Made by a program: the position numbers and the translations under genes. From Candidatus Saccharimonadales bacterium (GTDB lineage: Bacteria; Patescibacteriota; Saccharimonadia; Saccharimonadales; UBA4665): a stretch of 59,375 bases of DNA. The notes under the pieces were generated by a model. It was not told the origin of the DNA. It made no database searches and was given only the letters and a program-made list of their open reading frames with translations. How positions within the stretch are numbered: position 1 is the first letter of the stretch; every line of letters begins with the position of its first letter. Of the stretch, positions 1-59,375 are shown piece by piece. The DNA lies in contig JBDHUJ010000001.1 of assembly GCA_039809105.1 (NCBI GenBank), forward strand, positions 1-59,375, written 5' to 3'.

Positions 1-110
1 TGACCCGCCGGCTGGAGGATTTCTGCCGGGAATGGATGGCAAGGGCCAACCAACCGGAGTTATTTACCAGCCCTACCGAATACCTGCGGTTTACGCTTGT
101 TCCGTGTTAG
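1..110 (+). CDS. C-terminal end of a CDS cut by the window edge (unknown product)
   Basis: Frame 3 is open from position 3: ...RRLEDFCREWMARANQPELFTSPTEYLRFTLVPC, with TAG at 108-110. Too short to assign. Confidence 0.3.
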   Translation, partial: TRRLEDFCREWMARANQPELFTSPTEYLRFTLVPC

Positions 111-187
111 TTGACTGAACCGCGTGAGTCTAGCTCTTTGCACGCTGTCCCTACCTCGTGCGCCTGTTTCGTAGTACAATACTGCTT

Positions 188-988
188 ATGGAAGAATTCA
201 AGCCGGGTCAGGTCATCAGTCCGCAAACGGACCAACCCGGTGCAAACGACCAGCCCGCGGCGAACCCCGTCCCTCCGGCGGCAACGCCGCAGCCGCAGCG
301 TCCGACAGAGCAGATTCCGGAGGTTCCGGCGCCCACCCAGGGCAATGAGCCTCCGGCCGGTCAAGCAGCTACCGCCGCCGAGCCGCTAGTGCCACAGCAG
401 TCGTACTACCAGCCGCAGCCGCAGGAAGCGACAGAGCAACCCCAGCCGGTGTCATCGGCGCACCAGGATGGAAACTGGCAGTTCCACCAGGAACAGAGCG
501 ACGGAGGGGCAGTGCACGATGCAGTATTGACGGGCGAAATATCTTGGACAGCATCGGAGTTCGTGCTGCACGACAAATCCGCCGGCTGGTACGGCCTGCT
601 CGCCCTCGGTGGAGCTCTGAGCGCACTCCTTGTCTACTGGTTGACGAAAGATAAAATTACGACCGGTATCATCGTGTTCGCAGTGTTGGCCTTCGGTTTT
701 TTGGCGGCCCGTCGGCCGAAAGAGCAAGCATACGCTATCGATCACGCCGGGTTGCATGTCGGGCGCCGCTCGTACGATATACACAACTTCAAATCCTTTT
801 CAGTCGCCGAAGACGGTCATAACGCCACGGTCGTATTTATGCCGCTCAAACGGTTCATGCCGCCGCTTACCATCTATCTCTCCCCTGACAGCGGAGAAAA
901 AGTCGTCGATTTTCTGGCACAGATTCTGCCGTTCGAACAGCACCGCCAGGATGCTGTCGATAGCCTCATGAAGCGCATCCGCTTCTAG
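188..988 (+). CDS. Hypothetical membrane protein with Pro/Gln-rich N-terminus and two TM helices
   Basis: ORF track 158..988. ATG 188 lies 7 nt after a TACAAT box (175-180). PQ-rich low complexity is followed by the hydrophobic pair LLALGGALSALLVYW / GIIVFAVLAFGFLAA. Confidence 0.6.
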   Translation: MEEFKPGQVISPQTDQPGANDQPAANPVPPAATPQPQRPTEQIPEVPAPTQGNEPPAGQAATAAEPLVPQQSYYQPQPQEATEQPQPVSSAHQDGNWQFHQEQSDGGAVHDAVLTGEISWTASEFVLHDKSAGWYGLLALGGALSALLVYWLTKDKITTGIIVFAVLAFGFLAARRPKEQAYAIDHAGLHVGRRSYDIHNFKSFSVAEDGHNATVVFMPLKRFMPPLTIYLSPDSGEKVVDFLAQILPFEQHRQDAVDSLMKRIRF

Positions 989-1022
989 GGCCTGGGACTT
1001 CGGCCGTCGTGTCGTGGGGTTT

Positions 1023-1799
1023 TTAAGGCTTTAGGAATGGTACGAGAACTGGTGTGTACTTGGCGTATTTCTGGTACTCGGCGTTGCCGGCGTAGTGCTT
1101 TTCGAGCGGGGGGATGCCGGAAACTTTCGTAATCAGGAATGTTATAACGAACGTGCCCAGTATCCCCCACCACTGTCCGAGACTGATTGCGACCAGGCCT
1201 GCGCCCAACCAGGCGGTAACCTCGCCGAAATAATTCGGGTGCCGGCTGTAGCGCCACAGACCGCTTGTCATAAGAGCGTGCGAACCGTGCGGCCGCTGTC
1301 TTATAAACCGGGTGAGCTGATAGTCTGCGACTGATTCGTAGAGGATTCCCGCAAACCAGACAGCCCAGCCGACTAGGGTCAGCGCGTTTGTGTGCGCGTC
1401 CCCACTGTGGGCGATGGCGACCAGCGGTGTCCCGACGAGCAGTAGCAACACACCTTGCAGTAAAAATATGTGCGTCAATGCTTTGCTGTTCGCTGCCCTG
1501 CCCCATTTGGCGCGAAGTTCCTGGTAGCGACGGTCGTCTGCCGGTTTGCGCCAGTTGCGGTTGGCTATGTGTGCGAACAAGCGTATTCCCCATACGCTCG
1601 CCAGGCAGGCGCTTGTGACGGCGATTGCCGAAAAGTTCTGTGCGATTACCAGGCTGACCCAAGCGATGAGTACGAAACCGAGTCCCCAGGCGCTATCGAC
1701 CACATCCAATCGGCCCGTCACCCGGAACAAGCCGTACCAGAGTATCATGTACGTCAGTACGATTACAGCCAGCGCTCCCCATGCAACAATTGCATCCAT
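1023..1799 (-). CDS. DUF1295-type polytopic membrane protein (steroid 5-alpha-reductase / ICMT-like)
   Basis: 258-aa ORF with multiple hydrophobic helices and a C-terminal RYSRHPNYFGE motif typical of DUF1295/ICMT/PEMT families. Confidence 0.75.
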   Translation of the reverse strand: MDAIVAWGALAVIVLTYMILWYGLFRVTGRLDVVDSAWGLGFVLIAWVSLVIAQNFSAIAVTSACLASVWGIRLFAHIANRNWRKPADDRRYQELRAKWGRAANSKALTHIFLLQGVLLLLVGTPLVAIAHSGDAHTNALTLVGWAVWFAGILYESVADYQLTRFIRQRPHGSHALMTSGLWRYSRHPNYFGEVTAWLGAGLVAISLGQWWGILGTFVITFLITKVSGIPPLEKHYAGNAEYQKYAKYTPVLVPFLKP

Positions 1800-1812
1800 A
1801 CTCTAAGCATAC

Positions 1813-1922
1813 CACCTGGCCCCCATGCACTTTTCCGACACCAGGGGTGCTCCGCCGGTAGCTTCGCTCCTGCCTCCGCGTGGTGACCCCTGTCTTACGG
1901 AAAAGTGCATGGAGGCCAGGTG
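1813..1922. repeat. Palindromic repeat, family C copy 1 (core GACACCAGGGGTGCTC...CTCCTGCCTCCGCG...GTCTTAC)
   Basis: Closing arms CACCTGGCCCCCATGCACTTTTCCG / CGGAAAAGTGCATGGAGGCCAGGTG. The core is shared with 34514-34616. Confidence 0.9.
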
Positions 1923-1942
1923 CATCACTTCCTTGCTTGCCA

Positions 1943-2160
1943 GATATGAGCGCCAGCGAACGAGGGCGCAAGCCCGAGCTTTAGGGGGAAGGGAACGTAT
2001 CTCGAATTTACTTCGAGATACGTTTGGGAGGGTGAAGCGAGCCAGTGGCTCGCTGCAAGGCAATCTGCCGGAACAAGCTCTGCTTGTTCACGCGCAGTTG
2101 CGGGGCCGCAGGATGTGGCGAGCCCCTCCCTGAGACTACCGTGAGCCCCTCCCTGAAGAG
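1943..2160 (+). repeat. Modular hairpin repeat, family B copy 1 (longest, with extra nested hairpins)
   Basis: Shares GATATGAGCGCCAGCGAACGAG...GAGCTTTAGGGG...GGGAGGG...CGAGCCCCTCCCTGAAGAG with 6976-7082 and, inverted, with 55364-55423. Confidence 0.9.
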
Positions 2161-2251
2161 CCCCCGGATGTTGTAGTATGTGAGCAGTTTTATTGTGCAC
2201 GGCGGGTTTAATGGTGTAGTATGTCTTAAACTATTTAAGGGGGATACTGGT

Positions 2252-2692
2252 ATGTATGTAGAGAATGACTCGTCGGTACTCAAGCGGATTCTGTGGTACG
2301 CCCTGTGGTTCATCGTACTTGTGGCGGTGGTGTGGATTCTGATATGGCTCATCTTCTTCCGTGATGGGAAAAAGACAGCCGACAATAACTCCGGTAGCGG
2401 CTCTACGAGCCAACAGACTGGCGGTAGTTCCGGTAGTTCAAATAGTTCGAACGGTTCGAGTAATTCCGGTAGCTCCAGCAGCTCTAACGGTTCCAGCGGC
2501 AGCTCAAGCAGTACCTCGGGTTCGTCGCAAAGCTCTGGTAGCACGAGCGGCTCTAGCGCTTCGGGCTCGCAGGGCGCATCACAGCTCGTCAACACCGGTC
2601 CTGGCGATGTGTTTGCCTGGGGCGCAGTGACCGCGGTAGCGGGCGCGGCTGGCTGGCAGGTTTATGTCCGCCGCAAGCTCCAGCACTCGTAG
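2252..2692 (+). CDS. Ser/Gly-rich surface protein with C-terminal sorting signal (LVNTG + TM + RRK)
   Basis: SD AAGGGGGA (2237-2244) precedes ATG 2252. N-terminal TM, long S/G/N low-complexity region, then LVNTGPGDVFAWGAVTAVAGAAGWQVYVRRK at the C-terminus. Confidence 0.65.
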   Translation: MYVENDSSVLKRILWYALWFIVLVAVVWILIWLIFFRDGKKTADNNSGSGSTSQQTGGSSGSSNSSNGSSNSGSSSSSNGSSGSSSSTSGSSQSSGSTSGSSASGSQGASQLVNTGPGDVFAWGAVTAVAGAAGWQVYVRRKLQHS

Positions 2693-2766
2693 GGCGTCTG
2701 GGAAAGCCAAAAGATGTGTTCAAGGGGTGCGAAGTATGCCCCATATCTGTTATACTGAACAGCAAA

Positions 2767-3735
2767 ATGACTCGCGTTCACCCTCCCCTTCTCTCTATCG
2801 TAGTGCCCGTGTACAACGAACGGGCGGGAATCGTGTCGTTCCACGATTCGCTGCAGGGTGTGTTGCGGCAGCTGCCGATGGATTTTGAAATCATATACTG
2901 TGACGACGGCAGTATCGACGGCAGTACTTCCCTGCTCCATGAATTAGCCGAGAAGCATCCTGAAGTCCGGGTGCTCAGGCTGTCGCGCAACTTCGGTAAA
3001 GAACTGGCGACCACGGCGGGCATCCATGCTGCGAGCGGCGATGCCGTCATGACGCTCGACGCCGATGGTCAGCACCCGGTCGAACTTATCCCGCAGTTTG
3101 TGGCCAAATGGCAGCAAGGCGCCAAGGTCGTTATCGGTGTGCGGACTGACAAGCGCCGCGCAGGGCTCATCAAGCGTGCCGGCTCCAAGCTCTTCCATGG
3201 CCTGTTACGCAAAATCAGCGGCATAAAACTTGTACCCGGTGCCGGCGATTATCGGCTCATAGACCGCACGGTGCAGACAGAATTTGTCCGCATGACCGAG
3301 CGCAACCGGATAACCCGCGGGCTCATAGACTGGCTGGGCTACAAGCGCGAATACGTGTACTATCGCGAGAACGAACGGGCGCACGGCAACGCAGGGTATA
3401 GCTTCGGCAAATTAGTCAAACTGGCCATCGACAGCGCCATATCGCTCAGTATTTCTCCGCTCTATATCACGGCCTACATCGGCGCCGTGGTGTTGCCGCT
3501 GTCGACGCTGCTTGGCCTGGGCATGGGCGTGAACTATCTGTTCGGCGACCCGCTGGGGCTCAAAGCGACCGCCAGTGCGTATGTAATTGTGCTTATGCTG
3601 TTCCTGATAGGCATCATCCTGGTATCGCAAGGTATCATCGGTCTGTATCTGTCGCACATCCATACCGAAACGCAGAACCGGCCGCTATATATCGTCGACC
3701 GGGCCGAGTCAAGGGGCATCCCGTGGAGCGAATAA
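2767..3735 (+). CDS. GT2 polyprenyl-phosphate glycosyltransferase (GtrB/CsbB/DPM1-like)
   Basis: LSIVVPVYNE, CDDGSIDGS, LSRNFGKE and TLDADGQHP motifs plus two C-terminal TM helices. ATG 2767 is chosen inside ORF 2716..3735. Confidence 0.88.
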   Translation: MTRVHPPLLSIVVPVYNERAGIVSFHDSLQGVLRQLPMDFEIIYCDDGSIDGSTSLLHELAEKHPEVRVLRLSRNFGKELATTAGIHAASGDAVMTLDADGQHPVELIPQFVAKWQQGAKVVIGVRTDKRRAGLIKRAGSKLFHGLLRKISGIKLVPGAGDYRLIDRTVQTEFVRMTERNRITRGLIDWLGYKREYVYYRENERAHGNAGYSFGKLVKLAIDSAISLSISPLYITAYIGAVVLPLSTLLGLGMGVNYLFGDPLGLKATASAYVIVLMLFLIGIILVSQGIIGLYLSHIHTETQNRPLYIVDRAESRGIPWSE

Positions 3736-4139
3736 AAGCCTTGCTCGCCCGCCCCGTTGGCCGTTACCTTATCATCGGCGGAACGGTGTATGTGTTTGAG
3801 TTGGCAGTCATCTTTGCCGCGCAGGCGCTCGGTGCATCGGCGGTGTGGGCGGTGGCAATCAGCTTCTGTTTGGGCACTATCGTCTCGTTCTTTTTGCAAA
3901 AACTGGTAACCTTCGGCGACAAACGCATGCAGCACAAGGTGGTCGGGCTGCAATTCGCTGCCGTCTGTGCGCTGGTAGCCTGGAATTTCACGTTCTCTGT
4001 GGTGCTGACCAAGCTGCTCGAGAATGTAATGCCAGCCGTGGTTACTCGGACGCTCGCGCTTGGCGTTACCACCATCTGGAATTTCTACCTCTACAAAACC
4101 CGCATTTTCAAAAACTCTGACGAAGTCGTGGTGGGTTAG
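3723..4139 (+). CDS. GtrA-family small membrane protein (putative lipid-linked sugar flippase)
   Basis: 138 aa with four TM helices. RYLIIGGTVYVFELAV... and ...WNFYLYKTRIF are typical of GtrA. The GTG start overlaps the GT2 stop. Confidence 0.82.
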   Translation: MERIKALLARPVGRYLIIGGTVYVFELAVIFAAQALGASAVWAVAISFCLGTIVSFFLQKLVTFGDKRMQHKVVGLQFAAVCALVAWNFTFSVVLTKLLENVMPAVVTRTLALGVTTIWNFYLYKTRIFKNSDEVVVG

Positions 4140-4143
4140 CGCA

Positions 4144-6918
4144 ATGGCTGCATCGAAGAAGCAATCAAAAAACCAGGTAAAACCGCACGCCATTTTGCTC
4201 AGCCGCACCGAACTGACGAGTGCTGCCCGCTCGAAGCCGAGTATCGATACGGCAAAACGCCAGGAGAAGCCTGTCCAGACTGCGAAGCCCGCCCGGAAAT
4301 CTGCCAAAAAAGCCGACCCGAAGACCTCCCAAAAACCAGCCGTAAAACAGCCTCGCCGCAACTGGTTCACGCAGCTTCTTGCGAACAAGTGGTTCCGCTA
4401 CAGTTACGCCCTCGGTGCACTCCTGGTGTTGGTGGCTACCACCCTACTGTGGTCTGTATGGGGGGCAAAGCTGCACAGTCTGAATGCCGACCAGCTGGTT
4501 GACCCGTATTTATTCGGTTCGGGCGCGACGTTCCACGGCGCGACGTTCCCGGGCGCACACAGCTTTTTGCTCAAGTGGCCGATTTTCTGGTTGGTTGCAC
4601 ACTTCGGCATGTCTTCTATGAGTCTCATGGTGGCGACGGCTGGTGCGGTGCTCCTGACGGTACTTGTCCTGGCGGCAGTGCTGTACGGTATCGACCGGCG
4701 GCCACTGGTGTTCGGTACCATCTGCCTGTTTTTGGCGCTTATGCTACTGCTCGTGCCGACGCAGCCCTACCCCGGTGCGCTGTTGCCGGTGAATATGGCT
4801 ATGCTGACAACGCGTAACCTGGAGTATGCCCTGTATATCGTAGCGCTAGTGTTTGTCATATGGGCTGGCCGGGTGCGGAGCTGGTATTCGCTGGCGGCGC
4901 TCGGCTGTCTGACGTTGCTTATCGCCAGCGATAAGTTGTTTGCGAGCCTGGGCCTGGGCAGCGCACTCATCATCACTGTCCTGTATGCGCTGTGCCAGAA
5001 CTGGCAGCTCGTGCGGTTGGGGGTCCGCTGGTTGTGCACGGTGCTCGTTGCCACGGTGTTCTCGACGGTGCTGCTCGCCAGTCTCCAGCTGGCGGGAGTG
5101 ACGCACTTCGCTAGCAGCTCAAATATCAGTCCGTATGGTCTTACGAATACTCCGAAGGATGGCGTGCTCGGTGTGGTGTACGGTACGCTGGGCTTTCTGA
5201 CGAACTTCGGAGCCAACCCGGCATATGCCGCTAACGTGTTACGCGACATCCCCGCCCGTGCTTCCCACGAGCTGGCGACCATGGCCGGGTTCGCGTACTG
5301 CCTGGCGTTCGCCGCAGTCGTCTTCGGCTTACTGCACGTATGGCTGGTGGTGCGCCCGACACTGCAGCCGTCGCCGGCTAAGAAAGTGCGGCCGGTCGTG
5401 GCGACCGAGCTGTCGTTGCTGCTTATTGCGTCAACCATCACAGCTGCCGTCGTGTTTGTGGCCACGAAACATTACTACGCGGTCGATGCACGATATCTGA
5501 CTATCGCAGTCTTTGCGGTCTTCGTCGCGACGGCTACGTCGCTCCGCAGCAAGACGCCCCGGCCGGAGGTACTTACTCTCTGCGGTGCTCTCGCACTGCT
5601 AGGTATAGCACTGGCGGTAGTTTCGGCCGGCCGAAACTACGCCCAGAATACCGCTGCGCTGAGCGACCTCCGCCACCGCAGCTACATTGTTGCGCAGGCG
5701 CTCGAACACCACAAAGTCGCAGTACTGGCTGGCGACTATTGGCGCGTGTTGCCCGCCAAGTTCCTCTCGGCGCACGATATGCAAGTTATGCCTTTCTCTG
5801 GCTGTACTGACCCACGCGCCGATTTGAGCAGCACCGCCTGGCAACCCGACCTGCATAAAACCAGCTTTGCCTACCTGCTTTCGCTCGATCGCCCACTGAC
5901 CGATTATCCGCAGTGTACCCTCGACCAGGTCCTGCAGGCCTATGGTCAGCCAAATGCCAGCTTGGTCGTTTCGGGCACGCTGTCTAACCCCAAAGAGCTG
6001 GTTCTGTTTTACGACCACGGCATCAATAAACCCGGTGTTACAGAAACCGACACTAGTTTGCCGCCTACCTCTGTCCTGCCGGTCGGGCTGACCGACCTGC
6101 CGAGCACGAGCTGCGAAGGCACGACTGCCATGAACATCGTGGCACACGAGGACGATGACCTGCTCTTCCTCAGTCCCGACCTGCTCCATACGGTACAATC
6201 GGGTGACTGTGTGCGTACGGTGTTCCTGACGGCTGGCGATAGCGGACACAACAAATTCTACTGGGTCAACCGGCAGCTCGGCGCCCAGGCGGCTTACGAC
6301 ACGATGCTCGGCAAAAAAGACGTGTGGGTACAACGTATTGTGCGACTGGCCGACAACCGCTATATAAGTGTGTCGAGCCCCAAGTCGGACCCGAAAATAT
6401 CACTCATTTTCTTTAACTTGCCGGATGGCGGATTGCAAGGCAACGGCTTTCCTTCGTCGCACTTCGAGAGTCTGGCGAAGCTGTATGGTGGAGAAACTGC
6501 CAGCATACAGAGCGTCGACCGGCAGTCCAGGTACGATAAAGCGGAGCTGACACAGGCGCTCAGCAGCCTCATGAATATCTACCAGCCGTCAGTGGTGCGC
6601 ACCCAGGCGGATGTCTACAGTGCGAACTTTCCCGACCACAGCGACCACATCGCTACCGGCCATTTTGCGACTGATGCTGCTAACCAGTACAGCCAGGTCC
6701 AGTTCGCCGGCAACTTCGAGGTGCCGGTGGTGCGCTACATAGGCTACCCGGTACATGGCTACGAACCGAATGTCGGCGGTGATGACTTGGCGAAAAAAGA
6801 AGCGGCGTTTCTGGCGTATGCCCGGTTCGACGGCGGTGTTTGCCAGTCTGCGTTAGCGTGTGCCGAAACGCCGACGTACGGCTCATACATTACCCGCCAA
6901 TATACCGATGGTGAGTAA
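4144..6918 (+). CDS. Large polytopic membrane protein (GT-C/YfhO-like architecture) fused to a C-terminal PIG-L/LmbE-family deacetylase domain
   Basis: Lys-rich tail, then about 12-14 TM helices and an extracytoplasmic region. C-terminal NIVAHEDDDLLFLSPD...FLTAGDSG...FPDHSDHIATG matches the AHPDDE and HxDH motifs of LmbE/PIG-L. ATG 4144 is preferred over 4060, which overlaps gtrA. Confidence 0.78.
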   Translation: MAASKKQSKNQVKPHAILLSRTELTSAARSKPSIDTAKRQEKPVQTAKPARKSAKKADPKTSQKPAVKQPRRNWFTQLLANKWFRYSYALGALLVLVATTLLWSVWGAKLHSLNADQLVDPYLFGSGATFHGATFPGAHSFLLKWPIFWLVAHFGMSSMSLMVATAGAVLLTVLVLAAVLYGIDRRPLVFGTICLFLALMLLLVPTQPYPGALLPVNMAMLTTRNLEYALYIVALVFVIWAGRVRSWYSLAALGCLTLLIASDKLFASLGLGSALIITVLYALCQNWQLVRLGVRWLCTVLVATVFSTVLLASLQLAGVTHFASSSNISPYGLTNTPKDGVLGVVYGTLGFLTNFGANPAYAANVLRDIPARASHELATMAGFAYCLAFAAVVFGLLHVWLVVRPTLQPSPAKKVRPVVATELSLLLIASTITAAVVFVATKHYYAVDARYLTIAVFAVFVATATSLRSKTPRPEVLTLCGALALLGIALAVVSAGRNYAQNTAALSDLRHRSYIVAQALEHHKVAVLAGDYWRVLPAKFLSAHDMQVMPFSGCTDPRADLSSTAWQPDLHKTSFAYLLSLDRPLTDYPQCTLDQVLQAYGQPNASLVVSGTLSNPKELVLFYDHGINKPGVTETDTSLPPTSVLPVGLTDLPSTSCEGTTAMNIVAHEDDDLLFLSPDLLHTVQSGDCVRTVFLTAGDSGHNKFYWVNRQLGAQAAYDTMLGKKDVWVQRIVRLADNRYISVSSPKSDPKISLIFFNLPDGGLQGNGFPSSHFESLAKLYGGETASIQSVDRQSRYDKAELTQALSSLMNIYQPSVVRTQADVYSANFPDHSDHIATGHFATDAANQYSQVQFAGNFEVPVVRYIGYPVHGYEPNVGGDDLAKKEAAFLAYARFDGGVCQSALACAETPTYGSYITRQYTDGE

Positions 6919-6975
6919 ATAGCGAGGATAGCCTCTACTCCGACACAAGCACCACCCCCCCACCTATTATCTTCG

Positions 6976-7082
6976 GATATGAGCGGCAGCGAACGAGCCG
7001 AAAGGCGAGCTTTAGGGGAAGGGAGACTTATCCCGAATTCACTTCGGGATAAGTTGGGAGGGGCGAGCCCCTCCCTGAAGAG
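6976..7082 (+). repeat. Modular hairpin repeat, family B copy 2
   Basis: Same blocks as 1943-2160. Carries the nested hairpin GGGAGACTTATCCCGAATTCACTTCGGGATAAGTT. Confidence 0.9.
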
Positions 7083-7108
7083 CTCGGTTATGCCGAGCTC
7101 GGGTTATA

Positions 7109-7189
7109 CTAGCGCTCGTTTTCGCTGAGGTCTTCGTTGACGAAGACATCCTCGACGGCGACGGCTTGCTTCTGGTTCTTGTTCGGCAT
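7109..7189 (-). CDS. Candidate 26-aa small ORF (MPNKNQKQAVAVEDVFVNEDLSENER)
   Basis: GGAGGGAACAT-ATG gives a strong SD at ideal spacing on the minus strand. No homology assessable. Confidence 0.3.
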   Translation of the reverse strand: MPNKNQKQAVAVEDVFVNEDLSENER

Positions 7190-7335
7190 ATGTTCCCTCC
7201 TCTGCCTACCCGCATCGTACCAGCCTATAGCACGTCATATCTGTAAGAATCTTCGCATCCCCACAAAAGGCTGGTATTATTTGTGTTCATATGATAAAAT
7301 TACCCCTGTTGTTTATGAGTTTTGAACAATAACGC

Positions 7336-7354
7336 GCACCTGTAGCTCAGCTGG
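7336..7354 (+). repeat. Exact 19-nt copy of the 5' end of tRNA-Arg (integration scar candidate)
   Basis: GCACCTGTAGCTCAGCTGG is identical to 7450-7468. The downstream sequence does not fold as a tRNA. Confidence 0.85.
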
Positions 7355-7449
7355 CCAAGGCGAAGCCGGCAGAGAACTACAACGGAACGCTCTATCCAAA
7401 CTATCATTAGCTAGATAGAGGCACTTAACAATGTATGTCGCCAAATTAT

Positions 7450-7526
7450 GCACCTGTAGCTCAGCTGGATAGAGCGTTGGCTTGCGGAGCCAAAGGTCGT
7501 AGGTTCGAATCCTGCCAGGTGTACCA
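7450..7526 (+). tRNA. tRNA-Arg (anticodon GCG by manual fold), CCA encoded
   Basis: Acceptor GCACCTG/CAGGTGT, D arm GCTC..GAGC, anticodon stem TTGGC/GCCAA with loop TTGCGGA, T arm GTAGG-TTCGAAT-CCTGC, then ACCA. Confidence 0.88.
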
Positions 7527-9134
7527 TGATTGAATTAGAGCCTCGTAAGAGGCTTTTTTCATCTGTTGGGGCAAGGTTCCGACGCGGACTAACTCCGCTT
7601 CCATGGCTGCCTTAGTATCCACCACTGGCTGTAAGTATTTGATGGGCTTGATGAACACCTGACCGTCCATGTACACCAGCCGCTCGTTCAGCCCTGCTAG
7701 CACCGCTCGCTTGCGTTCGTCGCTGTCGCTCTCAAAGTCCTCTTTGGCATAGCGGGCGAAGTTAAAGAACTGGCGGGCACGTTCACGGGCTTGGCGGCTG
7801 CGTTCCTGCTGTTTAGTGCTGCTGGTCTGTGGGTCTTTGAGCTGCCGCTCTAGCTTGCTGCTCTTGGCGTCAAAAAACGCCTCGCTACAGCGTCCCGTGT
7901 AGAGCATCCGCTGTAAGCCGTATAGCTCAGTCTCAACGGCTTTTATAGCCTTACCTTGAGCCTTGTGCAGCTTCTCTAGGTCGGCTTCTTGCTCGTCGTT
8001 CCACTCGTTCAGATACTTACAGGCATACTGAAAGAAGTCGTCCATAATGGTGTACTTCTTGAGCTCGTCACGGATGAGCTTATTCATGGACGCTGGCTTG
8101 ATTTTCTGCTTATTAGAGCACGTGTAGTCCTTGCGGCGGTCTGTGCAGTAGCAGTACTCAAAGTATTGGCTCTCACCGTTCTTGTAGTGGCGTACCTTGC
8201 GGGCATAGGTGATTATGTAGCCACACTCGCCACACTCCACCAGCCCACGGTAAACATTGAAATAGTCGTACTCTGCCATCACGGTAGGGCGGTGGCGGTT
8301 ACTGACAGCTATCAGGCTCTGTACTCGGTCAAACTCCTCAGGCGTCACCATAGCGGGGTGGTTGCCGTGGTAGAGCTTGCCGCCGTAGATGAAGTCGGCT
8401 CGGTAAAACGGGTTATGAAACATGGCATACACGCCTGCCACGCTCAACGCCATGCCGCCCGTCTGCTTCCGCTGCACGGTCTTAAGCCCTAGCTCCTTGT
8501 CGGCTTTTCGGGCTATCTCGCTAGCGTTGTACATGCCGCTGAGCATCCAGTCCCACATTTTGCGGACTAACGCCCAGCGTTCAGGGTCGGCAATAATGAT
8601 TTTGCCTTGTAATGGGTCGTGGAAGTTTACATAACCGATGGGCGGTACGCCTGGGAACCAGCCCTTGTCAGCACGGCTGTACATACCACGGCGGACGTTC
8701 ACCATCAGCTCACGGACGTACTGGTTGCTCATGCTAGCCTCTACGCTAAAGATAATAGCGTTGTCAGATGGCAGGTAGACTTTATCGTTAGTGATGATGC
8801 ACTTAATCAGCCCGTCTTGTAAGAGCTGTTGTAGTACACCGCTTTCGGCTGGGTTGCGGGATAGGCGGTTAATCTGCCAGCAGATAATGGCGTCAATCTC
8901 GCCGCGGCGGATACGCTTAATCAGGCGGTCAAATTCTGGTCGGTTGCCTGGCGTTTTCGCCGATTTTTCCTCTTTGATGATATTAGCTTTTTTCAGCTTG
9001 ATGCCCAGGCTGGTGGCTTTCTTGCTCATGATGCCTACCTGGTCGCCGATGGACTGTACCTGCTTGCCTTTGTCCTCGGTGGATTTGCGGGCGTATAGCC
9101 CTGCGTTTAGTTCTCTGTAATTAACTTCGGTCAT
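7461..9134 (-). CDS. Large serine recombinase (integrase)
   Basis: N-terminal resolvase fold (GLYARKSTEDK, DAIICWQINRLSRN), recombinase domain, Cys-rich zinc ribbon (CGECGY...YCYCTDRRKDYTC) and a coiled-coil tail. The last ~30 codons are antisense to the tRNA terminator and tRNA-Arg. Confidence 0.9.
   Translation of the reverse strand: MTEVNYRELNAGLYARKSTEDKGKQVQSIGDQVGIMSKKATSLGIKLKKANIIKEEKSAKTPGNRPEFDRLIKRIRRGEIDAIICWQINRLSRNPAESGVLQQLLQDGLIKCIITNDKVYLPSDNAIIFSVEASMSNQYVRELMVNVRRGMYSRADKGWFPGVPPIGYVNFHDPLQGKIIIADPERWALVRKMWDWMLSGMYNASEIARKADKELGLKTVQRKQTGGMALSVAGVYAMFHNPFYRADFIYGGKLYHGNHPAMVTPEEFDRVQSLIAVSNRHRPTVMAEYDYFNVYRGLVECGECGYIITYARKVRHYKNGESQYFEYCYCTDRRKDYTCSNKQKIKPASMNKLIRDELKKYTIMDDFFQYACKYLNEWNDEQEADLEKLHKAQGKAIKAVETELYGLQRMLYTGRCSEAFFDAKSSKLERQLKDPQTSSTKQQERSRQARERARQFFNFARYAKEDFESDSDERKRAVLAGLNERLVYMDGQVFIKPIKYLQPVVDTKAAMEAELVRVGTLPQQMKKASYEALIQSWYTWQDSNLRPLAPQANALSS
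7539..7559 (+). terminator. Rho-independent terminator of tRNA-Arg
   Basis: AGCCTC-GTAA-GAGGCT followed by TTTTT. Confidence 0.75.
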
Positions 9135-9297
9135 TGGTTTATCTCCTTATATCAAAAGGACGGCTTGGTTGTTGACACGGTAGACTGCACAAAGCAATTT
9201 TCCGATACCAAGCCGCCCTTTCGGTGCGGAAATAAAAACGCTCCGTGCGTTATTATCTATCGTGTCAACAGTTACTATTATAGTCCTAAGGTGCTAA

Positions 9298-9501
9298 CTA
9301 CTCAACAGCGGTGCTATCAGTAGTATCGTCAGTTGTACTCTTAACAACTTTGTGTATGATGTGCGTGAGCGGCTGGATGGTCGCCACGAACTTGATGAGG
9401 TCTAGAGCGTCACGCTCGGCTTCCTCGTCGGTCAGGTCGGTGCCGTAGTGTTTGCGGTGCAGTGCCCGAAACTCGGCTATGGCTTCATCGCTTAGTCTCA
9501 T
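9298..9501 (-). CDS. Hypothetical small acidic protein (island)
   Basis: 67-aa ORF co-oriented with the integrase. No recognisable motif. Confidence 0.45.
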   Translation of the reverse strand: MRLSDEAIAEFRALHRKHYGTDLTDEEAERDALDLIKFVATIQPLTHIIHKVVKSTTDDTTDSTAVE

Positions 9502-9643
9502 GGCTGAACTCCACGGACAATGCCACCGTTATAGCTACCGCTACAAACAAGTACCCCTACATTAAACAGAACCTTTATATAGGTATATGTAACCCTAATA
9601 TAGATACCTTTATAGAGAGATACTATATAGCCCTGTAAGGTTC

Positions 9644-10030
9644 TCATTGGTGGTACCCCCTGGGCTGTTGGCGGGTGCTGTAGTCCTGGCTGGCTGGGAA
9701 TAGTCCTTGTGGGCTATTGCTCGGCTCAGTCGGCGGCGGTGCGATGGCGGCGTCTGTGTCGTCGTTCCGTTCCGCCTCTCTGACCGCTTCTAGGCACGCC
9801 TGTTCAATTTCCTGCCACAACGTGCAGCTCTTATCAAACTCAGGCGTCGTCAGCCACTTACCCTTTACATTGGTGGCGGGCGGTTGCACCCACCAGCCGC
9901 TCATATTCCTATCGGAACGAACGGCACGGAAGCCATCTATGTATAGCCCCAGGTCAAGGACTGATACCTTGAGCCTGTAGCCATCCTTGATGGCAGCCCT
10001 GACCTCCACGCTGATGGAGTGTATTGTCAT
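9644..10030 (-). CDS. Hypothetical protein (island)
   Basis: 128-aa ORF. The beta-rich N-terminal half (ISVEVRAAIKDGYRLKVSVLDLGLYIDGFRAV) faintly resembles SpoVG-like folds. Unverified. Confidence 0.45.
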   Translation of the reverse strand: MTIHSISVEVRAAIKDGYRLKVSVLDLGLYIDGFRAVRSDRNMSGWWVQPPATNVKGKWLTTPEFDKSCTLWQEIEQACLEAVREAERNDDTDAAIAPPPTEPSNSPQGLFPASQDYSTRQQPRGYHQ

Positions 10031-10165
10031 AGGCAGTTCTCCTTATGAAAAGTCCCCCGACGGAATGGCTATCTGTCAGGGGACTATTTAAGCCATTCCA
10101 CCTCTTATTCAATAGGAAAAACACCCATAAAACGGGTGCTATTTAAGGTTCGCTTAAGTGACTGG

Positions 10166-10735
10166 CTAAAACTGCTTCTTGTATCTGTTGTAGTAACGCT
10201 CCAGGCTATCCGCGTCGCCATACTGGTTATTTGAGCCTTTGTAGCCAGGAAGCTTGCCGTTGCTGTAGAGCTTAAAGATTGCGGGGAACGTCATGCCATG
10301 CTGACGGCACTTGAATACGGCATATAGCAACGACGGGTTCTCTGGCGGCTTACGCTTGGTCGGCACGACAGTCGTCGGGAATAGCGTATCCCGTAGGCTC
10401 TCAAAACGTTGCCACTCTTCTAGCAACTCGGCTCTAGTAGTAGTCGGCTCAAACGTGATACTGAACTGCTTAGCGTCAGGGTCAAACCTCATGTTAGTAG
10501 TTTTAGTCTGATTTTCCAGGTACAGCGGCAACATGAATAAGTTGATGTCGGCAACACCAATTAGGTAGCTCTTAGCCAGGCTCCGCTTATACCCCTCAAT
10601 CTGCTTTGGCGTGCTGTTAGGTCGCTTTTCAAGCTCAGCCAGCACTCGTATAGCTCGCTTGAAGTCGGCGTCGTGGTAGACGTGGTACACATGCCAGTCA
10701 TGGGCAGATTTCAGTCTTTGCGTGTTGCTAGCCAT
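10166..10735 (-). CDS. Hypothetical protein (island)
   Basis: 189-aa ORF, co-oriented, with no recognisable motif. Confidence 0.5.
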   Translation of the reverse strand: MASNTQRLKSAHDWHVYHVYHDADFKRAIRVLAELEKRPNSTPKQIEGYKRSLAKSYLIGVADINLFMLPLYLENQTKTTNMRFDPDAKQFSITFEPTTTRAELLEEWQRFESLRDTLFPTTVVPTKRKPPENPSLLYAVFKCRQHGMTFPAIFKLYSNGKLPGYKGSNNQYGDADSLERYYNRYKKQF

Positions 10736-10765
10736 TCCACTAAGAATGGTAGCACTCTAAAATGC

Positions 10766-11155
10766 TTACGCGGTAGCCCCGCTCAAGTCCACGTTCAGCG
10801 TTACGACTGTGGGTGTTGCGTCAGGGCGTTGCAGTAGCATGTTGTACGCCTTCATGGTCATTTCCATGGCTTTGAGCTTAATGATGGTTGGTTCGCTGTC
10901 GTCGTTAATAATAGCTGTTAGCTCAGCCATAATCTGTTCAGGCGATATTGCTGTAGTAGCCATTTGTCCGATGTTTTCCGATAACCAGTCAGGCTGTAGG
11001 TGGTTGAAGTTGCGGGCAGTCTGTATGGAGTAGCCAGCAGCTAAGGCACTTTGGTATGAGTTACCGAACGTCGGGCTAGCGGGGTCATGGTAGCCGTGCA
11101 AGTACTGGCTCTGGCGGGGCGTAAGGGCTGTTGCTTTTGTTTTGATACTTTTCAT
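10766..11155 (-). CDS. Phage terminase small-subunit-like HTH protein (Terminase_2 type)
   Basis: LTPRQSQYLHGY...GNSYQSALAAGYSIQTARNFNHL matches the usual TerS N-terminal HTH pattern (LTpkQ..F...Y...GN...Aa..AGYS..tA). Confidence 0.55.
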   Translation of the reverse strand: MKSIKTKATALTPRQSQYLHGYHDPASPTFGNSYQSALAAGYSIQTARNFNHLQPDWLSENIGQMATTAISPEQIMAELTAIINDDSEPTIIKLKAMEMTMKAYNMLLQRPDATPTVVTLNVDLSGATA

Positions 11156-11223
11156 GTTTACTCCAGGCTCGTTACCTCTGAATAATTATAACCATCCCTT
11201 TACGATTTAGATATACTGTAGAT

Positions 11224-12684
11224 ATGAATACAGCAGCTACATCATCCAAGAAACAGCTTAAGCCAGCACCTGACGCACCCCTAGGGGTCAAATACGCCCT
11301 GACTGTACCACAGTCGGTACTGTTTGCAGACCTTAGCTTACAGGGCAATTTACGTGAGTATTTTGTTGAGGCGATGGGCTTGGATTACGAACCTGCTTAT
11401 ATCGCCATTGACGCTGGCGGGGCTATGAGCTGGAACTATGACAATGACACCGTATTTAACACCGCCTTCACATCAGACCGCTCTATTGCTGACGCTGTAA
11501 CCGCTTTTATCGCCACCATGGGCACCACCGCCCGTAAGCTTGACCGCCGTAGCACGCTCGGTGTAGCAGCTCTCAGGCGTCAAGGTAACGCTGACGACGT
11601 TTTAGCCGACTTGCAAGAGTTCTGGCACGCTTACAAACTGCACATGACAAGCTTATTTACCTTTTGGAATGCAGAGGCTCTACTAGGCAAGGCGATTGCT
11701 GATGAGGTACAAGCGGCTGGGCTAGACGCTGACCAGGCAGAGCTAGACAAGTTCATAAAGTCACGGGAAACAAACCAGTTTGTACGAGAACGCCGCCTGT
11801 TTGAGCGACTGGTGCAGCGATTTGCTGGCAGTGAGCCAGTCACAAAGGAAAATGCCACACCAGAGCTTATCGCCGCGTTACAGCACCATGCCCGTGAGTT
11901 CAGCTTCTTACTGACGCCGTTTAACCTTGGTAATAAGCCTACGGCTGACGCCTTACTAGAGCGGGTTGCTGAAGTGCAGAGCTCGCCTACCACCGAAGCA
12001 GAGCCTAAGCTGCCAGACCTGCCAACGACACCCCAACTCAAGAAGCTTATAGACCTGCTGCAACAGCTCACGTTCTGGAAAAATGAGCGGTTAGACGTAC
12101 TGTCTATGGCTGATGCTCGCATGGAGCTACTGTATCAAGCTGCCGCCGAAGTGCTGGACATACCGCTGAACACACTATTTGCCATGACGTGCTCTGAAAT
12201 TGAGCAGTCACTTGCAAAAGGTGCAGTAGCTGTAGACCAAGGCGTACTCTCTAACCGCCTACAGACTTATTGCCTCATTCTTTCTGAGGGTACTATTGAT
12301 TTCTACCAGCCCTCAGGGCAGCCAGCTAAGCAAAGTGCTATACCACAAGCTGAGATAGGTGCCGAGCTACAAGGCGTGGTAGCTTCTAAGGGTATTGCCA
12401 GCGGCACCGTCAGAGTTATTGAAAGCGATGCTGACCTTGCAGCCCTACAGTCAGGTGATATTCTCGTTACCACGATGACCCGCCCTGAGTATGGGGCAGC
12501 CCTAGACCGAGCGGCAGCCTTTGTGACTGATGAGGGCGGTATGCTATGCCACGCTGCCATCATATCCCGTGAGATGGGCAAGCCATGTATCACGAACACT
12601 GAGTTTGGTACAAAAGTTTTACGTACTGGTATGGCTGTGACGGTTGATGCTGACCGAGGCGTCGTAACTATTGATAAGCTATGA
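11224..12684 (+). CDS. PEP-utilising-enzyme mobile (phosphohistidine swivel) domain protein lacking an ATP-grasp
   Basis: C-terminal ILVTTMTRPEYGAALDRAAAFVTDEGGMLCHAAIISREMGKPCI follows a roughly 350-aa helical region. Its stop overlaps the next start (ATGA). Confidence 0.78.
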   Translation: MNTAATSSKKQLKPAPDAPLGVKYALTVPQSVLFADLSLQGNLREYFVEAMGLDYEPAYIAIDAGGAMSWNYDNDTVFNTAFTSDRSIADAVTAFIATMGTTARKLDRRSTLGVAALRRQGNADDVLADLQEFWHAYKLHMTSLFTFWNAEALLGKAIADEVQAAGLDADQAELDKFIKSRETNQFVRERRLFERLVQRFAGSEPVTKENATPELIAALQHHAREFSFLLTPFNLGNKPTADALLERVAEVQSSPTTEAEPKLPDLPTTPQLKKLIDLLQQLTFWKNERLDVLSMADARMELLYQAAAEVLDIPLNTLFAMTCSEIEQSLAKGAVAVDQGVLSNRLQTYCLILSEGTIDFYQPSGQPAKQSAIPQAEIGAELQGVVASKGIASGTVRVIESDADLAALQSGDILVTTMTRPEYGAALDRAAAFVTDEGGMLCHAAIISREMGKPCITNTEFGTKVLRTGMAVTVDADRGVVTIDKL

Positions 12685-15011
12685 GCTCGCTTGTCCGAGA
12701 CTTGCATGACGTAACGGCGGCTGACCGTGCCGCTGTCGGTGGTAAGGCGGCTTCACTTGGTGAGCTGCTAAAGCTCGGCGTACAGGTACCGACTGGCTTT
12801 GTTATTACGACTAAGGCATACGGAACCAGCGTCAGTGGACAGCTTGCAGATGAAATACTAGCCAGCTTTGATAAGCTCGGTGCCGAACGAGTAGCCGTCC
12901 GCTCGTCAGCGGTCGCCGAGGATGCAGCGGCAGCTTCATGGGCTGGTCAGCTAGATACGTACCTCAACGTAAAACGTGCTGGGCTCTTACAAGCTATTGC
13001 CGACTGTTGGCAGTCTATAGAAAGTGACCATGCCAAGGCGTATGCCGAGAAAAACAACATACAGCAATCAGAGCGAGCAGTTGCGGTGGTGGTTCAAGCG
13101 ATGGTGGACGCTGATACAGCGGGCGTATTGTTCACCGCTAACCCTGTTACTAACGACGTGAGCCAGTGTGTCATAGAAGCAGTGTACGGGCTTGGCGAGT
13201 TGCTGGTGCAAGGTGCTGTCACGCCTGAAACATTTATTGTCACGAAAGATACAGGAGCTGTTGCCGAACACACACCACATCGTCAGCGAACCAAGCTAGC
13301 GTATAAAGACGGCAGCAATACTGAGCTGCCGCTGACCGATACTGAGACAAGTGCTGAGATTTTACAATCAGCTCAAGTCTCAGAACTTGTAAAACAAGCT
13401 CAGATAATTGAGCAACACTACGGCAAGCCGCAAGATATTGAGTGGGCATTTTCTGGCAAGAAGCTGTTTATTGTTCAGTCCCGTGCGATTACCACTATCA
13501 GTACTGCCAGCAGCATAGAGTGGGCAACGACGGTTGCTCGCCGTCACACGCCCCTATTTCTAAGTCTCGCTGTCTCAGGGCAAGATAGTAAACTCATTAA
13601 ACAACAGACTGGCTTACCAATATCTTTTACCCATATACGGCGGAATGGTTTAGCGTTCCAATTTGATAAACAAGAGTTGGCAGCCGCCAGAGCGGTGGTG
13701 CATGCAGCCGTTGAGAAAGACGGGCTGACTTTCTTTGAGACATACGCTGACCGCTGCTACCAATCATGCCAGAAGTTGCTAGAGACCGCCGAAAAAGTAG
13801 CCCAGACACCGTTAGCCTCATCACCTGAGGCAGCTAAGAAGCAGTTGCAGCCTTACTTTGAGGCGGCAGTATCACACGCCAGCCATTTACTAGTGATGAT
13901 ACTAGTGCAGTTTGAGCTAGAGGATTTTCTGAACGCCTTTGTAGGCGGCAAGATTACTGATAAGAAACACTCTGAAAAAGTAGTTGCGGCACTTAAGATG
14001 GCGACTGAGCGTACCCATGAAGTACTTAACGCCAGAGGACTATTAGTGCTCGGTCAATTAGTACAGGAAGCCGTCCCTGATTATAAAAAATGGATTACGA
14101 CAGACCCTGACGAGCTGAGTTTCTGGAACGCTAACGAGTACGCTTACATCTGGGATAGTATCGCTGACTTTACGGGCACGTATGGCTGGATGGGACGGAT
14201 GTACTACGCTGGCGACCCCATAACCTTGAATGATGCAATCATAAGATTACAAAACGTCCTGCGTGAGAGCTGTGCGAAAGAACTAGAAGCGATAGACGCC
14301 CATCGTATCCGGCAGCTAGCCGAGCGGAAACAAGCTATTGCGGCACTCGGCAATAATAAAGAGGCAAAGTTGCTGGCTGAAACCGTTGCCCGCTATATGT
14401 ATCTGCGAACCTACCGCCTTGACGTGTTCTTTATGGCTCATGAACGCATGATAGACATGCTACAGAATGTTGCTCGCCTCTTAGGGCTAGCGGACGTGCA
14501 AGAGCTTATTTATCTTAGCTGGCAAGAAGTTACTGCTGGGCTAGAGGGTAAGCTATCCGCTCAAACCTTACAAGCCGCTGCCAATGAACGCCGATACGGT
14601 TACGAGATGCTCTCTATGGCTGGTAATACTGAATGGGCGGCAAGTAAAGTTAATACAGCCGCCAACGTTACCGATACAGCCGTTACTAGCCTAAAAGGAG
14701 TGACGGCTAACATTGGCAACCGTCAGGGACAGGTACGACTTGTGCTAGATGATAAAGCCATGCAAGATATGCAGCCAGGGGAGGTACTTGTTACCACCAT
14801 GACTACGCCAAGCCTTATGCTGGCAGTTGAGAAAGCTGGAGCTATAGTAACCGATGAAGGCGGCATGCTTTGTCATGCTGCCATTGTCAGCCGTGAGTTC
14901 AATATACCTTGCGTAATAGGCACCGAGACCGCTACCAAGTCTCTCAGGACTGGCGATACTGTAAAAGTTGAGGCTAGCAAGGGGCTTGTCTCCGTACTGG
15001 AACGAGCATAA
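12681..15011 (+). CDS. PEP synthase/PPDK-like phosphotransferase with rifampicin-phosphotransferase-type architecture (ATP-grasp + middle domain + His swivel, no TIM barrel)
   Basis: PPDK_N motifs VGGKAASLGEL, RVAVRSSAVAEDAAAASWAGQ, AVVVQAMVDADTAGVLFTANP and DIEWAF..LFIVQSRAIT. C-terminal VLVTTMTTPSLMLAVEKAGAIVTDEGGMLCHAAIVSREFNIPCV. Confidence 0.85.
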   Translation: MSSLVRDLHDVTAADRAAVGGKAASLGELLKLGVQVPTGFVITTKAYGTSVSGQLADEILASFDKLGAERVAVRSSAVAEDAAAASWAGQLDTYLNVKRAGLLQAIADCWQSIESDHAKAYAEKNNIQQSERAVAVVVQAMVDADTAGVLFTANPVTNDVSQCVIEAVYGLGELLVQGAVTPETFIVTKDTGAVAEHTPHRQRTKLAYKDGSNTELPLTDTETSAEILQSAQVSELVKQAQIIEQHYGKPQDIEWAFSGKKLFIVQSRAITTISTASSIEWATTVARRHTPLFLSLAVSGQDSKLIKQQTGLPISFTHIRRNGLAFQFDKQELAAARAVVHAAVEKDGLTFFETYADRCYQSCQKLLETAEKVAQTPLASSPEAAKKQLQPYFEAAVSHASHLLVMILVQFELEDFLNAFVGGKITDKKHSEKVVAALKMATERTHEVLNARGLLVLGQLVQEAVPDYKKWITTDPDELSFWNANEYAYIWDSIADFTGTYGWMGRMYYAGDPITLNDAIIRLQNVLRESCAKELEAIDAHRIRQLAERKQAIAALGNNKEAKLLAETVARYMYLRTYRLDVFFMAHERMIDMLQNVARLLGLADVQELIYLSWQEVTAGLEGKLSAQTLQAAANERRYGYEMLSMAGNTEWAASKVNTAANVTDTAVTSLKGVTANIGNRQGQVRLVLDDKAMQDMQPGEVLVTTMTTPSLMLAVEKAGAIVTDEGGMLCHAAIVSREFNIPCVIGTETATKSLRTGDTVKVEASKGLVSVLERA

Positions 15012-15296
15012 GCCGCCTGGAAAGAGACAGCCAAACATTATAGCTTTCGCTATATATTATAGATTTGCGATGGTACCAACAAAAGGCACCACAGGCGGGG
15101 GCATGGCGGGAAGTTCCAACGTTGTACACAAAAATTGCGTAAACGCCCACGCCGCCGCCCGTGGTGTCGTCTGAATTAAGCTGTTACTATACCTATATCA
15201 CCTTGAATGAGAGTTACAACTTCTCTAACCACTGTGTACCAAAGAGATTTAATTAGTAGACGTCCGAACGGCGTCTATTTTGCTATTATTAAAAGT

Positions 15297-16142
15297 ATGA
15301 AAGTTGAACTTATTGGATCTGGCGGCTGGGATGGATTGCCTTCGGTATTTTGTAGGTGTTCGGTGTGCCAGGAGGCAAAGAATAATCTTAGTTCAAAAAA
15401 CCGCCGAACCAGACCCCTGCTAAAGATTAGTGGGCATAGTGAGAGCTTTTGTCTTGATATTGGTCCTGACTTTCGAGATCAATCCTCTCGTTTTGATTTG
15501 GAAGTAGATACTTTTTTTGTAAGCCATTGGCACTACGACCATCTTTTTGGAATTTATGAACTTGGGGCGTGGTTTGGGCTCAAGCTTAATAAGAAACCAG
15601 TCGTTTATTGTTCGCGGGGAACAGAAAAGTATATTCAGGAGCACATGGGGTTTATGGACTTGGATATACGAGTTCTAAATGCTTATGAATCAGTACAGAT
15701 TGAGGGAGTAACTGTAATACCAATTCCCGTATATCACATGCGCTCACGAGATGAGGAAAAAAGTACGAATGATCTGGATACACTTGGCTTCATCATAGAT
15801 GATAAACAAACTAAGATCGCCTATCTCGCAGACTACTATAGGCTACCTGAAAAGACTCAGGAACTTGTTAGTCAGTGCGATTTGGTAGTTGCCGATGGAA
15901 CATACTTGCTTGAAGATCAATATCCAAACGAAGCACTTCGTAATGCCTTCAAAGAGTACAGCGATCCAGACCATATGCATGGAAACGACATTCTTGCTTT
16001 TACTAAGTCGCTAGAGATGCCGATTGTATTTCATTCAATCACTCATTTGCCCGAAATGAGTCATGATAGCATGCAACAAATGATGCCCAATAATCACGTT
16101 ATTGGCTATGATGGCATGGATATTACAAGCTTACTTAAATAA
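15297..16142 (+). CDS. MBL-fold phosphodiesterase, PhnP/PqqB-like
   Basis: MKVELIGSGGWDGLPSVFCRCSVCQ...NRRTRP (Cys/zinc motif as in PhnP) and HWHYDH. ORF track start is 15207; ATG 15297 is preferred by analogy with PhnP N-termini. Markedly AT-rich. Confidence 0.78.
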   Translation: MKVELIGSGGWDGLPSVFCRCSVCQEAKNNLSSKNRRTRPLLKISGHSESFCLDIGPDFRDQSSRFDLEVDTFFVSHWHYDHLFGIYELGAWFGLKLNKKPVVYCSRGTEKYIQEHMGFMDLDIRVLNAYESVQIEGVTVIPIPVYHMRSRDEEKSTNDLDTLGFIIDDKQTKIAYLADYYRLPEKTQELVSQCDLVVADGTYLLEDQYPNEALRNAFKEYSDPDHMHGNDILAFTKSLEMPIVFHSITHLPEMSHDSMQQMMPNNHVIGYDGMDITSLLK

Positions 16143-16185
16143 TAGTAAATCGGTTCTAATTTCGTTAATAATGCTATACCAAGAA

Positions 16186-16212
16186 AAAGCCCCAAAATTT
16201 ACTTGGGGCTTT
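16186..16212. terminator. Bidirectional hairpin terminator
   Basis: AAAGCCCCA-aaatttact-TGGGGCTTT lies between the convergent genes ending at 16142 and 16233. Confidence 0.75.
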
Positions 16213-16232
16213 CTCTTATTGCCGCGTTCGGC

Positions 16233-17168
16233 TTACGAGAATATCTTGCGGGCTTTTTTGGGTGTAATGGTGGTACGCAGCAGCTCCTGGTTGAACCGCT
16301 CGGGAGCTTGGCCGGTCGTGGCGTAGTGGTACAGGGCTGCCCGGACTATCGAGTCAAGTGTCGTAAAGAGCAGCACGAGTACTATGAACCCGAGGATTGC
16401 CAGGATTACCACCGGCACCATGAACCATCCCGAAGCCTGCAGGACCGAAAGTATAGCTCCCGAAGCTGCCGCAACCAGCCCGACCGCCAACAGGTACAGA
16501 AGGAATGCGACCAGGAACACGATTCCTACGTCGCCGCTGGCGACAACGCTTTCGCCCCACACCTTCTTAATCAGCCCCACCGAGCGCCGGGTCGCGTCGA
16601 ACGGATGCACGTTCTCGTCGCTCATGACGATGATGGGTATGGCGAAGAAGTTGGCGATGTTCCAGGCGGCGCCCACTAGCCACACGGCGATTCTCCCCGC
16701 CAGTGGTACCCGCTGTTCCAGCGACTGTAGCGCGAAACCTATCGTCGCCATCATCAGGCTGAAGAGCAGTAACGGCCGGAATTTGCGTCGCACGCCAGCC
16801 AGACTGCTTCGTACGGTCGGATCCCCGCCCCGGAACCGTTCCATGGCACCATATACCACTGCGCCACCGAAGAAATTGGCGACGACGGTCATGCAGAAGT
16901 ATAGGGCTAGCCCGAACAATACGTTGAGCCAGGCCGGCACAGTGCCCGAACTGGCGCTAAAGCCGGCTGGGCTGGCAAGCGCGACGTTCACGCCGCCTGC
17001 TACGATATACAGTATGCCGAGAATCACGAGTGCCAATACGCCGAATACTACGCTCAACAGCGGCAGCAGCGACAACTCTTTGTCGAGCCGCAGCACGTTC
17101 CAGGCGCTTTTCGCTAGCTCCCAGCCGGCGCGGAATTTAGATGTCTTGGGTTGCGAGGGTTGTTCCAT
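16233..17168 (-). CDS. Polytopic membrane protein (PadR-linked)
   Basis: 311 aa with about 6 TM helices. AAGGAGAAAGG SD lies before ATG 17168. Overlaps the 3' end of the upstream PadR gene. Confidence 0.7.
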   Translation of the reverse strand: MEQPSQPKTSKFRAGWELAKSAWNVLRLDKELSLLPLLSVVFGVLALVILGILYIVAGGVNVALASPAGFSASSGTVPAWLNVLFGLALYFCMTVVANFFGGAVVYGAMERFRGGDPTVRSSLAGVRRKFRPLLLFSLMMATIGFALQSLEQRVPLAGRIAVWLVGAAWNIANFFAIPIIVMSDENVHPFDATRRSVGLIKKVWGESVVASGDVGIVFLVAFLLYLLAVGLVAAASGAILSVLQASGWFMVPVVILAILGFIVLVLLFTTLDSIVRAALYHYATTGQAPERFNQELLRTTITPKKARKIFS

Positions 17169-17637
17169 AGGTGCCTTTCTCCTTTTCGGGTGGTGTGGTT
17201 TCGGTACGTATCGGCTGCATGGTCTTGGCGGTGGATGGCGGCGGCCGGTGTCCCGGATGTTCTAGTAGGTTCCGGATTTCCGGACGGTAAAAAATCTGAG
17301 TAATCTGCCGTCGCGCGAACGCTTCGAGTACATTGTAGCCGCTCTCGGTTAGGAAATACTGCTTGCGGTCGGGGCCGCCCTGCCCGGCTTCGAGTGTAAA
17401 ATCTATCAGCTGGCCCTCGTTATAGCGCCGCAGTGCGCGGTACATGCTTTTGTCGTCGGCGTCGAGCATACCCTGGGTAGCTTTGGTGATGAACGATTTA
17501 ATTTCGGCCATATGCTTCGGCCCGTCTTTCAGCGCCAGCAGAATCCAGAGTGTCAGCTGGCTTTTTTTGTGCACCTCTTCCCAGCCATCCAGTAGCTGTT
17601 GTTCGTATGCGTCTAAATGCTTGGGTGAATGCTTCAT
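17137..17637 (-). CDS. PadR-family transcriptional regulator
   Basis: LWILLALKDGPKHMAEI...MYRALRRYNEGQLIDF...RKQYFLTESG winged-helix pattern. ATG 17637 has a GAAGG SD. Confidence 0.82.
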   Translation of the reverse strand: MKHSPKHLDAYEQQLLDGWEEVHKKSQLTLWILLALKDGPKHMAEIKSFITKATQGMLDADDKSMYRALRRYNEGQLIDFTLEAGQGGPDRKQYFLTESGYNVLEAFARRQITQIFYRPEIRNLLEHPGHRPPPSTAKTMQPIRTETTPPEKEKGTYGTTLATQDI

Positions 17638-17750
17638 GTATACCTTCAGTATACTACCCAAGGTATACATGTCAAGCATTTGGTAAAATAACAGAGGTAA
17701 GTTACAATATTAAAGCTCTAAGAACGTGTTCGGATGACCACTGACTGGGA

Positions 17751-17816
17751 AGAGCAACCCGAGACTCGCCTAGGCGAGCCCGGCGTGATGAGAAACCCGC
17801 TTGCGGGTGTCTCATG
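17751..17816 (+). repeat. Short core copy related to the family A structured repeat
   Basis: AGAGCAACCCGAGACTCGCCTAGGCGAGCCCGGCGTGATGAGAAACCC-gcttgc-GGGTGTCTCATG. Near-identical start to 59060-59125. Confidence 0.85.
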
Positions 17817-17821
17817 TCCGT

Positions 17822-17912
17822 GGAGAGGTCGCATAGTTGGTCTAGTGCGCTGCACTCGAAATGCAGTATACCGGCAACGGTATCGAGGGTTCGAATCCCT
17901 CCCTCTCCGCCA
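17822..17912 (+). tRNA. tRNA-Ser (anticodon CGA), long variable arm, CCA encoded
   Basis: Acceptor GGAGAGG/CCTCTCC, anticodon stem CTGCA/TGCAG with loop CTCGAAA, variable arm TATACCGGCAACGGTATC, T arm GAGGG-TTCGAAT-CCCTC. Confidence 0.9.
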
Positions 17913-17963
17913 AATAGAAAAGCCTGCAAAGCGCAGGTTTTTCTATTATTCGCCCAGTAATTA

Positions 17964-18446
17964 CTACTGAGCGCCCAAACGCGCTCGAGCTTCCAATAGA
18001 ATATTACGGACAACACACAGTGAAAGCTGTCTCTGACTTTCTGTTCCAAACGTTTCGTAAGAAGATTTGCTAAGCGGTTGGCCATCGGGGCTGTCTATGT
18101 GCCATGTCTGCGCGGCAGAAATGGTAGGAGGAAGCTCCGAACCGTATTCCGGATGCCAACCGACAGACATATGTGTACGCGCAACGAGGGGCCACGGATA
18201 TTCATTCAGTATATTCCCTACAGGTATACTGCGCTGAAAAGTCACTTCCGTCGTATCTCCGAAAACGCCGCTATGTCCGTCCAGCTGTCTTACGGACACT
18301 AGTCGATGTTCCCGACCTGTGCGCTCGCCTGGATTCAAACTAAGTGCAAGCTTGCCTATGCTGTGGTGCTTGAGTCGTTCGATGAAACTTAAGTCATTAA
18401 AAGTACGTGTTCTTGCTGATTCGAGGGCATGTGCGGGTGTTTTCAT
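17964..18446 (-). CDS. Hypothetical protein
   Basis: ORF 17964..18509. ATG 18446 is preceded by an AAGGGTGG SD. No motif recognised. Confidence 0.5.
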   Translation of the reverse strand: MKTPAHALESARTRTFNDLSFIERLKHHSIGKLALSLNPGERTGREHRLVSVRQLDGHSGVFGDTTEVTFQRSIPVGNILNEYPWPLVARTHMSVGWHPEYGSELPPTISAAQTWHIDSPDGQPLSKSSYETFGTESQRQLSLCVVRNILLEARARLGAQ

Positions 18447-18517
18447 ACCACCCTTTATACACCCTAGGCTGAATATAAAAAAGCAGTAGCAGCTTAAATT
18501 GCTATACAATAGGGGCT

Positions 18518-18928
18518 ATGCAAGACAGTATTTTTACAAAGATTATCAAAGGTGAGATTCCGTGTCATAAGATTTACGAAGATGCCGACACCTTCGTACT
18601 GCTGGATATCTTCCCTATCCAGCCGGGCCAAGTGCTGGTCGTGCCGAAAAAGCAGGTCGGGTTCGTGTGGGACCTCGAATCTGCCGACTATACGGCGCTG
18701 ATGGCAACCGTCCAGAAAGTGGGCAAGCACATACGAGAGAAGATACCCGAAAAGTCCCGGGTTGCGGTAATAGTCGAAGGCCTGGATGTGGAAGACCATG
18801 CGCACGTGAAAGTGTTTGCGTTCAATAACGACGCGGAGTTCCGTCGCCTGCCCGACCGCTCGGTCGAGCCGGACCAGGCGGCGCTGGCAGCGATGGCCGA
18901 GAGGCTGCGGATGGAGGATGGGATATGA
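18518..18928 (+). CDS. HIT-family (histidine triad) nucleotide hydrolase
   Basis: IFTKIIKGEIP...VLVVPKK...EDHAHVKVF (HxHxHxx). Confidence 0.9.
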   Translation: MQDSIFTKIIKGEIPCHKIYEDADTFVLLDIFPIQPGQVLVVPKKQVGFVWDLESADYTALMATVQKVGKHIREKIPEKSRVAVIVEGLDVEDHAHVKVFAFNNDAEFRRLPDRSVEPDQAALAAMAERLRMEDGI

Positions 18929-19104
18929 TGCAAGCATTCTGGCTGGCGCTGCTTATTTCGGGCTGCGCAGGCGTGTGGATTTTTACGAAGCTGAACCAGA
19001 AGACGGGGTACGGCAACGGCGGCAGTGCTGTGAAGGGTGCTGTCGTGGCTGGGGCGGTGATTTTTGTTGTCGTGTTCGGCATCGGCTGGTTCATGTTCGG
19101 CTAG
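18925..19104 (+). CDS. Small (59-aa) two-TM membrane protein
   Basis: ATGATG overlaps the HIT stop. Product MMQAFWLALLISGCAGVWIF...GAVIFVVVFGIGWFMFG. Below the ORF-track length cut-off. Confidence 0.5.
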   Translation: MMQAFWLALLISGCAGVWIFTKLNQKTGYGNGGSAVKGAVVAGAVIFVVVFGIGWFMFG

Positions 19105-19189
19105 CGGACATGCCGTACAGTCGAAGCTAACCATTCCCGGCTAGAAATACGCTTATGGAGCTGGTACAATAAGGCTATTATGGCGATGG

Positions 19190-20086
19190 GTGACGAACGT
19201 GGACGCTGAGAGTATTTCCGAGGAAAAGCGCCTTGGGCAGGTGGTGCAAACCGCTCGTCGGGCCGCGGGGTTGACCCAGCAGGCGCTCTGCCAGAAATCC
19301 GGTCTCAGCTACTCCACGCTTGCCAAGATAGAGCGCGGAGCTATAAAAGCGCCATCGGTGTTTACCATACAGCACATCGCACACACGCTTGGCATCAGCC
19401 TGGACCAGCTGCTACAAGACGTGCCGCGCCAGGCGCCGTCGGTGCCCCGTGCCGTGACCACGCAGCTGGACAAAAAGGTATCGAAGTCGGGCGTACGGTT
19501 CGTATTTTTCGATATGAACGGTTGCCTGGTGCGCTACGCCTACAGCGTGGCCGCCAAACTAGCCGAAGACGCCGGTGTGACACCAGATGTGGTGGAGTCC
19601 ATAGTCTGGCGATATGACGACGATATAAACCGCGGTACCGTTTCGATGGACGAATTCAACACCGCCCTGGCCGAGCGGCTGCACATGATGGTCGACTGGA
19701 ACCGCTACTACATAGAGGCGGTCGAGGCGGTCGAAGGCATGGCCGAGCTGTTGGTCTGGGCAGCCGAAAACTACAAGGTCGGCATTCTGACCAACACCGT
19801 ACCGGGTGTTGTCGCACCGATGCTCGAAAGCGGCCTCTTGCCTCGTGTGAGCTATGATGCCATCGTGCAGTCGTGCGAAGTCCACGCTATCAAACCGGAA
19901 CAGGCGATTTTCGAGGCTGCGGCTGCGGCCACCGGGATGGCGCCAGAGGAGATTCTGCTGGTAGATGATAACAGGGCGAATATATCGGCGGCGAGCAAGC
20001 TTGGCTGGCATGTGCTGAGTTTCGACCAGCTGCACCCCGAAGCTTCCATCGTCAGTATCAGCACTGCCCTGCAACCAGTGGATTAG
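19190..20086 (+). CDS. XRE-family HTH fused to a HAD-superfamily hydrolase domain
   Basis: N-terminal LGQVVQTARRAAGLTQQALCQKSGLSYSTLAKIERG. C-terminal part has FFDMNGCLV (DxDx motif variant), ILTNT and VDDN. Confidence 0.78.
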   Translation: MTNVDAESISEEKRLGQVVQTARRAAGLTQQALCQKSGLSYSTLAKIERGAIKAPSVFTIQHIAHTLGISLDQLLQDVPRQAPSVPRAVTTQLDKKVSKSGVRFVFFDMNGCLVRYAYSVAAKLAEDAGVTPDVVESIVWRYDDDINRGTVSMDEFNTALAERLHMMVDWNRYYIEAVEAVEGMAELLVWAAENYKVGILTNTVPGVVAPMLESGLLPRVSYDAIVQSCEVHAIKPEQAIFEAAAAATGMAPEEILLVDDNRANISAASKLGWHVLSFDQLHPEASIVSISTALQPVD

Positions 20087-20458
20087 TTCTCAGTCGGACA
20101 GTTCTCAGCCCTGAGGAAGAGCAGAGGCGTGAGAGCAGAGTTCTCAGAAAACCCCAGAAGCCACCTCAGACCAAAAGCACTGCGGTCGCCGCGGCGACCC
20201 ACACTCAACGCCCGGTCTGCAGTCCGGAAAGGTAGCCCGGCGAGACCACAGCGAAGCCAGTGGTCTCCCGAGCGTAGGGAAACCCACGGGTTTCCCTGTC
20301 AGACGAGGTTACGCCTACGTTGGAAGTCACCACCAACTTGCAACCGTCTTATCTGCTTCTCACTCATCCCCGTGCACAGAGTTCCAGTCAACGCTCCAGG
20401 CCAAGACCGTCCGGGCGTACTTAAGACTCGTCAGGCCAGCGGAAGCTGGGCTGACAAG
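20087..20458 (+). repeat. Family A structured repeat, copy 1 (about 370 nt; candidate ncRNA or complex MITE)
   Basis: Collinear with 44386-44726 and inverted 29725-30000. Conserved blocks are separated by covarying hairpins. Confidence 0.9.
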
Positions 20459-20473
20459 CCTGTAGTAAATCGC

Positions 20474-23128
20474 CTACACGCCAGCGAAGCGGTCGTGTTC
20501 GGCACGGAGGCGTTCGAGGTTGGCTTCGGCTTCTTTGAGCTGCTCTTTGGTTTCTTGCACCAGTGCTTTCGGTGCGTTTTTGACATACGACTCGTTCGCG
20601 AGCCTGCCCTGCAGCTGCGAAATGGAGCGTTCAGTATCGGCAATTTGCGCGGCCAGCTTGTCGGTGTAGGCCTGCAGCGTCGAAGTGTTTACTTCGAGCC
20701 AACAGCGGTACGGTGTGCTCGTTAGGAACAAGCCGGTACCGTCGCTGACTTCGGTGACGTCCGCCAACCCAGCCAGCCGCATCAGGAGTGTCCGGTTTTC
20801 TGTGATGAACGGCACGTCGGTATAGTACATGTGCGCATTCTTGAGGCCGAGGTCTTTTATGCGCGCCCGGGCTTCGGTGACGATGGCCTGGATGTCGGCG
20901 AACGCGGCAGCTTGCTTGCTGTCGGAACGGTGAATTTTGGGCCATTTCTCTGTTATGAGCAAGCTGTCGGTGTCTTTGTACAGCGTCTGCCATATAGTTT
21001 CGGTGACGAACGGCGCGAACGGGTGTGCGAGCTTGAGTACTTGCTCTAGAACGTAACCGAGCACTTCCCTGCTCTCTTGTCCTTTGCTTGCCTCGACGTA
21101 CCAGTCGGCCACATCGTCCCACACAAAGTGATACAGGTGTTCGTAGGCTTCACTGAAGCGGTATTCGTCCAGGAATTTGCTGATTGTCTTGGTAGATTGT
21201 TGTAACTCATGCAACACCCAATGGTCGGCAATGGTTTGTGGGTCGGGCGTGGTTCCAGGCTTGTACGCATCGCCCAATACGCCTTCGGTATAACGGGCGA
21301 TATTCCAAAGTTTATTGCAGAAGTTGCGGTTGGCTTCTACCTTGCCCCAACCCCAGTTCTGGTCGTTACCAGGAGTTACGCCCATTATGAGTGCCATGCG
21401 CAGGGCGTCGGTGCCGTATTTGGGTATGACATCGAGTGGGTCGATAATGCTTTCCGGGCGGCTCTTGCTCATCTTCTTACCGTCTTCGGCGCGAATGAGC
21501 CCATGTAGATACACTGTCTTGAACGGTACTTGGCCGGTAGCGTAGGTAGTGGAAAGAATCATACGGGCGACCCAGAAGAACAAAATGTCCCAACCTGTTT
21601 CAAGGACGTTAGTTGGGTGGTAAGCCTGGAAATCTGGACTTTTGGCTAGTAAATCCTCGAGCGACAAACTATAGTCTTCCGCCAAAGCGGGGTCGATAAG
21701 CGTGCTCCATGTCCAAAGCGCCGAACTAAACCAGGTGTCGAGCGTATCTGGGTCTTGTTCCCACTGGTTCCAACCTTCGGAATCGTCGTCTTTGGGCGGT
21801 TGGAGACCGACATACGTTTCAGTAGTACCATCGGTGTGGGTGCGGTACCAGGCCGGTATACGGTGGCCCCACCATATCTGACGGCTTATACACCAGTCAC
21901 GCAGGTTGTCTATCCAGTAGAAGTACGTTTTTTCAAACCGTTCGGGTACGAGCTGGATGTCCTTTTCGCGGATAACGTTCTGCAGCACTTCCTTCAGGGA
22001 GCGGTGCTCCCCTTTCCAGTCTACGGCCGGCTTGTTGACGTCTATGAACCACTGCAGGCGGATTTGGGGTTCTATGACCCCCTTCCCTCGCTCGTTGCGC
22101 GCAGTGTTGTGGATGTAGTTTTCGTCAATCTTTACTACCAAACCTTTTTCTGCCAGCTTACGGACGATTTTCGGTCGTACGGTCGCTATATCTTCGCCAG
22201 TAAATTCTCCCGCTATAGGCAGTAGCTTGCCGTGGAAATCTATAATCTGTTCTTTGTCGAGGTTATGCCGTTCGGCGATGTCGAAGTCTACATGGCTATG
22301 CCACGGAGTTATCGTCATAACACCGGTACCAAAGCTCGGGTCAATAGACTCGTCTTTGATGATGGTGGCGGTAACTGGTCCGTTAATCCACTCGGCCGTA
22401 AAAGTGTCGCCATGCTTGTATTTGGCGTAGCGCTTGTCGTCGGGGTGCATTACTACGTATTTGTCGCCGAATTTCGTTTCTGGCCGCGCTGTCCCAATCT
22501 CGAACGGCCCGTATTTCAAAGTATAGAACGTAGTAGTTTCTTCTTCGTACACCACTTCGTCATCAGAGACGTTGGTTTCGAGATTCGGGTCCCAGTTTAC
22601 AATCCGGTGGCCACGGTAAATAAGCCCGTCGTTGTACATCTTGGTAAATACTTCGCCCACGCTGCGTGTCAGAGCTGGGTCCAGCGTGTAGCGTAGGCGT
22701 GACCAGTCGCAGCTAGAACCCATGGCGCGCATTTGCCCGAGCATGGTTCCCCTGCTCTGGCCCACGAATTCACGCGTACGCTCCAGAAAGACTTCGCGCC
22801 CGATTTCATGTTTGTTTGTCCCCTCCTCTGCCAGCTTCTTTTCGATGATGGCATTTACGGCCAGCGCGGCATGGTCGGTCCCTGGCAACCACAAGACATC
22901 CTTGCCTTGCAACCGGTTGTAGCGGGCCATGATGTCCTGAAGTGTTAAGAAGAGCGCATGCCCGAGGCTCAGTGTACCGGTTTCGTTCGGTGGTGGCATG
23001 GCGATACTGAACCGCTCTTTTTTAGAGGTCGGGTCGGCCATGAATGCCCCGCTCTTTTCCCACAGCGCATAGATATCGCTTTCGTACTGTCCTGGTTCGT
23101 ATGTTTTCGGTAATTGCATCGTCTTCAT
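20474..23128 (-). CDS. valS: Valine--tRNA ligase
   Basis: 884 aa with PPPNETGTLSLGHA (HIGH), KMSKS, an editing domain and a C-terminal coiled coil. Confidence 0.97.
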   Translation of the reverse strand: MKTMQLPKTYEPGQYESDIYALWEKSGAFMADPTSKKERFSIAMPPPNETGTLSLGHALFLTLQDIMARYNRLQGKDVLWLPGTDHAALAVNAIIEKKLAEEGTNKHEIGREVFLERTREFVGQSRGTMLGQMRAMGSSCDWSRLRYTLDPALTRSVGEVFTKMYNDGLIYRGHRIVNWDPNLETNVSDDEVVYEEETTTFYTLKYGPFEIGTARPETKFGDKYVVMHPDDKRYAKYKHGDTFTAEWINGPVTATIIKDESIDPSFGTGVMTITPWHSHVDFDIAERHNLDKEQIIDFHGKLLPIAGEFTGEDIATVRPKIVRKLAEKGLVVKIDENYIHNTARNERGKGVIEPQIRLQWFIDVNKPAVDWKGEHRSLKEVLQNVIREKDIQLVPERFEKTYFYWIDNLRDWCISRQIWWGHRIPAWYRTHTDGTTETYVGLQPPKDDDSEGWNQWEQDPDTLDTWFSSALWTWSTLIDPALAEDYSLSLEDLLAKSPDFQAYHPTNVLETGWDILFFWVARMILSTTYATGQVPFKTVYLHGLIRAEDGKKMSKSRPESIIDPLDVIPKYGTDALRMALIMGVTPGNDQNWGWGKVEANRNFCNKLWNIARYTEGVLGDAYKPGTTPDPQTIADHWVLHELQQSTKTISKFLDEYRFSEAYEHLYHFVWDDVADWYVEASKGQESREVLGYVLEQVLKLAHPFAPFVTETIWQTLYKDTDSLLITEKWPKIHRSDSKQAAAFADIQAIVTEARARIKDLGLKNAHMYYTDVPFITENRTLLMRLAGLADVTEVSDGTGLFLTSTPYRCWLEVNTSTLQAYTDKLAAQIADTERSISQLQGRLANESYVKNAPKALVQETKEQLKEAEANLERLRAEHDRFAGV

Positions 23129-23165
23129 TGTATCACCTCTGTTATTTTGCGCAAAGCAAAGCCTC

Positions 23166-23177
23166 TTTCACGTGAAA
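23166..23177. promoter_or_regulatory. Perfect palindrome TTTCACGTGAAA (candidate operator)
   Basis: Lies just upstream of the -35 of the 23218 gene. Variants occur at 23896-23907 (TTTCATGTGAAA) and 25330-25341 (inside tsaD). Confidence 0.5.
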
Positions 23178-23180
23178 TTA

Positions 23181-23209
23181 TTGTAAAATAACTAAAAACG
23201 TGTTATAAT
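23181..23209 (+). promoter_or_regulatory. Sigma70-type promoter TTGTAA-17-TATAAT, leaderless geometry
   Basis: The -10 box ends 8 nt before ATG 23218. Confidence 0.6.
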
Positions 23210-23217
23210 GTAAAGAT

Positions 23218-23733
23218 ATGACAACTGCTGTCCTGCCAGCCCGTGCCGCACAAGAAGGGTATCGATACGAATCGGACATCCGGGATATGCTGGCTGTACA
23301 CCTCGGCTCCCCGCTGCCCACGATACTGGTCGAAGAGCAGGAGAAACTATTCCGAGTTACGCGATATGCGATTTCTGATGAAACAGAGGCGGAAATTGGC
23401 GTCGCGAGCGTCTTGGTTGATTCGTATAACCGTAAAGATAACTTCGCTAGGATACAGCTGTGCGTAGACCATAGGCAGGGGTATGGCAGTGCTATCTATG
23501 CCTGGGCAATCGGTAACGCGTTGGCGCGTGACCATGACTTTGTGAACGACCCGAACGGCAATCGCAATGCCTCGCTCAACACCTGGCGGCGACTGGTGCG
23601 GGCTGGGGTTGCGGAGCAGGTGAGGGCGACGCCCATGGGCTCCGAAGCTGTAGACATAGCACCGCGCAATCTGGGCGAGTTTATCGTCCCGCGCACGCTA
23701 TTCTCGCATACTGAGGTCAGGGGCGATAGGTAG
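23218..23733 (+). CDS. Hypothetical protein, GNAT-like motif, paralog of 23961..24545
   Basis: QLCVDHRQGYGSAIYAWAI and NTWRRLVRAGVAEQ parallel ICIGQDFQGHGYGKAIYRTLL and RMWQRLVRLGLAKQ in the neighbour. Confidence 0.55.
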   Translation: MTTAVLPARAAQEGYRYESDIRDMLAVHLGSPLPTILVEEQEKLFRVTRYAISDETEAEIGVASVLVDSYNRKDNFARIQLCVDHRQGYGSAIYAWAIGNALARDHDFVNDPNGNRNASLNTWRRLVRAGVAEQVRATPMGSEAVDIAPRNLGEFIVPRTLFSHTEVRGDR

Positions 23734-23779
23734 AGCGTACACGCTCTCTTTCGTTCCACTCACTCTGGTACTCTGACGA

Positions 23780-23848
23780 CGGAGTTCGGGGCTGGCCGCG
23801 ACGCCACCGGCGACAACGACGCTTTTAGGCTGGAACCCTTTTTGCGTG
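23780..23848 (-). pseudogene. Duplicated fragment of tsaD (internal 3' part)
   Basis: About 70 nt are near-identical to 24744-24812. It translates as FQPKSVVVAGGVAASPELRRQ versus TsaD FQPKSVVIAGGVAASPELRRQ. Confidence 0.75.
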
Positions 23849-23960
23849 TATGCCACATTTCCATCTCTATTAACTCGCTGCAAAACAGCTGCCGCTTTCA
23901 TGTGAAACATTGACAAAACACTTTCAAAATGCTAGTGTATACTCAGTATCTAAGAACAAA

Positions 23961-24545
23961 ATGATAGAAACACAAACCAAGCAACATTTTGCAGATTCAT
24001 CACTGACACCTGGGCAGCGGTACGCCGCCGGGGTTGCACAAATGCCACAGCCCGAAGCAGCTCAGTATGGTCCTGACTCGATGCCGGTGGGGGAGTACCT
24101 CGACAGTCTACTGGACCCGGAACATACGCTGCCTCACGTAGCTTTTGCAGAGGATAACGCAGCGGTTCACGCCGAGAACCCCACCATAGAGGGTGGCGTC
24201 GGATACAGGGTCGCCGATGAAACGGGTAGGCCACTCGGTGTATTCATTATGGGCGATGGGGAAGAGGTCGGTGCTAGCTCCGATGCAAACTACCTCAAAT
24301 GGGTCTGCATAGGGCAGGACTTTCAGGGGCACGGCTATGGCAAGGCGATTTATCGGACCTTGTTAGAGCAAGGTGCGGGTGCTGGGAAAACGCTAGTTTC
24401 TGACAGGCAGCTGTCTCATGACGGGATGCGTATGTGGCAGCGCTTAGTACGACTTGGCTTAGCGAAACAGACTGTCGAGTATCGCTACGACGCCGAAGGC
24501 GATGACTTTCTTGCCGATAGCTCAATCTTCAAGTCCGTTTTATAA
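23961..24545 (+). CDS. Hypothetical protein, GNAT-like motif, paralog of 23218..23733
   Basis: ATG 23961 is chosen because the track start at 23910 is the TTG of the -35 box TTGACA (23910-23915). Carries the QGHGYGKAIY motif. Confidence 0.6.
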   Translation: MIETQTKQHFADSSLTPGQRYAAGVAQMPQPEAAQYGPDSMPVGEYLDSLLDPEHTLPHVAFAEDNAAVHAENPTIEGGVGYRVADETGRPLGVFIMGDGEEVGASSDANYLKWVCIGQDFQGHGYGKAIYRTLLEQGAGAGKTLVSDRQLSHDGMRMWQRLVRLGLAKQTVEYRYDAEGDDFLADSSIFKSVL

Positions 24546-24547
24546 GG

Positions 24548-25741
24548 TCACATGCTCAGATTGGGCTGGATGTCGAGGGTATAGGGGTCGGCGGTGGGTT
24601 GGCCGAGTTTGGCTTTGAAGCAGGCAAGGGTGGCTATCATAGCACCGTTGTCGGTACAGAGTTTTAAGTCGGGGAAGGCGATGGGTATCGCTTGCCCTCC
24701 GGAGCCTTGGCGAAGGAGGGGGAGTCGTTCGGAGAGCTGGCGGCGGAGTTCGGGGCTGGCGGCGACGCCACCGGCTATAACGACAGATTTAGGCTGAAAC
24801 TCTTCGTACGCGAGCATTGTCTTGTCGACGACCGTTTCGACGGCTATGCGTTGGAAGCTGGCGGCTACATCGGCCTTCTGAGCTTCGGAGAGGCGCGCTG
24901 CGACGTCTTTGCTCGGAAAACTGAAGTCCTCGCCGATTATCTCCTGACACGTCCTTAGAACGGCTGTTTTTACGCCAGAGAAGCTGTAGTCGTAAGTAGG
25001 GGGTAGGGTTGAGGGCTTAGGGCTTAGTTCGTCCTGCTTATTGTTTATTGCTTGTTGCTCTCTTAGCGCTACCAGTGCTTCGCTCGGGGTTTTCATCTGG
25101 GCTTTAGGAAAGGTGAAGGCGTGGGGGTTGCCTTCGGTCGCCTTTTTGCCGACGCTAGGACCGCCGGGGTAGGGGAGGCCGAGTATTTTTGCGACTTTGT
25201 CGAAGGCTTCGCCGATGGCGTCGTCTGCTGTTTGGCCCAAAAGCGTGTAGTCGAAGTGGTCGCGGAACAGGGCTAGCTGGCTATGGCCGCCGCTGACTAT
25301 CAGGGCCAGCATAGGGAATTCCGGTGCGCTTTCACGTGAAACGTAGCCGGCAAGGGCAGGGGAATCGCCGATGGCGGTTATAAAGTTCGCATACACATGC
25401 GCCTCGACGTGGTTTATGGCATACAGCGGCTTCTGCTTTACGATAGCCAGCGTGCGGGCGGCCAGGACGCCGATAAGCAGGGAACCGCCCAGGCCCGCTC
25501 CATAGGTGACGGCAATTGCGTCGATATCGTCCCAGGTACAGCCGGCATCATCCAACGCCTGCTGTATAACGCCGTTCACGGCCTCTATGTGACTGCGAGC
25601 TGCCACCTCTGGCACCACCCCGCCGTACTGCACGTGCAAATCCATGCTGCTAGCCACCGCGTTGCTTAGCAGTTTGTATCCGTCTTCGACTACCGCTGCG
25701 GCGGTTTCGTCGCAGCTGCTTTCTATGCCCAGAACTTTCAT
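24548..25741 (-). CDS. tsaD: tRNA N6-adenosine threonylcarbamoyltransferase
   Basis: VLGIESSCDETAAAVV, GVVPEVAARSH and SGGHSQL motifs. At 397 aa it appears to have an extra segment around KTPSEALVALREQQAINNKQDELSPKPSTLPP. Confidence 0.95.
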   Translation of the reverse strand: MKVLGIESSCDETAAAVVEDGYKLLSNAVASSMDLHVQYGGVVPEVAARSHIEAVNGVIQQALDDAGCTWDDIDAIAVTYGAGLGGSLLIGVLAARTLAIVKQKPLYAINHVEAHVYANFITAIGDSPALAGYVSRESAPEFPMLALIVSGGHSQLALFRDHFDYTLLGQTADDAIGEAFDKVAKILGLPYPGGPSVGKKATEGNPHAFTFPKAQMKTPSEALVALREQQAINNKQDELSPKPSTLPPTYDYSFSGVKTAVLRTCQEIIGEDFSFPSKDVAARLSEAQKADVAASFQRIAVETVVDKTMLAYEEFQPKSVVIAGGVAASPELRRQLSERLPLLRQGSGGQAIPIAFPDLKLCTDNGAMIATLACFKAKLGQPTADPYTLDIQPNLSM

Positions 25742-25897
25742 ACCTGTTTAGCCTACCACACACAAGGGCAAAGTAAGTAGGGCAAAGGGCAAAGTTCATC
25801 TTCGATATTGGCTTCGTCCTGTGCGACGCCGGGCGTTGGTATCATCACGGACGAAAAAAGCGTTGCGGCCGGCGAATAGCCGGCTTCCCACAGACAT

Positions 25898-25976
25898 TCG
25901 GTCTGAAGACCGGAAAAGTAGCGCCCGAGGCGGAGCCCCGGCGAGCGTAGAAAAACCCTTTAGGGTTTGTCTGATG
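25898..25976 (+). repeat. Core-only copy of the family A repeat
   Basis: TCGGTCTGAAGACCGGAAAAGTAGCGCCCGAGGCGGAGCCCCGGCGAGCGTAGAAAAACCC-ttta-GGGTTTGTCTGATG parallels the central blocks of family A. Confidence 0.8.
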
Positions 25977-25985
25977 TATGCCTAA

Positions 25986-26019
25986 CTACTTCTTAAGACG
26001 CTTGCGTCTTAAGAAGTAG
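25986..26019. terminator. 15-bp perfect hairpin
   Basis: CTACTTCTTAAGACG-cttg-CGTCTTAAGAAGTAG overlaps the stop of the 604-aa ORF. Confidence 0.65.
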
Positions 26020-27823
26020 AGACTTCGCTGGCGTGCTCGGCCATCCAGCGGTTAATCTCGTGTATTACGGCCGGGTTCCAGGTCGCACTGCCCGGACTGT
26101 TGATGCCGAAGTAGCCGTCATCCATCTTGTACGAACCGATGTTGGTAAAGAAATTGCCGTCAGGGAACTTGTCTTGCAGGTGCAAGTACAGCTTCCACGA
26201 GTTATCACTGCTCAGGTGCTGGTTCTTTTCCTGCAGCAGCTCGATGAGTTCGCGCTGGTAGCCATGGCCGTTTTCGACCACCACATTCGTGTCGTACCCG
26301 TCGACTACGTTCGGGGAACCGAGGGTCTCTGTGTGTGCGGCGTTTGCTACGCCACCGCCAGCGTGGCCTTCCACGCCACCACTGCCACCACCACCGGAGC
26401 CACCGTTATCAGGACCTGCGCCACCACCGCCACCAGCGGGCGGGTTGCCGCCGCTACCGGCAGAAGGGGGTGTCTGGTCGTGTGGGCTCCACAAACCAAA
26501 GCCGTTGGTATGCTCCACAGCTTCGTACATGCCGTAAGTAGCTGCACCGGCCACGGCACCTATCGCGGTTATAGCAAGGGTGCGCTTAAAGTTGTTCTTG
26601 CGGTCGGTTTTGACACGTTCGCCCAAGACGGCGCGCAGGGCATTGCTATGCAGCTTGGCGGCGTGTTCTTCGTCGTGTTCGTCGGCGAGGGTGAAACGGT
26701 TGGACATCCGCTTCAGGGCCGCCTGGTCTTCTTCACGGCGCTCGTCGAACCGTATACGCTGGTCGACTTGGTTGCCGATGGCAGTAGCCCAAAGCGCACG
26801 GGTAGATTTAACGGCCACTCCTGCGCCGATGGCAGCTGGCAGTGCTACAGCACCACTGAAGGCGAGTAGGCCGTGGACACCCCTCTTGGCAATACTCGCA
26901 CCCAGACCTATAGCTACACCTGTACCGGCGGCTGCGCCGCGAGTGCCCCATTTGTGGTCGGCGAACCAGTTTATAAACCTGCTTTTGCGGGTGTCGCCTG
27001 CTTCCAGAATCGCCTTTTCGGCCAGAGAGAACGCCTGGTGTTCGTCCAGGAGTTTGGTAGTGCCCCGGGCGAGCATTTCCTGGTCGGTCTTGCCGGCGGC
27101 GCGCATCTGTTGCATTTCGGCCAGGGTCAGCTGGGTAAACAGCTCGTGATATTTTTTGTCCAGCTCGTCGTATTCTGCTTGCAACTTCTTATTCTTACTA
27201 CGGCGCTTGCTGACCGTACCGCGCAGCTGCGTACTCAGCTTCGCCAACTTGTTGCGCGCTTCTGCTACTTTGCCCCGCATCTCAACCATCTCTGGCGTAT
27301 CCTGCAGCTCCGCATCGTCTTCACCGGTATCATCGGGTTCGCCAGGGTTGTCGTCTTCCGTACCCGTAATCCCGTACTTTGCCCGGAGCCCTTCAAGCTT
27401 TGTTTCAAGTATCGATTGCCCTGAAGTCTCTGGTCGGTTATGTTTGCCACTAAAGTCTTTGTCGCCCATGGTCCACTTTTCGTGGCTCATGTTTTTTACG
27501 GATACGGACTTCAGTAAGTCGGCAAGCTCGTTGTATAACTCAGGGTGCACTGCAGGGTCAACATACCTTGCGACATGCGACTCGGCCTCTGTATCCAGCC
27601 CTTCGGTGGCTCGGGCCCGGGCTTCGTCGCGAGCCTTGCGGTGTGCACTCTTGAACGGGTCATCGTCGTCCGGTGTGGCGGCGATGGCATCATGGCCAGC
27701 CTGGGCGACTTGTGCTGCTTCTTCGGCACGATAGGTTTTTATGGCATCGATACTTAAGAAGTCCAGGTTTTCTGGCAAAGTAGCTTCGGGTGTTCGGTTG
27801 ATTACGGGAGCTTGCTGTTCCAT
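26009..27823 (-). CDS. Hypothetical 604-aa membrane protein (coiled-coil N-terminus, about 4 TM, Gly-rich linker, unknown C-terminal domain)
   Basis: Long ORF with a charged coiled-coil region, hydrophobic stretches (AAAGTGVAIGLGASIA, LLAFSGAVALPAAIGAGVAV, LAITAIGAVAGAATYG), a GGGGGAGPDNGGSGGGGSGG linker and a roughly 110-aa tail. Confidence 0.68.
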   Translation of the reverse strand: MEQQAPVINRTPEATLPENLDFLSIDAIKTYRAEEAAQVAQAGHDAIAATPDDDDPFKSAHRKARDEARARATEGLDTEAESHVARYVDPAVHPELYNELADLLKSVSVKNMSHEKWTMGDKDFSGKHNRPETSGQSILETKLEGLRAKYGITGTEDDNPGEPDDTGEDDAELQDTPEMVEMRGKVAEARNKLAKLSTQLRGTVSKRRSKNKKLQAEYDELDKKYHELFTQLTLAEMQQMRAAGKTDQEMLARGTTKLLDEHQAFSLAEKAILEAGDTRKSRFINWFADHKWGTRGAAAGTGVAIGLGASIAKRGVHGLLAFSGAVALPAAIGAGVAVKSTRALWATAIGNQVDQRIRFDERREEDQAALKRMSNRFTLADEHDEEHAAKLHSNALRAVLGERVKTDRKNNFKRTLAITAIGAVAGAATYGMYEAVEHTNGFGLWSPHDQTPPSAGSGGNPPAGGGGGAGPDNGGSGGGGSGGVEGHAGGGVANAAHTETLGSPNVVDGYDTNVVVENGHGYQRELIELLQEKNQHLSSDNSWKLYLHLQDKFPDGNFFTNIGSYKMDDGYFGINSPGSATWNPAVIHEINRWMAEHASEVSTS

Positions 27824-27926
27824 AATTGTTGTTGATTATAGCATACATAAGCGTTTAATGCAAGTATATTATTAAAAATTATAAGGGGTTAAAGAAGGAG
27901 ACAGAGTATAATACCATAGCATACCT

Positions 27927-28072
27927 ACCTGAATCACGAAACTAAAACAGAGGCAACCGTCATCTCGACCGCAGTGGAGAGATCTTCCCTTACAGAGGTG
28001 ATTATATGGAGGATTTCTCCACTTCGCTCCGCTTCGGTCGAAATGACAGAGGTGGGGTTTCGTGATTCAGGT
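27927..28072. mobile_element. MITE-like element (family D): 16-bp perfect TIR ACCTGAATCACGAAAC, flanking ATACCT direct repeat
   Basis: TIRs lie at 27927-27942 and 28057-28072. ATACCT occurs at 27921-27926 and 28073-28078. Inner palindrome GTCATCTCGACCGCAGTGGAGAGATC...GATTTCTCCACTTCGCTCCGCTTCGGTCGAAATGAC. Confidence 0.8.
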
Positions 28073-28081
28073 ATACCTTTA

Positions 28082-28110
28082 TTGACAAAATAACACGTTT
28101 ATGCTAGAAT
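28082..28110 (+). promoter_or_regulatory. Near-consensus promoter TTGACA-17-TAGAAT
   Basis: TTGACA at 28082-28087 and TAGAAT at 28105-28110. The first well-supported downstream start is about 280-420 nt away. Confidence 0.65.
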
Positions 28111-28385
28111 GTGTAACGTTTCCATGAAAGAGGTGGAAACAGCACATTGACAGTTGTTGTTTAGGAATTAGGAACGCTTCGCGAAACTAAGCTGTTTCGA
28201 GCGCAACACGGTGGGTGCAGGTTACGTACACGTACCTGTCGTGTTGCGCTAGAGGCAATGTATTTGCTGCTTCGCGTAACACCCGGCGTACCCTGTAAGG
28301 GCACAGCCAACCCTACCCTAACTACTCATACACTTACCTAGTATGGTTCCTTTTACTAGCCGGAGGCGGCGATAAGGAGTGAAAG

Positions 28386-28544
28386 ATGTGTTCTTTCGCT
28401 GCTTTTCGTCGCCTTCCAGCTGGAGGTAACGGACCTGTCCCGTCTGGGGCTTGTAAGCAGTACCGCATTTCGCAGTACCCCATCCACCCCAGGGACGGCC
28501 GTGTCCTCCCAAACCCGAAAGGAGCCTACCATGGCTCGCATTGA
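28386..28544 (+). CDS. Candidate 52-aa ORF in the leader (MCSFAAFRRLPAGGNGPVPSGACKQYRISQYPIHPRDGRVLPNPKGAYHGSH)
   Basis: AAGGAG SD lies 6 nt before ATG 28386. The stop TGA 28542-28544 overlaps the start region of the next gene. Coding status is uncertain. Confidence 0.3.
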   Translation: MCSFAAFRRLPAGGNGPVPSGACKQYRISQYPIHPRDGRVLPNPKGAYHGSH

Positions 28545-29406
28545 CAGCACCGACGCTGCCCTCAATGCTCACACGGATCCGGTCCATGACCAGATTACGA
28601 GTGAGTACTCACGGGGCGTTCGCGCGTACCTCGATGGGGTGAACGACGAAGGGCTCAAGCCCTACGCCGCACTTCACCTCGCGACGGCTATCGCGGACGG
28701 CATCGTGAAGGCGGTCGAGTCGACGCACACCACCTCCGGCAAGGACCGTCTGCACTCCAGGCAGCCTCTCGCCCTGGGCGCCGGCACCGCTGTCTCCTCC
28801 GCGGAGTTCGATTCGCTGCAGGGATACGCCCAGCAGTTGAAGGGCCTCCCGGAGAAGAAGCGGATCGGTGCCGGCATCCTCCTCGGTCGTATCCTCGACG
28901 GTGAAGAAGATGACTCGGGTGTCGTGTACGACTACGATGACAAGGGAAACCTCGTCCTCGCGGCCAAGGTCGCCGACCTCGAGGTTCAGCTCGCCGATGC
29001 CAAGCGTGCGCTCGGCGCCGAGGAGAAGAAGTCGAAGGACCTCGACGGCCAGCTCAAGTTGGCCCTCAAGGGTACTGACGCCGAAATCTCCGCGGCATGG
29101 GCGCTGTTGTCTCCCGCCGAGAAGCTCGTCTTCAAGACGCCCATTCTGGGCATGCTTGAGGGGACAATCGCGGTCGACAAGGACGGCATCATCGGCTCCC
29201 ACAAGGGACTGGTGAACACCAACACCAAGCTCGTCGAGGAGCGGGACAGGCTGCAGCGAATCGCGGATTCCACCAAGGACTCCATCGAGGAGGTGGACCT
29301 CTACCCGACCCGCACGAGCAGGAAGCCGGTGAGCTACTTGATTCTCCACCGAGCTGGTGATCACCCGTTGAACGACGAGGCCAAGGCCGAGTACAAGGTC
29401 AGCTGA
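28531..29406 (+). CDS. Hypothetical coiled-coil protein with foreign (high-GC3) codon usage
   Basis: GAAAGGAG SD precedes ATG 28531. Leu is mostly CTC, every Lys codon I scanned is AAG, and GAG outnumbers GAA. This differs from argS/valS, which use CTG/TTG with frequent AAA and GAA. The long antisense shadow ORF 28609..29586 is typical of high GC3. Confidence 0.7.
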   Translation: MARIDSTDAALNAHTDPVHDQITSEYSRGVRAYLDGVNDEGLKPYAALHLATAIADGIVKAVESTHTTSGKDRLHSRQPLALGAGTAVSSAEFDSLQGYAQQLKGLPEKKRIGAGILLGRILDGEEDDSGVVYDYDDKGNLVLAAKVADLEVQLADAKRALGAEEKKSKDLDGQLKLALKGTDAEISAAWALLSPAEKLVFKTPILGMLEGTIAVDKDGIIGSHKGLVNTNTKLVEERDRLQRIADSTKDSIEEVDLYPTRTSRKPVSYLILHRAGDHPLNDEAKAEYKVS

Positions 29407-29724
29407 CCTCTGGTCATTCGCTGATTGACCCGCGCGGTCAACGACGACGCGGCCGGCGGGTCTCGACAAGCACTCTGAAAGGAGGCGGTGAGCATGGAAG
29501 TGCAAGTGCAAGTGATGTGAGGAACGGGTAGGACCGTGGGTGTGCGAGAATGCGCGATGTAGCTGGGTCCCCTTAACAGGAGACATTCAACCAACTATAT
29601 CGACGCATTCCGCACACCCACGCACTACCCCCTGAGTTCGTAATTCATAAAGAACGACTGTTTATAAACTTGGCTTTCAGTTCACCGGCACTGTCATCTC
29701 GACCAACGTGGAGAGATCTTCTTT

Positions 29725-30000
29725 ATCCTGTGTTTGTCACTCCAGCAGCAGCTGGCCTGACGAGTCCGAGCACGCCCGGACGGGTTTGGCTTGGTGCGTG
29801 AATGGATGTCCGTGCACGGGGATGAGTGAGAGGTCTGAAAGACGGTTCGGAATCGGCGGTGACTTCCAACGTAGGCGTATTCTCGTCCTACAGGGAAACC
29901 CTTCAGGGTTTCCCTACGGTCGCCGCGGCGACCTACCTTTCCGGACTGCAGACCGAAGGCCCGAGAAGGGCTCGCTATTTGCGAGCCACGGCGTTTTTGG
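29725..30000 (-). repeat. Family A structured repeat, copy 3 (inverted; lacks the GTTCTCAG end)
   Basis: Reverse complement aligns block by block with 20087-20458 and 44386-44726. Confidence 0.88.
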
Positions 30001-30033
30001 CAATAGGTTTTATTTGACAGGAGGGCAAGAGTA

Positions 30034-30062
30034 TTGACAAAGCGTAAGTTTTTTGGTAGGAT
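30034..30062 (+). promoter_or_regulatory. Promoter TTGACA-17-TAGGAT
   Basis: TTGACA at 30034-30039 and TAGGAT at 30057-30062, upstream of the 30111 gene. Confidence 0.6.
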
Positions 30063-30110
30063 GGGTGTAGTTTACTAAAACAAAAAACCAAAAAGAAGCA
30101 GATAAAAATT

Positions 30111-31328
30111 ATGCCCAGAAATCCAGGCAGCACCATGAATCGCCCACCTCGCCCGCGCACGCCGGACAGCCAGCCTGCGCCAAATCGCCAGCCTGGGCAG
30201 GGCCGTCAGCCTGGACCGAATCGTCGGTCCGCGCCGGGCTCTAGTGATGAGCTTCGGCAGTTACAGATAGAGAAAGCGCAACTCGAAGTGGAACTGCTCA
30301 GGCGACAAGTGGTTGCAGCTGGTGGCACGCTGCCCGACAAACGCCCCAACAAGCCATCCGACGCGCAGGCGGTCGATACCGAAGCGCGGCTGAGGCGTTT
30401 GGAAAAACAGCTGAACCTTGGGCCGGACAAAGACCCCAAAACAGGTACTATAACCGCAAAAGAATCGCAGGTGGCAACAGTAGGTACTGCTGCAGCCGTA
30501 AAAAGCAAGGCCCCGAGAGGCCCGGTACCATTGCCGACAGGCGGTGGCACGAAGAGAGGGTATAGCCCTGCACCAGTCGGTACGCAGCTGCGCGATGGCA
30601 GAAAAGCCGTAACCATAACGCCAGCCGGTGTCCAGGTTCCGCGCAAGCTCGAACAGACCCCGCAGGTAGCCGGTATGCACGACGCCTTCTGGAACGGACT
30701 GTCCGATGCGACCAAGCAGGCGTGGCAGAACAACGAAATCTCTTGGACCGAAAAGGGCAAAATGCAGCAGGTGCATGCCGCCGAATTCCTGAACAAGCCG
30801 GGCCTTGACCCCCGTTCACCACTGGAACGTGCTGCCGCTGGCGGTTCGCTTGGCTTTGCCTGGAGCGAAGAAGCCAGTACGCCCGAACCGGTCGTTTCGG
30901 ACCCGCAGCCTGCCAAGGGCCCTGGTCACACCTGGAGTGCAGAAAGTATGAAAATAGACACCGGCCCGGCCCGTCCGTCGCTGAAGGACCGTTTTATGGC
31001 GCGCCGTGCCCGTCGTGCCAGTCAGCCCGCCCTGGACACCCCGAAGATTGATTCGCTAGACCTGACGACGGACCGCGTGTTCGAGGCGCCCGTGCAGCCT
31101 GCGGCCGCCGAACCTACGCCGGTAGCGCCCGCCACTGTGAAAACCGAACCGGTGGAACCGGTTCTGAGCACGCCGAAAATCGACGCGCTCGACCTGACCC
31201 GCGACCCTAACGCGCCCCGTCCGCAGGCTCCGGTAAAAGAGCCGACCGCGCTGGATATTGCTGCACAGCAGGGCCCGCTGCGTGCTGGCTGGTCGGAAGA
31301 AAACCCCGACAAGGTTACTAGCGTTTAA
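30111..31328 (+). CDS. Pro-rich hypothetical protein with internal repeat (TPKID[SA]LDLT)
   Basis: 405-aa ORF with a basic P/Q/R-rich N-terminus, a short coiled coil, and two copies of TPKIDxLDLTxD near the C-terminus. Confidence 0.6.
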   Translation: MPRNPGSTMNRPPRPRTPDSQPAPNRQPGQGRQPGPNRRSAPGSSDELRQLQIEKAQLEVELLRRQVVAAGGTLPDKRPNKPSDAQAVDTEARLRRLEKQLNLGPDKDPKTGTITAKESQVATVGTAAAVKSKAPRGPVPLPTGGGTKRGYSPAPVGTQLRDGRKAVTITPAGVQVPRKLEQTPQVAGMHDAFWNGLSDATKQAWQNNEISWTEKGKMQQVHAAEFLNKPGLDPRSPLERAAAGGSLGFAWSEEASTPEPVVSDPQPAKGPGHTWSAESMKIDTGPARPSLKDRFMARRARRASQPALDTPKIDSLDLTTDRVFEAPVQPAAAEPTPVAPATVKTEPVEPVLSTPKIDALDLTRDPNAPRPQAPVKEPTALDIAAQQGPLRAGWSEENPDKVTSV

Positions 31329-31346
31329 ACTGCTCATTCTTCGTTG

Positions 31347-31466
31347 TTCACCATTTACCTTTCACCGTTCACCATGCGTTATCCTTTTACCGTTCACCGT
31401 GCGGGCGTCCTCCACGGTAAACGGTTCACGGTGAATGTATGGTGAATGGAAAATGGTAAAGGGCGA
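31347..31466. repeat. Hairpin-rich block built from TTCACCGT / GGTGAA-type units
   Basis: TTCACCATTTACCTTTCACCGTTCACC...CACGGTGAATGTATGGTGAATGGAAAATGGTAAAGG. Probably acts as a terminator between 30111..31328 and murE. Confidence 0.7.
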
Positions 31467-31547
31467 ACAATTGCGGTGACATAGTTTTGTGAGCTCTTGG
31501 GGTTTGAGCCGGTTCGTGCAGAGGCCAGCGCAAGGTATACTACCTGC

Positions 31548-33020
31548 ATGGGTTTGCGAACGATTGTGAAAAAGCTGATTCCGCGTGGGCTGTTTCAGGC
31601 AGTGGAGCCACTTGGCCACCTCTGTGAGGCGGTGCTGTGGAACGTCGTATACGGCTTCCCGGGCCGGGGGATGAAAGTCATCGGCATAACCGGTACCAAT
31701 GGCAAAACTACGACCACATTTTTTGTACACCGCATGTTAACAGAGGCGGGTCTTAAAGTGGGGCTTATGAGCACGGTGGCGTACGGCGTCGGCAACGACA
31801 TCCGGCAACAGGTACAGCACATGACAACGGTCGACAGCCGGACGCTTATGAAGCGGCTGAAATGGATGAAAGAGCAGGGTGTCGAATGGGTGGTCATGGA
31901 AACTACCAGCCACGCACTGGCGCAGAACCGGGTGTGGGGCGTACCATACAGCGTGGCGGTCATGACGAACATCACGCACGAACACCTCGACTACCACAAG
32001 ACGTTCGAACGCTACGTGGCGGCCAAACAAAAAATGTTCAAGCTGGCTCAAAAGAACAAAAAAGGTCTGCAAATGGGAATCGCTAACGCCGACGACCAGA
32101 ACGGCGCGAGCTTTGCTGCGGAAACCGTGCACAGCATGCTGTACGGGATAGACGCCGGCGACGTGCAGGCCATAAACGTCCAGTTGAGCGCGACGGGCGT
32201 GGACTACACCGCGGTGGTAGGGCAGAGGGCAGAGGGCAGACCTGTCCGTCCTGTCGGCCAGACAGGCGGGGGGCAGAGTTCGTCTGGTGACAGTTCGGAA
32301 ACTGGTCATTCTGAGCAACGCGAAGAATCTCAGGAAACATATCAGATACACAGCAACATTCCGGGCAAGTTCAATGTATACAATACGCTGGCGGCGGTGT
32401 GCGTCGGCCGGGCCGTGGGACTCAGTAAAGAGCAGATAGAGCAGGGGATTGCCGCCCTGGAGGGCGTAGAGGGCCGTATGGCCACGATTGACGAAGGGCA
32501 GGCGTTTAGCGTCATCGTAGACTACGCGCACACGCCAGACAGCTTTGAGAAGCTTTTTAAGGACCTGCGGCCGGTCGTAAAGGGCAAGCTCATCGTGCTG
32601 TTCGGGTCTGCTGGGCGGCGCGACGAGGCCAAACGGGCAGTACAGGGCCGGTTGGCGGCCGAATACGCCGATGAGATTGTGGTAACCGAAGAAGACGACC
32701 GTGACATGGACGGCCAGGAAATTATGGAGCAGATTGCCACCGCAGCCGAAGAAGCCGGCAAGGTCCGCGAGCAGAACCTCTTCCTGGTGCATGACCGCAC
32801 CGAAGCAATCGCCTTCGCCCTCGGTCGGGCGCATGCCGCCGAAGATACGGTGTTGCTCCTGGGCAAAGGTCACGAAAAAGATATCTTACGTAACGGTCCA
32901 CGGGCGGCCGAACTCCGTCACTTGCAGCAGGACGACCACAACCCCGACCGCGTCGTAGAATTCCCCTGGGACGAAGTCGCCACTGCCCGCAAAGCCCTCC
33001 GCGCTAACCAAACCAAGTAA
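31548..33020 (+). CDS. murE: UDP-N-acetylmuramoyl-tripeptide synthetase (MurE-type Mur ligase) with a low-complexity insertion
   Basis: GITGTNGKTTTT P-loop, TSHAL, GKFNVYNTLAA and DYAHTPDS motifs. ATG 31548 lies 6 nt after TATACT (31536-31541). Atypical segment GQRAEGRPVRPVGQTGGGQSSSGDSSETGHSEQREESQET. Confidence 0.9.
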   Translation: MGLRTIVKKLIPRGLFQAVEPLGHLCEAVLWNVVYGFPGRGMKVIGITGTNGKTTTTFFVHRMLTEAGLKVGLMSTVAYGVGNDIRQQVQHMTTVDSRTLMKRLKWMKEQGVEWVVMETTSHALAQNRVWGVPYSVAVMTNITHEHLDYHKTFERYVAAKQKMFKLAQKNKKGLQMGIANADDQNGASFAAETVHSMLYGIDAGDVQAINVQLSATGVDYTAVVGQRAEGRPVRPVGQTGGGQSSSGDSSETGHSEQREESQETYQIHSNIPGKFNVYNTLAAVCVGRAVGLSKEQIEQGIAALEGVEGRMATIDEGQAFSVIVDYAHTPDSFEKLFKDLRPVVKGKLIVLFGSAGRRDEAKRAVQGRLAAEYADEIVVTEEDDRDMDGQEIMEQIATAAEEAGKVREQNLFLVHDRTEAIAFALGRAHAAEDTVLLLGKGHEKDILRNGPRAAELRHLQQDDHNPDRVVEFPWDEVATARKALRANQTK

Positions 33021-33039
33021 CATACCAAATACATACCAA
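33018..33039. repeat. Left 22-bp inverted repeat flanking the fic gene
   Basis: AACATACCAAATACATACCAAG is the exact reverse complement of 34446-34467. It overlaps the murE stop codon. Confidence 0.9.
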
Positions 33040-33061
33040 GTAGCATAATAAACTTGGTATG

Positions 33062-34432
33062 TTATTTGACTGACCGGGCGTAATAGTAGACAAACTTACC
33101 ACTACGTAATGGGTAGACAAGTTTATGCTTCTGTAGCTCTTTGAGATCCAGTTGGGCGGTGTTATTGCTGATACTGTTTAGTCCAGCGTGTGACTTGGCG
33201 CTTACTCGGTGATGCGGGTCAGACAACAAGTAGTGCATGACCTGCTTTTGGCGGTCGTTGAGTCGCGCGCGAGTGGTCAGGAGCTGGTCAACCGACCGGT
33301 TCTCATCGTCTTGCTTTTGGACGTATTTTAAGAAATCATCTAAGGCGGTCTTTATCTTTTGCATGTGGTAGTCCAAAAAGTAGGTGAAGTCGCTGTGGTC
33401 TTGCTCGCTATAGATGTAGGCGTCGCTGTACTGAATCGGTGCTCGCTTAATAACCGTTGAAATCGGCACGTAGGTGGCTAGCCAGTAACCTTTTTTTAGG
33501 AGGTACCAGTAAAAAATAGCACGGGCGATGCGGCCGTTGCCGTCAGCAAAGGGGTGCAAATAGCCAATCCAGAAATGCAGCACAATTGCCTTGATAATGG
33601 GGTGTAAGAAGTGCTCTTCTTGCTCGTCATTCGCGAAGGCGATGAGGCGGTCGAGTTCGGGTGTGAGGAATGATTCTGGTGGGGGGATGTAAGTGGTGCG
33701 TGGGTCAAGTTCGGGACCGAGCGTAACATTGTCGTCGTCACGTCGCCACCGGCCAATATCATTCTCGTCCATGGTGTGGGCTGCTACTATCTGGTGCATT
33801 TCGAGCAATAATTCACGGCTTAGAGGTACATCTTTGTAAACTTCGGTGGTTTTGACCATCATGCGATAGTTGTTGAGCGTCATCCACTCTGACTTATCGC
33901 GTGGAGTACGGTTCTCGGCAATCATATTCTTGGCGTCTTTACGGGTAACACTGGCACCTTCCAGTTGGCTAGAGGCGATTGACTCTTCAATGATGCCACG
34001 CGTCATGTAGGTCTGATGCTCGCTGGCGCTGAGCTGCACTTTGTTGCTAAAAATTTGGCCACCACCCATGTATAAGTCGAATTCGTTTAAATACTTATCG
34101 ACGTAGGGCAGCCGGGCCCATCGAAAGTGATCGCCCTCAGGTGTTCGTACTGGCACGGGTTGGGCGTTAATGGTTCTAAATTCGCGACCAAGCACCCAGG
34201 CCTCTTCGCTATTGAAACCTTTTGGCGGCGTAATAAATCGAGCTTTCTCCCAGGACAGGTATTTAGGGTGGGTAATCTGCTTGAGATATGTATTGAACTC
34301 TCGCTGATTCTCAAAGAAGCGCTCATACAAATCAGAAGAATGTACTTTTTGAAGGTCGGGTTCGGAAATACGAAAGAATTCCATGAGGGTAAGCATAGCA
34401 TAACAGATTAACATAGTCAATGTACGTACCAA
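33062..34432 (-). CDS. Fic-domain protein (AMPylase-type) with C-terminal winged-helix
   Basis: HPFADGNGRIARAIFYW (HxFx[DE]GNGRxxR). The start is uncertain: the track uses TTG 34432, and ATG candidates exist at 34414, 34396 and 34384. Confidence 0.85.
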   Translation of the reverse strand: MVRTLTMLICYAMLTLMEFFRISEPDLQKVHSSDLYERFFENQREFNTYLKQITHPKYLSWEKARFITPPKGFNSEEAWVLGREFRTINAQPVPVRTPEGDHFRWARLPYVDKYLNEFDLYMGGGQIFSNKVQLSASEHQTYMTRGIIEESIASSQLEGASVTRKDAKNMIAENRTPRDKSEWMTLNNYRMMVKTTEVYKDVPLSRELLLEMHQIVAAHTMDENDIGRWRRDDDNVTLGPELDPRTTYIPPPESFLTPELDRLIAFANDEQEEHFLHPIIKAIVLHFWIGYLHPFADGNGRIARAIFYWYLLKKGYWLATYVPISTVIKRAPIQYSDAYIYSEQDHSDFTYFLDYHMQKIKTALDDFLKYVQKQDDENRSVDQLLTTRARLNDRQKQVMHYLLSDPHHRVSAKSHAGLNSISNNTAQLDLKELQKHKLVYPLRSGKFVYYYARSVK

Positions 34433-34445
34433 CTTGGTATGTACG

Positions 34446-34467
34446 CTTGGTATGTATTTGGTATGTT
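34446..34467. repeat. Right 22-bp inverted repeat flanking fic; part of three direct TTGGTATGT repeats
   Basis: CTTGGTATGTATTTGGTATGTT. The TTGGTATGT 9-mer occurs at 34434, 34447 and 34458. Confidence 0.9.
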
Positions 34468-34513
34468 TTAGGTTGCTTTCTGGGTAGCGTAGCTGGTACT
34501 GGCATATTTTACC

Positions 34514-34616
34514 TGACCCACACTCACTATTCTGACACCAGGGGTGCTCTGCCAGTCGCTATCGCTCCTGCCTCCGCGGGGCGACCCATGTCTTACAAAA
34601 AAGTGAGTGTGGGTCA
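34514..34616. mobile_element. Family C palindromic element, copy 2, with 10-bp flanking direct repeat
   Basis: Arms TGACCCACACTCAC / GTGAGTGTGGGTCA. ATATTTTACC occurs at 34504-34513 and 34618-34627. Core shared with 1813-1922. Confidence 0.82.
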
Positions 34617-34662
34617 GATATTTTACCTAGAGGGCAGACAAGGAGGTACGATGGCCGTCTAA

Positions 34663-35550
34663 CTACGAGCTACTTATGCAGACAGAAGTGCAGCGGATGG
34701 AGCCGCCGCCTTTGGCGAGTTCGGGGTTGCTGAGCAGGACGGTTTTGAGGCCGTGGGCTTCGATGGCTTGCTGCAGCTCTGGCGCGCCTTGGTTCATGAT
34801 GACTGTTTCACCGGTGGAAACGAGGTTGCAGGCGTAGGCTTTGGTGGCTTCCTGGAGGCTGACTTCTATTTTCTCGACACCGTCGAAGGCGCGGAGCAAG
34901 GCCTGGCTTTCGGGCACGAACGCTTCGGGACACCAGGCGATGAGGCCTTTTTGTCCGTCAACCGGCGGTTTGAGGATGGCGAGGGCCAGGTCTATATCGT
35001 AGAAAAAGCTGTCTGGCCAGCCGGAGTAGCTGTTTATAACCGGTGTACCGCTAGCGTCCAGCTGAGGGATGGTTTGTAGCTGTATACGCTGGTAGCCGAG
35101 GGTTTCGGCGGCGAATGCCTGAGCTTCTGGGTCGCTGCGGTAAGTTTGGCCGCAAAAGAGGTAGTTGCCGCACGGCAGTGCATCGCCCTGGCCGGAGAAA
35201 CGGAGGTCGCCAGGTACTTTCATAACTTTTTTCCCGAACGATTCGAAGACGGACTGGGCGTAAGCTTCTTCACCGGTGCGGGCATTGGGCAGGCGAGCAA
35301 GTACTACCGTGCCGTTTCGCTCCAAACCCCAGTTGGCGGTGTAGACGCCATCTTGGCAGTCTTGCGGCGGTTTAACCTGGTGGACTGCCATGCCGGCAGC
35401 TTCGAAGGCATGTCGAATGGCGAGATGCTCTTCGGTGGCTACGGCCCGGTCTACAGGCACCTGGGCGTCCATAAAGGGATTTATAGCGGCGGTGTCGTTA
35501 AAGTAGTCGACCCCGGAAACGATGACTTTCTGGTTGAGTGTCAGGGACAT
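34663..35550 (-). CDS. Pentein-superfamily enzyme (amidinotransferase / DDAH / arginine-deiminase-like)
   Basis: C-terminal catalytic-Cys motif GGGSIRCTS. About 295 aa. ATG 35550 lies 8 nt after a minus-strand TATACT. Confidence 0.7.
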   Translation of the reverse strand: MSLTLNQKVIVSGVDYFNDTAAINPFMDAQVPVDRAVATEEHLAIRHAFEAAGMAVHQVKPPQDCQDGVYTANWGLERNGTVVLARLPNARTGEEAYAQSVFESFGKKVMKVPGDLRFSGQGDALPCGNYLFCGQTYRSDPEAQAFAAETLGYQRIQLQTIPQLDASGTPVINSYSGWPDSFFYDIDLALAILKPPVDGQKGLIAWCPEAFVPESQALLRAFDGVEKIEVSLQEATKAYACNLVSTGETVIMNQGAPELQQAIEAHGLKTVLLSNPELAKGGGSIRCTSVCISSS

Positions 35551-35700
35551 TAGTTTCCAGTATACAACACTATGCAAACAGGGGTAGTACTAGCTTTAGC
35601 GTGCGAATTTTCGAAAAACGTCCGGCCGGACCAAATCCGAAAATTTGCACGGGAGAATAAGGAGGGCGTGCGGGAGTTGACAAAATGCCCAAAAAAGTAC

Positions 35701-35728
35701 TTGAAATATATTTTGAGAGGTGTATAAT
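35701..35728 (+). promoter_or_regulatory. Promoter TTGAAA-16-TGTATAAT (extended -10)
   Basis: TTGAAA at 35701-35706 and TG-TATAAT at 35721-35728. Confidence 0.65.
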
Positions 35729-35744
35729 TGTGAGATAATTCACA
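35729..35744. promoter_or_regulatory. Operator-like inverted repeat TGTGA-gataat-TCACA
   Basis: Lies immediately downstream of the -10 box. Confidence 0.5.
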
Positions 35745-35805
35745 GTCAACAGAGGTGATATACCGATATGGCTGTGAACCCATACCATACATTACTGAGC
35801 CCATC

Positions 35806-36795
35806 ATGATTTACCTCGACGGCGAAATTCAAACTATAGAGCCAGCCTCGTTTGAGGAGATGCCCCTTATAACGCTCGAAGACCTAAGTACCGAAGCGAC
35901 TAGTCGCTTTACGGCTCTGATTAAAAACGTACAACCCGGTTCTCTGGCTCTTGATAGTATGCAATATGTTATGGCCCTCGGTGGCGTGGCCCAGAACGGA
36001 GATGCGCGAGCTGACTTTGTCGGGCAAGATGATTTTGGCCGCGGCCGCGAACGAAGTGGCAACCACGTCTATTTTGGCCAACTCGTGGTCGGGACAGAAG
36101 TGACTATGGACTTACCGGAAGAGGTGGCCGTAAAACCAATGGTCATGACAGGTGATAAAGGGTTGATAAATGAATGGGCCGCGAATAACTATCTTAACAG
36201 TGTAAGTGCCGATGAACGGGCGTATATACCACTTGGTATCTGGAGGGACATCGACGATGTGCCTCAACTGGTTACCGTGTATGACCACCCGGTTCAGAGC
36301 TACGATAACCTTTATTGGGCAACAGGTGGGAGCGCCCGATCGGTAACACCGGAAAAGATATATAAGGCGTTCGGTATATGTATGTACGGCATCGGACTAC
36401 TGGCAGGTGTCGGTGCAATTCATGGCGATGCGCAGCCCAAGAACCTTGCTGTTGACCGGAAGCGTTTCCGGTACATTGACCTGGAGGAAACGACACTATT
36501 GCCACGGGACGGAAAAGGCGATTTTGTTTACGATTCCTCTACGCGAGAGCAACTCATGGAAGATATTGACACATTTCTGGGCAATTGTATTGGTTTCGGC
36601 GAAAGAGACGATGTCATCGTGGATATAATGGGAAATACTGCCACGCACAGGCTGGCTTTTGAAAGCTACAGCCGCGGCATAGTACGGAGTGCCAAGCGAC
36701 TCGATAAGCGGCTTCCTGCCACTATGCCCATTACCCCCGGAGATATCGCAGAGGGTTTCGGTAGGGCTGTCGATATGTACAATCAACACTCTTGA
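35806..36795 (+). CDS. Kinase-like (APH/protein-kinase fold) hypothetical protein
   Basis: HGDAQPKNLAV (HxDxxxxN catalytic-loop pattern) followed by YIDLEE. The start is ambiguous: GTG 35755 in the track versus ATG 35806. Confidence 0.55.
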   Translation: MIYLDGEIQTIEPASFEEMPLITLEDLSTEATSRFTALIKNVQPGSLALDSMQYVMALGGVAQNGDARADFVGQDDFGRGRERSGNHVYFGQLVVGTEVTMDLPEEVAVKPMVMTGDKGLINEWAANNYLNSVSADERAYIPLGIWRDIDDVPQLVTVYDHPVQSYDNLYWATGGSARSVTPEKIYKAFGICMYGIGLLAGVGAIHGDAQPKNLAVDRKRFRYIDLEETTLLPRDGKGDFVYDSSTREQLMEDIDTFLGNCIGFGERDDVIVDIMGNTATHRLAFESYSRGIVRSAKRLDKRLPATMPITPGDIAEGFGRAVDMYNQHS

Positions 36796-36821
36796 CGGGG
36801 GAGTTGGCACTCGCGTATAGT
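36792..36821 (+). promoter_or_regulatory. groESL promoter TTGACG-18-TATAGT
   Basis: Overlaps CIRCE copy 1. Confidence 0.6.
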
Positions 36822-36830
36822 GAGTGCTGA
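36804..36830. promoter_or_regulatory. CIRCE operator (HrcA site), copy 1
   Basis: TTGGCACTC-N9-GAGTGCTGA versus consensus TTAGCACTC-N9-GAGTGCTAA. Confidence 0.85.
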
Positions 36831-36834
36831 TGCG

Positions 36835-36861
36835 TTAGCACTCGTGGGACTTTACTGCTAA
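36835..36861. promoter_or_regulatory. CIRCE-like operator, copy 2 (degenerate right arm)
   Basis: TTAGCACTC-N9-TACTGCTAA. Confidence 0.6.
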
Positions 36862-36901
36862 TGCTTCTCGTAAGATGTAAAGGTGACAAGGGAGGATTTA
36901 T

Positions 36902-37168
36902 ATGAGCGTACCTATTCAGCCGCTCGGCGAAAACATCGTGGCGCAGCCGCTCGAGGCCGAAACAAAGACCAAAAGCGGGCTGTACATACCTGGTGGGGCA
37001 CAGGAAAAGCCGAAGGTGGTCAAGGTGGTGGCTGTCGGCGCCAAGGTCAAAGACGTGAAGGTCGGTGACCAGATTATCTTTAAGGGGTATAGCCAGACTG
37101 ACATCAAAGTCGAAGGCACCGACTACATTATCGTTAAAGAAGAAGATGTCATAGCGACAGTCAAGTAA
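36902..37168 (+). CDS. groES: Co-chaperonin GroES
   Basis: 88 aa, IQPLGENIVAQPLEAETKTKSGLYIP. GGGAGG SD. Confidence 0.95.
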   Translation: MSVPIQPLGENIVAQPLEAETKTKSGLYIPGGAQEKPKVVKVVAVGAKVKDVKVGDQIIFKGYSQTDIKVEGTDYIIVKEEDVIATVK

Positions 37169-37249
37169 CCGATTATCGATTATAGATTTCCGATTTCCGG
37201 AGCGACAGATTCTATAATCGAACATCGATAATCTAAAATCGGAGGTTTT

Positions 37250-38893
37250 ATGAGTAAGAAAGTTTTTTACGATGATGATGCGCGCCGCAGGGTGCTAGAA
37301 GGCGCACGGATTTTATACGAAGCAGTCAAGACGACTATGGGGCCGAAGGGCCGCAATGTGGTCATCTCTAAGTCGTTCGGCGCACCCACGGTGACGCACG
37401 ACGGCGTAACGGTGGCAAAAGGTGTTGAGATTGCCGATGTCGATGACGAGACTTTGGGCTACAAAGTCGGCGCGGAACTGATAAAACAAGCTGCCAACAA
37501 GATGAACGACGTGGCTGGTGACGGCACGACCACTGTAACGGTACTGACGTACCACATTCTGAACGAGGCCAACAAGCTCATCGCCGCTGGCCACAACCCG
37601 ATGTTGCTGCGCAAAGGCCTGGAAGCTGCGGCTCTCGAGGTCGAAAAGCAACTCGACGGCTTGGCCGAGGACATTCAGGGTAACAAGAAACGAGTTGCAG
37701 AGGTCGCTACCATTTCGGCTGGTGATAGCGCCATCGGCAAGCTTATTTCTGAAGTTATCGAAAAAGTCGGCCGCGACGGCGTGGTGACGGTAGAAGAAGG
37801 TAAGGGCCTGACGCTGGAAAGCGAAGTGGTGGAAGGCTTTACCTTTGACCGCGGTTTCGTGAGCCCGTACATGGTGACCGACACCGGTCGTATGGAGGCT
37901 GTGTACAGCAAGCCGGCCATCGTCATCACCGACAAGAAAGTCTCTTCGGTGCAGGAACTGCTACCGATTCTCGAAAAACTGGCGCAGGCTGGCAAGAAAG
38001 ACCTGATTCTCATTGCCGACGAAGTCGAGGGTGAAGCTCTAGGTACGCTGATTCTGAACCGCCTGAAGGGCGTGTTCAATACCGTAGCCGTAAAGGCTCC
38101 AGCTTTCGGTGACCGCCACAAGGAAATGCTCGAAGACATCGCCATCTTAACTGGTGCGCAGGTGATTACCGACGACCGTGGCATGACGTTCGAAAACGTC
38201 GAGCTCGACGTCGTAGGTACGGCCCGCAAAGTTATCGTGACCAAAGACGAAACGACCATCATCGAGGGTGCTGGCACGACTGCCGAGGTAAATACCCGTA
38301 TGAAGCAAATTGCTGCCCAGGCGGACGCTGCTAGCAGTGAATACGACAAAGAAAACTACGAAAAGCGCCGCGCCGCTCTCTCCGGCAAAGTCGCTGTGAT
38401 AAAAGTCGGTGGTGCTACCGAAACCGAAATCGAGGAAAAGAAGTACCGCGTGGATGACGCTGTGGCTGCCGTGAAGGCTGCTCTGGCCGAAGGTATTGTC
38501 CCTGGTGGCGGTGTGACGCTCGTGAACCTGGCTGGTGCTGTTTCTACAGACGACAAAGACGGTTCGGTGGCCGCAGGCCGTGGGCTGCTCGTAAAGGCCC
38601 TGGAACAGCCGTTCCGCATCTTGATGACCAACAGTGGCTTGAATGCTGACGAATGGCTGCCGCAGGTTAAGAAAGCCAAGGCGGGGCAGGGTGTGAACGT
38701 AAACGACCCGTCGAAGCTCGTCGACCTCAAGGCTGCCGGTGTCGTTGACCCTGTCGCCGTAACCAAACAGGCCGTCCAGAACGCCACCTCCATCGCTGGC
38801 ACAAGCATGACCATGGGCGCACTCGTTGTCGAAGTCCCCGAGCCCAAGACCGCAGCTGCTCCCGACATGGGTGGCGGCATGATGGGCATGTAG
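37250..38893 (+). CDS. groEL: Chaperonin GroEL
   Basis: 547 aa with AGDGTTTVTVL and a C-terminal GGGMMGM. Confidence 0.98.
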   Translation: MSKKVFYDDDARRRVLEGARILYEAVKTTMGPKGRNVVISKSFGAPTVTHDGVTVAKGVEIADVDDETLGYKVGAELIKQAANKMNDVAGDGTTTVTVLTYHILNEANKLIAAGHNPMLLRKGLEAAALEVEKQLDGLAEDIQGNKKRVAEVATISAGDSAIGKLISEVIEKVGRDGVVTVEEGKGLTLESEVVEGFTFDRGFVSPYMVTDTGRMEAVYSKPAIVITDKKVSSVQELLPILEKLAQAGKKDLILIADEVEGEALGTLILNRLKGVFNTVAVKAPAFGDRHKEMLEDIAILTGAQVITDDRGMTFENVELDVVGTARKVIVTKDETTIIEGAGTTAEVNTRMKQIAAQADAASSEYDKENYEKRRAALSGKVAVIKVGGATETEIEEKKYRVDDAVAAVKAALAEGIVPGGGVTLVNLAGAVSTDDKDGSVAAGRGLLVKALEQPFRILMTNSGLNADEWLPQVKKAKAGQGVNVNDPSKLVDLKAAGVVDPVAVTKQAVQNATSIAGTSMTMGALVVEVPEPKTAAAPDMGGGMMGM

Positions 38894-38968
38894 CCAATCT
38901 CTGCCACTCCTCCATAAGTGGGAATGAATTTTCCTCTAAACCCCATGACACTTTTGAATCGCAAAACC

Positions 38969-39000
38969 GGGGTCCCCGCGAAACTTGTTTCGCGGGGTGG
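38969..39000. repeat. Hairpin GGGGT-CCCCGCGAAA-cttg-TTTCGCGGGG-TGG
   Basis: Shares its flanks (GGGGT...GGGGTG) with the hairpin at 39325-39360, but the stem sequence differs. Confidence 0.75.
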
Positions 39001-39223
39001 AGAAGTGTCCAAAACTCCCGGGGCAGGCTCCAGTCGCTCGGTGCGTTGTTGTGAAGCCCGACAACCGTTTTGACAACTAGGTCGCCGCGGCGACCGTCGG
39101 ACAGTCAAAACGGATCCTTCGGCTAACGCCTCGGACGAGTTGTCGGTTTCACGAACATCGCAGCCGGGCTCCTTCCGAATGCCCCGCAAGGAAGCTGTAT
39201 GGCCTGGCGGCCATTGTTAAATA

Positions 39224-39256
39224 AAAATATCCTTGGATTTAGTCCGAGGATATTTT
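39224..39256. terminator. AT-rich bidirectional terminator hairpin
   Basis: AAAATATCCT-tggatttagtccg-AGGATATTTT. Confidence 0.7.
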
Positions 39257-39312
39257 TATAACTTCCCGCAGGAAAGAGCAGCCGGAGTGACGAATTTATT
39301 TCGGCACTCCGC

Positions 39313-39387
39313 GTAATGAGAGGCGGGGTCCCCGGCAAGAGAGGATTCTTGCTGGGGTGCAGTAACCTATCTCGGTTCTCTCATTAC
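39313..39387. other. Nested stem structure (10-bp outer stem enclosing an 11-bp hairpin)
   Basis: GTAATGAGAG...[CCCCGGCAAGA-gaggat-TCTTGCTGGGG]...CTCTCATTAC. Function unknown. Confidence 0.5.
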
Positions 39388-39444
39388 GGAAGGGGGAGGC
39401 GGAGCTGGTAGAGGACTATGCCGGAGCGTGTCCGTACGCGTTTA

Positions 39445-39654
39445 CTATCCACCATACGCCGAAGAGCCGTAGCCCCGCCCACCCTGTTTAGCGGCACTGC
39501 CCGTAAGCGATTTGCCGGTGAACAGCTTTATGGCGGTACCAAAGCCAAAAATCGACGCGACGGCCAGACCTGACATACCCAGGAACTCCTTGCGGCTGAC
39601 TTCCTTTTGCATGAGGTTTGACACGTGCTGCGAGACTTGCTGATTCATGTTCAT
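39445..39654 (-). CDS. Small protein consisting of a Tat-like signal peptide plus a Gly-rich tail
   Basis: 69 aa. SRKEFLGMSGLAVASIFGFGTAI resembles S/T-R-R-x-F-L-K plus an h-region. Lies next to tatC-tatA. Confidence 0.5.
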   Translation of the reverse strand: MNMNQQVSQHVSNLMQKEVSRKEFLGMSGLAVASIFGFGTAIKLFTGKSLTGSAAKQGGRGYGSSAYGG

Positions 39655-39746
39655 TTGCCTTTTTATTTTGTAATTTACAAACTAGATTGTAATCATAAGC
39701 ATATAAGCTGTCAACAGATATTCCCCAGGTGTAGCAAAAAATACTA

Positions 39747-40814
39747 CTACCCGACTCGGACCGGAATGGTATTGTAGTCGCCGCGTTCCATTGCCACTGG
39801 TTGGCGCGCGTAGGTGCGCTCGGGAGTTGGCAAGCTGTTGCTGGCTGTCGTGTTGCTTTCTTCCGGCACTCCTACGGGCTCCACACCGCCAGAGGCGGGG
39901 ATGGGTACCAGTTCGAGCTGCGGCCGGAGCGGCAGAAGCACCGAGGCTGGCGACGGACGGCCCAGCAATGGCTCTGCGCTGGCACGCTGGCGTTCGCGCT
40001 CGGCCTGTTTGGCGGCATCGGCCTGGAACAGGCTGCTATAGCGCATTTGGGCGTTGCGGCGGTTTATAAGCCAGACGATGCCGATGCCCATCTGGTACAT
40101 GATGATAATGGGGATGACGACCAGCAGCTGGTCGACGATGTTCGGCGTGGGGTTCATTATGAACGCTGCGATAAACGCAAAAACTATCACCGCCCGTTCC
40201 GCTTTGAACATGGTCTTCGGCGAGAGCGGCTTTATGCGGTTGATGATAACGAGTATAAGTGGCAGCTGGAACATTATAGCCGCGCCGACCATGTATGCGG
40301 TGACGAAGCTGAAGTACGACTGGATGCTTATCATCGCTTCGACCTGGTTGCTATGGAACTGCTGGTGGAAGAGGAAATGCAGAGCGGCCGGCAGGCCTGC
40401 GAAGTAGCCGAACAATATGCCGGCGATGGCAAGCAGTCCCGAAACGGTACTGCAGATGTAGATAAACTTCATCGTCGTCTGACGCATGAGTGGGAACAGG
40501 AACTTCAGCGCGTTGTATACGATGACGGGTACGCTCAGTGCGATGCCCACGAACAGACAGACACTGAAGAGGAAATTCACGCCGCCCATCGGCGAAGTGT
40601 AGACGAACTGCTGGCCGTGGCTGGGGCGCAACAAAATATCTATGAGTTGCTGTTCCACCCCATAGGCTGCTGCGCTCCAAGCGATAATAGAAACGGCGAC
40701 ATATACTAGCCGCCGTTTCAGTTCCCGTAAATGTTCGCTTAGAGGAGCTTTTGTGTTGGCCGGACGACTAGCTTTGGCTAGTTTCGTTGCCGGCTTTCTT
40801 TTTGTCGTCCTCAT
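39747..40814 (-). CDS. tatC: Twin-arginine translocase subunit TatC (with a roughly 90-aa C-terminal extension)
   Basis: LSEHLRELKRRLVYVAVSI and six TM helices. Long Pro/Ala-rich tail. Confidence 0.9.
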   Translation of the reverse strand: MRTTKRKPATKLAKASRPANTKAPLSEHLRELKRRLVYVAVSIIAWSAAAYGVEQQLIDILLRPSHGQQFVYTSPMGGVNFLFSVCLFVGIALSVPVIVYNALKFLFPLMRQTTMKFIYICSTVSGLLAIAGILFGYFAGLPAALHFLFHQQFHSNQVEAMISIQSYFSFVTAYMVGAAIMFQLPLILVIINRIKPLSPKTMFKAERAVIVFAFIAAFIMNPTPNIVDQLLVVIPIIIMYQMGIGIVWLINRRNAQMRYSSLFQADAAKQAERERQRASAEPLLGRPSPASVLLPLRPQLELVPIPASGGVEPVGVPEESNTTASNSLPTPERTYARQPVAMERGDYNTIPVRVG

Positions 40815-40971
40815 CGCTATTTAGTCCCTTGCGTAGTTCGCGTGCGGATTGACCGACGCTTTTTGACAGTTCAGGCAATTTCTTTGCACCGAACAACAGG
40901 ACGACGATAGCTAAAATGATGAGCAAACCCGGTGTCGACAAGTCGCCCAAGATTGCGAAATTTGTTACCAT
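40768..40971 (-). CDS. tatA: Twin-arginine translocase subunit TatA/E
   Basis: LLIILAIVVLLFGAKKLPELSKSVGQSARELRKG. The 3' end overlaps the annotated tatC start by 47 nt. Confidence 0.85.
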   Translation of the reverse strand: MVTNFAILGDLSTPGLLIILAIVVLLFGAKKLPELSKSVGQSARELRKGLNSDEDDKKKAGNETSQS

Positions 40972-41078
40972 ACCTACTTACCCTCGCTTTTCTTATTGCT
41001 AATGGCTAACATGATGATATCATAAATACAGGAAGTCAACAATAAATAGTAAAATTAACGATAAAAAGGAACAGCGAC

Positions 41079-41336
41079 ATGGCACAGTACACACTTTTAT
41101 TCGCAGCCACCTACGGGTCAAGCACGTACAACTTGGGCGAGTATAATAGCGCTACTTCGACCTCGACGGGGGCTGGCGGGAGTGCTGCGGCTGGCGGGTC
41201 GTCGGCACTTGCCAACACGGGTATCGCGGTGGCTGCTATTGTGGCGCTCGCGGCGACTGTGTTGCTGGTAGCCATGGTTGTCCGCGTTTGGAAGCGGAAG
41301 CGGTCCGTTTCTCCTCTGGCCGAATCTGCCGAATAG
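41079..41336 (+). CDS. Small secreted protein with LANTG sorting signal
   Basis: 85 aa ending ...SSALANTGIAVAAIVALAATVLLVAMVVRVWKRKR, which is an LAxTG motif, a TM helix and a basic tail. Confidence 0.65.
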   Translation: MAQYTLLFAATYGSSTYNLGEYNSATSTSTGAGGSAAAGGSSALANTGIAVAAIVALAATVLLVAMVVRVWKRKRSVSPLAESAE

Positions 41337-41481
41337 CTAGTTCACTATCACTGTCATTCCCGCGAACGCGGGAATCCATTCTACCCAAGGAACTGGTTGG
41401 AAGTGTGGTTGAGCCAGATGAGCAGGCCCAGGCTAACAACCAGGAGACCGAGCAGTATCCAGAATTTGGTTTTTTCGCTCA

Positions 41482-42078
41482 CTAGTTTGTCTCCTTTTCG
41501 GCAACCACTACCAGGCGGTTCTTAGGGTTCCACAGCGGGGTACAGGTGTACATGGTCAGGCGGGCGTCGGTGGTCTGGTCGGTGATGGACGTTTCGGTGG
41601 GCGGAACCTCGCGGACGCTCGTCACCTTGTACGCATACTGCTGGTTGCTCCACACGATGCCGATTTCGTCGCCGACCTGCACCTTATCCATGTAGTAAAA
41701 AATACCTTTCGGGTTCGTGTAGGTGAACCGGTGGCCCACTAGCACCGTATTGCCGCCTTTGTCGGGGGTGCTGCCGAGCGGCCAGCGCCAGATGCCCTTG
41801 TCGAGCACCTTGTACGTGTCCTTGACCGGCGCTTCCAAGATGGGCGTCTTCAGCAGCATCGAAGGTACGATAAGCGTGTTCGGCTGGTTTTGTGGTGTTT
41901 CTTTGGCCGGTGCGTGAACCTGTGCACGCAGGCTTTTCTGCGTCGCGGTATGGTTCGAGCGCCACCAATACTCCAGCTTCGGCAGCTGCGGCGCCAAGAT
42001 TATGTACCCGTTTATGATGACGATGAGCGCCAGTAGTATATCGTTGACGCGTTTCAGTGGGACGTGCATGTGCTTCAT
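41482..42078 (-). CDS. Sortase-family transpeptidase
   Basis: N-terminal TM, NTVLVGHR (catalytic His) and LTMYTCTP (TLxTC Cys). Confidence 0.88.
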   Translation of the reverse strand: MKHMHVPLKRVNDILLALIVIINGYIILAPQLPKLEYWWRSNHTATQKSLRAQVHAPAKETPQNQPNTLIVPSMLLKTPILEAPVKDTYKVLDKGIWRWPLGSTPDKGGNTVLVGHRFTYTNPKGIFYYMDKVQVGDEIGIVWSNQQYAYKVTSVREVPPTETSITDQTTDARLTMYTCTPLWNPKNRLVVVAEKETN

Positions 42079-42213
42079 TATAGAGCCTTGGAGTGATGTT
42101 GCATGTTTCAGTGAGCATGTTTCAAAGATGTTTCATGTATCATGGTTCCGAACCCGATACCCGATACATGCTACATCTCTGCTACATGTTCCATGTTACG
42201 CGAAACATGCTGG

Positions 42214-42714
42214 CTAGTCTGTTTTGCTCTTTTGGGCGAAGTAGTTGATTTCGTTGACGACATCGAGGAGCGCCTGCGCTTTGGCCTTTTCGTCGGTAAT
42301 CTGCTGGGCGGCTTCGTACGCGGTTTTTATAAGCGCCTGGTTGTCGGCGCCCTGGATGAGCATCATGGTGGTGCGGAATTTTTCTTCGGGAGTCTGGTCG
42401 AGCTTGTCCACCAGTGGCTCGAGCTGGGAAAGAGCCTGCTGTTTCAGGGAAAGCAGGTCGGCGTCGAACGGCTTGGTGGTAGAAGGGGCGGGGGTGTCCG
42501 TAGCCGGCGTGCTGTCATCGGTGCTGGTATCGGTGGGTGTGTCGTCGGCGGCCGGTGTTGTCTGAGGGGTAACGACAGTGACGGCGTCTTGGTTCAGCGC
42601 GGAGTTCTGGCCGTCTGAAGGCCCATCGGCCTCGAAATTGTCCGGAATAGAAGGCAGGCCAGCGGTGCCCGACGGGTCGATATCCGGCGCTTTGTTGGCA
42701 AACGTCGTTGTCAT
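42214..42714 (-). CDS. Hypothetical acidic protein
   Basis: ATG 42714 has an AGGAG SD and lies within ORF 42214..42786. No motif recognised. Confidence 0.5.
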   Translation of the reverse strand: MTTTFANKAPDIDPSGTAGLPSIPDNFEADGPSDGQNSALNQDAVTVVTPQTTPAADDTPTDTSTDDSTPATDTPAPSTTKPFDADLLSLKQQALSQLEPLVDKLDQTPEEKFRTTMMLIQGADNQALIKTAYEAAQQITDEKAKAQALLDVVNEINYFAQKSKTD

Positions 42715-42894
42715 ATCGTTGCTCCTGGTGTTAGTGCCGGTGCCGGCGTTGGCAAGTCGTGCGTTATCTTGGTGCCCAAACAACATGTGTTCCCCCTAAG
42801 CGGCCGAAGCCGCGATTCCCAAATCACAAATTCCAAATTACAATAGGAATATAGTACCAAAGTTTGCCGATAAGCAATAGGGGGATGAAGATAT

Positions 42895-43938
42895 ATGCTC
42901 GATGACCTCAAGAAAATCCACGAACGTGACCCTGGGGACGCACTCGGCGTCGCCGAAAAGCAGGCGGAGCAGTACCGGCACCAGTTCGGTTTTGCCTGGG
43001 AGCCGAGCCAGCCGATTCATAGCGTCGTAGTAGCCGGTATGGGTGGTTCGGCGCTGGCTGCCAAAGCGTACAAGGTTTCGCCGGGGCTCCAAGTGCCGTT
43101 CGAAATCGTACAGGACTACGACTTGCCGGATTGGGCCGATGCGAATACTTTGCTTATCTGTTCGAGCTACTCGGGCAACACCGAAGAGACGGTGAGCGTG
43201 CTCGAGCAGGCGCTTGACGACGAACGGCCGTACCCGCGGCCGATGATAGTCGTGGTGGCCTCGGGCGGTACGCTGCTTGCACTGGCCGAAAAGCACAAAC
43301 TGCCGTTTATTCAGCTCCCCGGCCAGTACCAGCCGCGCTTTACCTTCGGGTTCCAGTACCGGGCGCTGGCGGAAATTTTTAACGCCACGCCACTTCAGGA
43401 TGCATTCCTGCCGGTGCTCGAGGCTGCCGCCGGGGCATTGCCGGACCACATCGCCCAGTACGTGCCGGCCAAGCCCACGGCGCAGAACCAGGCCAAGCAA
43501 CTGGCGCTCGAGATGATGGGCAAGTCTGTGGTAGTGTATGCCGGTCCCAGGCTCGCACCCGTGGCTTACAAGTGGAAAATCAGCTGCAACGAAAACGCCA
43601 AACACGTCGCCTGGTGGAACCAGTTTCCCGAATTCAACCACAACGAATTCATGGGCTGGACACGGCAGCCGGAACAGAAGCCGTATGCCGTTGTCGAGCT
43701 CCGCAGCGGGCTCGAGCACCCGCGCATCCAGAAGCGTTTCGAAATCTCGGATAAGCTGCTTTCGGGTCTCCGGCCGGCGCCGTTCGTGGTCGAGGCGGCC
43801 GGCAAGAGTCTGCTGGAGCAAACGATGCAGCTGATTGCACTGGGTGATTTCGCGAGTATGTACCTGGCAATTTTGGGGAACATAAACCCAACGCCGGTCG
43901 ACCTGATAGAAAAGTTGAAGAAAGAGCTGGCGAAATAG
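42895..43938 (+). CDS. Bifunctional phosphoglucose/phosphomannose isomerase (SIS domain)
   Basis: VVVAGMGGSALAA, SYSGNTEET and VAYKWKISCNENAKH...FPEFNHNEFMGW. Confidence 0.85.
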   Translation: MLDDLKKIHERDPGDALGVAEKQAEQYRHQFGFAWEPSQPIHSVVVAGMGGSALAAKAYKVSPGLQVPFEIVQDYDLPDWADANTLLICSSYSGNTEETVSVLEQALDDERPYPRPMIVVVASGGTLLALAEKHKLPFIQLPGQYQPRFTFGFQYRALAEIFNATPLQDAFLPVLEAAAGALPDHIAQYVPAKPTAQNQAKQLALEMMGKSVVVYAGPRLAPVAYKWKISCNENAKHVAWWNQFPEFNHNEFMGWTRQPEQKPYAVVELRSGLEHPRIQKRFEISDKLLSGLRPAPFVVEAAGKSLLEQTMQLIALGDFASMYLAILGNINPTPVDLIEKLKKELAK

Positions 43939-43940
43939 CT

Positions 43941-44381
43941 ATGGCAGATACCACTCCTCCGGTGTACGACCCGAAAAGCTTCGATACAAACCCGTACGTG
44001 CGACGGGTGGAAAAACCCTGGGGCTACGAGCTGCACTGGGTGCGGGCCGACGCGCCGTACATCGGTAAACTGCTGCATGTGAACGCCGGCGCGCGGTTGA
44101 GTTTGCAGGTGCACGACACGAAGCAGGAAAGCTGGTTCCTTATGAGCGGCCGGGCGGCGGTGATATGGGAGGACGAATCTGGCCAACTGGTCGAGACCGA
44201 GTTGCGGCCGGGGTGGGGCTACAGCACCAAAATCGGCCAGAAACACCGGTTAAAGGGCATCACCGATGCCGACATCATAGAAGTCTCAACCCCCGAAGCC
44301 GGCACGACGTATCGTTTGGAAGATGACTACGCCCGCCCCGACGAAACTCCCGAGCAGCGCCGCAAAGAACGCGGCGAGTAG
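43941..44381 (+). CDS. Cupin-domain protein (mannose-6-phosphate isomerase type II C-terminal-like)
   Basis: EKPWGYELHW...LHVNAGARLSLQVHDTKQESWFLMSG. Confidence 0.78.
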   Translation: MADTTPPVYDPKSFDTNPYVRRVEKPWGYELHWVRADAPYIGKLLHVNAGARLSLQVHDTKQESWFLMSGRAAVIWEDESGQLVETELRPGWGYSTKIGQKHRLKGITDADIIEVSTPEAGTTYRLEDDYARPDETPEQRRKERGE

Positions 44382-44385
44382 ACAA

Positions 44386-44726
44386 GTTCTCAGTCGGATA
44401 GTTCTCAGTTCTCAGAAAAGCCCAGAAGCTACCACAAACCAAAAGCATTGCGGCTCGCGACTAGCGAGCCTGTCTCTGACTCCCGGTCTGCAGTCCGGAA
44501 GGGTAGCCCGGCTAGCCGCTGCAACGCAAAGCGGCTACCGAGCGTAGGGAAACCCGCGGGTTTCCCTGTCAGACTATGAACGTCCTACGCTGGAAGACAC
44601 ACGCAGTGTGGAGCCGTCTACAGGCTTCTTACTCATCCCCGTTCCCGGACATGCAGCCAACGCTCAGACCAAAAACGTCCGGGCGTACCCAGACTCGTCA
44701 GACCAGCGGAAGCTGGGATGACAAAC
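44386..44726 (+). repeat. Family A structured repeat, copy 2 (about 340 nt)
   Basis: Collinear with 20087-20458, with compensatory differences in several stems. Confidence 0.9.
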
Positions 44727-44813
44727 ACCCGTGAATGCCGTAACCTGTAACCAATACTGCAGCATTTCTCCAGCCAAGCACAGTAGACTAGAAGCAGTAA
44801 ACAAGGGACTCAT

Positions 44814-45482
44814 ATGAAACTACTCGTTGTCGAAGACGAAGCAAAAATCGCAGCCAGCCTGCAAAAGGGCCTCAGCGCCGAAGGCTACGTGGTGGATGTG
44901 GCGAACGACGGCGACATGGCCGAAACCCTGGCCAGTACGACCGAATACGACCTGGTGCTCCTGGACTGGATGATACCCGGCACATACGACGGCCCGGGCC
45001 TGATAACGCTCTGGCACGAACAGGGCAAGCACATGCCGGTGCTGATGCTGACGGCTCGTGGCACCATCGGCGACCGCGTGAAAGGTCTCGACACGGGTGC
45101 TGACGATTATTTGCCAAAACCCTTCGCCTACGACGAACTGCTGGCACGCATCCGTGCACTGCTCCGCCGCCCGACGGGCGGGAGCGGTGCCAGCTACACC
45201 ATAAAAGACGTAACGCTCGACAGTGTTTCCAAAACCGTCAAAAAAGGCGGCAAGCCGGTGCATCTGACCGCCAAAGAATTCCAGTTGCTCGAATACCTCG
45301 CTGCCCGGCGCGGCGAAGTGCTCAGCAAGGACCAGCTGCTGGACCACGTCTGGGCGGACGAAGACCGCGTGCAGCACAACACTGTTGAGACGTTTGTGGC
45401 GAACTTACGCAAGAAGGTGGATAAGCCGGGCGGTGAAAATATTGTCCGGACTGTCCGTGGCTTCGGGTATAGTGTAGATTAG
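44814..45482 (+). CDS. OmpR-family response regulator
   Basis: KLLVVEDE, LVLLDWMIPG and a winged-helix C-terminus (VRTVRGFGY). Confidence 0.95.
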   Translation: MKLLVVEDEAKIAASLQKGLSAEGYVVDVANDGDMAETLASTTEYDLVLLDWMIPGTYDGPGLITLWHEQGKHMPVLMLTARGTIGDRVKGLDTGADDYLPKPFAYDELLARIRALLRRPTGGSGASYTIKDVTLDSVSKTVKKGGKPVHLTAKEFQLLEYLAARRGEVLSKDQLLDHVWADEDRVQHNTVETFVANLRKKVDKPGGENIVRTVRGFGYSVD

Positions 45483-45485
45483 CAA

Positions 45486-45609
45486 GGACATGCGTAGAAC
45501 GGCACATTACTGGGCGAAAAGCTCCGCTCCTCATTCCGTCGTACTATCTAGTACGCCTCCATTCCGGTGCTCGCTTTTCATCCCAGACTGCACCATTCTA
45601 CGCATGTCC
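45486..45609. repeat. Family E palindromic element, copy 1 (between the RR and HK genes)
   Basis: GGACATGCGTAGAACGGCAC...GCACCATTCTACGCATGTCC. Core shared with 46680-46802. Confidence 0.9.
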
Positions 45610-45625
45610 CAGGGAGGCAATTTAG

Positions 45626-46657
45626 GTGTTTGAGTCGGCTCGGTTAAAGCTTACCTTGTTCTATCTGGCGGCCTTGTTGGCGTTCAGTCTGGTGCTGACC
45701 TTCGGCCTGCGCGCCTTCGTGCAAGCCGAATTCAACCGCGCCAACGACGCGCAGCGCGGCGCCGTCCAACAGCTTGGCCAACAGTACTGGACCAAGCGCT
45801 CGTTCCAGGGCAACGACATGCCGCCGCCAGCCCAGAACTTCGCCCGCCTGCAAGACGAACAGGCGGCCGATACCCAGACTCGCCTGACGCGTGAATTCGT
45901 GCTGCTCAATCTGCTGGTATTTGTCATCGGCGCGTTCGTCAGCTACTGGTATGCCGGCCGGACGCTCAAGCCGATTCAGGATGCACACGAACAGCAGAAG
46001 CGATTTACCAGCGACGCCAGTCACGAATTGCGTACGCCGCTGGCCAGCATGCGCCTGGAGAACGAGATTTTCCTGCGGCAGAAGGCGTTCAGTGACCAGG
46101 AGGTCCGCGACCAGATAAGCAGCAACCTGGAGGAAGTTTCACGCTTGGAGCGGCTCACCACCAGTCTGCTTGACCTCAGCCGCTACGAAACGGCCAAGCT
46201 CAAGTTCCGGAAGCTCCAGGCTCAGGACATCGCGGCCGAAGCCATGGCGAATGCCGCCAAGGCGCCGGCCGCTACTGGCATCAAGTTCATAAACAGCGCC
46301 GCCAAGGCGACCGTGCTGGGCGACAAGGACAGCCTGACGCAGCTTATCAACATCCTGCTCGATAACGCGGTCAAATACGGCCCCCAAGACGGCATCGTGG
46401 AAGTGGCCGGTGTGGTGCATGGCGGTGAATACACCCTGGCGGTCCGCGACCACGGCAAGGGAATAACCGAGGCAGACCTGCCGCGTGTGTTCGAGCGCAT
46501 GTACCGCGGTGACAAGGCTCGCAGCAACAGCGTGCCCGGTCATGGCATCGGTCTGAGCCTGGCGCAGCAGATTGCCGCTGCAAACAACGCCACGTTGACC
46601 GCCGCCAACCATCCGAAGGGCGGCGCCGTCTTTAGTCTTACTCTCCCCAAAGCCTAA
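45626..46657 (+). CDS. Sensor histidine kinase
   Basis: Two TM helices, H-box FTSDASHELRTPL, then N/G boxes (DNAVKYG, GHGIGLSLA). GTG start with a GGGAGG SD. Confidence 0.9.
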   Translation: MFESARLKLTLFYLAALLAFSLVLTFGLRAFVQAEFNRANDAQRGAVQQLGQQYWTKRSFQGNDMPPPAQNFARLQDEQAADTQTRLTREFVLLNLLVFVIGAFVSYWYAGRTLKPIQDAHEQQKRFTSDASHELRTPLASMRLENEIFLRQKAFSDQEVRDQISSNLEEVSRLERLTTSLLDLSRYETAKLKFRKLQAQDIAAEAMANAAKAPAATGIKFINSAAKATVLGDKDSLTQLINILLDNAVKYGPQDGIVEVAGVVHGGEYTLAVRDHGKGITEADLPRVFERMYRGDKARSNSVPGHGIGLSLAQQIAAANNATLTAANHPKGGAVFSLTLPKA

Positions 46658-46679
46658 GCCTGGTAATTTTCAATTTACA

Positions 46680-46802
46680 GGACTTACGTGGGAACGGCAC
46701 ATTTCCGGCGAAAACTTCCGTTCCTCATTCCGCCGTACTGCTAGTACGCCTCCATTCCGGTACTCGCTTTTCATCCGAAACTGCACCATTTTGCGTAAGT
46801 CC
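46680..46802. mobile_element. Family E palindromic element, copy 2, with ATTTACA flanking direct repeat
   Basis: GGACTTACGTGGGAACGGCAC...GCACCATTTTGCGTAAGTCC. ATTTACA occurs at 46673-46679 and 46804-46810. Confidence 0.8.
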
Positions 46803-46988
46803 TATTTACAATTTTCATTCAATTCTCAATGGTCAATTCTCAAACTTTCTGCGGCAGGGCGTCTTATTTGAAAATTGTGGCATTGATTCATTGATTGAAA
46901 ATTGCAAAATTGGAAATTGAAAATTGCGAGCTGGCACAATCCGACTCTTTGTCTGCTGGTCGCGGCCATCTACGGTATAATTCAAAGC

Positions 46989-47663
46989 ATGGACGTACAG
47001 CGCTTAAGCGCACGAAAACGGGTGGTGCTGGGTTTGGTCGGCCTCAGCCTGGTCAGTGTCATGTTCCTGGTGGTACAGATAGTAAAGACCAGCAGCACAC
47101 AGTACTGGTACCTGACATGGAACTTGTTTCTGGCCTGGATTCCGCTGATTCTTACCGGTGTTCTGCTGCGGTTGCTCCGCACTCGATTGTGGTCGCAGTG
47201 GCTGCCGGCCCTGGTGACGTTTGCCTGGCTTATCATGCTGCCCAACACGTTTTACATGATAAGCGACTTCATACATATCAAAGAAATGCCGAATGCCGAA
47301 CTGCTGTATGGGGTAGTAGTGTTCACCTCGTTCATCTTTACTGCTGCGCTCATCGGCTTCAGCAGCCTGTATGTGGTGCACGCCGAGCTGCGGCGCCGGC
47401 TAGGGCACCAGGTGTCGTCGGTGCTCGTCGCAATCATCTTGTTGGCCTGCAGCTTCGCGATTTACCTGGGGCGTGACCTGCGTTGGAACAGCTGGGATAT
47501 ACTCATCAACCCGGCGGGCATCCTCTTTGACGTCACGGACCGGCTCGTGCACCCGCTGGGCCATCCCGGCATACTTACGACCACGCTCAGTTTCTTTATC
47601 TTGCTCGGCAGTCTGTACATAGTTGGCTGGCAAATCGGCGAAGCCACCCGCGAAAAGAATTGA
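46989..47663 (+). CDS. Polytopic membrane protein (DUF1361-like)
   Basis: WNLFLAWIP and LPNTFYMISDFIHI patterns. ATG 46989 lies within ORF 46902..47663. Confidence 0.55.
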   Translation: MDVQRLSARKRVVLGLVGLSLVSVMFLVVQIVKTSSTQYWYLTWNLFLAWIPLILTGVLLRLLRTRLWSQWLPALVTFAWLIMLPNTFYMISDFIHIKEMPNAELLYGVVVFTSFIFTAALIGFSSLYVVHAELRRRLGHQVSSVLVAIILLACSFAIYLGRDLRWNSWDILINPAGILFDVTDRLVHPLGHPGILTTTLSFFILLGSLYIVGWQIGEATREKN

Positions 47664-47723
47664 AATGTGAAATCTGAAATAGGAAAGGTGACTCATTTGG
47701 GAAGGGTATGTTTGCATGGCGTC

Positions 47724-47752
47724 TTGACGTCATGACGTCATGGCGCTATGAT
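47724..47752 (+). promoter_or_regulatory. Promoter TTGACG-17-TATGAT overlapping the perfect 16-bp palindrome TGACGTCATGACGTCA (47725-47740)
   Basis: Autoregulated TA-promoter layout. The -10 ends 7 nt before ATG 47760. Confidence 0.65.
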
Positions 47753-47759
47753 GGTACGT

Positions 47760-47993
47760 ATGAGTGATACCACCGAAAAAACCACCATCTATCTGGATCC
47801 GCAGGTAAAGAAAGGCGTGCAATACTACGCGCTACGCGACAATACTAGCCTGTCGCAGATTATCAATACCCAGCTTGAAGAGTACATAGAAGATATGACG
47901 GATGTTGCGGAGGTGGCAAAGCGTATGAAACATCCAGAGTTCGTTCCGTGGGAGGAAGTGAAGCGGCAGCTGAAAGCCGATGGCCTCCTATAG
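47760..47993 (+). CDS. RHH-type antitoxin (RelB/DinJ/CopG-like)
   Basis: TTIYLDPQVKKGVQYYALRDNTSLSQIINTQLEEYI. Overlaps the toxin start. Track start 47748 lies inside the -10 box. Confidence 0.72.
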   Translation: MSDTTEKTTIYLDPQVKKGVQYYALRDNTSLSQIINTQLEEYIEDMTDVAEVAKRMKHPEFVPWEEVKRQLKADGLL

Positions 47994-48240
47994 GATAATT
48001 TTCGAGAAACGCGCTGAAAAGGAGCTGCGCAAGCTGCCTGCCGCAGCGCGTACACGCGTAAAAAACGCTGTCGATAAGCTTGAACATGAACCATGGCCCG
48101 TAGCATCACGGCATATGGTCGGCTTCGATGGCTATCGGTTGCGTGTCGGGGACTATCGCATTATTTACACCGTGAACCAGCAGATTGTTACGATTGTCGT
48201 CGTAAGAATCGGCCACCGCCGGGAAATCTACAAACGCTAG
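47980..48240 (+). CDS. RelE/ParE-family toxin
   Basis: YRIIFEKRAEKELRKLP...YRLRVGDYRIIYTVNQQIVTIVVVRIGHRREIY. Confidence 0.85.
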   Translation: MASYRIIFEKRAEKELRKLPAAARTRVKNAVDKLEHEPWPVASRHMVGFDGYRLRVGDYRIIYTVNQQIVTIVVVRIGHRREIYKR

Positions 48241-48264
48241 AGGAGCTCTGGTATACTAACAGGG

Positions 48265-49983
48265 ATGAAACAAGAATTGGAACAGGCCGTTTCGGCCGCG
48301 GTGAAAGATTTGTTCGGCGCCGACGTAAGCGTAGAGCTCACGCGGCCCGATGAACAATTCGGCGATTACGCGACCAACGTAGCATTGCAACTAGCGAAGC
48401 AAGTCGGTAAAAATCCTCGCGAGGTGGCCGAACAGCTAGCTGGTAGCCTGCGTGAAAAGTTGGCCGAAACCGTGAAAAGTGTAGACATAGCCGGCCCCGG
48501 TTTCTTGAATCTGACGCTTACGGACAAGGCGCTGACCTCTGTTCTGAATGCTCAACCGGCCAAACCGCTCGAGGGCAAGAAAATCCTGGTCGAGTACTCC
48601 GACCCGAACCCGTTCAAGCCGCTGCACGCCGGCCACTTGTATACTACGTTGGTTGGCGATACACTCGCCCGACTTATCGAAAACGCCGGCGCCAAGCCGG
48701 TACGCCTGAACTACGGTGGCGACGTGGGGTTGCATGTGGCACGGTGTATGTGGGGCATCATCCATGACTTATGGGGCGAATTGCCGGACAAACTGGCGGC
48801 GATACCAGAAGCGGACCGGGCGAGCTGGCTTGGTATGTGCTATGTAAAGGGCACCGAGGCGTACGAAAGCAATGAGGCTGCGAAAGCCGAAATCATAGCA
48901 ATAAACAAGCGGGTCTACCAGCTGCACGCCGAAGGCGACCACGACAGCCCGTTCGCGCGCATATATTGGACGTGCCGGAAATGGAGCTACGAGTACTTCG
49001 CGGTGCTGTACCAGCAGCTGCAGGTTGTGCCGTTCGACCGGTTCATCCCTGAAAGCGAAGTCACGCCGCTGGGCGTCCGCACGGTGCGCGAACAGCTGCA
49101 AAAAGGTGTCTACAAGGAAAGCGATGGTGCAATCGTCTTCGAAGGCGAGCCCCATGGCTTGCACACCCGCGTATTTATAAACTCCGAGGGCTTGCCGACC
49201 TACGAAGCAAAAGATGTCGGCTTGCTGCTGACCAAATGGCAAGACTATCACTACGACAAGTCGTACTACATCACTGCCAACGAACAGGCACAGTATTTCC
49301 AGGTAATGTTCAAGAGTGTCGAACAGTTTTTGCCGGAAGCGGTCGAGCGGGCAGTGAGTATGACCCACGGTGTCGTGAAGCTGCAGGGCGGGGTCAAGAT
49401 GAGTTCGCGGAAGGGCAACGTCGTAACGGCTCTAGAGATTCTAGATGCCGCCCGCGAGGCTGGCAAAGAAACTGGCACGAACCCATCCGAAGAAACTATC
49501 TTGGCGGCGGTAAAATACGCCTTTGCCAAGAACCGTATTGGCGGCGACATCGTCTATGACCCCAAGGAATCCATCGCGTTGGAAGGCAATTCCGGTCCAT
49601 ACCTCCAGTATGCCCACGCCCGTGCCCGCAGCATTTTGGCCAAAGCGTCCGATTCCCGTCATTCTGAGCAAAGCGAAGAATCTACTCAACAGATCCTTCA
49701 CTCCGTTCAGGATGACGCAGAGCTAGAGGCTGAGGAGCGAGGGCTGCTACGGAAAATTACCGAGTACAACGAAGTAGTTGAACGCGCTACCAGCGAACTC
49801 ATGCCACATCACATCTGTACTTACCTGTATGAACTGGCGCAGAAGTTCAACCAATTCTACGAGCACAACCGCGTTATCGGCGACGACCGCAAAGCTGTGC
49901 GCCTAGCCCTCGTCCAGCACTACGCCGACACCCTCAAAAGCGGCCTGGAGCTACTCGGTATCACCGCTCCCGAAAGGATGTAA
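48265..49983 (+). CDS. argS: Arginine--tRNA ligase
   Basis: SDPNPFKPLHAGHL (HIGH), MSSRKG, and a DALR anticodon-binding C-terminus. Confidence 0.97.
   Translation: MKQELEQAVSAAVKDLFGADVSVELTRPDEQFGDYATNVALQLAKQVGKNPREVAEQLAGSLREKLAETVKSVDIAGPGFLNLTLTDKALTSVLNAQPAKPLEGKKILVEYSDPNPFKPLHAGHLYTTLVGDTLARLIENAGAKPVRLNYGGDVGLHVARCMWGIIHDLWGELPDKLAAIPEADRASWLGMCYVKGTEAYESNEAAKAEIIAINKRVYQLHAEGDHDSPFARIYWTCRKWSYEYFAVLYQQLQVVPFDRFIPESEVTPLGVRTVREQLQKGVYKESDGAIVFEGEPHGLHTRVFINSEGLPTYEAKDVGLLLTKWQDYHYDKSYYITANEQAQYFQVMFKSVEQFLPEAVERAVSMTHGVVKLQGGVKMSSRKGNVVTALEILDAAREAGKETGTNPSEETILAAVKYAFAKNRIGGDIVYDPKESIALEGNSGPYLQYAHARARSILAKASDSRHSEQSEESTQQILHSVQDDAELEAEERGLLRKITEYNEVVERATSELMPHHICTYLYELAQKFNQFYEHNRVIGDDRKAVRLALVQHYADTLKSGLELLGITAPERM
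49658..49716. repeat. Imperfect palindrome inside argS, in frame
   Basis: GTCATTCTGAGCAAAGCGAAGAATC-tactcaaca-GATCCTTCACTCCGTTCAGGATGAC encodes ...HSEQSEESTQQILHSVQDD.... The left arm recurs in murE (32305-32330). Confidence 0.8.
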
Positions 49984-50705
49984 TGAGCCAGGTCGCTGAT
50001 GTCCGTAAGCAACTCAGGGCAGCAGTAAATCCGGAGAAGGCGGTGTTTTTGCCGCGGTTTTTTAAGGCGGGGCCGGGGGAGTATGCTGAGGGTGATAAGT
50101 TCCTAGGGGTGACCGTGCCGCAGCAGCGGGCGATTGCCAAGGAATTCAAAGCTCTTTCATTGGCTGAAGTAACCGAGCTGCTGACGAGCGAGTGGCACGA
50201 GGAGCGGCTGACTGCGTTGTTCATTTTGGTCGGGCAATACAAGCGCGTCGACGAGGCGAACAAAAAGGCGATATATGACCTGTATCTTTCGCATACGAAG
50301 TGGATAAACAACTGGGACTTGGTGGATTCAAGCGCCGAGTTCATAGTGGGCCCGTATCTGGAAAACCGGCCGGAAAAGCTGGAAGTGCTCGAAGGCTTGG
50401 CGGCATCTGAACTGCTGTGGGACCGGCGCATAGCCATGCTTTCTACATTCGATTACATCAAAAAAGGCAGGGCAGACGAAGCGCTCGTCATAGCCGAACA
50501 ACTTTTGTACGACAAACACGACTTGATTCAAAAGGCCGTCGGCTGGATGCTCCGCGAAATCGGCAAACGGGTCGACCATAGCCTGCTGAGTGCATTCCTC
50601 GACAAGCACGCCGCCACTATGCCGCGGACGACCCTGCGCTATGCCATTGAACACTTCAGCCCCGAACGGCGTCAGTACTATCTTGGCCTAGTTCGTTCTA
50701 AATAG
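49983..50705 (+). CDS. DNA alkylation repair protein (AlkD/AlkC-like HEAT repeats)
   Basis: FLPRFFKAGPGEYAEGDKFLGV, WINNWDLVD and AVGWMLREIGK. Confidence 0.82.
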   Translation: MSQVADVRKQLRAAVNPEKAVFLPRFFKAGPGEYAEGDKFLGVTVPQQRAIAKEFKALSLAEVTELLTSEWHEERLTALFILVGQYKRVDEANKKAIYDLYLSHTKWINNWDLVDSSAEFIVGPYLENRPEKLEVLEGLAASELLWDRRIAMLSTFDYIKKGRADEALVIAEQLLYDKHDLIQKAVGWMLREIGKRVDHSLLSAFLDKHAATMPRTTLRYAIEHFSPERRQYYLGLVRSK

Positions 50706-50747
50706 TATATATTTGACTTTAATGCTACATTATGCTAATGTTTAATC

Positions 50748-51566
50748 ATGACAGAAAACCAAAAGCTACCTCAAAACCCTGGCCCTGACCCTGCTAACCT
50801 CTTTCGAACACCTACGACGTACGAGCAGGCACTACAAGATGCAATAGAAGAAGCTCACGCCGATTTAGATGAGCAAGTTGGCTTTCCTTCGCTAAGTGAG
50901 GAACTCAGTATATGCGAGGACGACGAAGAGGTAAAAGAAGCCTATGAGTTCTATCCGGAGGGTCTCAAAACACATGCCGCTGGCGTAGAGCGTGTGTTGG
51001 CCGAGTGGGACCGCAAAATACCACAAGTCCTAGGCGCAAATGAATCTGATTGGGAGGCGTACGACGCATTCAGCTTCCGTATAGGTGAACAAGGGTTCGA
51101 CTGCGATGACCCCTTTGAAGCGATAGAAGGGGCGAGCTCGGTCGAAGCAGGGCAAGCGATACGGATGACTCAAGACCATATGGTTTTGAGTGAAGCACAG
51201 GGTTATTTGGAGCATGAATTGCCAAGCCCCGACGAGTTCGCCGCGTTTGTTGCCGACAACGCATCTTCGCCGAAAGTAGCAGATGCAATACGGTCGGCGT
51301 TGGACTGGGATATCTGGGAACTGTTGCCGAAAAACGAGCATGGTCAGGTTTTTTCGGAAGAAGAAAAACAAGCAAGAGCTTCATTGCTTTTATATGTTAG
51401 TAATCCTGATGCTCGAAAGGACATGGAAACAGCTCTCGAGCATTACGAGCTGGAAGTACGCAGAGAGCAAGACGATATACACGAGGCTGTAGACACTAAA
51501 CTCGGAGCTGCGGCTCTCCATGATGCTATAAAACCCCAGCTGGATGGCGACCCACGTCAGAATTAG
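50748..51566 (+). CDS. Hypothetical acidic protein
   Basis: 272-aa ORF in lower-GC DNA with no motif recognised. Confidence 0.5.
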   Translation: MTENQKLPQNPGPDPANLFRTPTTYEQALQDAIEEAHADLDEQVGFPSLSEELSICEDDEEVKEAYEFYPEGLKTHAAGVERVLAEWDRKIPQVLGANESDWEAYDAFSFRIGEQGFDCDDPFEAIEGASSVEAGQAIRMTQDHMVLSEAQGYLEHELPSPDEFAAFVADNASSPKVADAIRSALDWDIWELLPKNEHGQVFSEEEKQARASLLLYVSNPDARKDMETALEHYELEVRREQDDIHEAVDTKLGAAALHDAIKPQLDGDPRQN

Positions 51567-51644
51567 CCGTTTCTTAACAGCTTTCCATTGAAGTATGTAG
51601 GCTAGATTACCGTCCAGTGACTTTTAGGGGCGTATACTGGTTTT

Positions 51645-52067
51645 ATGAAGCAACTTACAGACGAAGAATGGCGGGCGAAGCTGACGCCGGAGCAGTACCA
51701 TGTGCTGCGCGAAAAGGGGACGGAAGTGCCGGGCACTGGCAAATATGTGAACACCAACGAAAGCGGTGATTACACCTGTGCTGCTTGTGGCCAAGTATTA
51801 TTCAAGAGCGGCGCGAAGTATGAATCCACTACGCCGGGGCTCATCGGCTGGCCGGCGTTTTCGGACGCGGCAGACAAAGGCGCGGTAAAACTGCAAGACG
51901 ACAATTCTTTGGGCATGCACCGCACCGAGGTTGTGTGCAGCAACTGCGGCAGCCATCTGGGCCACCTCTTTCCAGACGATTCTTCGCCGAACGGCCAGCA
52001 CTACTGTATAAATTCCGCCGCCCTCGACTTTAAGGGTAGCGGCGATACTGAACTCTCGACAAAGTAG
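51645..52067 (+). CDS. msrB: Peptide-methionine (R)-S-oxide reductase
   Basis: CAACGQVLF...CSNCGSHLGHLF zinc and catalytic motifs. Confidence 0.95.
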   Translation: MKQLTDEEWRAKLTPEQYHVLREKGTEVPGTGKYVNTNESGDYTCAACGQVLFKSGAKYESTTPGLIGWPAFSDAADKGAVKLQDDNSLGMHRTEVVCSNCGSHLGHLFPDDSSPNGQHYCINSAALDFKGSGDTELSTK

Positions 52068-52082
52068 TGGACATGTTTTAGA

Positions 52083-52547
52083 ATGCTTCTCATTATGAGA
52101 GAGCTATCGGAATTATCGTTTGAGCCTGCAAGCCTTCCTGTCGATGACCTCGCAGTTGCAGAGCGAGGATTGGCATATGGTTCGCTGCGCGCTTTCTTGC
52201 AGCCGTACGATAACCGTATGCCTACACCACAAGGGCACGATACGTTTTCTGGGTTTATTGTGGACAGCGCGCAGGAATTTGCTGATAATCCGACCCGTGG
52301 ACGTCTTGAGCACGATTATCTGATGAGGGCGAGTTTTACGAGAGGCTTTGTAACCGCTGGCATGCCAGCTTGTCTTTTGGGTGATTATACGTACGACCAC
52401 TTACGACGACTTGGGAGAGAGGTGCCCTATAAGACCGACATCGCCAGAGCGATTGCACACTTCGGACTCGGAGTTGAGTTGGCATTCGGCACAAACCCCA
52501 GACGATACCAATCGGTGTCACGGGACTTCTTTATGAAGGCTAGCTAG
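52083..52547 (+). CDS. Hypothetical protein
   Basis: 154-aa ORF with no motif recognised. Confidence 0.4.
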   Translation: MLLIMRELSELSFEPASLPVDDLAVAERGLAYGSLRAFLQPYDNRMPTPQGHDTFSGFIVDSAQEFADNPTRGRLEHDYLMRASFTRGFVTAGMPACLLGDYTYDHLRRLGREVPYKTDIARAIAHFGLGVELAFGTNPRRYQSVSRDFFMKAS

Positions 52548-52921
52548 CAGCTGGCGTCGTAGTACTTGTTGCCCCAGGCGGCCATTTGCTTGAGGACGGG
52601 GACGAGGTCTCGGCCTTTTTGGGTCAGGGTGTATTCGATGCGTGGGGGGACTTCGGCGTACGACTGTTTGGTGACGATGCCGTGCTGTTCGAGGTCGTCC
52701 AGACGCTGAGATAACGTGCGGGGGTTTATGCTGCCGACCGACTTTTCGAGCTCGCCGAAGCGCTTGGGGCCGCCGCAGAGGTCGCGAAGGATGAGCGCGG
52801 TCCATTTGTTGCCGATAATCTCCATAGCACTAGCTATACACCCGATTTTGGGTTCGAGCGTAGATGGCTGTTTAGTGGCGGGCGAGATGCTCATGGGGTG
52901 TATTATATACCTGGAACTCAA
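52544..52921 (-). CDS. HxlR-family transcriptional regulator
   Basis: IIGNKWTALILRDLCGGPKRFGELEKS. Divergent from the oxidoreductase genes. Confidence 0.85.
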   Translation of the reverse strand: MSSRYIIHPMSISPATKQPSTLEPKIGCIASAMEIIGNKWTALILRDLCGGPKRFGELEKSVGSINPRTLSQRLDDLEQHGIVTKQSYAEVPPRIEYTLTQKGRDLVPVLKQMAAWGNKYYDASC

Positions 52922-52999
52922 TACTATACTTTGTATAGTAAGGGGTCTATACTAGACATTACTATACAAAGTATACCATAAAGATATAAGGAGTATATA

Positions 53000-53578
53000 A
53001 TGACAAAAATCGCTGTGGTTATCGGTGCGACCCGTGAAGGCCGTGTGACTGACAAGTTGGCAAAATGGGCAGCCGCAGGCGTCGCCGAGCAGGCTGAGGT
53101 AGAAGTCGTCGACCTGCGCGACTACCCGATGCCGCTTTTCGACGAAGCCATCAGTCCGCGGTACAATCCCGAGCGAAAGGCTGTGCCGGAAGTACAGAAG
53201 TGGCTCGACAAGGTCGCGGAGTTCGACGGCTATGTGCTGGTGACACCCGAATACAACCGTTCGACCTCCGCGGTGCTGAAGAACGCCATAGACTACCTTG
53301 ACTACCAGATGGAGAAGAAGCCGGTAGCGCTGGTGGCGCACGGTTCGACCGGTGGCGCGCAGGCGGTGGCTAACTTGCGCATGGCTATCCCGGGCGCCGG
53401 TGCCTTTACGGTGCCGCAAGCGCTGTTCTTTACCGACCGTGTCGGTGAGGCTATCGACGACGAAGGTATTTTGAAGGCGGAATTGCAAGAAAACCCCTAC
53501 GGTCCGCAGGCTAACCTGAAAACCCAGGCCGAAACACTGGTCTGGTTCGCCGAGAAGCTGAAACCAAGCAAAGACTAG
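53000..53578 (+). CDS. NADPH-dependent FMN reductase family protein
   Basis: KIAVVIGATREGRVT...VLVTPEYNRS. Confidence 0.82.
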   Translation: MTKIAVVIGATREGRVTDKLAKWAAAGVAEQAEVEVVDLRDYPMPLFDEAISPRYNPERKAVPEVQKWLDKVAEFDGYVLVTPEYNRSTSAVLKNAIDYLDYQMEKKPVALVAHGSTGGAQAVANLRMAIPGAGAFTVPQALFFTDRVGEAIDDEGILKAELQENPYGPQANLKTQAETLVWFAEKLKPSKD

Positions 53579-53670
53579 CCGCTTCAGAGTTTGTCTGAGG
53601 TGGAAAAAACAAAAGAGGGACTTATGTGTGACCCGGCTTCCTGCAAGGAGGCCGGGTTTATAATAGGAGT

Positions 53671-54297
53671 ATGCAGATAACGGTTTTCGGGGCTTCGGGG
53701 AAGGTAGGGCGGCGTGTGGTGCGGCTGGCGCTCCAAGATGGGTGTACGGTAGTAGCGTTTGTGCACCGGCACAGCCGCCTGCCTGAACACCCTAAGCTCC
53801 GGGTCGTACAGGGCGACGTGCGTAATCCGGGAGATGTCGAAAAGGCGCTGAAAGGCAGTAGGGCGGTCATCAGCTGTCTGGGGAGCTGGGGCAGGGGGCC
53901 GAAGGATGTGCTGACGGCTGGTATGAGTGTCATCATCCCCGAGATGGAGAGCTTGAAAATTAAGCGCATCGTCAGTCTGACAGGGGCCGATGCGCTGTTG
54001 CCCGACCAAAATCCAGAGGGTGTACACGCGTTGACACACGGGCTCATGCAGGCGCTCGCGGGCAAAATACTCTTTGACGGTGAACGGCACTTGCGGATGC
54101 TGGCAGAGAGCAGCCTGGCTTGGACGGTGCTGCGAGCGCCCAGAATGAACAATTTTGGTGCGCAAACCCGGCGGTTGACGCTGTACCCGTTATCACCCCT
54201 GGCGAGTATCCGCCGGCAACAGGTGGCGGAATCGCTCCTCGAGCAGCTCAAGCGCACGAAAACTATCGGCAAAGCCCCATATATTTCCCGCCGCTAG
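53671..54297 (+). CDS. NAD(P)H-binding (atypical SDR/NmrA-like) protein
   Basis: ITVFGASGKVGRRVV Rossmann motif. Confidence 0.78.
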   Translation: MQITVFGASGKVGRRVVRLALQDGCTVVAFVHRHSRLPEHPKLRVVQGDVRNPGDVEKALKGSRAVISCLGSWGRGPKDVLTAGMSVIIPEMESLKIKRIVSLTGADALLPDQNPEGVHALTHGLMQALAGKILFDGERHLRMLAESSLAWTVLRAPRMNNFGAQTRRLTLYPLSPLASIRRQQVAESLLEQLKRTKTIGKAPYISRR

Positions 54298-54322
54298 GTG
54301 AGACTTGCTATAATCTAACTCA

Positions 54323-54781
54323 ATGAGGACGATTGAACGGGAAATTGTCGGCGCTTTTATATTTTCGAGCGACGGGAAGCTACTAGTAGGACAGAGCGCA
54401 GCAGAGGCGGGCGGCGTATATTCCGGCCAATGGGTAATACCAGGGGGTGGTATCGAGCCGGGCGAAACGGAGCTAGAGGCGGTTTGCCGTGAAGTCCTGG
54501 AAGAGACTGGCCTGGACATCCGGCCATACGAAATCGTCATGACAGAGAACGGGGCCTACGGGGAAAGCGAGAAAACGCTCAAAGAGACCGGCGAGCGCGT
54601 TTTGGTAAAGATGCATTTTATAGATTTCGAGATACACATTCCCAAGCCGGCCCACGAAATCGGAGAAAGTCCTTCCGAAGAACTTGTCAGGCTGCAATGG
54701 GTAGCGCTGACGGATATATCGGGTGTGCAGCTTTCACCGCCCACGCGAGACTATTTGAAAAAGAAAGGCTACACTTCATGA
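54323..54781 (+). CDS. NUDIX hydrolase
   Basis: GGGIEPGETELEAVCREVLEETG Nudix box. Confidence 0.9.
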   Translation: MRTIEREIVGAFIFSSDGKLLVGQSAAEAGGVYSGQWVIPGGGIEPGETELEAVCREVLEETGLDIRPYEIVMTENGAYGESEKTLKETGERVLVKMHFIDFEIHIPKPAHEIGESPSEELVRLQWVALTDISGVQLSPPTRDYLKKKGYTS

Positions 54782-55347
54782 GCGGATTAAGTATCAACAA
54801 ACAAGCTGTACCGACCAAATTCCTGTGGGTTGACCTGGAGATGACGGGGCTCGACGCCCAGAACGACGTCATCCTAGAAGTTGCGGCCGAGATTACCGAC
54901 GCCAACTTCAAAACACTGGCCAACTACGAGGCCATAGTACAGCACCCGCGCGATGTCGTGGCCGGCCGGATGGCACAGAACATCTGGTGGAAAGATTTTC
55001 CCGAAAACCGCGACGAGTTCATAGCCAAAACTGCTACCGGCAAGCCCTCACAACAGGTGGAAGCCGAGCTGATAGCCTTCGTCGAAGCGCAATTCGGAGC
55101 AGAACCTGCGGTTTTGGCAGGGAACAGCATCCACAACGACCGCAACTTTATAAAGCAGTGGTGGCCAGAGCTCGACCTACGGCTGCACTACCGGATGCTC
55201 GATGTTAGCGCCTGGAAAGTGGTGATGCAGGCCAAATATGGTGTTCAGTTCGAGAAAAAAGAAGTGCACCGGGCCTTCGACGACATACAGGCCAGTATCG
55301 CCGAGCTGCAATACTATCTGGCGCGGCTTCCGGAACTTGCGGGCTAA
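54778..55347 (+). CDS. orn: Oligoribonuclease
   Basis: LWVDLEMTGLD (DEDDh exo I) and NSIHNDRNF. The ATG overlaps the NUDIX stop (ATGA). Confidence 0.88.
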   Translation: MSGLSINKQAVPTKFLWVDLEMTGLDAQNDVILEVAAEITDANFKTLANYEAIVQHPRDVVAGRMAQNIWWKDFPENRDEFIAKTATGKPSQQVEAELIAFVEAQFGAEPAVLAGNSIHNDRNFIKQWWPELDLRLHYRMLDVSAWKVVMQAKYGVQFEKKEVHRAFDDIQASIAELQYYLARLPELAG

Positions 55348-55363
55348 CTTCCGCCGGCCGGTT

Positions 55364-55423
55364 CTTCAGGGAGGGGCTCGCCCTCCCAGCCCTAAAGCTC
55401 GGCTTTCGCCTCGTTCGCTGGCG
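55364..55423 (-). repeat. Modular hairpin repeat, family B copy 3 (minimal form, inverted)
   Basis: The reverse complement reads ATGAGCGCCAGCGAACGAGGCGAAAGCCGAGCTTTAGGGCTGGGAGGGCGAGCCCCTCCCTGAAG. Confidence 0.88.
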
Positions 55424-55634
55424 CTCATGATACGGAGGTGCATGAAGGGGTGCGGCTATGCCGGGCTCCTAGAAAAGGGCTCCTAGAAAAGATATAAAGT
55501 AGTTCATTTGTAATCGCTGCATGTTTTGCACAGATATATCTAAAATGTGACGGAATATGTGTACTTTGGGCTTGCATGCAGCAAAAGTTATTGTTAGAGT
55601 TTAGCGTAAGGGTAATAAAGTAACCGGAAAAAAT

Positions 55635-57155
55635 ATGAAATCCTGGAGAAAAACATTTTGGACCCTCACCACAGTCGTTACTGTGGTAGGTCTAACGGGG
55701 GCGAGTTTACTAACTAACAAAGTATTGGCAGCGAGCGGTCAGATATATATGTCGCCGAGCGCAACAAGTGTCGTGAAAGATGACACGCTGCGCGTGGCGG
55801 TTCGTGTCAACCCGGGTACGACCATAGACTCGGCTCAGGTCAAAGTCAACTTCGATGCGACCAAACTACAGTATGTCAGCTTCGACACAGCAGGCTCGCC
55901 ATTTACGCTGAACTATCCAACGCCAGGGTCGGGTAACATTCTTCTGGGGAGCATCATGCTCAACGCGACAGTGAACAGCGATAGTCTTATGGGTACAGTA
56001 GTCTTCAAGGCCCTGGCGAACAGCGGCACCACGACATTGTCTCTGACCGAGCAGGACGCGGCACTTGTCGGCGCTACTATTTCTCCGTCGGTCGGCGCTA
56101 ATGTTGTTATCACACTGACGGCGCCCGCGACACCCACGTGTCCGGCAGGCTATACCGGTACGTACCCGAACTGTACTGCACCGTCGACGGGCAGTACTGG
56201 AAGCACTGGGAGTACTGGAAGTACCGGCAGCACCAAGAGCAGTAGCGGCACGACGACTACTCCGAAATCCACCAGTGGTAGTTCTTCGTCCTCATCATCT
56301 TCCAGCTCGGCTGGCACGAAGGCCACGGCACCGGTACTAAAGGTCGCGAGCCAGGACGTGGAGTATACTAAAGCTTCCGTATCTGTCACGAGCGACAAAC
56401 CGACCAAGGTATATATAAAGTATGGCCCTGATGCCAACAGCCTCTCACTCAGCACACCGCAATCAGGTTTGGCGACGTCGCATCAGATAGCGCTCGATTC
56501 GCAGTATCTCATCCCGGGCGTTACGTACTCGTATGTCATCGTCTCGACCGATGAAGCCGGCAATGTGACCACCAGTTCAGTTGCTGAACTGGACATGAAA
56601 GGTATCCCTGTCAAAGTCGGGGTGTTCGACAAAGACCGCAACCCGATTGCCGGTAAGAAGGTGACGCTGCATTCCGACCCGCAAACGGCAACGACCGACA
56701 AGAACGGGTACGCCGTATTCCAGAGTGTATCTCCGGGCAACCACACCGTGGTATACACTGCTGGCGATAAAGAGTACAAACAGCAAATCCAGGTGGTAAA
56801 CAACGTGGCCACCGTGGACGGCAAACAGACTGCCGAACAACAGAGTTTCTCGGTCGTATACAACTTTGCACAATCTTCCGTGCCGTGGGCGCGCTATGGG
56901 CTGTACCTGCTAGTGCTGGTCTTGGTAGCAGTCGGCATATACTTCTTCATTAACCGTCAGCGCAAGCTTGCTGGCCTGCCGATGGTGTTGCAGGGCTCGC
57001 AAGTTGTCACTGGTGGTGGTGCAAGCAAGTCTTCGGGCGGCAGCGCACATGACGATGCGGCGGACCACACCGACCAGCTCAAGAGCATACCGAATCCATC
57101 ATTACCGAACCCGGGCAGTACCATCGCCCCACAAGACGACGAAAGGAAGTTCTAG
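55635..57155 (+). CDS. Membrane-anchored cohesin-domain surface protein (scaffoldin-like)
   Basis: Signal/TM, a cohesin-like N-domain (IYMSPSATSVVKDDTLRVAVRVNPG...VKVNFDATKLQYVSF), an STG linker, an FN3-like domain, a CarboxypepD_reg-like domain, a C-terminal TM and a cytoplasmic tail. Confidence 0.75.
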   Translation: MKSWRKTFWTLTTVVTVVGLTGASLLTNKVLAASGQIYMSPSATSVVKDDTLRVAVRVNPGTTIDSAQVKVNFDATKLQYVSFDTAGSPFTLNYPTPGSGNILLGSIMLNATVNSDSLMGTVVFKALANSGTTTLSLTEQDAALVGATISPSVGANVVITLTAPATPTCPAGYTGTYPNCTAPSTGSTGSTGSTGSTGSTKSSSGTTTTPKSTSGSSSSSSSSSSAGTKATAPVLKVASQDVEYTKASVSVTSDKPTKVYIKYGPDANSLSLSTPQSGLATSHQIALDSQYLIPGVTYSYVIVSTDEAGNVTTSSVAELDMKGIPVKVGVFDKDRNPIAGKKVTLHSDPQTATTDKNGYAVFQSVSPGNHTVVYTAGDKEYKQQIQVVNNVATVDGKQTAEQQSFSVVYNFAQSSVPWARYGLYLLVLVLVAVGIYFFINRQRKLAGLPMVLQGSQVVTGGGASKSSGGSAHDDAADHTDQLKSIPNPSLPNPGSTIAPQDDERKF

Positions 57156-57157
57156 CC

Positions 57158-58654
57158 ATGCGTATCTTACAACGAACCACGCAAATATTCTCCGGATTGC
57201 TGCTCGTCGCCGTTGCAAGCGTCGGTGTTTCGACGGTACATCCAAGTAAAGCGAGTGCCGCCTGTACGGCGTTACCGACCGACAAAGGTCAGGTAGTGAA
57301 CACTGTTTCTATACCAGCGGACGGCACGTACCGCGTATGGACCCGCCTGAAGACGGCAGACAGCACCAAGAACTCGGTCTACATGCAGGCCGACCAGACG
57401 TACTGTAGTTTGAACGTGGGCGGTGCTTCACTGACTGCCGATACGTGGACCTGGGTAGACTACACCGGTGGCTCCACGAGCACCAAAAACAACATGACCC
57501 TGACGGCTGGTAGCCACACTATAACGCTGGCCGGTAAGGACGATGGCGTTATGGTCGACCGTGTCATCTTTACGCAAGATACGTCCTGTACTCCTACCGG
57601 TACCGGCGACAACTGTGCTAACCCTCCAGACACGACCAACCCGACGGTTTCTATCAGTTCTCCGGCAAACAACGCAACTATCTCATCGACTACTACTGCT
57701 ACGGCTTCCGCAAGCGACGACGTAGGGGTAACGAAAGTCGAGTGGTATGTTGATGGTACCCTCAAGGCAACTAACACCAGCAGCCCATACACCTACTCGA
57801 TTGTCCCTGGCAGCTTTACGGTCGGTTCACATGTCCTGACGGCGAAAGCGTACGATGCGGCGGGCAACAATGCGACAAGCAGTGCGGTGAACTTCACCGT
57901 ACCAGATACGACACCGCCGACCATATCGGCAGTCGCGTCAAGCAGCATTACGCAGACTAGTGCGACCGTAACCTGGACCACGAATGAGGCAGCCGACTCG
58001 CAGGTCAAGTACGGTACGACCACCTCGTATGGTTCGACAACCACCCTCGACAGTACCAAGGTAACATCACACAGCGTCAGCCTGACGGGCTTGACCGCCA
58101 GCACGCTGTACCATTACCAGGTCATTTCCAAAGATGCTGCAGGTAACTCGACAACTTCGGCGGATGCCACCTTCACGACCTCAGCACCGGCAGGTGATAC
58201 GACGGCTCCGACTATCAGCATCACTGCTCCGGCAGCGGGTAACGTCAGTGGTACCGTAACCTTCTCGGCGACTGCCAGCGACAACGTCGGGGTTACGAGT
58301 GTCCAGTTCAAGTATGGATCTACGGTTATCGGTACCGTTCCGAGCGCACCGTATTCGGTTAGCTGGAACACCACTAGCCTTACGAACGGCTCGTACACCC
58401 TGACTGCGACCGCAAGTGACGCAGCCGGCAACACCAAGAGTGCTACGGTGAACGTTACCGTCAACAACTCAAGCTACATACCGGAAGACGTCAACCAGGA
58501 CGGTCACGTCACCATCCTCGACTTCAGCATCCTGGCTGCGAACTTCGGTAAGAGCGGCGGCGCAATAACCAACGCTCGGGCCGATGTGAACGGCGACGGC
58601 AGCGTCACCATCCTCGACTTCAGCCTCCTGGCTGCCAAGTTCGGCAAAGTCTAG
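57158..58654 (+). CDS. Secreted multidomain protein (CBM-like, 2 Ig-like, FN3) ending in a dockerin module
   Basis: Signal peptide. C-terminal DVNQDGHVTILDFSILAANFGK ... DVNGDGSVTILDFSLLAAKFGK is a duplicated Ca-binding dockerin repeat. Confidence 0.8.
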   Translation: MRILQRTTQIFSGLLLVAVASVGVSTVHPSKASAACTALPTDKGQVVNTVSIPADGTYRVWTRLKTADSTKNSVYMQADQTYCSLNVGGASLTADTWTWVDYTGGSTSTKNNMTLTAGSHTITLAGKDDGVMVDRVIFTQDTSCTPTGTGDNCANPPDTTNPTVSISSPANNATISSTTTATASASDDVGVTKVEWYVDGTLKATNTSSPYTYSIVPGSFTVGSHVLTAKAYDAAGNNATSSAVNFTVPDTTPPTISAVASSSITQTSATVTWTTNEAADSQVKYGTTTSYGSTTTLDSTKVTSHSVSLTGLTASTLYHYQVISKDAAGNSTTSADATFTTSAPAGDTTAPTISITAPAAGNVSGTVTFSATASDNVGVTSVQFKYGSTVIGTVPSAPYSVSWNTTSLTNGSYTLTATASDAAGNTKSATVNVTVNNSSYIPEDVNQDGHVTILDFSILAANFGKSGGAITNARADVNGDGSVTILDFSLLAAKFGKV

Positions 58655-58670
58655 CCGCTAGACTCTCCCA

Positions 58671-58702
58671 AAAGCCCCTAGGAACGTCCTAGGGGCTTTT
58701 TT
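58671..58702 (+). terminator. Rho-independent terminator
   Basis: AAAGCCCCTAGGA-acg-TCCTAGGGGCTTT followed by a T tract. Confidence 0.8.
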
Positions 58703-58717
58703 GGTACAATAGCACTC

Positions 58718-59053
58718 ATGGACCACAAAACAGTCGAAACCTACCTCCTGAGCTTTCCGAACGTATTCTTGGACTATCCGTTCGGCGAAGGAGTGGCAGT
58801 ATATAAGATTGGCGATGCCTCACAGGCTTCTGAAGGTAAAATGTTCGCGCTAGTAGCCGAAGACAAGGCACCCGTGAACCTGAGCCTGAAGTGCGACCCC
58901 GAACTCTCGAGCGTACTGCGCGAAAAGTACGAAACAGTCATGCCTGGCTATCATCTGAACAAGAAACACTGGAACACGCTTATTCTGACCGGCCAGTTGC
59001 CCTGGGAAGAGGTGCGGGCTTTAATACAGCATTCTTATACGCTTGTTGCGTAG
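58718..59053 (+). CDS. MmcQ/YjbR-family DNA-binding protein
   Basis: YPFGEGVAVYKI...LKCDPELSSVLREKYETVMPGYHLNKKHWNTLIL. Confidence 0.82.
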   Translation: MDHKTVETYLLSFPNVFLDYPFGEGVAVYKIGDASQASEGKMFALVAEDKAPVNLSLKCDPELSSVLREKYETVMPGYHLNKKHWNTLILTGQLPWEEVRALIQHSYTLVA

Positions 59054-59059
59054 GGGAAA

Positions 59060-59125
59060 AGAGCAGCCCGAGACTCGCCTAGGCGAGCCCGGCGCGATGA
59101 GAAAAACCGTAGGTTTGTCTTATTG
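59060..59125 (+). repeat. Short core copy related to the family A repeat
   Basis: AGAGCAGCCCGAGACTCGCCTAGGCGAGCCCGGCGCGATGAGAAAAACC... parallels 17751-17816. Confidence 0.85.
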
Positions 59126-59301
59126 GGCGAAGCCATCTCACCGGCCAGCTCCCATGGGAAGAAGTCCAGGCACTGATACGCCACAGCTACGACCTAGTCG
59201 CCGGCTGAAAACTTGGCACTCGGTCACACTTGGGTTTAATTAATCCCCAATTACATAACTAACCCCAATTCGACATAACCCCAAGCCGTTAGGCTGGCAG
59301 T

Positions 59302-59329
59302 AGCAACGGCTCCGCAAGGAGCCGTTGCT
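59302..59329. terminator. 12-bp hairpin with GCAA loop
   Basis: AGCAACGGCTCC-gcaa-GGAGCCGTTGCT. Probably terminates a minus-strand gene entering from the right edge (open frame ...PAATKETELTFYAY, stop at 59329-59331). Confidence 0.55.
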
Positions 59330-59375
59330 CAGTACGCGTAAAATGTAAGCTCGGTTTCTTTGGTTGCAGCTGGTA

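Follow-up and report, generated by a model that had tools for sequence, protein, structure and literature searches.

Family A in the Window

The window (the whole stretch of 59,375 nucleotides analyzed here) carries genes for housekeeping proteins, for a serine recombinase, and for two-component regulators, and four of its intergenic spaces hold copies of a structured repeat, Family A. Three long copies had been recognized by a sequence-only reading, and we locate them at 20086–20457 (+, A1), 44386–44724 (+, A2), and 29734 to ~30000 (−, A3); a three-way alignment of ~330 nt contains all of the shared blocks which that reading had listed. The box said to be repeated three times at one end, GTTCTCAG, is present three times in A1 and three times in A2, while A3, described as missing one end, is indeed without it. 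All six occurrences of GTTCTCAG in the window fall in A1 or A2 (chance expectation 1.6), and GGTCTGCAGTCCGGAA occurs exactly three times (0.5 expected when up to three mismatches are allowed). A repeat scan and closer reading revealed a fourth copy, a short variant at 25860–26024 (+), which has only the 5′ half in common with the long copies and carries a different end hairpin. The copies and their parts are as follows, with scores from R1, a covariance model built on the shared core.

20086–20147 (+): A1 end module with three GTTCTCAG boxes at 20086–93, 20101–08, and 20140–47; a 31-nt insert separates boxes 2 and 3
20148–20183 (+): A1 leader, AAAACCCCAGAAGCCACC..ACCAAAAGC, C/A-rich and without supported pairing
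20184–20199 (+): A1 hairpin P1, GGTCGCC-GC-GGCGACC, free in sequence with pairing always kept
20206–20299 (+): A1 conserved core (R1 score 78.5 bits), comprising Ha 20213–20226, joiner GGAAAGGUAG, Hb 20235–20273, joiner CGUAG, and Hc 20276–20297
20300–20429 (+): A1 3′ domain, found in the long form only and mostly invariant, with conserved blocks GCCUACGUUGGAAG, CUCACUCAUCCCCGU, and GUCCGGGCGUAC
20430–20457 (+): A1 terminal hairpin, GUCAGGCCAGC-GGAA-GCUGGGCUGAC, then AA
25860–26024 (+): fourth copy, short form (R1 score 83.6 bits), antisense, with the TsaD gene on one side and a 604-aa gene on the other; P1 25867–25885, core 25892–25974, terminal palindrome 25986–26019
29672–29726 (−): accessory module attached to A3 at its 3′ end, AAGAAGATCTCTCCAC..GGTGAACTGAAAGCC
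29734–30000 (−): A3, long copy without end module, antisense between two + strand genes; P1 29969–29987, core 29890–29962, terminal hairpin 29736–29761
44386–44724 (+): A2, full long copy flanked by a cupin gene and a response-regulator gene; end module 44386–44415, P1 44452–44470, core 44477–44569, terminal hairpin 44697–44722

Every copy is intergenic, in keeping with the position first described, and the ORFs that overlap copies are spurious as judged by homologue search and codon model, which bears out the view that the element has no coding character. A 325-aa ORF beside A3 (28609–29586, −) has no homologue among 5.8 billion proteins and is rejected by the codon model; being spurious, it was dropped as a synteny anchor. 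The real gene on the opposite strand lies at 28501–29406 (+) and matches a 299-aa gene of the Candidatus Saccharibacteria metagenome-assembled genome (MAG) CAZEMC.

The window also contains at least four further families of intergenic repeats, mostly palindromic (1813–1922/34510–34620; 1975–2035, 7006–7066, 6979–7017, and 55390–55428; 45486–45609/46741–46802; 27925–28070). One of these pairs brackets the histidine-kinase gene, and the repeat at 27925–28070 is MITE-like, having inverted ends of its own and containing the A3-adjoining module twice. The hairpin GGTCGCCGCGGCGACC occurs at 20184–20199, 29918–29933, and 39080–39095, forming P1 of A1 and Hb of A3 and lying, at the third position, within an unrelated structured repeat after groEL, which indicates that hairpin modules are exchanged between positions and families. 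A 26-nt repeat, GTCATTCTGAGCAA[A/C]GCGAAGAATCT, at 32305–32330 and 49658–49683 (96% identical) sits inside the unrelated genes for a Mur ligase and arginyl-tRNA synthetase, in frame in both (HSEQ[R/S]EES), and looks like an intragenic repeat insertion. Separately, the large serine recombinase gene (7461–9134, −) abuts a tRNA (7450–7523), and a 46-nt repeat (96% identical) is found beside a second tRNA (17822–17909; region 17750–17909) and at 59059–59104; these features may mark an integrated element.

A Fixed Core with Exchangeable Modules

All forms of Family A have an ~85-nt core of three tandem stem-loops (Ha, GUAG-Hb, and GUAG-Hc), in the constant order Ha (CGGUC-UGMA-GWCCG), joiner GGAARRGUAG, Hb, joiner CGUAG, and Hc. 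While Hc is a hairpin of AGRRAAACCC and GGGUUUYYCU, Hb is free in both sequence and length, and many copies carry a further free-sequence hairpin, P1, upstream of the core. In the short form (~150–190 nt), which is scattered over several related genomes, the core is followed by GUCU..AUAGGAGAC and then by a free-sequence hairpin and GAG. In the long form (340 nt) the ~130-nt 3′ domain takes their place, and the element ends in GUCAG-CCAGC-GNRA-GCUGG-CUGAC-AA, and one copy (L020) is intermediate between the two.

The GTTCTCAG end module is an accessory restricted to this lineage and carried by 8/15 long copies. In A1 it represents the family's left terminal-inverted-repeat module, whose inverted counterpart stands at the far end of L004:4497–4975. 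This last is the sole complete copy, with 44-nt arms that are 77% complementary (terminal inverted repeats of 31–44 nt) and TA at its flanks; it also holds the accessory module of A3, placed between the core and the right inverted repeat. The module is likewise inverted at the far end in L013, which has the right inverted arm only, and the eight instances other than that of L004 each stand at one end only. In L015 the module occurs with an A1-type leader and other cargo, the core being missing (L015:2780–2841). No terminal inverted repeats were found on short forms, which show weak, subterminal similarity at most. With lengths of 150–480 bp, no ORF, multiple copies, and intergenic positions, Family A shares these basic traits with MITEs.

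Distribution among Saccharimonadales

A 23-nt pattern taken from the best-conserved block and searched for exact matches in one genome each of 185,579 species was found at 18 places, and 18/18 lie in two Candidatus Saccharibacteria MAGs (CAZEMC, 12; CAZHYW, 6). All 12 matches in CAZEMC are long forms, two of them syntenic with A1 and A2, and all six in CAZHYW are short forms of ~150 nt. The CAZEMC genome (~1.1 Mb) carries at least 13 copies; the window carries four. A two-block pattern matched eight metagenome loci, all with short or intermediate forms, and had no match in a scan of viral contigs, and BLAST against phage and plasmid collections returned nothing similar to the element. The covariance model R1 recovers 33 copies, some of them diverged and not detected by the patterns (for example, L014:3428–3600, just after groEL), so the family is broader than pattern searches show. 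Window and CAZEMC share 91% identity in TsaD, which places the window in a different species of the same group. Across these searches, Family A is confined to one clade of Saccharimonadales (Candidatus Saccharibacteria) from soil and rhizosphere. One assembled contig (L027; Logan SRR27308737, 7686 bp) is identical to the window over approximately 20275–27960 and ends inside A1 and at the repeat near 27956, which shows that the repeats break short-read assemblies.

Empty, Filled, and Inverted Sites

Syntenic sites in related genomes are variously empty, filled, or filled in the opposite orientation. We traced synteny through TsaD orthologues for the sites at valS, TsaD, and A3 and through RecR for the ybaB-recR spacer, and for each of four sites (valS/HAD, the spacer before TsaD, A3, and ybaB-recR) we find both empty and filled states among relatives. 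The convergent gap between valS and an HTH-HAD gene, which holds A1, measures 387 bp in the window and in CAZEMC (L028); in relatives it measures 137 bp with another repeat family inside (L030, SHNH01) or 9 bp (L032), and in L033 the two genes overlap. Upstream of TsaD, where the window has its short copy, CAZEMC has another repeat family, and L030 and L032 hold no copy. A3 and its accessory module are missing from the syntenic site of CAZEMC, a sister species. The ybaB-recR spacer is only 2–13 nt in four genomes, grows to ~190 nt where it holds a short form in + orientation (L023, L042/L043, and L003), and measures 191 nt where it holds a different paralogue in − orientation (L039–L041), even though the RecR proteins of these genomes and of L023 share 94% identity. 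Across these sites, spacers of 0–13 nt in relatives hold the element in element-bearing genomes. Short direct repeats occur at the ends of some copies: TA in L004 and, as 4-nt repeats at filled ybaB-recR sites, TAAC in L003 and TACT in L023; these are suggestive only, being too few and too short to exclude chance.

Sequence divergence among copies is uneven. Paralogues are 60–88% identical, whereas the orthologues of A1 in the window and in L011 are 99% identical. For A2, identity between the window copy and its L010 orthologue is just 69%, within flanks that are 91% identical, and the copies of L010 and L014 are 88% identical to each other. The copies are mosaics formed by recombination, and one orthologous copy has been replaced. 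We conclude that the elements are inserted DNA and that copies have been gained, lost, and replaced between species. They are not recent duplicates of a known MITE or IS end, an origin that would have undercut the original description: their identity as paralogues is too low (60–88%), and the phage, plasmid, and viral collections hold nothing similar.

A different repeat family, marked by GGTGAA, GGTAAACGG, and their complements (L030:12817–12953, L028:9746–10000, and L015:2650–2790), occupies in sister species the very spacers that hold Family A in the window. The Family A spacers are landing sites common to several repeat families.

Paired Changes in Four Hairpins

The hairpins of Family A differ in sequence between copies yet stay self-complementary, as the sequence-only reading had proposed, and the examples that it quoted hold up. 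Among 14 long copies, 14 pairs are changed on both sides, a number reached by 0/500 shuffles; the consensus fold leaves 94.1% of cells paired, as opposed to 26–44% when partners are slid. Compensatory changes are located in P1 (helix 1, both-side changes in 5/7 pairs), the base of Hb, Hc, and the terminal hairpin (helix 12, three such pairs). In the core alone, 93.9% of cells are paired across 32 distinct copies, and five pairs have double changes. The inner stems of Hb (GAGACCAC/GUGGUCUC, UAGCAUCC/GGAUGCUA, and UAGCCGCU/AGCGGCUA) are all perfect but could not be brought into common columns; the orthologues of A1 in the window and in L011 differ there by one compensatory exchange of A-U to G-C. 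The count of at least six helices fared less evenly. Four hairpins (P1, Hb, Hc, and terminal) have compensatory changes, while two long-range helices, predicted to close the 3′ domain onto Ha, show wobble changes only, and the middle helices of the 3′ domain are invariant across copies, so that their pairing is predicted only. The folding energy of A1 is −119.6 kcal/mol (z = −3.5).

The joiners are far more constant than the stems beside them. Nearly all of the 33 copies have GUAG in front of both Hb and Hc, a constancy that is partly circular, since the search patterns had demanded GTAG; in the diverged copy L014:3428–3600, AUAG and GUAA replace it. The AG of GUAG is predicted to be paired. 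Choosing a strand by counts of G.U versus A.C gave a mixed answer: terminal hairpins favor the + strand (17 G.U pairs on + and 5 on −), Hb favors the − strand (5 on + and 13 on −), and GNRA or GNA loops are commoner on the + strand.

Genomic Context and Candidate Enzymes

Placement relative to genes was assessed with genes called by the codon model that correctly rejects the spurious 325-aa ORF. Nineteen copies lie between codirectional genes (12 sense and 7 antisense), six between convergent genes, and one between divergent genes. Orientation with respect to neighboring genes shows no strand bias, and many copies begin 0–30 nt past a stop codon. Among the ORFs around 18 copies, no neighboring gene recurs. 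The position of the element is not conserved beyond close relatives, and its orientation flips. A scan limited to sigma-70-type consensus sequences found no promoter-like or terminator-like site on the element strand of A1 and A2.

An association with a transposase, RAYT, IscB, or TnpB gene, raised in the sequence-only reading, did not emerge: no such gene neighbors the copies and none lies in the window. More broadly, the window and ~450 kb of related loci contain no transposase of any kind and no autonomous insertion sequence with matching ends, and neither the window nor the gene tables of syntenic loci list a RAYT/Y1 transposase, TnpB, IscB, or reverse transcriptase.

Comparison with Known RNAs and Repeats

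We find no match between Family A and described families in Rfam, the literature searched, or sequence collections. The failure of the sequence-only reading to place the element among known RNAs agrees with Rfam at the gathering threshold, where tRNAs and one L10 leader were the sole matches to pass in the window and 28 loci. Individual searches of A1 and of a short copy against Rfam 15 at E ≤ 10 gave chance hits or none, in a test that covered RNase P, SRP, tmRNA, 6S, group I/II introns, self-cleaving ribozymes, riboswitches, T-box, HEARO, and IS605-orfB. A search of the literature on repeats, noncoding RNA, or MITEs of Saccharibacteria found nothing relevant. SRP RNA was considered because CCGGAA..GUAGCAAGCC resembles SRP domain IV and one copy lies in the dnaX-ybaB-recR neighborhood, where SRP RNA sits in some bacteria; it was ruled out by the lack of an Rfam SRP match, by different pairing, and by the empty ybaB-recR site of close relatives. 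A hammerhead was suggested by CUGAUAA in some short copies, which is not conserved, and a small ORF after AGGAG in the short form has an ATG that is not conserved. Response-regulator genes downstream of three copies raised the possibility of a cis-regulatory leader, which we rejected in view of other copies that are flanked by convergent genes or antisense. In one related locus (L007:2699–3085, −) we noted a sequence like the 5′ half of a tRNA, with a GTCGCCGCGGCGAC hairpin in place of the anticodon arm. A GIY-YIG nuclease ORF and an intact tRNA-Ala come next, and the tRNA-Ala is all that ARAGORN and Rfam report.

Family A resembles REP sequences in some respects. GTAG-tagged REPs and BIMEs are proposed substrates of RAYT/TnpA-REP tyrosine transposases, lie mainly between unidirectional and convergent ORFs, have stems with complementary subfamily changes and G.T pairs, and occur mostly as single units or inverted (head-head or tail-tail) dimers, head-to-tail dimers being rare (Di Nocera et al. 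2013, PMC3733652). Similarly, the Hb and Hc hairpins of Family A (14–40 nt) are preceded in nearly all copies by GUAG, which the search patterns had required, their stems change in complementary fashion among subfamilies with G.T pairs occurring, copies lie between codirectional and convergent genes downstream of coding regions, and, as in BIMEs, units are clustered with conserved linkers into a mosaic. In contrast to REPs, the two tagged hairpins of Family A are always head-to-tail, which REP families show rarely or not at all; the hairpins are part of a much larger fixed frame (Ha, 3′ domain, and terminal hairpin); copies number ~13 per ~1.1-Mb genome rather than hundreds; and the AG of GUAG is predicted to be paired, with no RAYT gene seen in the window or loci. 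Because the hairpins run head-to-tail in a large fixed frame, because copies are few, and because no RAYT gene is known here, we do not claim REP membership.

Other comparisons are similarly incomplete. Bacterial MITEs with a modular or RNA-folding body include pneumococcal BOX, enterobacterial ERIC, and Neisseria Correia elements. Like them, Family A is short, ORF-less, multicopy, intergenic, and present or absent between relatives, its modules are exchangeable, a stable fold is predicted when it is transcribed, and its complete copy has terminal inverted repeats and a possible TA duplication. Unlike them, Family A is missing one or both inverted repeats in most of its copies and both in the short forms, its paralogues are 60–88% identical rather than near-identical, and the interior is a multihelix structure of covarying stems and fixed joiners instead of one long hairpin formed from two ends. 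The omega RNAs of IscB and TnpB (Rfam HEARO and IS605-orfB) and gene-less IS200/IS605 derivatives resemble Family A as multicopy, multihelix noncoding modules of 150–350 nt with covarying stems that belong to mobile DNA; Family A differs in having no Rfam match, no adjoining nuclease or transposase gene, and insertion in either orientation at one site.

Discussion

Family A is probably a mobile, hairpin-dependent DNA repeat, non-autonomous, modular, and mobilized in trans. The sequence-only reading had left open whether it is a noncoding RNA or a complex non-autonomous element. Empty sites, both orientations, terminal inverted repeats, and mosaic copies favor the element, and the idea of a dedicated RNA gene is weakened by the lack of promoter or terminator and of strand bias and by the loss of synteny beyond close relatives. 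A mobile repeat fits better than an RNA gene because sites are empty in some relatives and refilled in either orientation in others, copies turn over at the species level and are mosaic, an inverted-repeat shell is present, and there is no neighboring gene, transcription signal, or strand bias; a stand-alone noncoding RNA gene is unlikely.

An enzyme encoded elsewhere in the genome probably moves the elements in trans. REP/RAYT and IS200/IS605-type systems act on hairpins in single-stranded DNA, and here too the folded single strand is probably the form that matters, which would explain why stems covary while joiners stay fixed. The inverted-repeat shell may add a further route of movement, like that of classical MITEs; the core may travel by a single-stranded-DNA (HUH-type) mechanism and the shell by a classical inverted-repeat mechanism. 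In a transcribed spacer the hairpins would fold in mRNA as well and may affect transcript ends, as a side effect. Several observations sit less easily with a mobile DNA repeat. The mobilizing enzyme is entirely inferred, both inverted repeats are present in one copy only and in no short form, the target-site duplications are weak, and the divergence among paralogues far exceeds that of a typical recent MITE burst. Moreover, helices that are kept while their sequence is free, beside fixed joiners, are more typical of functional RNA than of DNA hairpins recognized by protein, and GNRA tetraloops and GNA triloops favor one strand. Template-switch correction in palindromic DNA can yield paired changes without selection, and such correction of near-palindromes could mimic compensation here.

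A genuine family of structured noncoding RNA genes, multicopy and acting in trans or in cis, with the RNA fold selected and dispersal secondary, would account for covariation in four hairpins, the fixed unpaired joiners GGAARRGUAG and CGUAG, an architecture kept while the middle domain varies in length (short, intermediate in L020, and long), the compensatory A-U to G-C pair between orthologous copies of two species, the age of paralogues at 60–88% identity, and, on the + strand, the commoner GNRA/GNA loops and 17 as opposed to 5 G.U pairs in terminal hairpins. We nevertheless regard it as improbable, since A1 and A2 have no promoter or terminator in a sigma-70-type scan, codirectional contexts show no orientation bias (12 sense vs. 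7 antisense), sister genomes carry opposite orientations at one locus, close relatives have empty sites, Hb has more G.U pairs on the opposite strand, and the invariance of joiners is partly circular, having been demanded by the search patterns, with AUAG and GUAA found in L014:3428–3600. Roles as mRNA stabilizers, processing sites, or insulators have been proposed for REP, BOX, ERIC, and Correia repeats, and Family A could likewise be a host-serving element of 3′/5′ UTRs that spread by recombination and not by transposition. Such a role would suit copies that begin 0–30 nt after a stop codon, the codirectional and convergent placement with divergent sites rare, and very stable hairpins (A1, −119.6 kcal/mol, z = −3.5). 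However, seven copies are antisense to both neighbors, the ybaB-recR copy is inverted in one lineage, and insertion between overlapping or abutting genes requires a DNA insertion mechanism anyway, which makes this account about as unlikely as that of an RNA gene family.

There is a slim chance that the core is a functional RNA that partners an enzyme encoded elsewhere in these reduced genomes, as a guide-like or ribozyme-like mobile RNA module. If true, it would constitute a novel class, akin to omega and bridge RNAs, with the fold and not the DNA being propagated and selected. Family A might also be the remnant or trans-acting omega RNA scaffold of a TnpB/IscB nuclease, a gene-less IS200/IS605 derivative that keeps the RNA. 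Its size (150–340 nt), multihelix fold with covarying stems, conserved 3′ hairpin followed by variable sequence, and multicopy intergenic nature fit, but HEARO and IS605-orfB do not match even at E ≤ 10, tnpB, iscB, and tnpA are absent beside all 33 copies and elsewhere in the window, and insertion in either orientation at one site contrasts with the strand- and target-specific insertion of IS200/IS605, so we consider this very unlikely. Least probable of all is an element copied through RNA (SINE-like, an ORF-less group II intron derivative, or retron-like) whose fold is recognized by a reverse transcriptase: the fold appears to be selected on one strand and two copies are flanked by short direct repeats of variable sequence, yet Family A matches no group II intron or retron family, has no internal promoter, and has no reverse transcriptase in the window or loci, and the terminal inverted repeats of L004 point to a DNA mechanism.

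If Family A is a mobile DNA repeat, it belongs to a known kind, structured intergenic non-autonomous repeats, in which its architecture and host group are new. It also holds a caution for the discovery of noncoding RNAs: covariation, a multihelix fold, lack of an ORF, and intergenic location were all passed by a sequence that behaves as inserted DNA. Bacteria of the Candidate Phyla Radiation, such as Saccharibacteria, are regarded as streamlined and repeat-poor, yet here one elaborate structured repeat is present 13 or more times in a genome of ~1.1 Mb, in competition with several other repeat families for the same spacers. The turnover of Family A between sister species indicates that mobile DNA is active in this lineage. 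We know of no enzyme that moves hairpin-rich repeats in these bacteria, and Family A offers a defined substrate with which to find it.
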